A stretch of DNA of 64,000 nucleotides from Utricularia gibba (Eukaryota; Plantae; Magnoliophyta), in the NCBI GenBank assembly GCA_002189035.1, contig NEEC01000016.1, forward strand, positions 2,565,908 through 2,629,907. Direction: 5' to 3'. The notes beneath the pieces are model-generated. The model had not been told where the DNA came from, made no database searches, and saw only the letters and a program-made list of their open reading frames with translations. The translations under genes were made by a program, and so were the position numbers. The first letter of the stretch is position 1, and the number at the start of each line of letters is the position of its first letter. Positions 1-64,000 of the stretch are shown here, piece by piece.

Positions 1-11
1 GCATTTTACTC

Positions 12-3000
12 TTGCTAAAAGAAGGAATTGTTCAAGTTGATGATGTCTATTATTCACCAAACCTCAAACAGAACCTGTTGAGGTTTGGCCAATTGAGCAG
101 GCAAGGTTTTGACATTGAGCTGATGAAAGATGCTGGTGGTATAACCACTACAGTTAAGGTTGCTGATCCAAAAACGAAGATTGAATTCCATACTGTGTTG
201 ACCACCTACAACCTCTACCAAATCATGGTCAGTGATCATAAAAGTTGTATTTTCTCACTTCAAGATCAAAGCAGCCTTTGGCACAAACGTTTTGGGCACT
301 ATAGCTTCAACAATCTGAAAATATTGCAGAAGAATAAGGAAGTACTGGAATTGAAAGACATCAAGTTTGCTAATGCCATATGTGAAGTGTGTCATCAAGG
401 TAAACAGTGTAGAAAGCCCTTTTATTCCAGTGATTCAGTAGCAAAGGAGAAATTAGAGCTTGTGCATACAGATGTTTGTGGACCATTTAAGGAATGTTCA
501 TTAGGGGGGAGAAGATACTTTGTTACATTCATTGATGATTATTCACGTTATTGTTGGGTTTACTTTCTTAAAAGCAAGTCAGAATGTTCTGTGAAAATGA
601 GGGAATCATGCATCAATTCACCGTCCACAACAGAATGGTATATGTGAAAGGAGAAACAGAACAATCCTTGATATGTCAAGATGCCTATTGTTTGAGAAAG
701 GTCTTCCTGTAAGTTTCTGGGTTGAAGCGGTATCTACATCTGTATATCTGTTGAACTTGCTTCCCTCAAGGGCGATTAGTGGAAAAACCGCCCATGAAAA
801 ATGGCATGGTGATATTAAAAAGGTTGATCATCTCAAAATCTTTGGTAGTCTGTGTTTTACTCATATACCAGGCCAAAAACGAGGAAAACTTGAAAAGAAA
901 TCTGTATCTGGTGTATTTGTTGGTTATAGCAACACTACCGAGGGATATAAAGTTTATCTACCTCAACAGAAGAAATTTATCCTCAGCCATGATGTCACTT
1001 TTGATGAAGGTGCAAGGTATACTTTAATTGATGATTGCGTTGCTCTGAATGATGCAGAAGCTCATAAAAGTCTTGAAAGGCATAGCACCCATGTGAAAGG
1101 AGACCTATGGAGACACATGCCTCAAAACTTATCTTCCAGCAATTCAACAAACCAAGAAACTTCAGAACTCGTTCATGAAGATTCAAATCAAGTAAATGAT
1201 CAGCATTCAGATGAGAATTTTCCAGCTCAAGAGGAGGAGAAGGTCACAAATCAAGATGGCTCGCCCAATAAGAATTCAGAATCAAACTCTGAACCCCTGT
1301 ATGGACGATCTCATCAGGCCAATGATCAACCTTCAGATGGGAATTTCGAAATCCCAGAAGAGGAGCAAGGCACGAATGTAGAAGACTCATCAACAGATGA
1401 ATCTAATGGAGAGGAACCTGATACTGATGATGAAGATTATTACCCATCTGATCGTGATGGGCAAAGGAGGAAACGCAAAAACATCAGAGATTCAATATAT
1501 AATGAAGATAGTCATGTTACTGACATTAGAAGAAACAAAAGAAACAAGGCTCCTACAATAAGTTTCTCCAAGTTGAATGATGATGTCCAAGATGCTGTGG
1601 CTGATATTTTGGCTGGATTATTGACAGGAGATCCAAGATCATTTGAAGTGGCTGTACAAAATCCTAAATGGAGAGAGGCCATGAAGGAAGAAATGAATTC
1701 TATACTTGAAAATGAAACATGGGAATTAGTTGAGAAACCCAAGGATAGGGGTTTCAAACCTATTGGCCTCAAGTGGTTATTCAAAACCAAGATGAATGCA
1801 GATGGCTCTATCAACAAATATAAGGCTAGATTAGTAGCCAAGGGATATAGTCAGATCAAAGGAATAAATTTTCATGAGATTTTTGCACCAGTAGCAAGAT
1901 TTGACACGATTAAAGTACTTCTTGCCATTTCAGCTGCTCATGGATGGAAAGTGCATCACATGGATGTCAAGACTGCGTTCTTGAATGGTGTGTTGGAGGA
2001 GGTTGTTTTTGTTGAACAACCAAAGGGCTTCGAAGTGTCAGGTCATGAAGACAAGGTATTGAAGCTAAAGAAATCTCTCTATGGGTTGAAGCAAGCTCCT
2101 AGAGCATGGAATGAACGCATGGATAACTTTCTCCAGGGTATTGGTTTCAGAAAAACATATAGTGATTACTCATTATATGTTAAAGGAAAAGAAGATGATC
2201 GTTTATTTATTAGCTTATATGTGGATGATCTTATGATTACCTCAGGTAATGAAAGGAAGATTGAGGAATTCAAAGCTCTACTCAAAAATGAATTCAAGAT
2301 GACTGACCTTGGAATGATGTCCTATTATCTAGGCATGGAAATTCATCAACTTGAAGGTGTTGGAACATTCATATCTCAGAAAAAGTACTGTAATGAACTT
2401 CTTGAAAGGTTTGGGTTCAAAGATGTCAATCCTTCAAAAACGCCTTTGGATTACAAACAAGTGATTGGAGAGAACAATCAGGGAAAGAATGTGGATGCCA
2501 CTACTTATAGAAGTATGATTGGAAGCCTCATTTATCTCCAGCATACAAGGCCTGACTTGTGTTTTTGTGTAAATGTCTTATCTCGCTTCCTCAACAAACC
2601 AACAACAACTCACATGGCAGCTGTGAAAAGATCTTTCAGGTACATAAAATCTACTACTGATTTCGGATTGTTCTATCCCTATGAAGGTAAAAAACCAGTC
2701 TTGAAACTTGGAGCCTACTCAGATAGTGATTATGGTATGGCTGAAGATAGCAAGAGCACATCTGGTGCACTCTTCTTCTTAAATAAGAGTCCTGTAGTCT
2801 GGTTTTCGAAGAAACAAAAAGTGGTAGCACAATCAACAGCTGAAGCAGAATACATCTCAGCAGCACATGCTTCGAACTATTGTGTTTGGTTGAGGCAGAT
2901 GCTAAACGAACTTGGATTCATACAAAAGGAAGCTACACATCTGCTTATGGATAATCGAGCTGCAATCTCCATTGCCAAAGATCCAATGAACTTCAGCAAA

Positions 3001-3240
3001 GCCAAGCACATAAGAATCAGGTATCATGTCATAAGGAATTACATCAAGGAGAAGAAAATTAAAGTGCAGTATGTTGAGAGTGGGAATCAGCTTGCTGATG
3101 GGCTCACCAAAGGTTTGAACAGAGTTCAGTTTGAGCTAGCAAGGAAGAACATGAATCTCATGACTATAGAAGACTTTCTCAAGTTGGGAGATCTCGGTCT
3201 GGGGGGGAGTGTTGGAGATCAGCCTCAATCCAAAGTTTGA
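12..3240 (+). pseudogene. copia pol (INT-RT-RH), broken by a frameshifting deletion in the integrase
   Basis: ORFs 12-647 and 673-3240. Versus the sister copy at 22638-22753, 112 bp (including SDNGGEF, the second catalytic Asp) is missing near 585, with AGAA microhomology. RT/RH frame is open. Confidence 0.9.
3201..3209 (+). promoter_or_regulatory. polypurine tract of copia element
   Basis: GGGGGGGAG immediately before the LTR start TGTTGG at 3210. Confidence 0.9.
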
Positions 3241-3494
3241 AGGTGATTGGAAGCACTAATCTTGTGTCATAATGTTATATTTCAGATTAAAAAGGTGTTG
3301 AGTTCGAGCATGGAAGTGTTGGATTCGAGTTGTTGGGCTTTTTGTGTGTTTTCAATAATTGTGGCCCACTAAGAATGCGTGTCAATAGGGTTTTCGGTCA
3401 TTTTTATTGTTCATGAGTCGTTTTTCATCAAAGGTGATCTCAGAAGCATTACCTTTTTGTTACTTCCCAAGACTCTCTTTTTCTTGCATCAACA
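3210..3494 (+). repeat. copia 3' LTR (285 bp)
   Basis: TGTTGGAGATC...GCATCAACA; homologous to LTRs at 20253-20556 and 24736-25037. Confidence 0.93.
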
Positions 3495-6400
3495 AGAAGG
3501 AGTGAATAAAGAAGTGATGGAGCAACTAAAAAAGGTGAGTGAGCGTGTGGAGCTACTCAGTATGACTACACACATCCTGGACAGTTGGATGAATAATGTT
3601 GCTCATACCCACAAGGTTTCGAGGCTCCCAAGTCAACTAGAGAAAAATCTTGCTGAATGCAAAGCTGTGGCAACAAGGAGTGGGATGCAAGGTACAACAA
3701 CAACAGAGTATCTCCACCTTCTCATAATCCTCCAGTTCCTTATCCATAGAGACAGGCCAAATCATCAGTGGATCAACAATATTCCAAGTTTCTGCAGATG
3801 CTGAAAACGCTTCATGCCCATTCACTGATGTGATGTTGCAAATGCCCACTTATGCGAAATTCTTGAAGGATATTCTGGCCAATCGAAGCAAGATTGAGAA
3901 TGATGCTGTTATTGAATTATCCAAGCAGTGCAGCACGGTTCTTACACAGGGGTTGATTCAAAAGCATGCAAATCATGGAATTTTTTCAATCCCTTGTATC
4001 ATTGGAAGAAGCAATTTTGAGAAGTGCTTATATGATCTTGGGTCAAGTATCAGCTTGATGCCTTATTTTTTATTCAAAGCACTGAATCTTGAGGAGCTAA
4101 GAACCACGAAAATTCAACTGGTATTTGCTGATAAATCCATGAAGAATCCCAAAGGAGTGGTAGAAAACGTACCGGTAAAAATTGGAAAATATTTTGTTAC
4201 TTGTGATTTTGTTGTTTTGGATATGGCACTTGATGTGGTAGTGCCAATCATTTTTGAGAGACCCTTTATGGCAACCACAGGAGCCTTAATTGATGTTAGA
4301 GCAGGGAAATTGACACTCAGATTCGGAGAAGAGGAACTGAAGTTCAATGTTGATCAAGCAATGAAGCGATTTGACTGCGACGAGCTTGCGCAAAGGGAAG
4401 CGGAAGATGCTGTTACGCAGGAGCAGGCGCAAGCAGTTTTTCTGCGCGGAATTCAGGAAATAAATCTTCTGCAGGATGAAAAAGAAGACATTCCAGATGA
4501 CACACCAATCATGGCTCAGCTAACAAACAAGGAACTTGATGCTAGAGAAAAAATTGAGTTGAAGAAGCTGCCACCATCATTGAGGTACGAATTTCTTGAG
4601 GATGATCACTTACCCCATGATTGTTAATGCAGGATTGAATGAATACTACACCCAAATGCTGGATGTCTTGCGCAAGCACAAACAAGCCATTGGGTACACC
4701 TTGGATGACTTGAAAGGGCTTGACCCTCAATTCTACACCCATCGGATTTATTTGGAACCTGAGGCGAGACCAATTGTGCAACAACAAAGGCGGGCGAATC
4801 CTATGCTAAAAGAGGTGATTAAAAACGAAATTTTGAAATTGTTGGATGCTGATATCATCTACTCTATTTCAAATAGCTAATGGGTTAGCCCAGCGCACTG
4901 CGTACCAAAGAAAGGAGGCATGACAGTGACAAAACGAGAAGGAAGACCTCATCCCCTTGCACAAGGTCACTGGCTGGAGGATGTGTATAGATTTTCAGAA
5001 ACTCAATGATGCCACCAGAAAGGATCATTAACCATTACCATTTATTGATCAAATTATGGAAAGGTTAAGTAACCAAGCTTTCTATTGTTACCTTGATGGT
5101 TATTCCGGATATTTTCAGATTCCAATTCATCCGGAAGATCAACACAAGACCACATTTACTTGCCCTTTTGGCACCTTTGCATACAAGAGAATGCCATTCG
5201 GTTTGTGCAATGCTCCTGGAACTTTTCAGCATTGCATGACAGCCATTTTTTCGGAACATATGGAGAAGATCATGGAGGTATTTATGGATGATATATCTGC
5301 TTATGGGACTGATTTCGATTCATGTTTGTAGAACTTAGGCATCATTTTGGAGAGGCGTATTGAATGCAACCTGGTACTCAATTGGGAGAAGTGTCATTTT
5401 ATGGTTGAAGAAGTCATTGTGCTTGGACATCACATTTCTTCCAAAGGCATTCAAGTGGATCCAGCAAAAATCGAGGTGATTGAAAAATTAACAGAACCAA
5501 CTACGGTGAAGGGGATTAGAAGCTTCTTGGAGCATGCAGAATTTTATAGGAGATTTATTGCTAATTTTTCTCACATTTCTCGCCCACTAACAACGCTGCT
5601 TGCGCAAGACGCGGATTTTTGTTTTGATGAACAATGTGTGCACGCCTTCAACACGCTGAAGCAAGCTCTTATTACTGCACCCATTCTTCAACCACCAGAT
5701 TGGACCTTGCCATTTAAATTGATGTGTGATGCAAGTGATTGTGTTGTAGGGGCTGTTCTTGGACAGAAAAAAGACAAGGTAAATTATGTGATTTATTATG
5801 CCAGAACAACTCCAATGCAGCCCAAAGGAACTACACAACCACAGAAAATGAGTTGTTGGCCATTGTTTTTGCCATTGAAAAATTCAGATCCTATTTGTTG
5901 GGTGCAAAGGTAATTGTTCATACGGATCACGCTGCCTTGAGATATCTTTTGAGAAAGCAGTAATCGAAACCCAGGTTGATAAGATGGATACTACTTCTCC
6001 AAGAATTTGATATGGAAATTCGTGACAAGAAGGGCAAGGAAAATGGAGTGGCTGATCATTTGTCACACCTACACCTTGAAACAAGTGTGGGGGGAGTTGC
6101 CCATTGATGATTCTTTCCCCACAGAACGTATCCTTGCTGTCCAAGATGGCAATCTGCCATGGTATGCTGATTTTGTCAATTATCTTGTTGGAGGAGTCTT
6201 GCCCCAAAATCTGAACTTCAACCAGCGGAAGCGCTTCCTTGCGCAAGCAAAGCATTATTTCTGGGAAGAATCTATGCTTTTCAAACGTTGTGGTGATGGA
6301 ATTATCAGAAGATGCCTACCACCAGAGGAGGTAAGGGACGTTATTTGGCACTGCCATTCATCACCCTATGGAGGGCATTCAGCAGCATCAAAAACACTCT

Positions 6401-7450
6401 TCAAAATTCTTCAATCTGGATTTTATTGGTCCACCATGAGTCAAGATGTGAGGGCATTTGTTCAAGCATGCGAACCATGTCAGCATGCGGGTTCTATTTC
6501 CAGGAGAGATGAAGGACCCATGACTTATATCCTGGAGGTGGAAATTTTCGATGTTTGGGGGCTGGATTTTATGGGACCCTTTCCATCTTCTTATGGAAAC
6601 ACTCAAATTCTTGTAGCAGTGGATTATGTCTCAAAATGGGTAGAAGCTATTGCGGCTCCAGCAGCTGATCGAAGAGCCATAATTAAGCTCTTCAAACAGA
6701 TCATTCTACCCAGGTTTGGAGCCCCAAGATACGCTATAAGTGATGGAGGGAAACAGTTCATTGAAAGAGAATTCCGGAAGCTCTTGCGCAAGTATGGAGT
6801 GAGACACAAGGCATCAACTCCATATCACCCACAAACCTGCAGACAAGTGGAGGTAACTAACAGGGAATTGAAGAGGATTCTGGAGCGTACGGTGGCCAAA
6901 ACTCGCAAGGATTGGGCAACTAAAATAACTGGTGCTTTATGGGCTTATACCACAGCGTATAAGACTCCCTTGGGGACCTCCCCTTATCGTTTGGTGTATG
7001 GAAAAGCTTGTCACTTGGTTGTGGAATTAGAGCACAAGGCATATTGAGCTATCAAAGAATTAAATTTGGATGCCAACGCAGCTGGAGAGCAGAGGATCTT
7101 GCAACTCCAAGAGCTGGACGAGCTAAGGATGAGTGCCTACGAAAATACAAAACTGTACAAGGAACAAATGAAGGCTTGGCATGACAATCACTTGCGCAAG
7201 AAGGACCTGGCAGAAGGTGACCCAATTTTGTTATTTAACTCTCCTTTTTGCCTCTTTCCAGGAGAGCTCAAGTCTAGATGGCGTGGACCATACACCATCA
7301 AGAAAATCTACCCTAGTGGAGCAGTCCTCATCACTCACCGTGATCATGGAGAATTTATGGTAAATATTTAGAGATTGAAACGGTTTCATAAAGGAGTAAA
7401 ATCTTCCATGGACACATTGCATGTTCTAGTGGACCTCTCTCACCACCCCC
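3495..7450 (+). mobile_element. Athila-like Ty3/gypsy internal region (gag end, PR, RT, RH, INT), degenerate
   Basis: LPSQLEKN..KAVATRSG gag tail; YAKFLKDIL and DLGSSISLMP protease region; YLDGYSGYFQIPI / MPFGLCNAP / FMDD RT; CDASD..GAVLGQ RH; CHSSPYGGH and [13 protein letters not shown]; many stops and frameshifts. End coordinate approximate. Confidence 0.92.
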
Positions 7451-7459
7451 CCACCCTCA

Positions 7460-7766
7460 TGAGAAAGCACCTAGGGTTTACTTGTTGAAGAAAATGATAT
7501 AAGTTGAAGAGTTCTTAGGGTCAAACCCATTCTCCGTAATGAATGCTTCGATTTAAAGAAGAGCTCAATATGGCCGAATCCTAACATCTGCAAATATCGG
7601 TTGCTTTCTGCACCTGCTATACGATCTCGCTTTTCAGACTGTGCCATATGGTCATATCTGTTAGATCTCTGATAAATATCGGTCTGTAGACTGGCATTAT
7701 CCCCTCAGAGTGTCTTTTGGCAGCATTTTGGAAGCCGATTACGCTCGATTGATTTATCCCCCATCA
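7460..7766 (-). repeat. partial 3' LTR of Tat-like element
   Basis: Homologous to solo LTR 28227-28735 and LTR at 39022; preceded (minus strand) by PPT; far end truncated, coordinate approximate. Confidence 0.8.
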
Positions 7767-8269
7767 TTAAGCCCCTCTGATTTGCCGATATTGGCCCTCT
7801 CGAGGTGAGCTGAATAAAAATTAATACAACGTTGATTTCTGAAGTACCGCTTTCCACAAATGATTCGAAAACCGCTTCGGCCTAATACCACTGTCACGTG
7901 TCAGCTCGTAAATACGCAATGTTTTTTTCCCACTAATTTTGGTCACCTCAAATGTCACGTCGCTTTGTCTCCCGAATGTCTCCATTATAAATATGTGCAC
8001 CCCCTGTCATTTCTCTCCTTTACTTTCTTTATTCGCTCGCGAGGTTCCAGCGCTCTCTGAACTCCGTCGTGCTCGCCACCGTGTTTCCCACCGGAGATTG
8101 CAGACTTTTCAGGTATCCGTGCCCTCTCCACAACTTTTTCATTTTCGAGTCAGCTTTATTCTCCGTTAGGTCTTCGAATCTCCCTTAAGCCATTCCCACT
8201 TTTTCTTAGGGTTCCCATTCTTTTCTTCCAAGCCCTTTGAAACTCCTTCCTTTTTCAATTCCTAAAAGT

Positions 8270-8761
8270 AACATGGGTAGGAAGTCTAGTGAGTTCAACA
8301 TACTTGCTATTCGGTCCAGGTAATCGATTCTTGAGGAATACGTTATTTCCCAAGCGAGGGATAGCCAAATTCGATTTCCCCACTTCAGCCTTCTGATCCC
8401 CCTTGCCTAATTAAAAAGTGGGCTCCGATTTCCTCTCCATCCTTTACTTGTTGAATTTCTCAACATGTTTTCGGTTCCGCTCTATTACCTCGCCCCTAAT
8501 TCGATCTTCTGCTTCACCACATTTCTCTTCTATTCGGCCGGCATGGATCCAAACATGACGCTAGTTGATTTCTTTCAACTCTTCAAGATCGCTGTTCGTA
8601 AGGCGAAACGTCCGATGCATGGCTTCTCCCACTTCCAGTTTCACCGGTTTGAAGACCACCCCGACTTCATTTTAAAAGCTCCTGATACCCACCACGATTG
8701 GTGGTCTTCTTTCATCTGGGGCACTCCCCCGGTGGGAGCTTGGTGGAACTTTCCAGTTTAA
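8270..8761 (+). pseudogene. antisense ORF of Tat-like element (Transposase_28-like), degenerate
   Basis: GLRFPLHPLLVEFLNMFSVPLYYLAPNS motif, antisense to pol and located between INT and PPT, as is typical of Tat/Retand elements; in-frame stops upstream. Confidence 0.7.
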
Positions 8762-9659
8762 CCCCTAACCCCTTTCAAAGTAAAACTCTTGGGTCGTTTT
8801 CGCCCCTCCGATGAGGTCGATTATTTACCGGCTTTCTCGGTATACTCGCATGGTACTGGTATAGTTTGCATTTCTTCACCATTTCGATAATATCCTACTT
8901 CATAGTTGGCCAATAATACCCAGTTCTCAAAGCTTTCCTGCATAAGGATCGTATCCCGACGTGGCTGCCGCATTCCCCTTCATGCAGATCGGTTATAAGT
9001 TCTTGAGAATGCTTTGCGCCGATACACCTCAATAGGGGTCCATCTAAGGATCTGCGATAGAGAATTCCATTTACCAATGTATATCTCTTTACTCTAATCT
9101 CCAACTGTCGGGCTTTTTATTTATCAGATGATGTTTCCCCGTTTCGTAGATACCGGATGTAGGGTGATGTCCAATCATCGAGATGACTCAGCTGTGGAGA
9201 GATATCATTTCCTGGTTGCTGGGTAATATAGTTCACGGCTCGTAAGCTCACTGAAGGGTTGTCTCGCAACCGAATCGTTACACTTCCTTCCCTCAGCTCA
9301 TGAAACCCTGTAGCAAATCGAGCGAGGCTATCTGCGGATCCGTTTTCCTCGCGCGCCACGTGCGACAGGGTGAATTCCGTGAAGGTCTTCGCCAACTCCT
9401 TCACCGGAACACGGTATAGAGCCATGAGAGAGTCATGGGTTTCGTATTCACCTGAAAATTGTCCTTGCACCAGTTCAGGTGTAGACGTTGAGCTCCACAA
9501 CTCCCAGTTCATTTGCAATTTTCATTCCTTCAATCAGGGCTTCATATTCGGCCACATTGTTGGACGCTGGGAATAAGAATTTCACCGTGATGTAAATGTG
9601 TTCCCCATCTCGGGTTCGGATGTCTATTCCTCCTCCAGTACAGTTATATGTTGACCCAT

Positions 9660-11364
9660 TGATAAGTGATTTTGTGTCACTTATATTTATGCTTTTCAGG
9701 ACTCACTTAGATGGGTTTTGCATTCTTTTTATCCCACTTTCCTTATATTTCTAGAAGAATTTTATATCTTTCATACCACTTTGATCTTCTTGGAGGTAAA
9801 GTGTGTTTTGTGATTTTTCAGGATAATTTTGACTTAATTTGAGGGATTTTCAAGCTACTTTGATGGAGTCAAAGATTTCGTCTATTCGAATGAAGACTCG
9901 GTCAAAGATTCCCGGATAAGATAAGATTCAAATCTTATCTTGAAAAATTTGGATTTAATCCTAGAAGATTTGTATCAAATCTTAGAAGATTTGGATAGAA
10001 GATTTGATGCGAACCCGTCAAGAAAGCCTGACAAATCCCCACCATTATATAAAGATCCAAACGCAAAGACCTAAGGAGAGTCAAGTGGTGGACGACCAAA
10101 GAGTCAATCTGATTCAACCCTCTAATTAAAAGGTGATTGGCAAACCAAATCTTGGTTGAAAAGAAGCAATTTCTCAAGAAAAAGAAGTTGGCCCTCAAGG
10201 ATTGGAAGATCCTTGCAATCAAAACTATGAAATGCTACCACACTCACAGAATTAAGGAAGGAATTGGGAGTGATAAACCACACACTAGACACCACAAGCA
10301 AGGCTTGATAAGTCTAAGTTCTACAAGAACTCAAGGAAGGAGAATTTGATCTCAAAAGTGATTACAATCAAAGTTGTCCAAAACAAGAGTAAGGCCCTTC
10401 TTATATAGCTGAAGGATTGGACCTTATTGGAGGCAAAGTAGTCATAATAATGTATTTGATCGTAATGGGCCTTCTCTAATCAAGTTGATCCACTTTGATA
10501 ATGTTGAATTCCATCCCAAACACCTGATAGCTTTGGTGATTGGCCCATAAGCTTTTAAGCACTTCTTGATTCCTTCTTGCGCTTGATCTAGTGATTAGCC
10601 CAACTGAAATAAATAGAAAATTATTGATCTTGTGACCTTTGTCTTCATTGGAATAATCAGTAGCATCCATGATCTCATCACAATCTAGGGTTTATAGTCG
10701 AGTCTAGCATGTTTTGGATTTCTTTCCCTTCGTTTTTCATCAACTTTTGTTGTTTAGAGTCAAGCATGCGCGTGTGACCGCTTGCGGCTGAGGATCTGAT
10801 GTGAAGCCTTGCTTGCGCAAGTTCCGCGCGTGTGACTGTCTTACTATGTTTTTCAACATTTAATTTGAGGTGTGATTCTGTTTTTCGCAACGTTTTCTTT
10901 ACATTGTGATCTTTAGTACCAAATAGCCCTAAAAGAGTGTGGGGGAATCAAAAATTGGCCTCAAGCACCTAAGAAGAAGGGCTCAATCGGACATCTTTGG
11001 CAAGGTACATTCTGTCTAATATTTTTGCGAGGTAAGAGGTGTAGGGGTTAGACTTGGGTATGGGAAAAACATGGGTTATCACAAGAGGTGAAATGGCTCT
11101 GGTGGTGTGGTTGATTCTATAATCCCACAAAACAAGGGACGGTGCTATAACGGTCACCGAGTAACACTACTTTTAGCATAACACCCCCAAAGCTTGCGCA
11201 AGCACGTCAGTTCTCAAGGTTTGCACACACGCAAACCTTTTTTCTTTTGTTTTTAGTCTTTTTAAATCTTTGTTTTTAAAGGAAAATTCCAATAACAATT
11301 CCCTGTGGATACGATCTTATTTTATTACTTCGACGGTTTCTATACACTCGCAGAATTACCATCA
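9660..11364 (+). mobile_element. Athila-like solo LTR (~1.7 kb)
   Basis: TGATAAGTGATTTT...CACTCGCAGAATTACCATCA termini; splits the Tat reading YVDG|ST; degenerate 5-bp TSD CCCAT / GCCGT. Confidence 0.75.
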
Positions 11365-11819
11365 GCCGTCAACGTACATGGCCCATCGGTCATTGGCTTC
11401 CACGAAACGGTGTATAGGCCTGGTCATTTCGACCACAAAATCGGCAAGAGGTTGGGCCTTTATTGCTGTTGTCGACTTAAACTCAATATCCATTGTACTC
11501 AATTCACCCGCCCATTTGGCAACCCTTCCAGAAATATTCTTCAGAGGCAAATTGGTGAACACCACGATGTGCCGATCTTGGAAATATGACCTCAGTTTGG
11601 TGGCCGCCATCTTCAGAGCCAAGATTAATTTTTCTGTCACCATATGCCGAGTTTCGGCTGGTAATAGAACCTTGCTATTATAATACACCGGCAAGTATTT
11701 ATCTGCCGAGATGGTTGTCAAGACTACGCTGACTGCAATTGGTGATATAGACAGATATAGTACAAGGGGCTCCCCTGCTTTCGGAGCCACAAGAAGCGGG
11801 GGTGATGAGAGATATTCCT

Positions 11820-13273
11820 TGAGTTTTTCAAGGAAGATGGTTTACGCATAAACCATGCCCGTGTGGCCTTGTGGTGCTGCAGTGTATCAACACGGGCGTG
11901 GTTAGCGCATAAACCACGCTCGTGTGGCGTTGTCATGCTGTTGTGTGTGTCTACAGGCGTAAACCACGCCCCTATGGCCTTGTGGTGCTCTTGCGTATGC
12001 ACACAGGTCGCGCTCGAGCGCAAAGTCAGTTGCAGCCTGGCGGAAAAAATGATGCATTTCTTAACGCTGGGTTGTCATGAGCCGCCTAGATTTTTTTGAT
12101 GAAACACCTTCTAGTTTTGGCAGGTGGTGGGGCAGTCTCGACTTGGGCCATGGGTTCAGTCCGGCTAATGAGCCCAGTTTGGTCCGACTTGATGAAAATC
12201 GTGATGCTTTTATTGATGTTAGGATGTAACGAGAACCCCACACCGTTTTTCCAACAACATATTTTATATTTGAGGAGGAGCTCTCGGGGGGGCACCTGGA
12301 TCGGGCCGAAGGTAGTTCTGAACTTGGGCTCAAAGTATGTTGTAGCCCACCAAAAAAAGTGATGCATTTATTAACGTTGGGTTGTCACGAGCCGCGTACA
12401 TGGTTTTGAAAGGAACACCTTCTCATTTTGAGGCGGGTGCTCTCAAGAGGCACTTGGCCCGGGTCCCGGGTTCAGTCTGGCTCATGACCCCACTCGGGTC
12501 CGACTCGACGAAAATGATGATGCATTTGTTGAAATTAGGATATCACGTGCACCCCACATTTGTTGAGTGAGCATGGGGGAATGAGTATATCAATAGAAAG
12601 GCATTCATTTTTTGTGTTTCTGTTAACTATCATATCCAAGATTGAACCTTTGTTATTTTCAAACATGTGAAAAGATTAGGTTTCAAAGTGAACCTAAGAT
12701 GATTATCTGTTAACAAAGATTGAACCTTTGTTATTTTTATAAATCATATTTTTTCAAGCATACGAGAACATGCTAGATGCAACAATTACAAAAAAAAAAA
12801 AATATATTTTTATAAAAATATGATATTTTTTATACTCATATGATATATTTTTATAAAAATATAAATAATGTAAATAAGTTATTCATTAACCCATATGAAA
12901 AATATAAAAGTTTCTTAGTTTTTAATTTTATTAGCATTCGATCCTTATTTGTACTTCGAATAGAGTGTGTATTTTTATTTTAATTAGCATTCGAACCTTG
13001 GTAACGATTCGACTCGAACAGCGTACATTTTTTATTTTAATATTTTTATCCTCCTTCGGCAAGATTGGGATCCAGCGTATATTTTTGATTTTAATATTTT
13101 TATGAGCAATCGAAGCTTAGGAATGATTCAGCTCGAGTGTATATATATATTTATATATATGTTTTTTTTGAATTTGTATTAGCCTTCGATCCATACGAGC
13201 GATTTAGATCGAGTGCCATTCACAAGGGCACATGGGCATGGGTTGTGCGTAAACCACGCCCGTGTGGCCTTGT
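11820..13273 (-). repeat. old diverged relative of the 2.3-kb array unit (reverse orientation): GC motif x3, ~150-bp sub-repeats, AT tract, one fold-back arm
   Basis: Same motifs as the array on the opposite strand (AAACCACGCCCGTGTGGCCTTGT; GATGCATTT.TTAACG.TGGGTTGTCA; TTAGCATTCGATCC). Confidence 0.88.
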
Positions 13274-14477
13274 TGTAACGACGACCTGCACCCTATACGC
13301 TAAGGCCATTACTGACACCTAACACTCAGTATTGGTGTCCCAATCGTTATGGGGTGGGTTAGGAACGTGGTTGAGGGTGCATTCCTCCCTTGCCACACCG
13401 CCATTCCTGGCACCTAGCGATCCCCGGCAGCATCCCTAGCCGGATCCTTTCGCCAAGACTCACCAAACAGCACAAGGAGCGAAGTAGATATTTTATTAAG
13501 TCAAGACAATTCAAGGTTCCACACCAGGCGGCAAGCCTAGGCACACGGCGCCACAACACAAAGGAAGAACGAACACAACCAGCAAGGAAATAGAGCTAAG
13601 TCACGAAGAGAGAAGTAAGACAGCAAGTCTCGCCACACAGCCATCCACCACACATCCTAGTGATCACGCCTCACTCAACATCCACCTCCGCTGCACCCGC
13701 CTCGCCATCAGCCATGCCACCTACACAGGAAAGAGTAAGGGAAGTCAGTCCTATGCCACACGGCTCCCTCCCTAAGCCTAAACTACACATATTCACGAAG
13801 TTTCCCATCCGCACGATCCATCACTGCTGTTCGCACACGCTGCCCCCGCGAGGCATCTCCGTAACTTCTCGTATCGGCTCGCAGCCCATCATAGGCATCT
13901 CCGATGTTCTCGTAATCAATCCGAACACCTTTCCACACAGAATCCTACACGTTTGGCACCTCTCCCACTGAGCACAAGTGCTCAGTGTTGCCGCCATGAC
14001 CGTAGTTCGATGGCCTCGCTTATTGCTCGCATGGCCTCACGATCCGCGGCTTCGCCGCGTTGCCATTGGGGGTGCACTCCCCAATCCTGCCGTAGCTCAC
14101 AACCCCTCGATCACACAGCGAGGACTTTTAAGAACAAGACCATATCTCCACACACGAAGTTAGCTTCCACCAATCTGTCCCGCAGCGCAATTACACTATA
14201 AAGCCCTTACCTTTGTGCGTTTTTTGTCTTCCTCTTGGTGTGGCTGCCGTCCCTCTCAGCTGGTGTCCCTTCCAAGGGCTCTAGCCCTTCTACTTATACC
14301 CGTAATTCGTCCTATCGGGTCCATCCTAAGCCCGTCGGGTCTACCCGGAAGACACGCAAGTCTAAGGGTTGTTCACAAGTACCCTCCCTTGTTCACAAGT
14401 CTAAGCCCGTCGGGTCTACCCCTTACCATGACCGCATCTTTGTCTCTTTTCTGAGGATTTGGGTCGGGGGTGTTACA
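13274..14477. mobile_element. solo LTR family Y, copy Y1 (Tekay/Del-like termini)
   Basis: TGTAACGACG...GGGTCGGGGGTGTTACA, 6-bp terminal inverted repeat, flanked by TTGT/TTGT (apparent 4-bp TSD, or CTTGT with one base lost). Orientation and lineage not certain. Confidence 0.8.
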
Positions 14478-14592
14478 TTGTGGTGCGGGTTCATACGCAC
14501 ACAGGTGTGGTTAACGCATAAACCACGCTCGTGTGGCGTTGTCATGCTGTTGGGTGTGTCTGCCAGCGTAAACCACGCCCGTGTGGCCTTGT
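14478..14592 (-). repeat. GC-motif copies of the old repeat, resuming after Y1
   Basis: Collinear with uninterrupted 11875-11985. Confidence 0.85.
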
Positions 14593-15435
14593 TAACGACT
14601 GGCCTGCACCCTAGACGCTAAGGCCATTACCGACACCCAACACTCAGCATAGGTGTCCCAATCATTATGGGGTGGGTTAGGGACGCGTGTGAGGGTGCAT
14701 TTCCGTCGTCACCACACCTCCACTCCTTGCACTTGGTGATCCTTGGCGGCCTCTCTCGCCAGATCCTTTCGCCATGCCTCACCGAACTGCGCAAGTAAGG
14801 AAATAGAGATTTTATTAAGCCACGAGAATCAAGGTTCCACACTGGGCGGCAAGCCCAGGCGCACCCCGCCCCAACACGAAGGGAAACGAACACAACCAGC
14901 AAGGAAAGAAAACTAAGTCACGAAAAAGGAAAAATAAGGCAGCAAACCTCGCCATGCATCGAGCCATCACACAACCCAGCGATCACGCCTCACTCCACAT
15001 CCTCCTTTGCCGCAACCGCCTCGCGATTAGCCATGCCACCTACACAGGAAAGAGTAAGGAAAGTCAGTCCCATGACACTAGGCTCCCTCGGTAAGCCTAG
15101 GTTACACATATTTACGAAGTTTCTTGAAATATCGCAACGCTTGCGACACACTGCCCCCGCGAGGCATCTCTGTAGCCCCTCGTATAGGCATGCTGTCCAC
15201 TCAAAGCATTTCCGATGTTCTCGTAACCAGTCCCAGCACCAATCCACACAGTAACATACACGTTGACCTTTCGCACTGAGCACAAGTGCCTCAGTGTTGC
15301 CGCCATGACCGTAGTTCGATGGCCCCGCTTAGTGCTCGTGTGGCACTACCACCCACGGTTACACCGCATTGCCATTGGAGGTGCACTACCAAATCCCGCC
15401 GCAGTTCATCATACCCTGATCACACAGCGAGGTGC
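14593..15435. mobile_element. family Y LTR, copy Y2, truncated by CRM-like LTR
   Basis: Collinear with Y1 from (TG)TAACGAC to CACACAGCGAGG; visibly diverged from Y1. Confidence 0.85.
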
Positions 15436-15979
15436 TGATGTGACCCTCTAATGTATATAGATTAGCAACCCAAAGAACAAGAGGTGATTTTGAAGCCTAG
15501 AAAGGAACCCACCCAAGTCTACCCTCAAGAGAATCAATCTCTTGCAACCAGACTTTGAAAAGAAGGGAAATTTAGGAGCCACACTTCAGAAAGAGTTGGA
15601 ATTGGAAGTGATAATCCTAAGACACCACAAGCTCGAAGCTTGATAAGTCTAGAGTGTTCAAGCTCTCAAAGAAGAGGAGAATCCTCATAACATACATCAA
15701 ATGACTAAAGGTCCTGAAATAGAACATCTCTAGAGTATTTATACTTTAGAATTGGGCTCTAACATTATATAGCCCAAACTAAATGAAATAGAAAAGTCTA
15801 ACAAGCCCAATGCTTTGATTCCAATGGTATTGAGTAGAGCCTTAAGTGTATCTTCAACCATTTTTGTCTTGCTCCTAGTCATTGGTTCTAGTGGAATCAT
15901 CTTTTTTTCTAATGTGTTCACTTGGACAAACTCCTCATCATTCTTCAAATACACTTCATTATCTTCCTGGGGCTCATCA
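15436..15979 (-). mobile_element. CRM-like (centromeric chromovirus) LTR without matching TSD
   Basis: TGATG..CATCA termini; minus strand begins TGATGAGCCCC and encodes DEPQEDNE..PMTRSKTKMVEDTLKALL (CR-motif-like integrase tail inside the LTR); flanks GGTGC / AAGCA differ. Confidence 0.8.
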
Positions 15980-16379
15980 AAGCATGCGTAAGGAATACCT
16001 AAGCATAGATGTCATTCAACCTAGGAAGCATGATATGGGGCGGACTCAACAGATAAAAGCACAAGCATAGAAAATAAAACATACGAAAAGTTGTCCAAAT
16101 ACGGTAACGAAAGATAGTTCGTTTAATAGAGAAGAGCTCCTTCCCCACACTTAATTCTAAGGATGTCCTCATCATCAAGCATGGTGGAGGGTACCTTGTC
16201 ATCAAGCATGATGGCACTGCAAAGAGGTGACCAAGGTGTCCAGTTTGGACGACAATGTGGTGATCTGGTGCTGCAGATCTTGAAGAGCCAGCAGGAGTGT
16301 GCGTTTGTCCAGAGATGCAGGGGCAGCCGTTAGAGGAGTCACCATATGGTTCTACAATGGTGTGCGGCATCACGGTGGT

Positions 16380-17895
16380 CTTACTCTTCGTCCCAGCTTG
16401 GACGAAAACGGCACGGCCTCCAGCTTCCTTGAGGTAACTGCACTGAAAAAGATCAACTAAATCAAGGTATCACAAATGGGCGTCTACCTTAGGTGTGCTG
16501 GCAATGAGGTCCATATTAAGATGCATCGCGAGCTTAGTGATGAGGGATGCGAATGGAAGCACTCGTTCGCTACGCGATGCTACACGATTCATGTGCATAG
16601 CAATCTACCAGCCAAGGTTGATTAGGATCTTCTTCATCATGGCCCAGAGGAAGAACACTACCACCTTGGAGACCACACTGGTGCCTTGGCGAGTGGCAGA
16701 ATAGCATCCTCCGAGATACCTGTTCAAAACTAACAGCGCAGGAGCCCTCAAGTGATAGGCCTTGAGTTTGGAACTAAGAAAGGGTGGTTCACACACAGAC
16801 ATGGAACCATAATCGCAGCAGGCTTGCAAATAACGAGCAGAAGTAAGTTCAGTTTCAGACATCAAGCCAAGTGCAACATTAAAATCATTAACAGAGAGTT
16901 CAAAATCTTTCCCACCCAGCCGAAAGGAAATGAGGGGTTCAGCAATAGGGTTCCCTTCCACATCATTAAAAGCAAAAGTAGCATAGAACTCGAAAACTAA
17001 TTTTTGGGAAAACAGGAAGTTCAATTTCGGAAAGCCAACGCCATTCGGGTGAAAACTCAAACATACGGTTAATGTCATTTGTCAAATTCAGATGTGCTAA
17101 CGTAGGAGCATGTAGACGGAAGGCAAACAAAATACGGCGACTAGTTAAAGCATTGAAAAGGGCTTGGGATTTCTTGTTTGGAAACCTTACAGTGTTCCGG
17201 AGTTCGGTCTAGGCAGGAGACTCCAGTAAGCAGTCTTGCCAGAATTTTTGTCGCCCACGTTGTCCTTTGCCACGCTGCCTGCTTGTTTGGCCAGCGTTGA
17301 TGGCTTGCTCCCTGTCTTGGAATGTTAGTGGTGGTCCTTCGTTAGCGGCTCCATGCATTGCTGCAATCAAGAAATCCACTTCAGAATCAATATCATCATC
17401 CTCACCTTCCCCTTCCTCCTGAGGTGAGCGTCTGTGTTCAGCAGCTGGTGGACTAGCTTCCTCTTTCACTTCTGTGTCCCCATCTTCTTCCTCCAGGTCG
17501 TCCAGTCGGAAATCTTCATCGGAGCTGTCGGTATGATCCTTGGGTGCAACTGGGTCTTACTCCGGTGTCTCCTCTACAACAGGTTCTCGTGTGGCTTCTC
17601 TCTCCTGGGCTGCAGCGGGCATTTCCTGGTCTGCCGAAGAATCCGCGTCTTTCTATGGATGGTACAAAACAGGAGGGAGTTCAGCTAAAGGGACTTGTGA
17701 AAATAGTGGAGAAATCTCCCAGGATGAAGTTTTTGGTGGAGGCACAAACTGGCGTTTGTGAGGTCTGGGTGAGGGCGAAGCAGAATGCTGTCGGTTCCTC
17801 CGTGATGGACCTTCAGTGGCGGCCTTGCGTTGCCTAGCTGTGCTGGGTTTCCTAACAGGGGTACGAAGAGATGAAGCAGAGGATGTTCCCTTCAT
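16380..17895 (-). pseudogene. Athila env-like extra ORF remnant
   Basis: ORF pieces 17653-17895, 17209-17469, 16605-17078 (LVFEFYATF, ISFRLGGKDFELSVNDFNVALGL), downstream of INT. Confidence 0.7.
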
Positions 17896-17908
17896 GGCTA
17901 GTGGTTAC

Positions 17909-18497
17909 TGATGTGACCCTCTAATCTATAGAGATTAGCAACCCACAAAAAAGAGGTGATTTTGAAACTTAGAAGAGAACCCACCCAAGTCTACCCTCAA
18001 GAGAATAAATCTCTTGCAACCAGACTTCGAAACAAAGAAAATTAGGAGCCACACTTCAGAAAAGAGAGATTGATTGGAAGTGATAATCCTAGAACGCCAC
18101 AAGCTCAAAGCTTGATAACTTAAGAGTGTTCAAGCACTCAAAGGAGAGGGGAATCCTCACAAGATACATCCTGAATTAGTACATCTCTAGAGTATTTATA
18201 CTCTAGAATTGGGCTCTAACATTACATAGTCCAAACTAAATGAAATAGAAAAGTCTAACAAGCCCAATGCTCTAAGTTAAGTCCATCTTCAAGTAGTTGA
18301 GCTCTTTTGATGGGATGTCTTCAAGCCCATGTTTGATTCCAATGGTATTGAGTAGACCCTTAAGTGTATCTTCAACCATCTTTTTCTTGCTCCTAGTCAT
18401 TGGTCCTGGTGGAATCATCTTTCTTTCTAATTTGTTCACTTGAACAAACTCCTCATCATTCTTCAAATACACTTCATTATCTTCTTGGGGCTCATTA
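17909..18497 (-). mobile_element. CRM-like solo LTR (589 bp) with perfect TSD
   Basis: TGATG...CATTA termini, TSD GTTAC at 17904-17908 and 18498-18502; encodes IPPGPMTRSKKKMVEDTLKGLL on minus strand. Confidence 0.9.
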
Positions 18498-18862
18498 GTT
18501 ACGATGGGTCGCAAGGGTGAGGAAGAAGGTAAACTGGTAATCGGCAGAAGAGGGGAATGCCTTACGGAAAAGTGGGGAAAGTGATAGAAGTAGTGGTGTG
18601 AATGGGAAATGGGTAGTTATGGTGAGAGGAGGGTCCCAAGGAGGATAATCATGGGGGAAAGGAAAGCAAAATTTTAATGTCTTTCGGTAATGATGTGTGG
18701 GATAGTGTGTAATCCCAACAGAATCCTAGGGAACCTCCAACGTCCGACAAAACTAAAAAAGGAAAGAGAAAATTAACTCATTGGTTGCCTCCCGTGCAGC
18801 GCCAATTTAAAGTCGTTGGCCGACTTGGTATGCTACTGATAATCCTCAATTAAGAGCAAACA

Positions 18863-20058
18863 TCAAGCTGTTTGCGGCTGAAAGTTCTCATAATACGGTT
18901 TCAACCTATGGCCATTGACCTTGAAACATTTCCCTGTCTCATAAGAACGTATAACAACAGCACCATAAGGGAAAACATGTGAAACTTCATAAGGTCCTTG
19001 CCATTTAGATCTCAGTTTTCCAAGAAAAAATTTCAAAGTGGTATTATATAAAAGAACTTTCTGACCAACTCGAAATTTCTTCTCATGCAACTTACTGTCA
19101 TGAAAGTGTTTTACCTTCTCCTTGTAGATCATGTGATTGGAGTAGGCATTCAAGCGGATTTCCTCTAATTCGTTCAGATCAAGTATTCTCTTTTCTCCTG
19201 CTTGATCACTAATCATGTTGCATGCTTTGACGGCCCAGTACGCTTTGTGATAAATCTCCACTGGAAGGTGGCAAGACTTTCCATAGATCATGCAAAAGGG
19301 AGACATTCCAATGGGATTTTTGTATGCTGTGCGGTAGGCCCATAACGCATCATTCAGTCTGAGACTCTAGTCTCTTCTGGTTGGATTCACTGTTCGTTCC
19401 AGGATGTGTTTGATCTCTGGATTTGAGTTTTCAGCCTGTCCATTAGTCTAAGGATGCCTAGCTGTAGAAAGACGATGATGAACTCCAAATTTTGTTAGCA
19501 TAGCGCTTATGACATGGTTCACGAAGTGAGTACCTCGATCAGAAAAGAGAATCTTAGGATAACCGAACCTAGGGAAAATGTGAGAAGTCAAGAAATAGCT
19601 TACAGTCCTCGCGTCATCTTTCTCACATGCCCTGGCCTCGACCCACTTAGAAACGTAATCAACAGCAAGAAGGATATAAACCTTTCCCTTTAATGAAGGG
19701 AATGGTCCCATGAAGTTAATACCCCAAGCATCGAAAATTTCACACATCACGATGGGCTGAAGTGGTATTTGGTAATTGGGGCATGCCTTGCAATCAAGGT
19801 ATGCATCTCAGAAAAGAGTAGGCCAATAGAAGCCAGCTTCCAAGACCTTGTTAACTGTGATCTTGGGACCAAAATGACCCCCACAAGACAGTTCATGACA
19901 ATGAGTAAGAATTTAGGGTTTGATCAGGCCCAATCTTCCACAGGTATGGGTCATCCCAAATGTAGTGCATACTGTCACTTCGCAACTTCTCCTATTGATG
20001 AGGCTGGAAGTCTTACGGGAAATGGCATGTTACAAGAAAATTCACAATGTCTGCGTAC
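18863..20058 (-). pseudogene. Athila-like integrase remnant
   Basis: [51 protein letters not shown]; frameshifts. Confidence 0.92.
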
Positions 20059-20252
20059 TGTTGGAGATCAATCTCAATCCAAAGTTTGAAGGTGATTGGA
20101 AGCACTAATCTTGTGTCATAATGTTATATTTCAGATAAAAGGTGTTGAGTTCGAGCATGGAAGTGTTGGATTCGAGTTGTTGGGCTTTTTGTGTGTTTTC
20201 AATAATTGTGGCCCACTGTTGGGTAACCTAGGTATTGGGTATATATAAACCC
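20059..20252 (+). repeat. truncated copia LTR (5' portion)
   Basis: TGTTGGAGATC start, ends just after TATATATAAACCC where a second LTR starts. Confidence 0.88.
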
Positions 20253-22440
20253 TGTTGGAGATCAGCCTCAATCCAAAGTTTGAAGGTGATTGGAAGCACT
20301 AATCTTGTGTCATAATGTTATATTTCAGATTAAAAAGGTGTTGAGTTCGAGCATGGAAGTGTTGGATTCGAGTTGTTGGGCTTTTTGTGTGTTTTCAATA
20401 ATTGTGGCCCACTTGGGTATATATAAACCCTACTAGGAATGCGTGAATAAGGGTTTTGGTCATTCTTATTGTTCATGAGTCGTTTTTCATCCAAGGTGAT
20501 CTCAGAAGTATTACCTTTTTGTTACTTCTCAAGACTCTCTTTTTCTTGCATCAACATGGTATCAGAGCAGTAAGGTTCTCAAACCTGTGCTCGTTTCAGT
20601 ATTTTATTTACCGTTCAGCGTTTTTTACTTGGTGGATTACAAAGTATCAACCCAAAGCTTTTGAAGCGGTGGCTATGATGGCATCTGGTAGAGGACCTCC
20701 AATATTTGATGGTTCAGGGTATGGAAGCTGGGTCAAAAATATGCGCAACTACCTGCGGGTCAGAAAGATTTGGGATGTTGTCGAAAGGGAGATTCCGGCG
20801 ATTACAATAACAAGCAAATACACATCAGAACAGCAAGAGCCACCTGAATATCTTCAACAGAGAAAAGATGAAGTAATGGATGCCTTGTATCAAGCCATCT
20901 CTGAACATCTATTTGATAATATTGCAGAGTGTCAATCAGCAAAAGAAATATGGGATACTCTCAAATCCCATTATGAAGGTGATGCCAAACTGAGAGAAAT
21001 ATTATGCAAAAACAAGTTGGAGGACTTTGAGAGGAACAAAATGTTAGACAATGAAACCATACAAGTCTATTATGAACGTACTGCGAAGCTTGTGAAGGAG
21101 ATTCGAGGATTGGGGAAACAACTTGAGGATCAAAAGGTGATTAGCAAGGCAATCATGAGCCTACCTGCAAGATTCGAGCCAAAGTTATGTGCACTTGAGA
21201 CAGAAAGAAGAATCCTTGACATTATTGAAGGAAAGCTCCATCAGTTATATCCTGAATATCCTGTTACACCAGAGCCAACATTTAGAGAGTTCATGATTGA
21301 GTTGCAATCTACAAAAAAGAGATTGGAGCTAAGAGATGGTTATGAAGTTGAGAAAACTTATGGTGAAGCTGCTCTCCTCACCAAAATGCAGAATATGAAT
21401 ATAAACTCAGGTGCAATTAACAATGTCAAGGATGTCAAATCAACAGCCATCAAACAATCACCAACGTCAATCCCCACATCAACGATGGGCAATCAGAAGT
21501 GCAGGCATTGTGACAAATCCAACCATAAGAGTGAAGATTGTTGGACTTTAAGCACAAATGCTTGCAAGCATTGTAACAAACAGAATCACAGGAGTGAGTT
21601 TTGTTGGTGGAAGCCTGATGCTTTGTGCACGAAATGCAATCAAAGAGGCCATCTTGACAAGGTATGTGGAATGTCAAATCCAATAAAAGTTGAGCATAAC
21701 AAGAAGGCTACTTCCAGGGAAGAGAAATCACATGCATCCTTTACCTACTTTGAAGATGAGCCAGAAATATCTTTTGAAGATCCTTTTGAGTATGAGTGTG
21801 CTCTAATGACAGTAGCCTCAGATGCTAAAGGCTGGTACTTGGACTCTGGCGCCTCCTATCATGTATGTTGTGATACAAGGTCATTTCTCAAGCTTGAAAG
21901 GATTGGGAAGGAGGTAAGCACGTGCACTGGTGAAAATATTGGCATTGTGGGCAAAGGAAGCATTTTACTCTTGCTAAAAGAAGGAATTGTTCAAGTTGGT
22001 GATGTTTATTATTCACCAAACCTCAAACAGAACCTGTTGAGCTTTGGCCAATTGAGCAGGCAAGGTTTTGACATTGAGCTGATGAAAGATGCTGGTGGTA
22101 TAACCACTACAGTTAAGGTTGCTGATCCAAAAACGAAGATTGAATTCCATGCTGTGTTGACCACCTACAACCTCTACCAAATCATGGTCAGTGATCATAA
22201 AAGTTGTATTTTCTCACTTCAAGATCAAAGCAGCCTTTGGCACAAATGTTTTGGGCACTATAATTTCAACAATCTGAAAATATTGCAGAAGAATAAGGAT
22301 GTACTGGAATTGAAAGACATCAAGTTTGCTAATGCCATACGTGAAGTGTGTCATCAAGGTAAACAGTGTAGAAAGCCCTATTATTCCAGTGATTCAGTAG
22401 CAAAGGAGAAATTAGAGCTTGTGCATACAGATGTTTGTGG
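20253..22440 (+). mobile_element. copia copy A: 5' LTR (20253-20556), PBS, gag-PR-GAG-pre-integrase, truncated
   Basis: LTR TG..CA, PBS TGGTATCAGAGC, ORF from ATG 20675 with gag, CCHC knuckles, WYLDSGASYH protease; stops abruptly at HTDVCG. Confidence 0.95.
20557..20568 (+). promoter_or_regulatory. primer-binding site (initiator tRNA-Met)
   Basis: TGGTATCAGAGC directly after LTR end CA; mirror copy at 24724-24735 on minus strand. Confidence 0.93.
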
Positions 22441-25037
22441 TGTTGATGCAAGAAAAAGAGTCTTGGGAAGTAACAAAAAGGTAATGCTTCTGACATTCAA
22501 CTTGGAGAAACTTATTGTAGGAGCCTTGTTTCTTTTGCTTCTTGACATATCAAGGATTGTTCTGTCAGATATACCATTCTGTTGTGGAGAATATGGTACG
22601 GTGAATTGATGCATGATTCCCTCATTTTCACAGAACATTCTCATGCTATTATTGTAGAATTCGCCTCCATTGTCTGATCTAATCATCTTCAAAGAGCATC
22701 CACTCTGATTCTCAACCATCACTTTGAATTTTCGAAAGATATGAGGAACTTCTAACTTGCTTTTAAGAAAGTAAACCCAACAATAACGTGAATAATCATC
22801 AATGAATGTAACAAAGTATCTACTCCCCCTAATGAACATTCCTTAAATGGTCCACAAACATCTGTATGCACAAGCTCTAATTTCTCCTTTGCTACTGAAT
22901 CACTGGAATAATAGGGCTTTCTACACTGTTTACCTTGATGACACACTTCACGTATGGCATTAGCAAACTTGATGTCTTTCAATTCCAGTACATCCTTATT
23001 CTTCTGCAATATTTTCAGATTGTTGAAATTATAGTGCCCAAAACATTTGTGCCAAAGGCTGCTTTGATCTTGAAGTGAGAAAATACAACTTTTATGATCA
23101 CTGACCATGATTTGGTAGAGGTTGTAGGTGGTCAACACAGCATGGAATTCAATCTTCGTTTTTGGATCAGCAACCTTAACTGTAGTGGTTATACCACCAG
23201 CATCTTTCATCAGCTCAATGTCAAAACCTTGCCTGCTCAATTGGCCAAAGCTCAACAGGTTCTGTTTGAGGTTTGGTGAATAATAAACATCACCAACTTG
23301 AACAATTCCTTCTTTTAGCAAGAGTAAAATGCTTCCTTTGCCCACAATGCCAATATTTTCACCAGTGCACGTGCTTACCTCCTTCCCAATCCTTTCAAGC
23401 TTGAGAAATGACCTTGTATCACAACATACATGATAGGAGGCGCCAGAGTCCAAGTACCAGCCTTTAGCATCTGAGGCTACTGTCATTAGAGCACACTCAT
23501 ACTCAAAAGGATCTTCAAAAGATATTTCTGGCTCATCTTCAAAGTAGGTAAAGGATGCATGTGATTTCTCTTCCCTGGAAGTAGCCTTCTTGTTATGCTC
23601 AACTTTTATTGGATTTGACATTCCACATACCTTGTCAAGATGGCCTCTTTGATTGCATTTCGTGCACAAAGCATCAGGCTTCCACCAACAAAACTCACTC
23701 CTGTGATTCTGTTTGTTACAATGCTTGCAAGCATTTGTGCTTAAAGTCCAACAATCTTCACTCTTATGGTTGGATTTGTCACAATGCCTGCACTTCTGAT
23801 TGCCCATCGTTGATGTGGGGATTGACGTTGGTGATTGTTTGATGGCTGTTGATTTGACATCCTTGACATTGTTAATTGCACCTGAGTTTATATTCATATT
23901 CTGCATTTTGGTGAGGAGAGCAGCTTCACCATAAGTTTTCTCAACTTCATAACCATCTCTTAGCTCCAATCTCTTTTTTGTAGATTGCAACTCAATCATG
24001 AACTCTCTAAATGTTGGCTCTGGTGTAACAGGATATTCAGGATATAACTGATGGAGCTTTCCTTCAATAATGTCAAGGATTCTTCTTTCTGTCTCAAGTG
24101 CACATAACTTTGGCTCGAATCTTGCAGGTAGGCTCATGATTGCCTTGCTAATCACCTTTTGATCCTCAAGTTGTTTCCCCAATCCTCGAATCTCCTTCAC
24201 AAGCTTCGCAGTACGTTCATAATAGACTTGTATGGTTTCATTGTCTAACATTTTGTTCCTCTCAAAGTCCTCCAACTTGTTTTTGCATAATATTTCTCTC
24301 AGTTTGGCATCACCTTCATAATGGGATTTGAGAGTATCCCATATTTCTTTTGCTGATTGACACTCTGCAATATTATCAAATAGATGTTCAGAGATGGCTT
24401 GATACAAGGCATCCATTACTTCATCTTTTCTCTGTTGAAGATATTCAGGTGGCTCTTGCTGTTCTGATGTGTATTTGCTTGTTATTGTAATCGCCGGAAT
24501 CTCCCTTTCGACAACATCCCAAATCTTTCTGACCCGCAGGTAGTTGCGCATATTTTTGACCCAGCTTCCATACCCTGAACCATCAAATATTGGAGGTCCT
24601 CTACCAGATGCCATCATAGCCACCGCTTCAAAAGCTTTGGGTTGATACTTTGTAATCCACCAAGTAAAAAACGCTGAACGGTAAATAAAATACTGAAACG
24701 AGCACAGGTTTGAGAACCTTACTGCTCTGATACCATGTTGATGCAAGAAAAAGAGAGTCTTGAGAAGTAACAAAAAGGTAATACTTCTGAGATCACCTTG
24801 GATGAAAAACGACTCATGAACAATAAGAATGACCAAAACCCTTATTCACGCATTCCTAGTAGGGTTTATATATACCCAAGTGGGCCACAATTATTGAAAA
24901 CACACAAAAAGCCCAACAACTCGAATCCAACACTTCCATGCTCGAACTCAACACTTTTTATCTGAAATATAACATTATGACACAAGATTAGTGCTTCCAA
25001 TCACCTTCAAACTTTGGATTGAGGCTGATCTCCAACA
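22441..25037 (-). mobile_element. copia copy B: internally deleted element (5' LTR 24736-25037, PBS, gag, PR, part of INT, last ~55 bp of 3' LTR)
   Basis: Reverse complement of copy A continuing into INT, then two deletions (after DMSR; after KLN) joining to TCAGAAGCATTACC..GCATCAACA; RT, RH and PPT absent. Confidence 0.93.
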
Positions 25038-25334
25038 TAGAGATGTTCTATTTCAGGACTTTTAGTCATTTTTCATGTATGTGGTGAGGATTCTCCTCCT
25101 CTTTGAGTGCTTGTACCCTCTTAACTTATCAAGCTTTGAGCTTGTGGCATTCTAGGATTATCACTTCCAATCCCTTCTCTTTTCTGAAGTGTGGCTCCTA
25201 ATTTTCTTAGTTTCGAAGTCTGGTTGCATGAGATTCATTCTCTTGAGGGTAGACTTGGGTAGGTTAATTTCTAAGCTTCAGAATCATCGCCTGTTTGTGG
25301 GTTGCTAATCTCAATAGATTAGAGGGTCACATCA
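25038..25334 (+). mobile_element. 3' half of a CRM-like LTR
   Basis: Reverse complement of 15436-15733; ends GGGTCACATCA inside the Athila RT start; other half replaced by copia B. Confidence 0.85.
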
Positions 25335-28200
25335 CATCCTCCAACCATTCTGCACTCTTGTGGGAATAAGTTCCCTTTGTTCATTGTTCATCACTGTAAT
25401 ACCAGTTTTCTTTGGGACAACCTGCATAGGGCTAACCCACTCACTTTCAGATATAGGATAAATGATACCTGCGGATAACAGCTTCAAAATCTCTTTCTTG
25501 ACTCCTTCCACCATTGGGGGGTTCAGTCTCCTCTGTGGCTATCGAAATGGCTTCGTCCCATCCTCTAGGTAAATCCTGTGAGTGTAAATAGAAGGGCTGA
25601 TTCCCTTGATGTCAGAAGTCCAACCAATTGCTTGTTTATGCTCTTGAAGCACAACCTTAAGCTTCTCCTCCTGTTTTAAGGTTTGTAAACTAGAAACAAT
25701 AACGGGTAGGGTCTCATCATCACCAAGAAACAAATATTTCAAATGTTCGGGCAAAGTCTTTAACTCTAATGATGGTGCTCGAATAACAGAAGGCACTAGC
25801 AGCTCGCTAGGTGTTTCCAAGCTAAGAAAAGAAACATCTTGCACATGAGGTTCGTTGGGTGGATCATCTGAATGATTAAAGACTTCAAGTTCAGCACGAG
25901 GAAAGTCTTCAGATTGAGAAATTTCCGTGTCTAGATCAGATTCGGGCACTTGTTCATGAATCATTGCATAGGGATATGTGTCAGTTTCGCATGCGGAGAT
26001 TGCATGTATCTCATTGATCTGTTCAGGATGCTTCATGGCTTTGTCAATACTGAATTCCATCACCTGTACATCGAACTGAAGACTGATGGTGCCTGCTTGA
26101 ACTGATCTTTGTTTTTGCAGTAGCCATGAATGGTTGTCCCAAAATAATGGACTCTGAAACCTTAGGGTTATCACTTTCCATGAGAATAACCAAAAAGTCA
26201 GTTGGAAAAACTAAATCCTTAACATGAACAAAAACATCTTCAATTCTACCATATGGTGTAACTTGTGATCTATCTGCTAATTGACATACAACATTCGTCG
26301 GTTCAAGTTTGCCTAACTTAGATGCAAGAGACAAATAAAGAGATCTAGGCATAACGTTAACCGAAGCACCAAGATCACACATAGCTACTGAAATCTTTGT
26401 ATTTCCAATGGTAACGGGAATTGAAAACATACCGGGATCCTTACACTTACACGGCATTCTCCTTTGAATGATGGCTGAAATGTTTTCAGTCAAAGTGATT
26501 ACTTCTTTTTCCACCTTTGCTTTCTTCTTCGGGTTACATAGGTCCTTCAACAACTTGGCATACTTGAGGACCTGTTCAATCATATCAAGAAGAGGAATAG
26601 AAACATTAACCTTCTTCATCATTTCCATAAAAGTTTTCAGTCCTTTCTTGTCCTTGTTCCTTCTTCGAAGCCTCATCAGGAAGGGTGGCGGTATGACCAA
26701 TGGCTTGGTCTGAGGAATTTCGCTTGCCTCCTTCTCTTGAACATCCTCAGGTGGCTTCGGAATATCATTGTTCTGCACTGGTGAGTCATCTAGGTCGTCA
26801 CCAATGATTTCTTCATCAACATCAAAATCACTGTCTATGACCTCTAGCTCCTTTTCTTCGGACCTATCTACCTTGTTTGTGAACCATGGGTAAGGGTCTG
26901 GTAGGTCAGTTCCACTTCTCAGTGAGATGGCATTTTGTGTTCTGGATTCTGCACTGGTTGTGATGGCAATCCTCCCTTTGTTTCCAGACGATTCATTGCT
27001 TGTGCAAGCTGAGTAATCTGGCCTTGAATACTTGTGATTTGGCCCTTCATGTCTTTCTGCTCAGCATGCATCTTGGTGGTGCTTTCAGCAACAGATTTGA
27101 CCATGGCCTCTAAACTGTGATTCGATTGGTATGGGACCATATGTTGTTCTGGAGGTCCGGTTATCTGCAATGGTGGCCCAGTGATAGTCTTCTGAGGAAT
27201 ACCAGGTGGGTTCCCTAATGATGGTGCTTGACCAGGGGGTGTTGGCTGTCTCCAGCGAAAACCAGGATGGTCTCTTCGAGGCATTTGATAATTTCCATAG
27301 TTGTACGTCCCACCTTGGTTTTGATACCAGGCATTAATTTCTTCCATTGGCATTTCAGGAGCTCTTGATCCAGTGTCAAAATGAGATGGCATAGAACTTG
27401 AGGTTGCTTGATATCCTTCCTTTTGTTGAAGCAAGGCTTGAAGACCAAACTTCAACGTGTCGCTCATTTCTGCAAGTTGAGCCAATACTTCTGAGTTGTC
27501 CGCTCCATAGACTGCTTTTGCTATTCCAATGCTTCCACCAGGTGGTCTATAGGAGTTGTCATAACGATTGGCTTTGGAATAGGAATTAGCAGCCATTTAT
27601 TCAATGAGTCCGCAGGCATTAGCACTGTGACGGTTCGCTAATAATGATCCATTACAAGCGGCATCCATCTGTCCTCGGATCATAGGAGTCAATCCTTCAT
27701 AGAAATGCTGCAAGATCTGGCCTTCAGTGAGTCCATGCTGAGGGTAGGAGTTGCAGATTTGGTTGAAACGATCATAATACTCCTGCAAGTTTTCTCCTTT
27801 ACTCTACATCATGGTAGTGAAGGCTCTCCTTCCGGCTAAAGCTCTTCCTAAGGGTGCATAGCGATCCAAGAATTTTTGGACCATCTGCTCCCATGTGGCG
27901 ATAGATGAAGGTGGAAGTCCATAAAGCCACTCCAAAGCCCGTTCGGTAAGACTGAAGGGAAATAATCTAAGCTTGACTTGATTCTCCGTAGTGCCCTTGG
28001 GGCGCATGGATGCACAAGCCGTGTGCAACTCATGTAGATGACGATTGGGGTCGTCATTTTCCTCAATGACCCAATGAGTCCAGATACGAGATCACTACCT
28101 GTCCATTGATCCTGTGGTACGGCCACAGACAAAATGTTGTCTTCTTCCTGCCAAAAGGGCATGAGTTGGTCCTTTCCACCTTGCTCCTCTCCAAAACCCG
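25335..28200 (-). pseudogene. Athila-like gag, protease and RT N-terminus
   Basis: KLRLFPFSL..ALEWL, EYYDRFNQI gag; AMCDLGASVN protease; KKEILKLLSAGIIYPISESEWVSP RT start; stops and frameshifts. Confidence 0.92.
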
Positions 28201-28226
28201 CGGGTAGTGATCAGCTTTAATGAAGA

Positions 28227-28735
28227 TGTTATGGGTGAAATCAGTATTCGGTGAGAGGCCGATTTTAGGTGATAGGCACGGTCGGGAATGCCACACTTAG
28301 TCACCTTCTTCACAGCTAGTACGATTAAAATAAGAGTGCACAAGGATTTTTTTACATGGAAACCGCCGGAGAGCGGAAAAACCACGGAGCTACCGGAGCT
28401 CGCCGGAAAAGAGTTTCACTAGGTGGATGTCGCGAAAAAGGAGAATACAACTTGAAGAAATCTTTTTTGAGTCCAAGCTCTTTCTTGTCATAATTCCGTC
28501 TATTTATAGGAGAGCTCACTCTGACCGAATTCTAGTGTTTGCAAACATCGGTTGCTTTCTGCTCCTGCTATACGATCTCGCTTTTCAGGTATCGGCCGGT
28601 TTTCAGGCTATGTCATATGGCCATACCTGTTAGATTTCTGACAGATGTCGATATGTCGTCTGGCGTTATCCCCTCGGGATCTCTTTTGGCAGCCTTTTGG
28701 GAACTGATTACCCTTGGCCGATTTTTCCCTTATCA
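28227..28735 (-). mobile_element. Tat-like solo LTR (509 bp) with perfect TSD
   Basis: Minus strand TGATAAGGG...CCCATAACA, TSD GAAGA at 28222-28226 and 28736-28740; homologous to LTRs at 7766 and 39022. Confidence 0.9.
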
Positions 28736-29108
28736 GAAGATAAGCTAACGAAACATAGATCTGGTGGTATTCCAACCCAGAATCGAAAGTTTCTAGCCAC
28801 GAACGGCCAAACAAACTAAAAGAAACGAAACAAAGTTCTAGAGAGAAGCTAGATGAAAAATCCTCAAGAGTGAGAAACAAAAGTCTAAACTAAACTGAAG
28901 TAAAAACTAAGCTTGTCTGAGCTTTTATATCCCTGTGATTCTACTGAACTTGGGATGACTTGCAAGCAACGTCTGACACTGGTACGCTAATGATGCTACC
29001 TGTCAGAGACTCCCGTGTTTCACACGTCAAGGCTCATCATTAGGCGTCTGTAGTCTTCTGGAAATCAAGGGAATGTCAGCTCGGGAAACTACGGAGCCAG
29101 AGAGGTGG

Positions 29109-29880
29109 AGCGCCCGCTCCCCTCCCCCCCAAAACTAGAAGGTGTTCCATGGAAAACCATTTAGGTGGCTCGTGACAACCCAAAGTTAATAAATGCATCA
29201 CTTTTTTTGCCGGGCTACAATGACTTTGGGCTCGAGCCTGGTACGACCTCTGGGAAGATTCGAGTGCCCCCGAGAGCGTCTGCACTAGCATAAAGCGTGT
29301 TGTTGAAAAAATCGTGTTGGGTGCACGTGACATCCTAATTTCAACAAATGTGTCACGTTTTTCGCCGAGTGGGACCAGACAAGGCTCATCAGCCAAACCG
29401 AACCCGGGGCCCAAGCCAAGGGCCCCTCGAGAGTGCCCCCCGCAAAACTAGATGGTGTTCCATCAAAAAAAATTAGGCGGCTCATGATAACCCAAAGTTA
29501 AGAAATGCATCAATTTTTTCGCTGGGCTAAAACTGACTTTGGGCTCATGCCTGGTGCAACCCCCAGCCCTTGCGCATATGCAGCAGCACCACGAGGCCAC
29601 ATGGGCTTGGTTTATGCCCGCGTGCTAGAGCAGCAGGCACAAGGCCATACGGTCGTGGAACAAAGCAAACAATCAAAAGCCATCGGGTTTAACCCGTTCG
29701 GGTTGAACAGAAAAATAACCCCATGGGTCATGCAAACTGTAATACCCAGAATTTCATCGGGTTGGGTCCGAACCTGAATGGATCCAACCCAGGCCCATCT
29801 CTAATCATAATCATATGATATATGTTTATTAAATTATAAATAATTGAAATATATTATTTATTAAACCGTAGGATAACTAT
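29109..29880 (+). repeat. diverged partial copy of the array unit (sub-repeats, GC motif, AACCCG-rich block)
   Basis: Collinear with 40176-41020 apart from substitutions and a ~65-bp gap. Confidence 0.9.
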
Positions 29881-29906
29881 ATTAGTTGAAATATATTATT
29901 TATATT

Positions 29907-31238
29907 TTTTGAGAGTCTTGGCGAAGGGATCTGGCGAGGGGTGCCCCAGGGATCGCCAGGTGCAAGGAATGGCGGTGTGGCGAAGTAGGAATGCACCCTT
30001 AACCACGTTCCTAACCCACCCCCATGATGATTGGGACACCAGCGCGGAGAGTTAGGTGTCGCGACCTTCACCCTAGACGCTAAGGCCATTACCTACACCT
30101 AACTCTCCGCGCTAGTGACCCAATCATCATGGGGGTGGGTTAAGAACGTGGTTAACGGTGCATTCCTCCTTCGCCACACCGCCATTCTCTGCACCTGGCG
30201 ATCCCTGGCGGCACCCCTTGCCAGATCCCTTCGCCAAGACTCTCAAAACAGTACAAGTAACGAAACAGTGATCTTATTAAGCCACAAGGATCCAAGTTCC
30301 ACACAAGGCAGCAAGCCTAGGCGCACGGCGCCACAACGTAAGGAAAAACGAGCACAACCAGCAAGGAAATAACACTATCTCACAAAAGGGAAAATAAGGC
30401 AGCAAGCCTCGCCACTCAGCCATCAACCCACATTCTATCGATCACGCCTCACTCCACATCCGCCTCTGCTGCACCCGCCTCGCCATCAGCCACGCCACCT
30501 ACATAAGAAAGAGTAAGGGAAGTCAGTCCTATATCGCACGGCTCCCTCCCTAGGCCTAGACTACTCATATTCACGATGTTTCCCCTCCACACGAAGCATC
30601 ACTTCTGCTCACACACGCTGCCCCTACGAGGCATCTCCGTAACTTCTCGTATCAGCTCGATGCCCATCCTAGGCATCTCTGATGTTCTCGTAATCGATCC
30701 GAACACCTTCCCATACGGAATCCCACACGTTTGGCCCCTCTCCCACTGAGCACAAGTGCTCAGTGTTGCCGCCATGACCGTAGTTCGATGGCCCCGCTTA
30801 TTGCTCGCATGGCCTCACGATCCGCGGCTTCGCCGCGTTGACATTGGGGTGCACTCCCCAATCCCGCCGTAGCTCACAACCCCTTGATCACACAGCGAGG
30901 ACTTTCAAGAAACCAGAACCATGTCTCCACACACGAAGTTAGCTTCCACCAATCTGTCCCGTAGGACAATTCAACCATAAAGCCCTTACCTTTGCGCGAT
31001 TTCTGTCCTCCTCCCGCGGCTGCCGTCTCTCTTAGTTGGTTCTCCTCTACCCAGGGTTCTAGTTCCTCTACTAATACTCGCAGCTGCCCTTTATCGGGTC
31101 TACCCTAAGTCCGTCGGGCCTACCCGAACCCCTAAGGGCTGTTTCGCTAGCACCCTCACCTTGTTAAGGTCAGTCTCCTGACCCTCGCTGTGCCCACATC
31201 CAAGCTGCTGTCCTGAGGCCTGGGTCGGGGGTGTTACA
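29907..31238. mobile_element. family Y LTR, copy Y3, left terminus replaced by an inverted duplication
   Basis: 30060-31238 collinear with Y1, ending GGGTCGGGGGTGTTACA; 29907-30059 is the reverse complement of 30095-30248. Confidence 0.85.
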
Positions 31239-31620
31239 ACAAGGCCACACGGGCGTGGTTTACGCACAACCCATGCCCGTGTGCCCTTGCAATGTAAACA
31301 GGATCCAAATTGGTCCTAAGGATCGACCGTTAATACAAATTTAAAATAAATCATATCCACTCGATTCGAATCATATCTAAAGATCAAAAGCTAATAAAAA
31401 TATTAAAACAAAAAATATACGCTCGATCCGAATCATATCTTAGAATCGAATGCAAATAGAAATATTAAAATAAAAAATATACACTCGATTGGAATCATAA
31501 CTAACGATCGAATGATAATTAAAATTATTAAAATAAAAATGCACACTCCATCCAAAGTATAACTAAAGATCGAATGCTAATAAAATTAAAAAAGTAAGAA
31601 ACCTTCACATGTATTATATG
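31239..31620 (+). repeat. central GC hairpin motif plus right fold-back arm of the array unit, diverged
   Basis: ACAAGGCCACACGGGCGTGG...TTCACATGTA, collinear with 41525-41900. Confidence 0.88.
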
Positions 31621-33114
31621 GTTTACTAAATTCTCCATTTCTTCATTTTTTTAGGTTTTTGTCATTGTACTTAACTAATTACTTCTACTACTCAATGACG
31701 TAAAATAAGTGTACTACGTAAACTAATATTAGATATTTAAAATTAGAGATATTTTATGTAATTACCTATACTACATTTGTATAATATTGTACATCATAAC
31801 ACTCAAATCATTATAGTTTTTCATTTTCTATGTCTTTGACCAGTAGTCTTATCCTCAAAACAATTACAAATAAAAAATATTTAAGTTTGAAATTCTTATT
31901 AAGAAGTTCCATTGTGTTTAAAAAAAGGTCTTTGTGTAAGGTTTACAAGCTAATATCTTGTCTTGGTTGTTAATATGTTTTGAGGAATAATGGTTTGTCC
32001 ATAATATAAAATTCCAATATAATAAAATACTATCAATAACCAAAAGGTTTCACTAAAACAAATAACTACAAGGCATATGCACCAAGAAATCTTATCATTT
32101 GCTAATTTTTCATTGCAATAAGCAATCAATCCACTCTTTGGCTAAATAGTTTTATATAATTTCAAAATATATTTTTATAATTTTTCAGTGCTGTTTTTAT
32201 CTACTTAATACCTCAATCTTCTGACTTTTTTAGGCAGAATTAAGGTTGCATAATATTACTACATATGATGACGCGAATGATGATGATGATTCACACATTA
32301 CTTGAAGTAGTATACTGATCTCCTATCATGTTATCATTGGTGTTGAGATTTTTAAATGTTTTAATTTAATATGAAGTACTAATTGCATTCTAGTGATTCA
32401 TGTGCAAACAGGGCAAATACCTCAACTTTTTTATTTCCTTTACAATTTACCCTACTTTTATAAATATTTTGCTAATCATCAAAAAAATTAGATTTTTTTT
32501 ATATTTTACCTCAACAATATATTTTGAATTTGGAATGTAACATTTCAATTTTAATAGGTTTTAATATTTACGATTTAGTTTTTTTATTTTATTTTGGATT
32601 TAAGTTTTAAAATTTAATGATTTCTTTTGATACATGAATATTATAAATACTCACTTGTCTTATATAATAATTTCTTTTGATATACAATATATATTAATAA
32701 TAAATTTTTTATATAATCTAATTTTGATATTCCATCGTATCATATGTTTGATATTTATACATGAAATTAATTTCATTTTTTTATCTTTAATATAATATTG
32801 AAATTGTTTTAACAAAAACAATGTATCACATTTTATTATTCTTATTATTAGATTTTGAAATACTTTAAATTACAAACATGTTATATATAAGGTAAAACGC
32901 TAATCAAACACTTCTGACAAGGGTAAAACGACGAAGGAAGTGATTCACAAACAATAAATGTTTTTGAATAATAAGGGTTCAACCTGGTGTGAGAACATGA
33001 GCATCGTCGTGTGAGAACCTGAGCATGGAGAGAGAGGCGAAGGACAAGTCATTAATCATCTACTTTCAAGTGCAAGTCACCAAAAAACAAAAAAAAAAAC
33101 TGTAGATGACGAGT

Positions 33115-35787
33115 CTAACTCGTTACGGGTCGGGTAGAGGTTTGACCCATGACAGGTCGACCCGTCTGAATCCGCCCAGTACATATTGACCCGACGAGTT
33201 CACCGTCGGGACTCGACCCGTGCCCTGCATTAGTCTGTCCTCCTGTCTTTGCCTTTTTTTTCTTCTTTTTCATGCCTACAGTTTCACTACCAATTCCATT
33301 AGACTCCACTTTTGCTGCTTCATCTTCCTCTGCATCTCGTTTTCGCTTCTCTTTCTTTTTCTTCTTCTCAGTTGCGGGCTTGTCCTCCTCAACATTCCCC
33401 CCCTTCACTGGTTCAGTTGCCTCCCCATTCTCTGCATATTGTGGATATCAAAACAAATGGGGGTTAGGATAAAAATATGTCCACCTGCTAATGTTAATGA
33501 AAAGGGATCAACCAACAAACGGCTGCCTGCATCAAGTAATAGTTTCAAAGAGAGTAATCAAAACCTTTAATATCGACAGTTTTTAGAGCAGACACCATCA
33601 CGTCAATATTCTTCCTAGGAGCAACACCGTTGTCATAAAAGTCTAATCGCTCCTCCACTTGTTCCCGTAGCTTCTCTCCAAAAGCATTTGTATTCTTCTC
33701 TGTGATACAGATGCATATTTATCTACACGGTTAATTCGTTACACATGAGATCTAATAAACAATTCAGAGAGGGAATGCCTAGTTACCCAAGAAACAGTCA
33801 ATACGAGACGCAATGGAGCATTTGTTGGCAAGATAACGAGCCATGCGTCCTTTATTTCGAGCAGCTGCCCGACCAATGAATGAAGAGTGAAAAATAAGTC
33901 CATATTTTGGAGTGTTCCCATGTGTTTTTAATGCCCTGGAGATAACAAAGAAAACATACATTAAAAAAAAAAAACCATGTATCAATAGCAGCCAAGAAGA
34001 AATAGGCACCTTGAGAAATATACCTGAACAGAGCTTTCTCTGCACCAAGAATCTGAAGAGTTGATGAGGGGCACTTGGCCAAGTTCGTAAGACTACCAGC
34101 ATGTGAAATTAAACGGGCACCAACTACTTCACCAATCAATGCAGCCAAATTGGGGGCTATATCATTCATTTTGGTAACCAAATAGTCATGAAGCTTCTTT
34201 CTGTACTCGGCAAGGTCCATCACCCTCTGTGCAAATAGCTTTACATTAATTAAATCGACGGGTGAGAGATCCTGACCTGACAATAGAAATCCATGTAAGC
34301 ATAGATCCATGGTAGACAACACAATATAGACGGCATGACAATCATAAGCAATGACCTATACATGGCACATCTTAACAAACATACCCATGGATGCTTTGGC
34401 AGCTTCTGTGATTTCCCTTGCCATGTCTTCATCCCCAACTATGTCTGTGAGACCTGATAAATGGTCTTCCGACAACTTAGATTTGTCCTCCACATACTTT
34501 GCAACTTTTGCGTACAAATAATTGTCGGTGACAATTTTCACTAACTCGGGAAAATGCCAAGAGTACCATTCCCTATAAAAATCATGATAGAATGCATTGA
34601 TACAGTCCACCAAACATAAAGCACAACTACACTAGACATCCAATACCAGTACAAAATGAAGTATAGTTAATGCCTTTGATGCAACTGCAATTATGCAGAC
34701 AGCATCATGAAAGGAAAGCACCAACCTTATTCTCATCGAAAAGGAATTGACGTCCTTATCTAGGGTGTCCAATAAAAAAATCGCCTGAATAATCATATTG
34801 TCCACACGATTCACATTAAACTTGACCTTTGCCCTGCTATAGCTGTGCCCTAGACCAAGTTGTGCTTTCTCTAAATCTCCAGGCTGCCGTTGTTCAACAC
34901 AAAGCAATACGAAAAGTATAAATGGATAAAATATACCCTTGAAAATTAGCTCAATATACAGAAAAAAGTGGCCAACCTTTAAGTTTTTGATGAACTGAGC
35001 AAAGTGTAGCCGAATTCCTCGGATAATCTCCAGAATAAACTCATTGCTTTGGCATGGAATTTTAGTCACTTCATAAACATGTGATCCCAGCTTCGGCTCT
35101 GCAACTCCAAGGCTGAATTTTTGTTTCTTGCTCTCCTTCACTTTAGGCAAATTTAACGCCAAGAAACTCCTTAATTCAGGTGTCATCTGACCTAGCCACC
35201 CAAAAAGGAATACCACGTAGGCACAGTTAATATGTACTCAAAACCATATGTACAGCAATTGATATGCATGCTGTATATTCCCACATTAAGCTAGCAGAAT
35301 CTTTAGTTACAGTACAGTTCCAGGCATATTACTAAATTAAATGGAAATATCTGCAATAACGGGGCACGAGTCCACCTTCAACCATAATGGTACATGGAAA
35401 AAAAAATATCAGTATTGATGAGGAGAAAGGAAAGCACGTAATATTCAGAACCTGTAAACACGGCATTCATTTCCAAACAAGCACGTAATATTCAAAACAA
35501 GCATGCTTAGAATATAGAAAAACCAACTCTTGCTCCTTGAAGTTTACTAAGTTCTTATTCAAGTTTAGCCTTTGGAACCTACCTTCAGAGACTGCATTGC
35601 ACTGGTTAAGAGCGTCGAGCGCGGATGCGAAGGGACTAAAGGCAACCAAATTCACCACCTTTCCAAAACGATTCAGGTCCGCAATAGACCCGCGAACAGC
35701 TTCTGTATTCTGACTGATTTCATCAATCTCCTTAGCCACGAACAAGGAGTATCCCGAGGCTGACTCGTACAGCACGTACAGCGCCAT
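33115..35787 (-). CDS. NOP56: nucleolar protein 56 (box C/D snoRNP core), 8 exons, 539 aa
   Basis: Exons (minus) 35787-35583, 35191-34977, 34883-34726, 34572-34385, 34276-34024, 33935-33787, 33699-33565, 33431-33115; all GT-AG, phases consistent, total 1620 nt. Motifs [71 protein letters not shown]-rich tail. N-terminus and [18 protein letters not shown] favour NOP56 over NOP58. Last exon acceptor is less certain. Confidence 0.93.
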
Positions 35788-35914
35788 CGACGACGGCCCG
35801 AGAAGGCAGTGGCTTACTGGAGGCTGCGGTGTCCTGTCAGCGAATGATGGAGCAGCGAAGATCCGGGAAGTCTCAACTCGCGAAGAAGAACGCCGCACAC
35901 CTCTGCTCCCTCCA

Positions 35915-38900
35915 GGAGAAGCAGCCCTCGATTAGACTGTGAGAAAGGCCTTAACATCCTTGGGCCTCAACACTCAAGACAGCTGGCCCTTGATGACTGG
36001 ACGACGCCCTACATTCGGTATTTACAAAATGGGAAAACCCCATCTGATAAGCCGAAAGCCCGACAGTTAGAGACTAGAGTGAATAGGTATACGTTAGTGA
36101 ATGGAATTCTCTATTGTAAATCCTTAGATGGACATTTATTGAGGTGCATTGGGGCAAAGCATTCTCAAGAACTCATAGCCGATCTATATGAGGGTGAATG
36201 CGGCAGCCATATTGGAATACGATCCTTATGCCGGAAAGTTATAAGAACCGGGTACTACTGGCCAACTATGAAGCAGGATATTACTGATATGGTGAAGAAG
36301 TGCAAAGTGTGCCAATACCATGCAAGTATACCAAGAAAACCAATAAGCAAACTGACCTCTCTCCCACTCTCCTGCCCCTTCGACCCATGGGGGGTGGATA
36401 TAATGGGGCCTTTCCCCCACACCTCGGGTCAAAGAAAATTCGTCATCGTGGGTGTCGAGTAGAGGCTGAAGCCGTGGCAAAGATCTCGGAGGAGACCGTT
36501 ATCCGATACCTGTGGAAAAACATCTTCATCCGATTCGGAATCCCTCAAGAGCTAGTGACTGATAACAGAACTCAATTCGTCGGAGGAAAAACGGATGCAT
36601 TCCTGGATAAGTATTCGGCCAAGCACAACTTCACCTCAGTATATCACCCGCAAAGTAATGGCCTCACAAAGGAAACGAACCGAACGCTCCGACTAGGTAT
36701 GAAGACTAAGCTCGAAGATTTTGGGGGGTCATGGGCAGATCGCTTAGATGAGGTACTGTGGTCATATCGCACTACCCCTCGAACCACCACAGAAGAGTCC
36801 TCATTCTTATTGGTTTACGGTTCAGAAGCCATATGCCCTATCGAACTGACCTTGAAGAGCTACCGGGTAGAGCATTATAACAAAGAAGAGAATACTAACC
36901 TCCGAAAACTGGAATTGGAGCTATTGGAAGAGAAGCGACGAAGCATCTATAGTCGACTAGGGGCTTATCAGAGAAGAACGGAGAAGAGTTACAACAACTC
37001 GGTATCCCCAAGGGAATTCTCCGAGGGAGATTTGGTGCTCCGAAGCATCCAACCACAAAGACACGTCGGAAAATTAGACCGCAACTGGGAAGGCCCTTAT
37101 CGGATTTCAAGGGTGATCGGAAAAGGTGCATATCGCCTGGAACAAATAGATGGCGTGGAACTCCCAAGGTCGTGGAATGCATCGCATCTAAGGAAGTTCT
37201 CTGCCTAACCGACTCAATATCAATCTCTGTCACAGGATTCGGCATTCTCTTCCCCAAAACACTCATGCACCTATAAATTCCTCCGAAATGGAGATGGGAA
37301 AACAAAACACAAGCCTTGGCTGAATCGCGTAAGCCCAGGCAGACCATCAAAGATCTAAAGCTCTGGCCAAGTAACGTAAGCCCAGGCGAATCTCCTAAAT
37401 CGGAGTCCCCTGTGGGATACATCAAATCGACTCGGGGTCTCCCTCGATATATATATGTGTGATCCACCAACCCAGGCGTCAATAGCAAGAATAAGCCCTG
37501 GTACGATTCGGGCATCGGTTTATGTAAACCGCACGCGTAAGCCCCGAAAAGCCCTTAAGTATTGACCTTATTGTCGGAATCTCGAGACGGCAAGAGCACT
37601 CGAAGCAAATCCACCCATGTTCAAAACAATGGGGTGTGGCTAGAAGAGGGCCCTTTCGGATTGGGGAAGTCACTCAACCCATGAGCGGTTCCGACCTACT
37701 TCCCAAGCAGCAGTTCAGCTTGCATGAGGAAATACTAAGGCAAACTAAAATCAAAAAGCCCAACCAAAGGGTTGGCGAGGAGGCACCCACCCCCAGATCA
37801 CAAAAGCATAGGCGAATCTCCAAGTCTAAGCACGTAATAGACACAACAAACCAACTCAGGCTTCCCTCGAAATGTGACGTCACCAAAGGCAAAAGTGATG
37901 CGCAAAAAACAGAGTAAATTAGAAGGAAACCCCGAACCGGAAGACCAAAATTATCCAAAAAGCCCCACAATAGGGGAAAAACATCAAGTCAAAAATTACT
38001 AAAGTACAGGAGGGGATGGGAGATTCTCGGGAGGATTGGCAGAGGAACCGGTATGCTGTTCCATCCTTGCCCTCAGCTTGGCGTCGTTCTCTCACCCTAT
38101 CCTCGCTCGAATCAGCGCAATCAGCCGCTCCCGATCAGCTTCGAACCCGAATTCCGGGGCTTAGAAAGTATCCGCGATAACATCAAGCATGTTCTCATCC
38201 TTCGTCAAGGGGTTCACCCTGTCGAAGTGCGGATCCATGATTGAAAGCCTGAATTCCCGGCTGAACTGTCGCCTCTGGCGGTATAGAAGTAATCCGATTA
38301 AGTCCCCTGCATAGATATTGGAGAGTTCGGCAAAACAGGCTGAGTTAACAAAGTCATCCAGAAGACCCCGCCGAGATGCTTGTTGATCAAGTAATTTGGC
38401 CTCCAGTGTCGAAACGCGACCCCTGGCTTGCTCTAGCTCTTCTTCTGCCTCCTCAAATCAGACTTTGAAGCCTTCTCTCTCCGATTTGGCATTGTCAACT
38501 GCCTTTCCCATCTCCTCAACCACATTCCGCAACTCTTCCTCCTGGCGGGTGCGTTTCCCTAAGACGGTCATCAGTGAACTCTCCTCCTCCTCCAACAACT
38601 TCATCTAGGCGTTCTGAGCCTCAAAGAAGCCCAAAACCCTAGAACGAGGCAGGAGTCAAGAAGGGGGAAGGACTTAGAATGACAAGGGGACCCGTCAAAA
38701 ATCCCAGAAAACCGAACGGAAAAAGCGAAGAACCGAATGATACCTGGAAAATTGGCGGTTTCCGACGGATATCACGACGATCGAGCGGCGGATGAGTGTG
38801 ACGGAGCACGGAGGGCACAAAACTCTTGAAGGCAATAGAGAGGGCAAAGGAAAGAACTGACGTGAAGGGCGCTTATTTATACGGGAAAGGTTAGGGAGAG

Positions 38901-39464
38901 GAAGCGTCGTGACGTTTGAGGTACCCAGAATGAGCGGGAAAAAACGTGGCGTGCCAAGGGTAAATTTGATCCCCCGATTTACCTCGAGAAGGGATAATAT
39001 TGACGAATCAGAGGGGCTGAATGATAGGGGATAAATCGGTCAAGGGTAATCGGTTCCTAAAAGGCTGCCAAAAGAGATCCTAAGGGGATAACGCTAGGTG
39101 ACAAATTATCTTTTGTCAAAAATCTGACAAGTATGGCCATATGACAAAATCTGAAAAGCGGCCAAATTACGGCATAACGGGTGGTCGATATCTGAAAAGC
39201 GAGATCCTATAGTAGGTGCAGTAGGCAACCGATATTTGCATGTGTCAGGGTTCAATCAGGATAAGCTCTCCTATAAATAGACGGAATTATGACGAAAAGC
39301 AAGTTGGACAAAAAAAGATTTCATCAATTTGTATTCTCCTCATCACGACCTCCATCTAGTGAAGCTCTTCTCCGGCGAGCTCTGGCAGCTCCGTAGTTTT
39401 TCCGCCTTCCGACGGTTTCCACGTAAAAAATCCTTGCTCACTCTTATTCTAATGTAATCGGCGG
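35915..39464 (+). mobile_element. Tat-like gypsy 3' fragment (INT, antisense-ORF remnant, PPT, truncated 3' LTR)
   Basis: DDWTTPY linker, LYEGECGSH, WGVDIMGPF, VYHPQSNG, WEGPYRI integrase with frameshifts (36079-37208); coiled-coil antisense remnants 38040-38610; PPT AGAGGGGCT 39010-39018; LTR from 39022 cut off by the array. Start is 35915-35980. Confidence 0.9.
39022..39464 (+). repeat. Tat-like 3' LTR lacking its last ~90 bp
   Basis: TGATAGGGGATAAATCGG start; collinear with solo LTR 28227-28735 until ~39456. Confidence 0.85.
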
Positions 39465-42400
39465 TTTACATTATTTATATTTTAATAAACATATATCACA
39501 TGATTATAAAAATATTTTTTTTGTCATTGTAGAAAGCTCATCACGCCACGCACACCACCCTCGAGAGGTTTCAACAGCTGTTATGAACTCACAACCCCTT
39601 GCTCAGCAGATTCAGTAAAATTCTCTAACACTTGGGCTTCCAACGGATCATATCCCATATTCATTCATACGAAATTGTGCAAGAATAATGTGACTTTGAG
39701 TTTGAACTAGATAGTAGGACGCTGATCGAAGAATGGCCCATCGAGTCTCTAAAATTGGCCGTCCTCGCTCAACAAATGTGGGGTGCACGTGACATCTCAA
39801 TTTCAACAAATGCATCATGATTTTCGTCGAGTGGGCCCATGAGCCCGTCCGAACCCGGGGCCCGGGCCAAGGGCCCCTCGAGAGCGCCCGCCTCAATACG
39901 AGGAGGTGTTCCTTCAAAAACCATATACGCGTCTCGTCACAACCCAACGTTAATAAATGCATCACTTTTTTTGGCGCGCTACTGCTGACTTTGGGCCCGA
40001 GTTCGGCACGACCTTCGGCCCGATCAGGGTGCCCCCCCGAGAGCTCCTCCTTAAGTATAAAGTGTGTTGTTGAAAAAAACGGTGTGCGGTTCTCGTGACA
40101 TCCTAACTTCAACAAATGCATCACGATTTTCGTCGAGTCGGACGGGACCGGGCTCCCGGGGCCCGGACGAGGCGCAGCGCCCGCTCCCCTCCCCCCCAAA
40201 ACTAGAAGGTGTTCCATGGAAAACCATTTAGGCGGCTCGTGACAACCCAAAGTTAATAAATGCATCACTTTCTTTGCCGGGCTACAATGACTTTACGCTC
40301 GAGCCTGGTACGACGTATGGGAAGATTCGAGTGCCCCCCGAGAGCGTCTCCACAAGTATAAAGCGTGTTGTTGAAAAAACCGTGTTGGGTGCACGTGACA
40401 TCCTAATTTCAACAAATGTGTCACGATTTTCGCCGAGTGGGACCAGAGTGGGCTCATCAGCCAGACCGAACCCGGGCCCAAGCCAAGGGCCCCTCGAGAG
40501 CGCCCCCCCCCCCCCCCCGCAAAACTAGATGGTGTTCCATGAAAAAAAATTAGGCGGCTCGTGATAACCCAACGCTGAGAAATGCATCCCTTTTTTCGCC
40601 GGGCTAAAACTGACTTTGGGCTCATGCTCGGCGCGACCCCCAGCCCGTGTGCATACGCAGCAGCACCACGAGGCCACATGGGCTTGGTTTATGCCCGCGT
40701 GCTCGAGCAGCAGCCACAAGGTCATGGCCGTGGAACAAAGCAAACAATCATAAAATACAATAAGCCAAAAATAAAAAATAAAATTGATAAACCCTTGATT
40801 CGGTTCGGGCCCAATCAAAACCCGTAGGGTTTAACCCGTTCGGGTTGAACAGAAAGACAACCCCATGGGTCATGCAAACTGTAATACCCAGAATTTCATC
40901 GGGTTGGGTCCGAACCTGAATGGATCCAACCCAGGCCCATCTCTAATCATAATCATATGATATAGGTTTATTAAATTATAAATAATTGAAATACATTATT
41001 TATTAAACCGTAGGATAACTATGAAAGCTTCTTTGACTTAATTATTACCATTTGATCCTCAGTTGTACTTTGGATGGAGTGTGTAGTTTTACTTTAGTCA
41101 TTTTAATTAGCATTCGATCCTTGGTTATGATTCAGATCATATTTGCTATTTTTTTACTTTAAATATTTTTATTATCATTCGATCCTTAAGTATAATGCGG
41201 ATCGAGCGCGTATTTTTTATTTTAATATTTTTATTAGCATTCGAACGCTAGGTATGCTGCGGGTCGAGCGTATATTTTTCACTTTCATATTTTTATTAGC
41301 CTTAGATCCTTAGGTATATTTTGGATCGAGTGCATATTCATTTATTTTAAATCTTAATTAGCGTTCGACCGTTAGGACCAATTTAGAACGTGTATACATT
41401 ACAATGCCATGCCGCATGGACGTGGTCTACGCGTAAACCACGCCCGTGTCCACACGCTGCAGCACCACAAGGCCACATGGGCGTGGTTTACGCACAACCA
41501 CGCCCGTGTGCATACGCTGCAGCACCCCAAGGCCACACGGGCGTGGTTTACGCACAACCCACGCCCGTGTGCCCTTGCAATGTAAACACGGTCCACATTG
41601 CTCCTAAGGATCGAGCGTTAACACAAGTTTCAAGTAAACCATCTCCACTCGATCCGAATCATGTCTAAAGACCGAAAGCCAATAAAAATATTAAAATAAA
41701 AAATATACGTTCGATCCGCATCATATCTTAGAATCGAATGCAAATAGAATCATTCAAATAAAAAATATACAGTCGATTGGAATCATAACCAAGGATCGAA
41801 TGCTAATTAAAATGATTAAAATAAAAATGCACACTCCATCCAAAGTATAACTAAGGGTCGAATGCTAATAAAATTAAAAACTAAGAAGCTTTCACATGTA
41901 GTATATGCTTTAATAACTAACGTATTTACGTTATTTATATTTTAATAAACATATATCACATGATTATAAAAATATTTTTTTTGTCATTGTAGAAAGCTCA
42001 TCACGCCACGCACACCACCCTGGAGAGGTTTCAACAGCTGTTATGAACTCACAACCCCTTGCTCAGCAGATTCAGTAAAATTCTCTAACACTTGGGCTTC
42101 CAACGGATCATATCCCATATTCATTCATACGAAATTGTGCAAGAATAATGTGACTTTGAGTTTGAACTAGATAGTAGGACGCTGATCGAAGAATGGCCCA
42201 TCGAGTCTCTAAAATTGGCCGTCCTCGCTCAACAAATGTGGGGTGCACGTGACATCTCAATTTCAACAAATGCATCATGATTTTCGTCGAGTGGGCCCAT
42301 GAGCCCGTCCGAACCCGGGGCCCGGGCCAAGGGCCCCTCGAGAGCGCCCGCCTCAATACGAGGAGGTGTTCCTTCAAAAACCATATACGCGTCTCGTCAC

Positions 42401-45400
42401 AACCCAACGTTAATAAATGCATCACTTTTTTTGGCGCGCTACTGCTGACTTTGGGCCCGAGTTCAGCACGACCTCCGGCCCGATCAGGGTGCCCCCCGAG
42501 AGCTCCTCCTTAAGTATAAAGTGTGTTGTTGAAAAAAACGGTGTGCGGTTCTCGTGACATCCTAACTTCAACAAATGCATCATGATTTTCGTCGAGTCGG
42601 ACGGGACCGGGCTCCCGGGGCCCGGACGAGGCGCAGCGCCCGCTCCCCTCCCCCCAAAACTAGAAGGTGTTCCATGGAAAACCATTTAGGCGGCTCGTGA
42701 CAACCCAAAGTTAATAAATGCATCACTTTCTTTGCCGGGCTACAATGACTTTACGCTCGAGCCTGGTACGACGTATGGGAAGATTCGAGTGCCCCCGAGA
42801 GCGTCTCCACAAGTATAAAGCGTGTTGTTGAAAAAACCGTGTTGGGTGCACGTGACATCCTAATTTCAACAAATGTGTCACGATTTTCGCCGAGTGGGAC
42901 CAGAGTGGGCTCATCAGCCAGACCGAACCCGGGGCCCAAGCCAAGGGCCCCTCGAGAGCGCCCCCCACAAAACTGGATGGTGTTCCATGAAAAAAAATTA
43001 GGCGGCTCGTGATAACCCAACGCTAAGAAATGCATCCCTTTTTTCGCCGGGCTAAAACTGACTTTGGGCTCATGCCCGGCGCGACCCCCAGCCCGTGTGC
43101 ATACGCAGCAGCACCACGAGGTCACATGGGCTTGGTTAATGCCCGCGTGCTCGAGCAGCAGCCACAAGGCCATACGGCCGTGGAAAAAAAGAAAAACAAC
43201 CATAAAATACAATAAGCCAAAAATAAAAAATAAAATTGATAAACCCTTGGTTCGGTTCGGGCCCAATCAAAACCCGTAGGGTTTAACCCGTTCGGGTTGA
43301 ACAGAAAGACAACCCCATGGGTCATGCAAACTGTAATACCCAGAATTTCATCGGGTTGGGTCCGAACCTGAATGGATCCAACCCAGGCCCATCCCTAATC
43401 ATAATCATATGATATAGGTTTATTAAATTATAAATAATTGAAATACATTATTTATTAAACCGTAGGATAACTGTGAAAGCTTCATTGACTTAATTATTAC
43501 CATTTGATCCTCAGTTGTACTTTGGATGGAGTGTGTAGTTTTACTTTAGTCATTTTAATTAGCATTCGATCCTTGGTTATGATTCAAATCATATTTGCTA
43601 TTTTTTTACTTTAAATATTTTTATTATCATTCGATCCTTAAGTATAATGCGGATCGAGCGCGTATTTTTTATTTTAATATTTTTATTAGCATTCGAACGC
43701 TAGGTATGCTGCGGATCGAGCGTATATTTTTCACTTTCATATTTTTATTAGCCTTAGATCCTTAGGTATACTTTGGATCGAGTGCATATTCATTTATTTT
43801 AAATCTTAATTAGCGTTCGACCGTTAGGACCAATTCAGAACGTGTATACATTACAATGCCATGCCGCACGGACGTGGTCTACGCGTAAACCACGCCCGTG
43901 TCCACACGCTGCAGCACCACAAGGCCACACGGGCGTGGTTTACGCACAACCCACGCCCGTGTGCATACGCTGCAGCACCCCAAGGCCACACGGGCGTGGT
44001 TATACACTCAAGATCTGGAATCATTAAAGACCGAAAGGATCGATCATATCTTAGAATCGAATGCAAATAGAATCAAAATGATTGGAATCATAACCAAGGA
44101 TCGAATGCTAATTAAAATGATTAAAATAAAAATGCACACTCCATCCAAAGTATAACTAAGGGTTGAATGCTAATAAAATTAAAAACTAAGAAGCTTTCAC
44201 ATGTAGTATATGCTTTAATAACTAACGTATTTACGTTATTTATATTTTAATAAACATATATCACATGATTATAAAAATATTTTTTTTGTCATTGTAGAAA
44301 GCTCATCACGCCACGCACACCACCCTGGAGAGGTTTCAACAGCTGTTATGAACTCACAACCCCTTGCTCAGCAGATTCAGTAAAATTCTCTAACACTTGG
44401 GCTTCCAACGGATCATATCCCATATTCATTCATACGAAATTGTGCAAGAATAATGTGACTTTGAGTTTGAACTAGATAGTAGGACGCTGATCGAAGAATG
44501 GCCATCGAGTCTCTAAAATTGGCCGTCCTCGCTCAACAAATGTGGGGTGCACGTGACATCTCAATTTCAACAAATGCATCATGATTTTCGTCGAGTGGGC
44601 CCATGAGCCCGTCCGAACCCGGGGCCCGGGCCAAGGGCCCCTCGAGAGCGCCCGCCTCAATACGAGGAGGTGTTCCTTCAAAAACCATATACGCGTCTCG
44701 TCACAACCCAACGTTAATAAATGCATCACTTTTTTTGGCGCGCTACTGCTGACTTTGGGCCCGAGTTCAGCACGACCTCCGGCCCGATCAGGGTGCCCCC
44801 CCGAGAGCTCCTCCTTAAGTATAAAGTGTGTTGTTGAAAAAAACGGTGTGCGGTTCTCGTGACATCCTAACTTCAACAAATGCATCACGATTTTCGTCGA
44901 GTCGGACGGGACCGGGCTCCCGGGGCCCGGACGAGGCGCAGCGCCCGCTCCCCTCCCCCCAAAACTAGAAGGTGTTCCATGGAAAACCATTTAGGCGGCT
45001 CGTGACAACCCAAAGTTAATAAATGCATCACTTTCTTTGCCGGGCTACAATGACTTTACGCTCGAGCCTGGTACGACGTATGGGAAGATTCGAGTGCCCC
45101 CCAAGAGCGTCTCCACAAGTATAAAGCGTGTTGTTGAAAAAACCGTGTTGGGTGCACGTGACATCCTAATTTCAACAAATGTGTCACGATTTTCGCCGAG
45201 TGGGACCAGAGTGGGCTCATCAGCCAGACCGAACCCGGGGCCCAAGCCAAGGGCCCCTCGAGAGCGCCCCCCCACAAAACTGGATGGTGTTCCATGAAAA
45301 AAAATTAGGCGGCTCGTGATAACCCAACGCTAAGAAATGCATCCCTTTTTTCGCCGGGCTAAAACTGACTTTGGGCTCATGCCCGGCGCGACCCCCAGCC

Positions 45401-48400
45401 CGTGTGCATACGCAGCAGCACCACGAGGCCACATGGCTTGGTTAATGCCCGCGTGCTCGAGCAGCAGCCACAAGGCCATACGGCCGTGGAAAAAAAGAAA
45501 AACAACCATAAAATACAATAAGCCAAAAATAAAAAATAAAATTGATAAACCCTTGGTTCGGTTCGGGCCCAATCAAAACCCGTAGGGTTTAACCCGTTCG
45601 GGTTGAACAGAAAGACAACCCCATGGGTCATGCAAACTGTAATACCCAGAATTTCATCGGGTTGGGTCCGAACCTGAATGGATCCAACCCAGGCCCATCC
45701 TAATCATAATCATATGATATAGGTTTATTAAATTATAAATAATTGAAATACATTATTTATTAAACCGTAGGATAACTGTGAAAGCTTCATTGACTTAATT
45801 ATTACCATTTGATCCTCAGTTGTACTTTGGATGGAGTGTGTATTTTTACTTTAGTCAATTTAATTAGCATTCGATCCTTGGTTATGATTCAGATCATATT
45901 TGCTATTTTTTTACTTTAAATATTTTTATTATCATTCGATCCTTAAGTATAATGCGGATCGAGCGCGTATTTTTTATTTTAATATTTTTTATTAGCATTC
46001 GAACGTTAGGTATGCTGCGGATCGAGCGTATATTTTTCACTCTCATATTTTTATTAGCCTTAGATCCTTAGGTATACTTTGGATCGAGTGCATATTCATT
46101 TATTTTAAATCTTAATTAGCGTTCCACCGTTAGGAGCAATTTAGAACGTGTATACATTACAATGCCATGCCACACGGGCGTGGTTTACGCACAACCCACG
46201 CCCGTGTGCCCTTGCAATGTAAACACGCTCCACATTGCTCCTAAGGATCGAGCGTTAACACAAGTTTCAAGTAAACCATCTCCACTCGATCCGAATCATG
46301 TCTAAAGACCGAAAGCCAATAAAAATATTAAAATAAAAAATATACGCTCGATCCGCATCATATCTTAGAATCGAATGCAAATAGAATCGTTCAAATAAAA
46401 ATGTACACTCGATTGGAATCTTAACCAAGGATCGAATGCTAATTAAATGATTAAAATAAAAATGCACACTCCATCCAAAGTATAACTAAGGGTCGAATGC
46501 TAATAAAATTAAAAACTAAGAAACTTTCACATGTAGTATATGCTTTAATAACTAACGTATTTACATTATTTATATTTTAATAAACATATATCACATGATT
46601 ATAAAAATATTTTTTTTGTCATTGTAGAAAGCTCATCACGCCACGTACACCACCCTGGAGAGGTTTCAACAGCTGTTATGAACTCACAACCCCTTGCTCA
46701 GCAGATTCAGTAAAATTCTCTAACACTTGGGCTTCCAACGGATCATATCCCATATTCATTCATACGAAATTGTGCAAGAATAATGTGACTTTGAGTTTGA
46801 ACTAGATAGTAGGACGCTGATCGAAGAATGGCCCATCGAGTCTCTAAAATTGGCCGTCCTCGCTCAACAAATGTGGGGTGCACGTGACATCCAATTTCAA
46901 CAAATGCATCATGATTTTCGTCGAGTGGGCCCATGAGCCCGTCCGAACCCGGGGCCCGGGCCAAGGGCCCCTCGAGAGCGCCCGCCTCAATACGAGGAGG
47001 TGTTCCTTCAAAAACCATATACGCGTCTCGTCACAACCCAACGTTAATAAATGCATCACTTTTTTGGCGCGCTACTGCTGACTTTGGGCCCGAGTTCGGC
47101 ACGACCTCGGCCCGATCAGGGTGCCCCCCCCGAGAGCTCCTCCTTAAGTATAAAGTGTGTTGTTGAAAAAAAACGGTGTGCGGTTCTCGTGACATCCTAA
47201 CTTCAACAAATGCATCACGATTTTCGTCGAGTCGGACGGGACCGGGCTCCCGGGGCCCGGACGAGGCGCAGCGCCCGCTCCCCTCCCCCCAAAACTAGAA
47301 GGTGTTCCATGGAAAACCATTTAGGCGGCTCGTGACAACCCAAAGTTAATAAATGCATCACTTTCTTTGCCGGGCTACAATGACTTTACGCTCGAGCCTG
47401 GTACGACGTATGGGAAGATTCGAGTGCCCCCGAGAGCGTCTCCACAAGTATAAAGCGTGTTGTTGAAAAAACCGTGTTGGGTGCACGTGACATCCTAATT
47501 TCAACAAATGTGTCACGATTTTCGCCGAGTGGGACCAGAGTGGGCTCATCAGCCAGACCGAACCCGGGGCCCAAGCCAAGGGCCCCTCGAGAGCGCCCCC
47601 CCACAAAACTGGATGGTGTTCCATGAAAAAAAATTAGGCGGCTCGTGATAACCCAACGCTAAGAAATGCATCCCTTTTTTCGCCGGGCTAAAACTGACTT
47701 TGGGCTCATGCCCGGCGCGACCCCCAGCCCGTGTGCATACGCAGCAGCACCACGAGGCCACATGAGCTTGGTTAATGCCCGCGTGCTCGAGCAGCAGCCA
47801 CAAGGCCATACGGCCGTGGAAAAAAAGAAAAACAACCATAAAATACAATAAGCCAAAAATAAAAAATAAAATTGATAAACCCTTGGTTCGGTTCGGGCCC
47901 AATCAAAACCCGTAGGGTTTAACCCGTTCGGGTTGAACAGAAAGACAACCCCATGGGTCATGCAAACTGTAATACCCAGAATTTCATCGGGTTGGGTCCG
48001 AACCTGAATGGATCCAACCCAGGCCCATCCCTAATCATAATCATATGATATAGGTTTATTAAATTATAAATAATTGAAATACATTATTTATTAAACCGTA
48101 GGATAACTGTGAAAGCTTCATTGACTTAATTATTACCATTTGATCCTCAGTTGTACTTTGGATGGAGTGTGTATTTTTACTTTAGTCAATTTAATTAGCA
48201 TTCGATCCTTGGTTATGATTCAGATCATATTTGCTATTTTTTTACTTTAAATATTTTTATTATCATTCGATCCTTAAGTATAATGCGGATCGAGCGCGTA
48301 TTTTTTATTTTAATATTTTTTATTAGCATTCGAACGTTAGGTATGCTGCGGATCGAGCGTATATTTTTCACTCTCATATTTTTATTAGCCTTAGATCCTT

Positions 48401-51400
48401 AGGTATACTTTGGATCGAGTGCATATTCATTTATTTTAAATCTTAATTAGCGTTCCACCGTTAGGAGCAATTTAGAACGTGTATACATTACAATGCCATG
48501 CCACACGGGCGTGGTTTACGCACAACCCACGCCCGTGTGCCCTTGCAATGTAAACACGCTCCACATTGCTCCTAAGGATCGAGCGTTAACACAAGTTTCA
48601 AGTAAACCATCTCCACTCGATCCGAATCATGTCTAAAGACCGAAAGCCAATAAAAATATTAAAATAAAAAATATACGCTCGATCCGCATCATATCTTAGA
48701 ATCGAATGCAAATAGAATCGTTCAAATAAAAAATATACACTCGATTGGAATCTTAACCAAGGATCGAATGCTAATTAAATGATTAAAATAAAAATGCACA
48801 CTCCATCCAAAGTATAGCTAAGGGTCGAATGCTAATAAAATTAAAAACTAAGAAACTTTCACATGTAGTATATGCTTTAATAACTAACGTATTTACATTA
48901 TTTATATTTTAATAAACATATATCACATGATTATAAAAATATTTTTTTTGTCATTGTAGAAAGCTCATCACGCCACGTACACCACCCTGGAGAGGTTTCA
49001 ACAGCTGTTATGAACTCACAACCCCTTGCTCAGCAGATTCAGTAAAATTCTCTAACACTTGGGCTTCCAACGGATCATATCCCATATTCATTCATACGAA
49101 ATTGTGCAAGAATAATGTGACTTTGAGTTTGAACTAGATAGTAGGACGCTGATCGAAGAATGGCCCATCGAGTCTCTAAAATTGGCCGTCCTCGCTCAAC
49201 AAATGTGGGGTGCACGTGACATCCCAATTTCAACAAATGCATCATGATTTTCGTCGAGTGGGCCCATGAGCCCGTCCGAACCCGGGGCCCGGGCCAAGGG
49301 CCCCTCGAGAGCGCCCGCCTCAATACGAGGAGGTGTTCCTTCAAAAACCATATACGCGTCTCGTCACAACCCAACGTTAATAAATGCATCACTTTTTTTG
49401 GCGCGCTACTGCTGACTTTGGGCCCGAGTTCGGCACGACCTCCGGCCGATCAGGGTGCCCCCCCGAGAGCTCCTCCTTAAGTATAAAGTGTGTTGTTGAA
49501 AAAAACGGTGTGCGGTTCTCGTGACATCCTAACTTCAACAAATGCATCACGATTTTCGTCGAGTCGGACGGGACCGGGCTCCCGGGGCCCGGACGAGGCG
49601 CAGCGCCCGCTCCCCTCCCCCCCAAAACTAGAAGGTGTTCCATGGAAAACCATTTAGGCGGCTCGTGACAACCCAAAGTTAATAAATGCATCACTTTCTT
49701 TGCCGGGCTACAATGACTTTACGCTCGAGCCTGGTACGACGTATGGGAAGATTCGAGTGCCCCCCGAGAGCGTCTCCACAAGTATAAAGCGTGTTGTTGA
49801 AAAAACCGTGTTGGGTGCACGTGACATCCTAATTTCAACAAATGTGTCACGATTTTCGCCGAGTGGGACCAGAGTGGGCTCATCAGCCAGACCGAACCCG
49901 GGGCCCAAGCCAAGGGCCCCTCGAGAGCGCCCCCCACAAAACTGGATGGTGTTCCATGAAAAAAAAATTAGGCGGCTCGTGATAACCCAACGCTAAGAAA
50001 TGCATCCCTTTTTTCGCCGGGCTAAAACTGACTTTGGGCTCATGCCCGGCGCGACCCCCAGCCCGTGTGCATACGCAGCAGCACCACGAGGCCACATGAG
50101 CTTGGTTAATGCCCGCGTGCTCGAGCAGCAGCCACAAGGCCATACGGCCGTGGAAAAAAAGAAAAACAACCATAAAATACAATAAGCCAAAAATAAAAAT
50201 AAAATTGATAAACCCTTGGTTCGGGCCCAAGAAATGCATCCAAACTTTTTTCGGGTTTCCGAACCCTAAAACTGACTTTGGGCTCATGCCCGGCGCGACC
50301 CCAGCCCGTGTGCATACGCAGCAGCACCACGAGGCCACATGTTGGTTAATGCCCGCGTGCTCGAGCAGCAGCCACAAGGCCATACGGCCGTGGAAAAAAG
50401 AAAAACAACCATAAAATACAATAAGCCAAAAATAAAAAATAAAATTGATAAACCCTTGGTTCGGTTCGGGCCCAATCAAAACCCGTAGGGTTTAACCCGT
50501 TCGGGTTGAACAGAAAGACAACCCCATGGGTCATGCAAACTGTAATACCCAGAATTTCATCGGGTTGGGTCCGAACCTGAATGGATCCAACCCAGGCCCA
50601 TCTCTAATCATAATCATATGATATAGGTTTATTAAATTATAAATAATTGAAATACATTATTTATTAAACCGTAGGATAACTGTGAAAGCTTCTTTGACTT
50701 AATTATTACCATTTGATCCTCAGTTGTACTTTGGATGGAGTGTGTATTTTTACTTTAGTCAATTTAATTAGCATTCGATCCTTGGTTATGATTCAGATCA
50801 TATTTGCTATTTTTTTACTTTAAATATTTTTATTATCATTCGATCCTTAAGTATAATGCGGATCGAGCGCGTATTTTTTATTTTAATATTTTTTATTAGC
50901 ATTCGAACGTTAGGTATGCTGCGGATCGAGCGTATATTTTTCACTCTCATATTTTATTAGCCTTAGATCCTTAGGTATACTTTGGATCGAGTGCATATTC
51001 ATTTATTTTAAATCTTAATTAGCGTTCCACCGTTAGGAGCAATTTAGAACGTGTATACATTACAATGCCATGCCACACGGGCGTGGTTTACGCACAACCC
51101 ACGCCCGTGTGCCCTTGCAATGTAAACACGCTCCACATTGCTCCTAAGGATCGAGCGTTAACACAAGTTTCAAGTAAACCATCTCCACTCGATCCGAATC
51201 ATGTCTAAAGACCGAAAGCCAATAAAAATATTAAAATAAAAAATATACGCTCGATCCGCATCATATCTTAGAATCGAATGCAAATAGAATCGTTCAAATA
51301 AAAAATATACACTCGATTGGAATCTTAACCAAGGATCGAATGCTAATTAAAATGATTAAAATAAAAATGCACACTCCATCCAAAGTATAACTAAGGGTCG

Positions 51401-54400
51401 AATGCTAATAAAATTAAAAACTAAGAAACTTTCACATGTAGTATATGCTTTAATAACTAACGTATTTACATTATTTATATTTTAATAAACATATATCACA
51501 TGATTATAAAAATATTTTTTTTGTCATTGTAGAAAGCTCATCACGCCACGCACACCACCCTGGAGAGGTTTCAACAGCTGTTATGAACTCACAACCCCTT
51601 GCTCAGCAGATTCAGTAAAATTCTCTAACACTTGGGCTTCCAACGGATCATATCCCATATTCATTCATACGAAATTGTGCAAGAATAATGTGACTTTGAG
51701 TTTGAACTAGATAGTAGGACGCTGATCGAAGAATGGCCCATCGAGTCTCTAAAATTGGCCGTCCTCGCTCAACAAATGTGGGGTGCACGTGACATCCCAA
51801 TTTCAACAAATGCATCATGATTTTCGTCGAGTGGGCCCATGAGCCCGTCCGAACCCGGGGCCCGGGCCAAGGGCCCCTCGAGAGCGCCCGCCTCAATACG
51901 AGGAGGTGTTCCTTCAAAAACCATATACGCGTCTCGTCACAACCCAACGTTAATAAATGCATCACTTTTTTTGGCGCGCTACTGCTGACTTTGGGCCTGA
52001 GTTCGGCACGACCTCCGGCTCGATCAGGGTGCCCCACCGAGAGCTCCTCCTTAAGTATAAAGTGTGTTGTTGAAAAAAACCGTGTGCGGTTCTCGTGACA
52101 TCCTAACTTCAACAAATGCATCACGATTTTCGTCGAGTCGGACGGGACCGGGCTCCCGGGGCCCGGACGAGGCGCAGCGCCCGCTCCCCTCCCCCCAAAA
52201 CTAGAAGGTGTTCCATGGAAAACCATTTAGGCGGCTCGTGACAACCCAAAGTTAATAAATGCATCACTTTCTTTGCCGGGCTACAATGACTTTACGCTCG
52301 AGCCTGGTACGACGTATGGGAAGATTCGAGTGCCCCCCGAGAGCGTCTCCACAAGTATAAAGCGTGTTGTTGAAAAAACCGTGTTGGGTGCACGTGACAT
52401 CCTAATTTCAACAAATGTGTCACGATTTTCGCCGAGTGGGACCAGAGTGGGCTCATCAGCCAGACCGAACCCGGGGCCCAAGCCAAGGGCCCCTCGAGAG
52501 CGCCCCCCCACAAAACTAGATGGTGTTCCACGAAAAAAAATTAGGCGGCTCGTGATAACCCAACGCTAAGAAATGCATCCCTTTTTTCGCCGGGCTAAAA
52601 CTGACTTTGGGCTCATGCCCGGCGCGACCCCCAGCCCGTGTGCATACGCAGCAGCACCACGAGGCCACATGGGCTTGGTTAATGCCCGCGTGCTCGAGCA
52701 GCAGCCACAAGGCCATACGGCCGTGGAAAAAAAGAAAACAACCATAAAATACAATAAGCCAAAATAAAAAAATAAAATTGATAAACCCTTGGTTCGGTTC
52801 GGGCCCAATCAAAACCCGTAGGGTTTAACCCGTTCGGGTTGAACAGAAAGACAACCCCATGGGTCATGCAAACTGTAATACCCAGAATTTCATCGGGTTG
52901 GGTCCGAACCTGAATGGATCCAACCCAGGCCCATCTCTAATCATAATCATATGATATAGGTTTATTAAATTATAAATAATTGAAATACATTATTTATTAA
53001 ACCGTAGGATAACTGTGAAAGCTTCTTTGACTTAATTATTACCATTTGATCCTCAGTTGTACTTTGGATGGAGTGTGTATTTTTACTTTAGTCAATTTAA
53101 TTAGCATTCGATCCTTGGTTATGATTCAGATCATATTTGCTATTTTTTTACTTTAAATATTTTTATTATCATTCGATCCTTAAGTATAATGCGGATCGAG
53201 CGCGTATTTTTTATTTTAATATTTTTTATTAGCATTCGAACGTTAGGTATGCTGCGGATCGAGCGTATATTTTTCACTCTCATATTTTTATTAGCCTTAG
53301 ATCCTTAGGTATACTTTGGATCGAGTGCATATTCATTTATTTTAAATCTTAATTAGCGTTCCACCGTTAGGAGCAATTTAGAACGTGTATACATTACAAT
53401 GCCATGCCACACGGGCGTGGTTTACGCACAACCCACGCCCGTGTGCCCTTGCAATGTAAACACGCTCCACATTGCTCCTAAGGATCGAGCGTTAACACAA
53501 GTTTCAAGTAAACCATCTCCACTCGATCCGAATCATGTCTAAAGACCGAAAGCCAATAAAAATATTAAAATAAAAAATATACGCTCGATCCGCATCATAT
53601 CTTAGAATCGAATGCAAATAGAATCGTTCAAATAAAAAATATACACTCGATTGGAATCTTAACCAAGGATCGAATGCTAATTAAAATGATTAAAATAAAA
53701 TGCACACTCCATCCAAAGTATAACTAAGGGTCGAATGCTAATAAAATTAAAAACTAAGAAACTTTCACATGTAGTATATGCTTTAATAACTAACGTATTT
53801 ACATTATTTATATTTTAATAAACATATATCACATGATTATAAAAATATTTTTTTTGTCATTGTAGAAAGCTCATCACGCCACGCACACCACCCTGGAGAG
53901 GTTTCAACAGCTGTTATGAACTCACAACCCCTTGCTCAGCAGATTCAGTAAAATTCTCTAACACTTGGGCTTCCAACGGATCATATCCATATTCATTCAT
54001 ACGAAATTGTGCAAGAATAATGTGACTTTGAGTTTGAACTAGATAGTAGGACGCTGATCGAAGAATGGCCCATCGAGTCTCTAAAATTGGCCGTCCTCGC
54101 TCAACAAATGTGGGGTGCACGTGACATCCCAATTTCAACAAATGCATCATGATTTTCGTCGAGTGGGCCCATGAGCCCGTCCGAACCCGGGGCCCGGGCC
54201 AAGGGCCCCTCGAGAGCGCCCGCCTCAATACGAGGAGGTGTTCCTTCAAAAACCATATACGCGTCTCGTCACAACCCAACGTTAATAAATGCATCACTTT
54301 TTTTGGCGCGCTACTGCTGACTTTGGGCCTGAGTTCGGCACGACCTCCGGCTCGATCAGGGTGCCCGAGAGCTCCTCCTTAAGTATAAAGTGTGTTGTTG

Positions 54401-57400
54401 AAAAAAACCGTGTGCGGTTCTCGTGACATCCTAACTTCAACAAATGCATCACGATTTTCGTCGAGTCGGACGGGACCGGGCTCCCGGGGCCCGGACGAGG
54501 CGCAGCGCGCTCCCCCCCCCAAAACTAGAAGGTGTTCCATGGAAAACCATTTAGGCGGCTCGTGACAACCCAAAGTTAATAAATGCATCACTTTCTTTGC
54601 CGGGCTACAATGACTTTACGCTCGAGCCTGGTACGACGTATGGGAAGATTCGAGTGCCCCCGAGAGCGTCTCCACAAGTATAAAGCGTGTTGTTGAAAAA
54701 ACCGTGTTGGGTGCACGTGACATCCTAATTTCAACAAATGTGTCACGATTTTCGCCGAGTGGGACCAGAGTGGGCTCATCAGCCAGACCGAACCCGGGCC
54801 CAAGCCAAGGGCCCCTCGAGAGCGCCCCCACAAAACTAGATGGTGTTCCACGAAAAAAAATTAGGCGGCTCGTGATAACCCAACGCTAAGAAATGCATCC
54901 CTTTTTTTCGCCGGGCTAAAACTGACTTTGGGCTCATGCCCGGCGCGACCCCCAGCCCGTGTGCATACGCAGCAGCACCACGAGGCCACATGGGCTTGGT
55001 TAATGCCCGCGTGCTCGAGCAGCAGCCACAAGGCCATACGGCCGTGGAAAAAAAGAAAACAACCATAAAATACAATAAGCCAAAAATAAAAAATAAAATT
55101 GATAAACCCTTGGTTCGGTTCGGGCCCAATCAAAACCCGTAGGGTTTAACCCGTTCGGGTTGAACAGAAAGACAACCCCATGGGTCATGCAAACTGTAAT
55201 ACCCAGAATTTCATCGGGTTGGGTCCGAACCTGAATGGATCCAACCCAGGCCCATCTCTAATCATAATCATATGATATAGGTTTATTAAATTATAAATAA
55301 TTGAAATACATTATTTATTAAACCGTAGGATAACTGTGAAAGCTTCTTTGACTTAATTATTACCATTTGATCCTCAGTTGTACTTTGGATGGAGTGTGTA
55401 TTTTTACTTTAGTCAATTTAATTAGCATTCGATCCTTGGTTATGATTCAGATCATATTTGCTATTTTTTTACTTTAAATATTTTTATTATCATTCGATCC
55501 TTAAGTATAATGCGGATCGAGCGCGTATTTTTTATTTTAATATTTTTTATTAGCATTCGAACGTTAGGTATGCTGCGGATCGAGCGTATATTTTTCACTC
55601 TCATATTTTTATTAGCCTTAGATCCTTAGGTATACTTTGGATCGAGTGCATATTCATTTATTTTAAATCTTAATTAGCGTTCCACCGTTAGGAGCAATTT
55701 AGAACGTGTATACATTACAATGCCATGCCACACGGGCGTGGTTTACGCACAACCCACGCCCGTGTGCCCTTGCAATGTAAACACGCTCCACATTGCTCCT
55801 AAGGATCGAGCGTTAACACAAGTTTCAAGTAAACCATCTCCACTCGATCCGAATCATGTCTAAAGACCGAAAGCCAATAAAAATATTAAAATAAAAAATA
55901 TACGCTCGATCCGCATCATATCTTAGAATCGAATGCAAATAGAATCGTTCAAATAAAAATATACACACTCGATTGGAATCTTAACCAAGGATCGAATGCT
56001 AATTAAAATGATTAAAATAAAAATGCACACTCCATCCAAAGTATAACTAAGGGTCGAATGCTAATAAAATTAAAAACTAAGAAACTTTCACATGTAGTAT
56101 ATGCTTTAATAACTAACGTATTTACATTATTTATATTTTAATAAACATATATCACATGATTATAAAAATATTTTTTTTGTCATTGTAGAAAGCTCATCAC
56201 GCCACGCACACCACCCTGGAGAGGTTTCAACAGCTGTTATGAACTCACAACCCCTTGCTCAGCAGATTCAGTAAAATTCTCTAACACTTGGGCTTCCAAC
56301 GGATCATATCCCATATTCATTCATACGAAATTGTGCAAGAATAATGTGACTTTGAGTTTGAACTAGATAGTAGGACGCTGATCGAAGAATGGCCCATCGA
56401 GTCTCTAAAATTGGCCGTCCTCGCTCAACAAATGTGGGGTGCACGTGACATCCCAATTTCAACAAATGCATCATGATTTTCGTCGAGTGGGCCCATGAGC
56501 CCGTCCGAACCCGGGGCCCGGGCCAAGGGCCCCTCGAGAGCGCCCGCCTCAATACGAGGAGGTGTTCCTTCAAAAACCATATACGCGTCTCGTCACAACC
56601 CAACGTTAATAAATGCATCACTTTTTTTGGCGCGCTACTGCTGACTTTGGCCTGAGTTCGGCACGACCTCCGGCTCGATCAGGGTGCCCCACCGAGAGCT
56701 CCTCCTTAAGTATAAAGTGTGTTGTTGAAAAAAACCGTGTGCGGTTCTCGTGACATCCTAACTTCAACAAATGCATCACGATTTTCGTCGAGTCGGACGG
56801 GACCGGGCTCCCGGGGCCCGGACGAGGCGCAGCGCCCGCTCCCCTCCCCCCAAAACTAGAAGGTGTTCCATGGAAAACCATTTAGGCGGCTCGTGACAAC
56901 CCAAAGTTAATAAATGCATCACTTTCTTTGCCGGGCTACAATGACTTTACGCTCGAGCCTGGTACGACGTATGGGAAGATTCGAGTGCCCCCGAGAGCGT
57001 CTCCACAAGTATAAAGCGTGTTGTTGAAAAAACCGTGTTGGGTGCACGTGACATCCTAATTTCAACAAATGTGTCACGATTTTCGCCGAGTGGGACCAGA
57101 GTGGGCTCATCAGCCAGACCGAACCCGGGGCCCAAGCCAAGGGCCCCTCGAGAGCGCCCCCCACAAAACTAGATGGTGTTCCACGAAAAAAAATTAGGCG
57201 GCTCGTGATAACCCAACGCTAAGAAATGCATCCCTTTTTTCGCCGGGCTAAAACTGACTTTGGGCTCATGCCCGGCGCGACCCCCAGCCCGTGTGCATAC
57301 GCAGCAGCACCACGAGGCCACATGGGCTTGGTTAATGCCCGCGTGCTCGAGCAGCAGCCACAAGGCCATACGGCCGTGGAAAAAAAGAAAACAACCATAA

Positions 57401-60400
57401 ATACAATAAGCCAAAAATAAAAAATAAAATTGATAAACCCTTGGTTCGGTTCGGGCCCAATCAAAACCCGTAGGGTTTAACCCGTTCGGGTTGAACAGAA
57501 AGACAACCCCATGGGTCATGCAAACTGTAATACCCAGAATTTCATCGGGTTGGGTCCGAACCTGAATGGATCCAACCCAGGCCCATCTCTAATCATAATC
57601 ATATGATATAGGTTTATTAAATTATAAATAATTGAAATACATTATTTATTAAACCGTAGGATAACTGTGAAAGCTTCTTTGACTTAATTATTACCATTTG
57701 ATCCTCAGTTGTACTTTGGATGGAGTGTGTATTTTTACTTTAGTCAATTTAATTAGCATTCGATCCTTGGTTATGATTCAGATCATATTTGCTATTTTTT
57801 ACTTTAAATATTTTTATTATCATTCGATCCTTAAGTATAATGCGGATCGAGCGCGTATTTTTTATTTTAATATTTTTTATTAGCATTCGAACGTTAGGTA
57901 TGCTGCGGATCGAGCGTATATTTTTCACTCTCATATTTTTATTAGCCTTAGATCCTTAGGTATACTTTGGATCGAGTGCATATTCATTTATTTTAAATCT
58001 TAATTAGCGTTCCACCGTTAGGAGCAATTTAGAACGTGTATACATTACAATGCCATGCCACACGGGCGTGGTTTACGCACAACCCACGCCCGTGTGCCCT
58101 TGCAATGTAAACACGCTCCACATTGCTCCTAAGGATCGAGCGTTAACACAAGTTTCAAGTAAACCATCTCCACTCGATCCGAATCATGTCTAAAGACCGA
58201 AAGCCAATAAAAATATTAAAATAAAAAATATACGCTCGATCCGCATCATATCTTAGAATCGAATGCAAATAGAATCGTTCAAATAAAAAATACACTCGAT
58301 TGGAATCTTAACCAAGGATCGAATGCTAATTAAAATGATTAAAATAAAAATGCACACTCCATCCAAAGTATAACTAAGGGTCGAATGCTAATAAAATTAA
58401 AAACTAAGAAACTTTCACATGTAGTATATGCTTTAATAACTAACGTATTTACATTATTTATATTTTAATAAACATATATCACATGATTATAAAAATATTT
58501 TTTTTGTCATTGTAGAAAGCTCATCACGCCACGCACACCACCCTGGAGAGGTTTCAACAGCTGTTATGAACTCACAACCCCTTGCTCAGCAGATTCAGTA
58601 AAATTCTCTAACACTTGGGCTTCCAACGGATCATATCCCATATTCATTCATACGAAATTGTGCAAGAATAATGTGACTTTGAGTTTGAACTAGATAGTAG
58701 GACGCTGATCGAAGAATGGCCCATCGAGTCTCTAAAATTGGCCGTCCTCGCTCAACAAATGTGGGGTGCACGTGACATCCCAATTTCAACAAATGCATCA
58801 TGATTTTCGTCGAGTGGGCCCATGAGCCCGTCCGAACCGGGGCCCGGGCCAAGGGCCCCTCGAGAGCGCCCGCCTCAATACGAGGAGGTGTTCCTTCAAA
58901 AACCATATACGCGTCTCGTCACAACCCAACGTTAATAAATGCATCACTTTTTTTGGCGCGCTACTGCTGACTTTGGGCCTGAGTTCGGCACGACCTCCGG
59001 CTCGATCAGGGTGCCCCCGAGAGCTCCTCCTTAAGTATAAAGTGTGTTGTTGAAAAAAACCGTGTGCGGTTCTCGTGACATCCTAACTTCAACAAATGCA
59101 TCACGATTTTCGTCGAGTCGGACGGGACCGGGCTCCCGGGGCCGGACGAGGCGCAGCGCCCGCTCCCCTCCCCCCCAAAACTAGAAGGTGTTCCATGGAA
59201 AACCATTTAGGCGGCTCGTGACAACCCAAAGTTAATAAATGCATCACTTTCTTTGCCGGGCTACAATGACTTTACGCTCGAGCCTGGTACGACGTATGGG
59301 AAGATTCGAGTGCCCCCCGAGAGCGTCTCCACAAGTATAAAGCGTGTTGTTGAAAAAACCGTGTTGGGTGCACGTGACATCCTAATTTCAACAAATGTGT
59401 CACGATTTTCGCCGAGTGGGACCAGAGTGGGCTCATCAGCCAGACCGAACCCGGGGCCCAAGCCAAGGGCCCCTCGAGAGCGCCCCCCACAAAACTAGAT
59501 GGTGTTCCACGAAAAAAAATTAGGCGGCTCGTGATAACCCAACGCTAAGAAATGCATCCCTTTTTTCGCCGGGCTAAAACTGACTTTGGGCTCATGCCCG
59601 GCGCGACCCCCAGCCCGTGTGCATACGCAGCAGCACACGAGGCCACATGGGCTTGGTTAATGCCCGCGTGCTCGAGCAGCAGCCACAAGGCCATACGGCC
59701 GTGGAAAAAAGAAAAACAACCATAAAATACAATAAGCCAAAAATAAAAAATAAAATTGATAAACCCTTGGTTCGGTTCGGGCCCAATCAAAACCCGTAGG
59801 GTTTAACCCGTTCGGGTTGAACAGAAAGACAACCCCATGGGTCATGCAAACTGTAATACCCAGAATTTCATCGGGTTGGGTCCGAACCTGAATGGATCCA
59901 ACCCAGGCCCATCTCTAATCATAATCATATGATATAGGTTTATTAAATTATAAATAATTGAAATACATTATTTATTAAACCGTAGGATAACTGTGAAAGC
60001 TTCTTTGACTTAATTATTACCATTTGATCCTCAGTTGTACTTTGGATGGAGTGTGTATTTTTACTTTAGTCAATTTAATTAGCATTCGATCCTTGGTTAT
60101 GATTCAGATCATATTTGCTATTTTTTTACTTTAAATATTTTTATTATCATTCGATCCTTAAGTATAATGCGGATCGAGCGCGTATTTTTTATTTTAATAT
60201 TTTTTATTAGCATTCGAACGTTAGGTATGCTGCGGATCGAGCGTATATTTTTCACTCTCATATTTTTATTAGCCTTAGATCCTTAGGTATACTTTGGATC
60301 GAGTGCATATTCATTTATTTTAAATCTTAATTAGCGTTCCACCGTTAGGAGCAATTTAGAACGTGTATACATTACAATGCCATGCCACACGGGCGTGGTT

Positions 60401-63400
60401 TACGCACAACCCACGCCCGTGTGCCCTTGCAATGTAAACACGCTCCACATTGCTCCTAAGGATCGAGCGTTAACACAAGTTTCAAGTAAACCATCTCCAC
60501 TCGATCCGAATCATGTCTAAAGACCGAAAGCCAATAAAAATATTAAAATAAAAAATATACGCTCGATCCGCATCATATCTTAGAATCGAATGCAAATAGA
60601 ATCGTTCAAATAAAAAATATACACTCGATTGGAATCTTAACCAAGGATCGAATGCTAATTAAAATGATTAAAATAAAAATGCACACTCCATCCAAAGTAT
60701 AACTAAGGGTCGAATGCTAATAAAATTAAAAACTAAGAAACTTTCACATGTAGTATATGCTTTAATAACTAACGTATTTACATTATTATATTTTAATAAA
60801 CATATCACATGATTATAAAAATATTTTTTTTGTCATTGTAGAAAGCTCATCACGCCACGCACACCACCCTGGAGAGGTTTCAACAGCTGTTATGAACTCA
60901 CAACCCCTTGCTCAGCAGATTCAGTAAAATTCTCTAACACTTGGGCTTCCAACGGATCATATCCCATATTCATTCATACGAAATTGTGCAAGAATAATGT
61001 GACTTTGAGTTTGAACTAGATAGTAGGACGCTGATCGAAGAATGGCCCATCGAGTCTCTAAAATTGGCCGTCCTCGCTCAACAAATGTGGGGTGCACGTG
61101 ACATCCCAATTTCAACAAATGCATCATGATTTTCGTCGAGTGGGCCCATGAGCCCGTCCGAACCCGGGGCCCGGGCCAAGGGCCCCTCGAGAGCGCCCGC
61201 CTCAATACGAGGAGGTGTTCCTTCAAAAACCATATACGCGTCTCGTCACAACCCAACGTTAATAAATGCATCACTTTTTTTGGCGCGCTACTGCTGACTT
61301 TGGGCCTGAGTTCGGCACGACCTCCGGCTCGATCAGGGTGCCCCACCGAGAGCTCCTCCTTAAGTATAAAGTGTGTTGTTGAAAAAAACCGTGTGCGGTT
61401 CTCGTGACATCCTAACTTCAACAAATGCATCACGATTTTCGTCGAGTCGGACGGGACCGGGCTCCCGGGGCCCGGACGAGGCGCAGCGCCCGCTCCCCTC
61501 CCCCCAAAACTAGAAGGTGTTCCATGGAAAACCATTTAGGCGGCTCGTGACAACCCAAAGTTAATAAATGCATCACTTTCTTTGCCGGGCTACAATGACT
61601 TTACGCTCGAGCCTGGTACGACGTATGGGAAGATTCGAGTGCCCCCCGAGAGCGTCTCCACAAGTATAAAGCGTGTTGTTGAAAAAACCGTGTTGGGTGC
61701 ACGTGACATCCTAATTTCAACAAATGTGTCACGATTTTCGCCGAGTGGGACCAGAGTGGGCTCATCAGCCAGACCGAACCCGGGGCCCAAGCCAAGGGCC
61801 CCTCGAGAGCGCCCCCCACAAAACTAGATGGTGTTCCACGAAAAAAAATTAGGCGGCTCGTGATAACCCAACGCTAAGAAATGCATCCCTTTTTTCGCCG
61901 GGCTAAAACTGACTTTGGGCTCATGCCCGGCGCGACCCCCAGCCCGTGTGCATACGCAGCAGCACCACGAGGCCACATGGGCTTGGTTAATGCCCGCGTG
62001 CTCGAGCAGCAGCCACAAGGCCATACGGCCGTGGAAAAAAGAAAAACAACCATAAAATACAATAAGCCAAAAATAAAAATAAAATTGATAAACCCTTGGT
62101 TCGGTTCGGGCCCAATCAAAACCCGTAGGGTTTAACCCGTTCGGGTTGAACAGAAAGACAACCCCATGGGTCATGCAAACTGTAATACCCAGAATTCATC
62201 GGGTTGGGTCCGAACCTGAATGGATCCAACCCAGGCCCATCTCTAATCATAATCATATGATATAGGTTTATTAAATTATAAATAATTGAAATACATTATT
62301 TATTAAACCGTAGGATAACTGTGAAAGCTTCTTTGACTTAATTTACCATTTGATCCTCAGTTGTACTTTGGATGGAGTGTGTATTTTTACTTTAGTCAAT
62401 TTAATTAGCATTCGATCCTTGGTTATGATTCAGATCATATTTGCTATTTTTTTACTTTAAATATTTTTATTATCATTCGATCCTTAAGTATAATGCGGAT
62501 CGAGCGCGTATTTTTTATTTTAATATTTTTTATTAGCATTCGAACGTTAGGTATGCTGCGGATCGAGCGTATTTTTTCACTCTCATATTTTTATTAGCCT
62601 TAGATCCTTAGGTATACTTTGGATCGAGTGCATATTCATTTATTTTAAATCTTAATTAGCGTTCCACCGTTAGGAGCAATTTAGAACGTGTATACATTAC
62701 AATGCCATGCCACGGGGCGTGGTTTACGCACAACCCACGCCCGTGTGCCCTTGCAATGTAAACACGCTCCACATTGCTCCTAAGGATCGAGCGTTAACAC
62801 AAGTTTCAAGTAAACCATCTCCACTCGATCCGAATCATGTCTAAAGACCGAAAGCCAATAAAAAATTAAAAATAAAAAATATACGCTCGATCCGCATCAT
62901 ATCTTAGAATCGAATGCAAATAGAATCGTTCAAATAAAAAATATACACTCGATTGGAATCTTAACCAAGGATCGAATGCTAATTAAAATGATTAAAATAA
63001 AAATGCACACTCCATCCAAAGTATAACTAAGGGTCGAATGCTAATAAATTAAAAACTAAGAAACTTTCACATGTAGTATATGCTTTAATAACTAACGTAT
63101 TTACATTATTTATATTTTAATAAACATATATCACATGATTATAAAAATATTTTTTTGTCATTGTAGAAAGCTCATCACGCCACGCACACCACCCTGGAGA
63201 GGTTTCAACAGCTGTTATGAACTCACAACCCCTTGCTCAGCAGATTCAGTAAAATTCTCTAACACTTGGGCTTCCAACGGATCATATCCCATATTCATTC
63301 ATACGAAATTGTGCAAGAATAATGTGACTTTGAGTTTGAACTAGATAGTAGGACGCTGATCGAAGAATGGCCCATCGAGTCTCTAAAATTGGCCGTCCTC

Positions 63401-64000
63401 GCTCAACAAATGTGGGGTGCACGTGACATCCCAATTTCAACAAATGCATCATGATTTCGTCGAGTGGCCCATGAGCCCGTCCGAACCCGGGGCCCGGGCC
63501 AAGGGCCCTCGAGAGCGCCCGCCTCAATACGAGGAGGTGTTTCCTTCAAAAACCATATACGCGTCTCGTCACAACCCAACGTTAATAAATGCATCACTTT
63601 TTTTGGCGCGCTACTGCTGACTTTGGGCCTGAGTTCGGCACGACCTCCGGCTCGATCAGGGTGCCCCCGAGAGCTCCTCCTTAAGTATAAAGTGTGTTGT
63701 TGAAAAAAACCGTGTGCGGTTCTCGTGACATCCTAACTCAACAAATGCATCACGATTTTCGTCGAGTCGGACGGGACCGGGCTCCCGGGGCCCGGACGAG
63801 GCGCAGCGCCCGCTCCCCTCCCCCCCAAAACTAGAAGGTGTTCCATGGAAAACCATTTAGGCGGCTCGTGACAACCCAAAGTTAATAAATGCATCACTTT
63901 CTTTGCCGGGCTACAATGACTTTACGCTCGAGCCTGGTACGACGTATGGGAAGATTCGAGTGCCCCCGAGAGCGTCTCCACAAGTATAAAGCGTGTTGTT
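39465..64000. repeat. tandem array (macrosatellite) of a ~2.33-kb composite unit, 10 full units plus a partial, runs off the window
   Basis: Marker AGAAAGCTCATCACG at 39531, 41991, 44296, 46626, 48958, 51531, 53864, 56187, 58514, 60840, 63165; periods 2460, 2305, 2330, 2332, 2573, 2333, 2323, 2327, 2326, 2325 bp. Confidence 0.99.
39522..39773 (-). pseudogene. PIF/Harbinger transposase C-terminal fragment (one per array unit)
   Basis: Minus strand reads ER..ILETRWAILRSASYYLVQTQSHIILA / LHNFV*MNMGYDPLEAQV / EFITAVETSPGWCAWRDELSTM, matching the remembered plant PIF transposase tail (RWAILR..YP..TQ..II.ACC.LHNFIR..DP.E..W..WRD.LA..M); two frameshifts and one stop. Confidence 0.8.

Follow-up and report, generated by a model that had tools for sequence, protein, structure and literature searches.

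Three copies of a putative LTR family in Utricularia gibba join the same base of a satellite palindrome and probably aim at that position

The window analysed here, a 64-kb stretch of Utricularia gibba DNA, contains a young macrosatellite array, an old relic unit (Ua) and an edge unit (Ub) of the same satellite, and three copies of an LTR-like sequence referred to as Y (Table 1). Y-like DNA in the window consists of these three copies and one local inverted fragment, and of nothing else. Both junctions are present in Y1 only; Y2 and Y3 each retain one, and the remainder of Y2 beyond position ~15436 was not found within the 64-kb window. Y1 and Y2 lie 115 bp apart, and Y1 is only 86% like Y3. 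The space between Y2 and Y3 is taken up by a small LTR element, a copia palindrome and minus-strand gypsy ORFs. The region is prone to rearrangement, as seen in the fold-back of Y3 itself, the 4.8-kb copia palindrome (arms 99.9% identical) and inverted satellite units. Between 29880 and Y3, 505 bp of the satellite unit are deleted (the equivalent of 41023-41527), and the inverted Y fragment found here is a fold-back scar, left by repair where Y3 has lost its 5' junction.

Table 1. Features of the Y copies and of the satellite motif in the 64-kb window, in order of position.
Feature	Position	Strand	Details
Empty paralogous three-copy GC block	11845-11990	+	GGCCTTGTGGTG in copies 1 and 3
Y1 flank, GC palindrome	13222-13273	-	Old relic unit Ua, minus orientation; terminates in the 20-mer CCACGCCCGTGTGGCCTTGT
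Left TTGT copy, 4-bp TSD of Y1	13270-13273	+	Direct reading; GGCCTTGTGGTG is the empty site
Y1, complete solo LTR	13274-14477	+	1204 bp; ends TGTAAC...GTTACA; TATAAA at position 924
Right TTGT copy, 4-bp TSD of Y1	14478-14481	+	
Motif copy 1 (remaining part), copy 2 (empty variant) and copy 3 (left half)	14482-14592	+	Extends to the Y2 junction
Y2, a Y copy reduced to its first 850 bp	14593-15432	+	Without terminal TG; interrupted by another LTR element starting at ~15436
Unit Ub, left part	29092-29880	+	
Inverted copy of Y positions 40-194	29907-30060	-	94% identical to Y3; directly before Y3
Y3, Y positions 9-1204	30062-31238	+	Without first 8 bp; 3' end intact, GGGGGTGTTACA
Y3 flank: ACAA, same GC palindrome, AT-rich right arm of edge unit Ub	31239-31629	+	90% identical to array units
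Young 2.33-kb macrosatellite array	39465-64000	+	Source of the target motif; units 97-98% identical
Array unit 1, empty central GC palindrome cluster	41420-41580	+	Homologue of the Y1/Y3 site at 41527-41546
Array unit 2, exact 20-mer	43919-43938	-	Sole unoccupied copy in the window

The three legible junctions all fall on the identical base of the GC-rich palindrome (3/3). The 20-mer CCACGCCCGTGTGGCCTTGT adjoins each copy, at 13254-13273 (+), 14573-14592 (+) and 31239-31258 (-), and it is joined by the 5' end in Y1 and Y2 and by the 3' end in Y3. The letters that follow it directly are TGTAACGACG in Y1, TAACGAC in Y2 and, read on the minus strand from the 3' end, TGTAACACCCCC in Y3. The phosphodiester shared by the three copies is CACC/ACAA, equivalent to TTGT/GGTG, with a 4-bp stagger and in either orientation. 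When Y1 is taken out together with one TTGT, the motif is restored as it stands in the empty paralogous block. At the Y3 flank ACAA, the reverse of TTGT, comes first, as the same stagger reversed would give, and the 3' end of Y3 is identical to that of Y1. Y1 and Y2 sit in copies 1 and 3 of a three-copy block, of which copy 2 reads GGCGTTGTCATG and is unoccupied; positions 14499-14592 are 90% identical to the empty block (11890-11983). The sequence statements of the first-pass annotation, on the common junction base, the arrangement of the three-copy block and its empty version, the attachment of Y3 by its opposite terminus and the 4-bp TSD of Y1, are all confirmed. The 5' junction of Y1 also recurs in contigs of sequencing runs from three different studies, which agree with the reference at 13273 and 13279, one position to each side of it. 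Of the four exact copies of the 20-mer that the window contains, three are occupied, a count that, like all site counts given here, is based on three Y copies in one 64-kb window picked from a very large scan.

Y1 has the TG..CA ends of an LTR and a 6-bp terminal inverted repeat. A full-length element, a primer-binding site, a polypurine tract or a gag-pol/integrase region linked to Y was not found in the 64-kb window, and the LTR call therefore rests on end structure and TSD. Searches beyond the window returned little: a protein search with the 103-aa ORF of Y gave no match, a literature search on the LTR end words yielded nothing relevant, and the Y 3' terminus gave three chance matches among metagenome contigs, none resembling the window. 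In read contigs of the runs (100-500 bp), empty sites were common. In each of two runs, Y position 73 was covered by 7-8 distinct contigs, of which many were 5-20% unlike Y1, though such contigs give neither copy number nor location. Among the matches listed for run X3, one contig carried a Y 3' end ~97% like Y1, the match stopping exactly at the equivalent of 14477 and being followed by 101 unlike letters; the contig may come from a Y copy located elsewhere, or its Y part may be the 5' LTR of a complete element.

Three other ways of assembling the pieces were considered and rejected. Y1 and Y3 do not form the LTR pair of one 18-kb element at a palindrome centre, since Y1 is closed on the right by a flank and a TSD of its own, its identity to Y3 is only 86%, and a direct TSD would not result from the flanks of the pair. 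A pairing of Y2 with Y3 was rejected on the same grounds, and the intervening DNA consists of unrelated elements only. Nor does the GC motif represent the interior of a tiny LTR element or part of an LTR-internal-LTR array, as the empty sites read through with one TTGT.

The target site lies at the foot of a 13-19-bp stem. The 13-bp perfect stem that had been reported beside the site is present and folds well, with predicted energies of -26.8 to -28.6 kcal/mol (z -5 to -6.7). At the Y2 site the upstream stem partner is poor and the downstream side is lost; the 27-mer GCGTAAACCACGCCCGTGTGGCCTTGT is common to all three sites. The GC palindrome is conserved at 92-96%, compared with 67-69% for the arms, a difference that fits a bound factor or a constrained sequence. 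The units of the array carry clean empty sites. Homology between Y and the motif was considered as the cause of the pattern and rejected, the longest word common to them being 10 bases. No Rfam family, rRNA included, scored above threshold anywhere in the window, and there is thus no sign of an rDNA-derived satellite.

The relationship between the copies was assessed from their private changes. In a relative-rate test over 827 sites, Y1 showed 35 private changes, Y2 112 and Y3 62. The difference between Y1 and Y2 was significant (p=2e-10) and the outcome was unchanged without CpG sites, so that these two copies are not sister duplicates. Over 368 flank sites the private changes numbered 58 in Ua, 12 in Ub and 20 in the array, which reverses the order of the Y copies they adjoin (35 for Y1 and 62 for Y3 out of 827; Fisher p=6e-11 and 0.004). 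In the tree, the Y1 flank and the Y3 flank cluster with the right-arm type of the unit (100/100 support), and the motif orientation is concordant. The Y copies differ in age, which speaks for two separate insertions at least and probably for three. It had been proposed from the opposite end of Y3 that at least two events struck the same base, and a comparison of Y and flank phylogenies had been suggested as a check; with that comparison run, the proposal is strengthened by incongruent branch lengths and by the failure of Y1 and Y2 to behave as sister duplicates. The number of true integrations in the same orientation could be smaller if gene conversion among satellite units moved Y-bearing motifs.

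Our preferred interpretation, to which we assign a probability of roughly 0.55, is that Y is the LTR of a low- to moderate-copy retrotransposon family, and that its copies arose by repeated, integrase-made insertions with one fixed 4-bp stagger at a position of the macrosatellite GC palindrome that the integration machinery strongly prefers. The base-exact junctions, the occupied 20-mers, the clean TSD, the reversed stagger of Y3, the rate and flank tests and the empty sites of the array all count for such targeting, and the family probably aims at this one position of the satellite. Mechanistically, a two-fold symmetric integrase complex would be placed at CC-TTGT-GG, at the foot of the stem, either directly or via a protein bound to the conserved motif, and the symmetry of the complex would account for the free orientation. 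In a family targeted in this way, most Y termini would adjoin GGCCTTGT / ACAAGGCC.

A different explanation, which we consider unlikely, is that Y has no real site specificity and, within AT-rich heterochromatin, merely favours islands that are GC-rich or palindromic; two insertions would have coincided by chance, and the third copy would have arisen by local duplication or gene conversion between satellite units. The effective target space would then be smaller than it appears, as GC clusters make up only ~200 bp of each otherwise AT-rich 2.3-kb unit. Plant LTR elements are known to have a weak palindrome preference (PMC6911290), the authors who described TRRT in tomato favoured segmental duplication over targeting and found copies outside rDNA as well (PMC2679016), and the X3 contig with the Y 3' end continues into unlike sequence. 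The choice of the window also matters here, because with very many windows scanned two events might conceivably have coincided within the small GC portion of such a unit. However, island sharing alone goes less far than the base-exact agreement of all three junctions, a local duplication is at odds with the sister-duplicate test that Y1 and Y2 failed, and three out of four exact 20-mers are occupied in 64 kb that hold no Y copy elsewhere.

Improbable, and already disfavoured, is a model in which one ancestral insertion multiplied through unequal crossing-over and amplification of the satellite, and in which a later inversion flipped Y3. The same model has been put forward for TRRT1 in tomato (PMC2679016), and the region is indeed rich in rearrangements, with the Y3 fold-back, the copia palindrome and the inverted satellite units. 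Nevertheless, when recombination was modelled by hand (LTR x LTR, arm x arm, stem x stem and fold-back), the flank stayed on the same LTR end in every case, including crossovers in the LTRs, the unit arms or the hairpin stems. None of the homologous recombination or fold-back events modelled could turn a junction of the Y1 type into the combination seen in Y3, the same flank with the opposite LTR end. A flip in place would need breaks exactly at both Y ends, guided by a 6-bp inverted repeat only. The reversal of Y and flank branch lengths argues against this model too, as do the clean empty sites in the array units nearest Ub, given that LTR elements lack precise excision.

Quite improbable, in our view, is an origin driven by DNA structure or breakage, in which Y cDNA is captured, whatever the sequence and possibly without integrase, at a cruciform extruded by the palindrome or at a break at the foot of the palindrome. 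The location of the site at the foot of a stem that is predicted to fold strongly and the break-repair scars on the 5' side of Y3 would suit such an origin, and an integrase-independent pathway has been described for Tf1 (PMC11042837). That pathway, however, relies on homology to reverse-transcription primers, so that each LTR end should have its own type of flank, whereas here the same flank meets both ends. The complete LTR ends and regular TSD of Y1 are moreover the mark of an integrase. Since no good stem partner lies upstream of the Y2 site, and the 27-mer is shared by all three sites, we favour a read-out of sequence, or of a tether, over one of pure DNA structure.

A highly improbable reading makes Y, rather than an LTR, a non-autonomous DNA transposon of the cut-and-paste type whose ends are TG..CA and whose TSD is 4 bp: re-insertion in either orientation would be possible for such an element and no Y copy in the window is linked to an internal retroelement region, but its terminal inverted repeat is merely 6 bp, its length of 1.2 kb, its TATA box ~280 bp from the 3' end and its TG..CA ends are LTR-like, and we know of no plant DNA transposon superfamily with this combination of ends and TSD.

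A stronger version of the targeting interpretation can be put forward tentatively, although we regard it as doubtful: that the Y family is truly sequence-specific and, time and again over millions of years, has read a motif of ~20 bp in a non-ribosomal macrosatellite and cut it with one fixed 4-bp stagger. In that case the satellite would serve as a dedicated landing pad, and the motif, kept at 92-96% as the arms decay, would be bound by the factor guiding the integrase. Few LTR retrotransposons target with base precision, and the plant cases in the literature searched are Galadriel-clade elements in 18S rDNA, for which the choice between targeting and duplication is itself in dispute. Were Y a second such case in plants, with a target that is different and non-genic, the trait would not be bound to rDNA. 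The Y system would offer a natural route to how a plant integrase finds one DNA word, with relevance to safe-harbour insertion tools, and it ties the conserved palindrome of a fast-evolving satellite to a possible bound factor.

Among better-known systems, yeast Ty3 and those insect gypsy-group elements whose 4-bp targets are fixed insert with a precision of one or two bases, Ty3 by means of a tether and some of the insect elements by means of sequence, and several produce 4-bp TSDs. These elements differ from Y in their hosts and targets (Pol III start sites; short TA- or CG-rich words), and to our knowledge none targets a satellite palindrome. Closer parallels are found in plants. The Galadriel-clade chromovirus Beon1 of Beta species inserts at nucleotide 736 of the 18S rDNA in both orientations (PMC3605345; review PMC10946416), and TRRT, a Galadriel-clade element of tomato, occupies one 18S rDNA site in both orientations with a 4-bp TSD (PMC2679016). 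With these precedents, the view of the first-pass annotation that base-precise targeting of a satellite motif would be unusual was overstated. The same holds for its treatment of the 4-bp TSD as a departure from the usual 5 bp, as 11.6% of plant LTR elements have a TSD of this length, and no length is commoner in Galadriel (PMC6911290). Compared with the Beon1/TRRT type, Y shares the use of the same nucleotide and of both orientations and does not share the 18S rRNA target. Beon1 resembles Y as a low-copy plant LTR retrotransposon family at one conserved nucleotide of a tandem repeat, in both orientations and with a conserved TSD. It differs in that its target is the 18S rRNA gene and its TSD 5 bp, whereas Y has a 4-bp TSD in a non-rDNA macrosatellite palindrome; Beon1 is also known from full-length copies with a chromodomain integrase, and Y from LTRs alone. 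TRRT is similar to Y in having seven copies at one site of a tandem unit with a 4-bp TSD, one of them in the opposite orientation and one a solo LTR, at a locus placed where a satellite is evolving. Its authors explained this by one insertion followed by segmental duplication and inversion, and found copies elsewhere; for Y, in contrast, the relative-rate and flank tests speak against duplication. Finally, the integrase of rice Tos17, like those behind the weak palindromic target consensus of plant LTR elements in general (PMC6911290), reads symmetric surroundings of the TSD, as would be the case for Y with CC-N4-GG, but there the preference is a statistical one over thousands of sites and does not single out one base of a 20-mer.

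The Y repeat is 1204 bp long, 54% GC and non-coding, with the ends TGTAAC...GTTACA. Its three copies in this one window (Y1, Y2 and Y3), which form the evidence base for targeting, all adjoin the identical 20-mer CCACGCCCGTGTGGCCTTGT (3/3), and the same-base location proposed in the first-pass annotation is real and more than chance. The exact 20-mer occurs four times in the window, three of the four being occupied, while approximately 46 looser motif copies are all empty. The LTR end meeting the 20-mer is the 5' end for Y1 and Y2 and the 3' end for Y3, in agreement with the opposite joining described earlier. The 4-bp target-site duplication of Y1 was likewise borne out, as removal of the element with one TTGT leaves the site reading as it does in the empty paralogous block. 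The Y3 flank begins ACAA-GGCC, exactly as expected for the same 4-bp stagger, reversed. Contigs from runs of three studies match the reference on both sides of the Y1 5' junction, at 13273 and 13279, and the empty sites are read through by many contigs. A profile search of the window found no Y DNA beyond the known copies, and none of these three is a parent element.

Features in and around the Y insertions (window coordinates)
Feature	Position	Strand	Description
Ua, older unit piece left of array	11845-14592	minus	arm ~75% identical to array; carries Y1, adjoins Y2
Empty paralogous block	11845-11990
Palindrome, relic unit	13222-13273
Y1	13274-14477		complete; TTGT on either side
ORF in Y1	13821-13997	minus	58 aa
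Y1 3' end matched by X3 contig	14299-14477
Y2	14593-15432		first 850 bp of Y; terminal TG absent; cut by another LTR element
Small LTR element	15436-18495		LTRs ~545-590 bp, 86-94% alike
Copia 5' half, inverted duplication	20253-25037		2188-bp arms 99.9% identical; 411-bp spacer
Third LTR copy of small element	25038-25341	inverted	adjoins copia palindrome
Ub, older unit piece left of array	29092-31629	plus	~90% identical to array; carries Y3
Repair scar 5' of Y3	29881-30061		includes 154-bp inverted copy of Y3 positions 40-194, 94% identical
Y3	30062-31238		first 8 bp absent; repair scar on 5' side
ORF in Y3	30599-30775	minus	58 aa
Palindrome, edge unit	31239-31290
Other-transposon block	31630-39455		7.8 kb; interrupts Ub/array at unit position ~41922
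Integrase ORF in block	36300-37208
Array of 2.33-kb unit	39465-64000		right half of window; between-unit identity 97-98%
Palindrome, array	41527-41580
Reduced central cluster (example)	46164-46215

The 5' side of Y3 is a break-repair scar, comprising the inverted copy of part of Y3 itself, a short templated filler (26-30 bp) repeating nearby unit sequence, and deletions of 8 bp of Y3 and 505 bp of satellite unit. An ATG-started ORF, MAATLSTCAQWER..., is found in Y1 and Y3, with a 64-aa version from the same start in Y2, and may be chance in GC-rich DNA. One contig of 345 letters, from sequencing run X3, aligns to the 3' end of Y1 with 5 mismatches and an 18-base gap; the match ends exactly at the last LTR base, with 101 unlike letters beyond. 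It is another young Y copy with different downstream sequence, and could be either full-length or inserted at another site. The start of the small element that cuts Y2 showed very high contig depth and many differing upstream sequences in 4/4 runs, as expected for a high-copy element with varied flanks. The nearby copia duplication may reflect either a genuine fold-back or an error of assembly.

Each macrosatellite unit contains an AT-rich fold-back, in which a central GC cluster built from 58-bp motifs lies between left and right arms. Tandem motifs form the perfect 13-bp stem noted previously (CACACGGGCGTGG / CCACGCCCGTGTG, loop 12 nt), which is predicted to fold strongly (-26.8 to -28.6 kcal/mol; z-scores -5 to -6.7) and is lengthened by CAAGG/CCTTG in the copy adjoining the right arm. 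The GC palindrome adjoining the right arm is 92-96% identical when the old relic unit, edge unit and young array are compared, in contrast to 67-69% for the adjoining AT-rich arm (Fisher p=8e-6), and appears constrained or homogenised. Such conservation would be compatible with a bound factor, though not proof of one. Ub is the edge unit of the array, split from it by the other-transposon block, which indicates that other elements have also entered the satellite elsewhere. Within the central cluster, only array units 1 and 2 retain the Y target; in units 3-9, those with a readable cluster from unit 3 on, the two central motifs are gone and the cluster reads GTGTGGCATGGCATTGTAATG.

Taken together, orientation, clock, Y-versus-flank and empty-site evidence indicate at least two, and probably three, separate insertions of differing age. 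Motifs that carry Y could, however, have been transferred from one satellite unit to another by gene conversion, and same-orientation copies may not all be primary integrations. Every recombination model considered (LTR x LTR, inverted arm x arm and hairpin stem x stem crossovers, and fold-back duplication) leaves unchanged which LTR end meets the flank. Since the Y1 and Y3 flanks are both of right-arm type (100/100 support), with consistent motif orientation, the Y3 junction requires a separate integration or an in-place flip, and the latter would need breaks at both Y ends guided only by a 6-bp inverted repeat. Mutual duplication of Y1 and Y2, 115 bp apart, predicts equal numbers of private changes, but over 827 shared sites these were 35 for Y1, 112 for Y2 and 62 for Y3 (Y1 versus Y2, p=2e-10), a difference that persists without CpG sites. 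Across 368 flank sites, the counts were 58 for Ua, 12 for Ub and 20 for the array, incongruent with those of Y (Fisher p=6e-11 and 0.004). By these counts, Y1 is young on an old flank and Y3 the reverse, the opposite of what shared descent of element and flank predicts. The array units are the closest to Ub and their empty sites are clean; LTR elements are not known to excise precisely.

The complete Y ends and regular 4-bp duplication suggest that an integrase made the separate insertions. Symmetry around the inferred cut is limited to CC-N4-GG, and the cut would take in the final three base-paired positions of the extended stem together with one further base. Read-out of sequence, directly or via a bound protein, would be favoured over pure structure because the Y2 site, whose downstream side is lost, has no good upstream stem partner, while GCGTAAACCACGCCCGTGTGGCCTTGT is common to all three sites.

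The interpretation in the first-pass annotation is partly supported: repeated independent insertion at one base is probable, and such targeting is not as unusual as supposed, as the pattern has precedent in plants. In Beta species, Beon1 of beet (Galadriel clade) occupies nucleotide 736 of 18S rDNA, with insertions in either orientation (PMC3605345). TRRT of tomato occupies a single 18S site, where its TSD is 4 bp long and one copy is reversed; its authors favoured duplication over targeting (PMC2679016). Galadriel is listed as an rDNA-associated lineage in a 2024 review (PMC10946416). A TSD of 4 bp, the most frequent length in Galadriel, is seen in 11.6% of plant LTR insertions, and plant LTR elements have a weak preference for palindromes (PMC6911290). 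The Y case is new in its target, a non-ribosomal macrosatellite palindrome with no match in an Rfam search.
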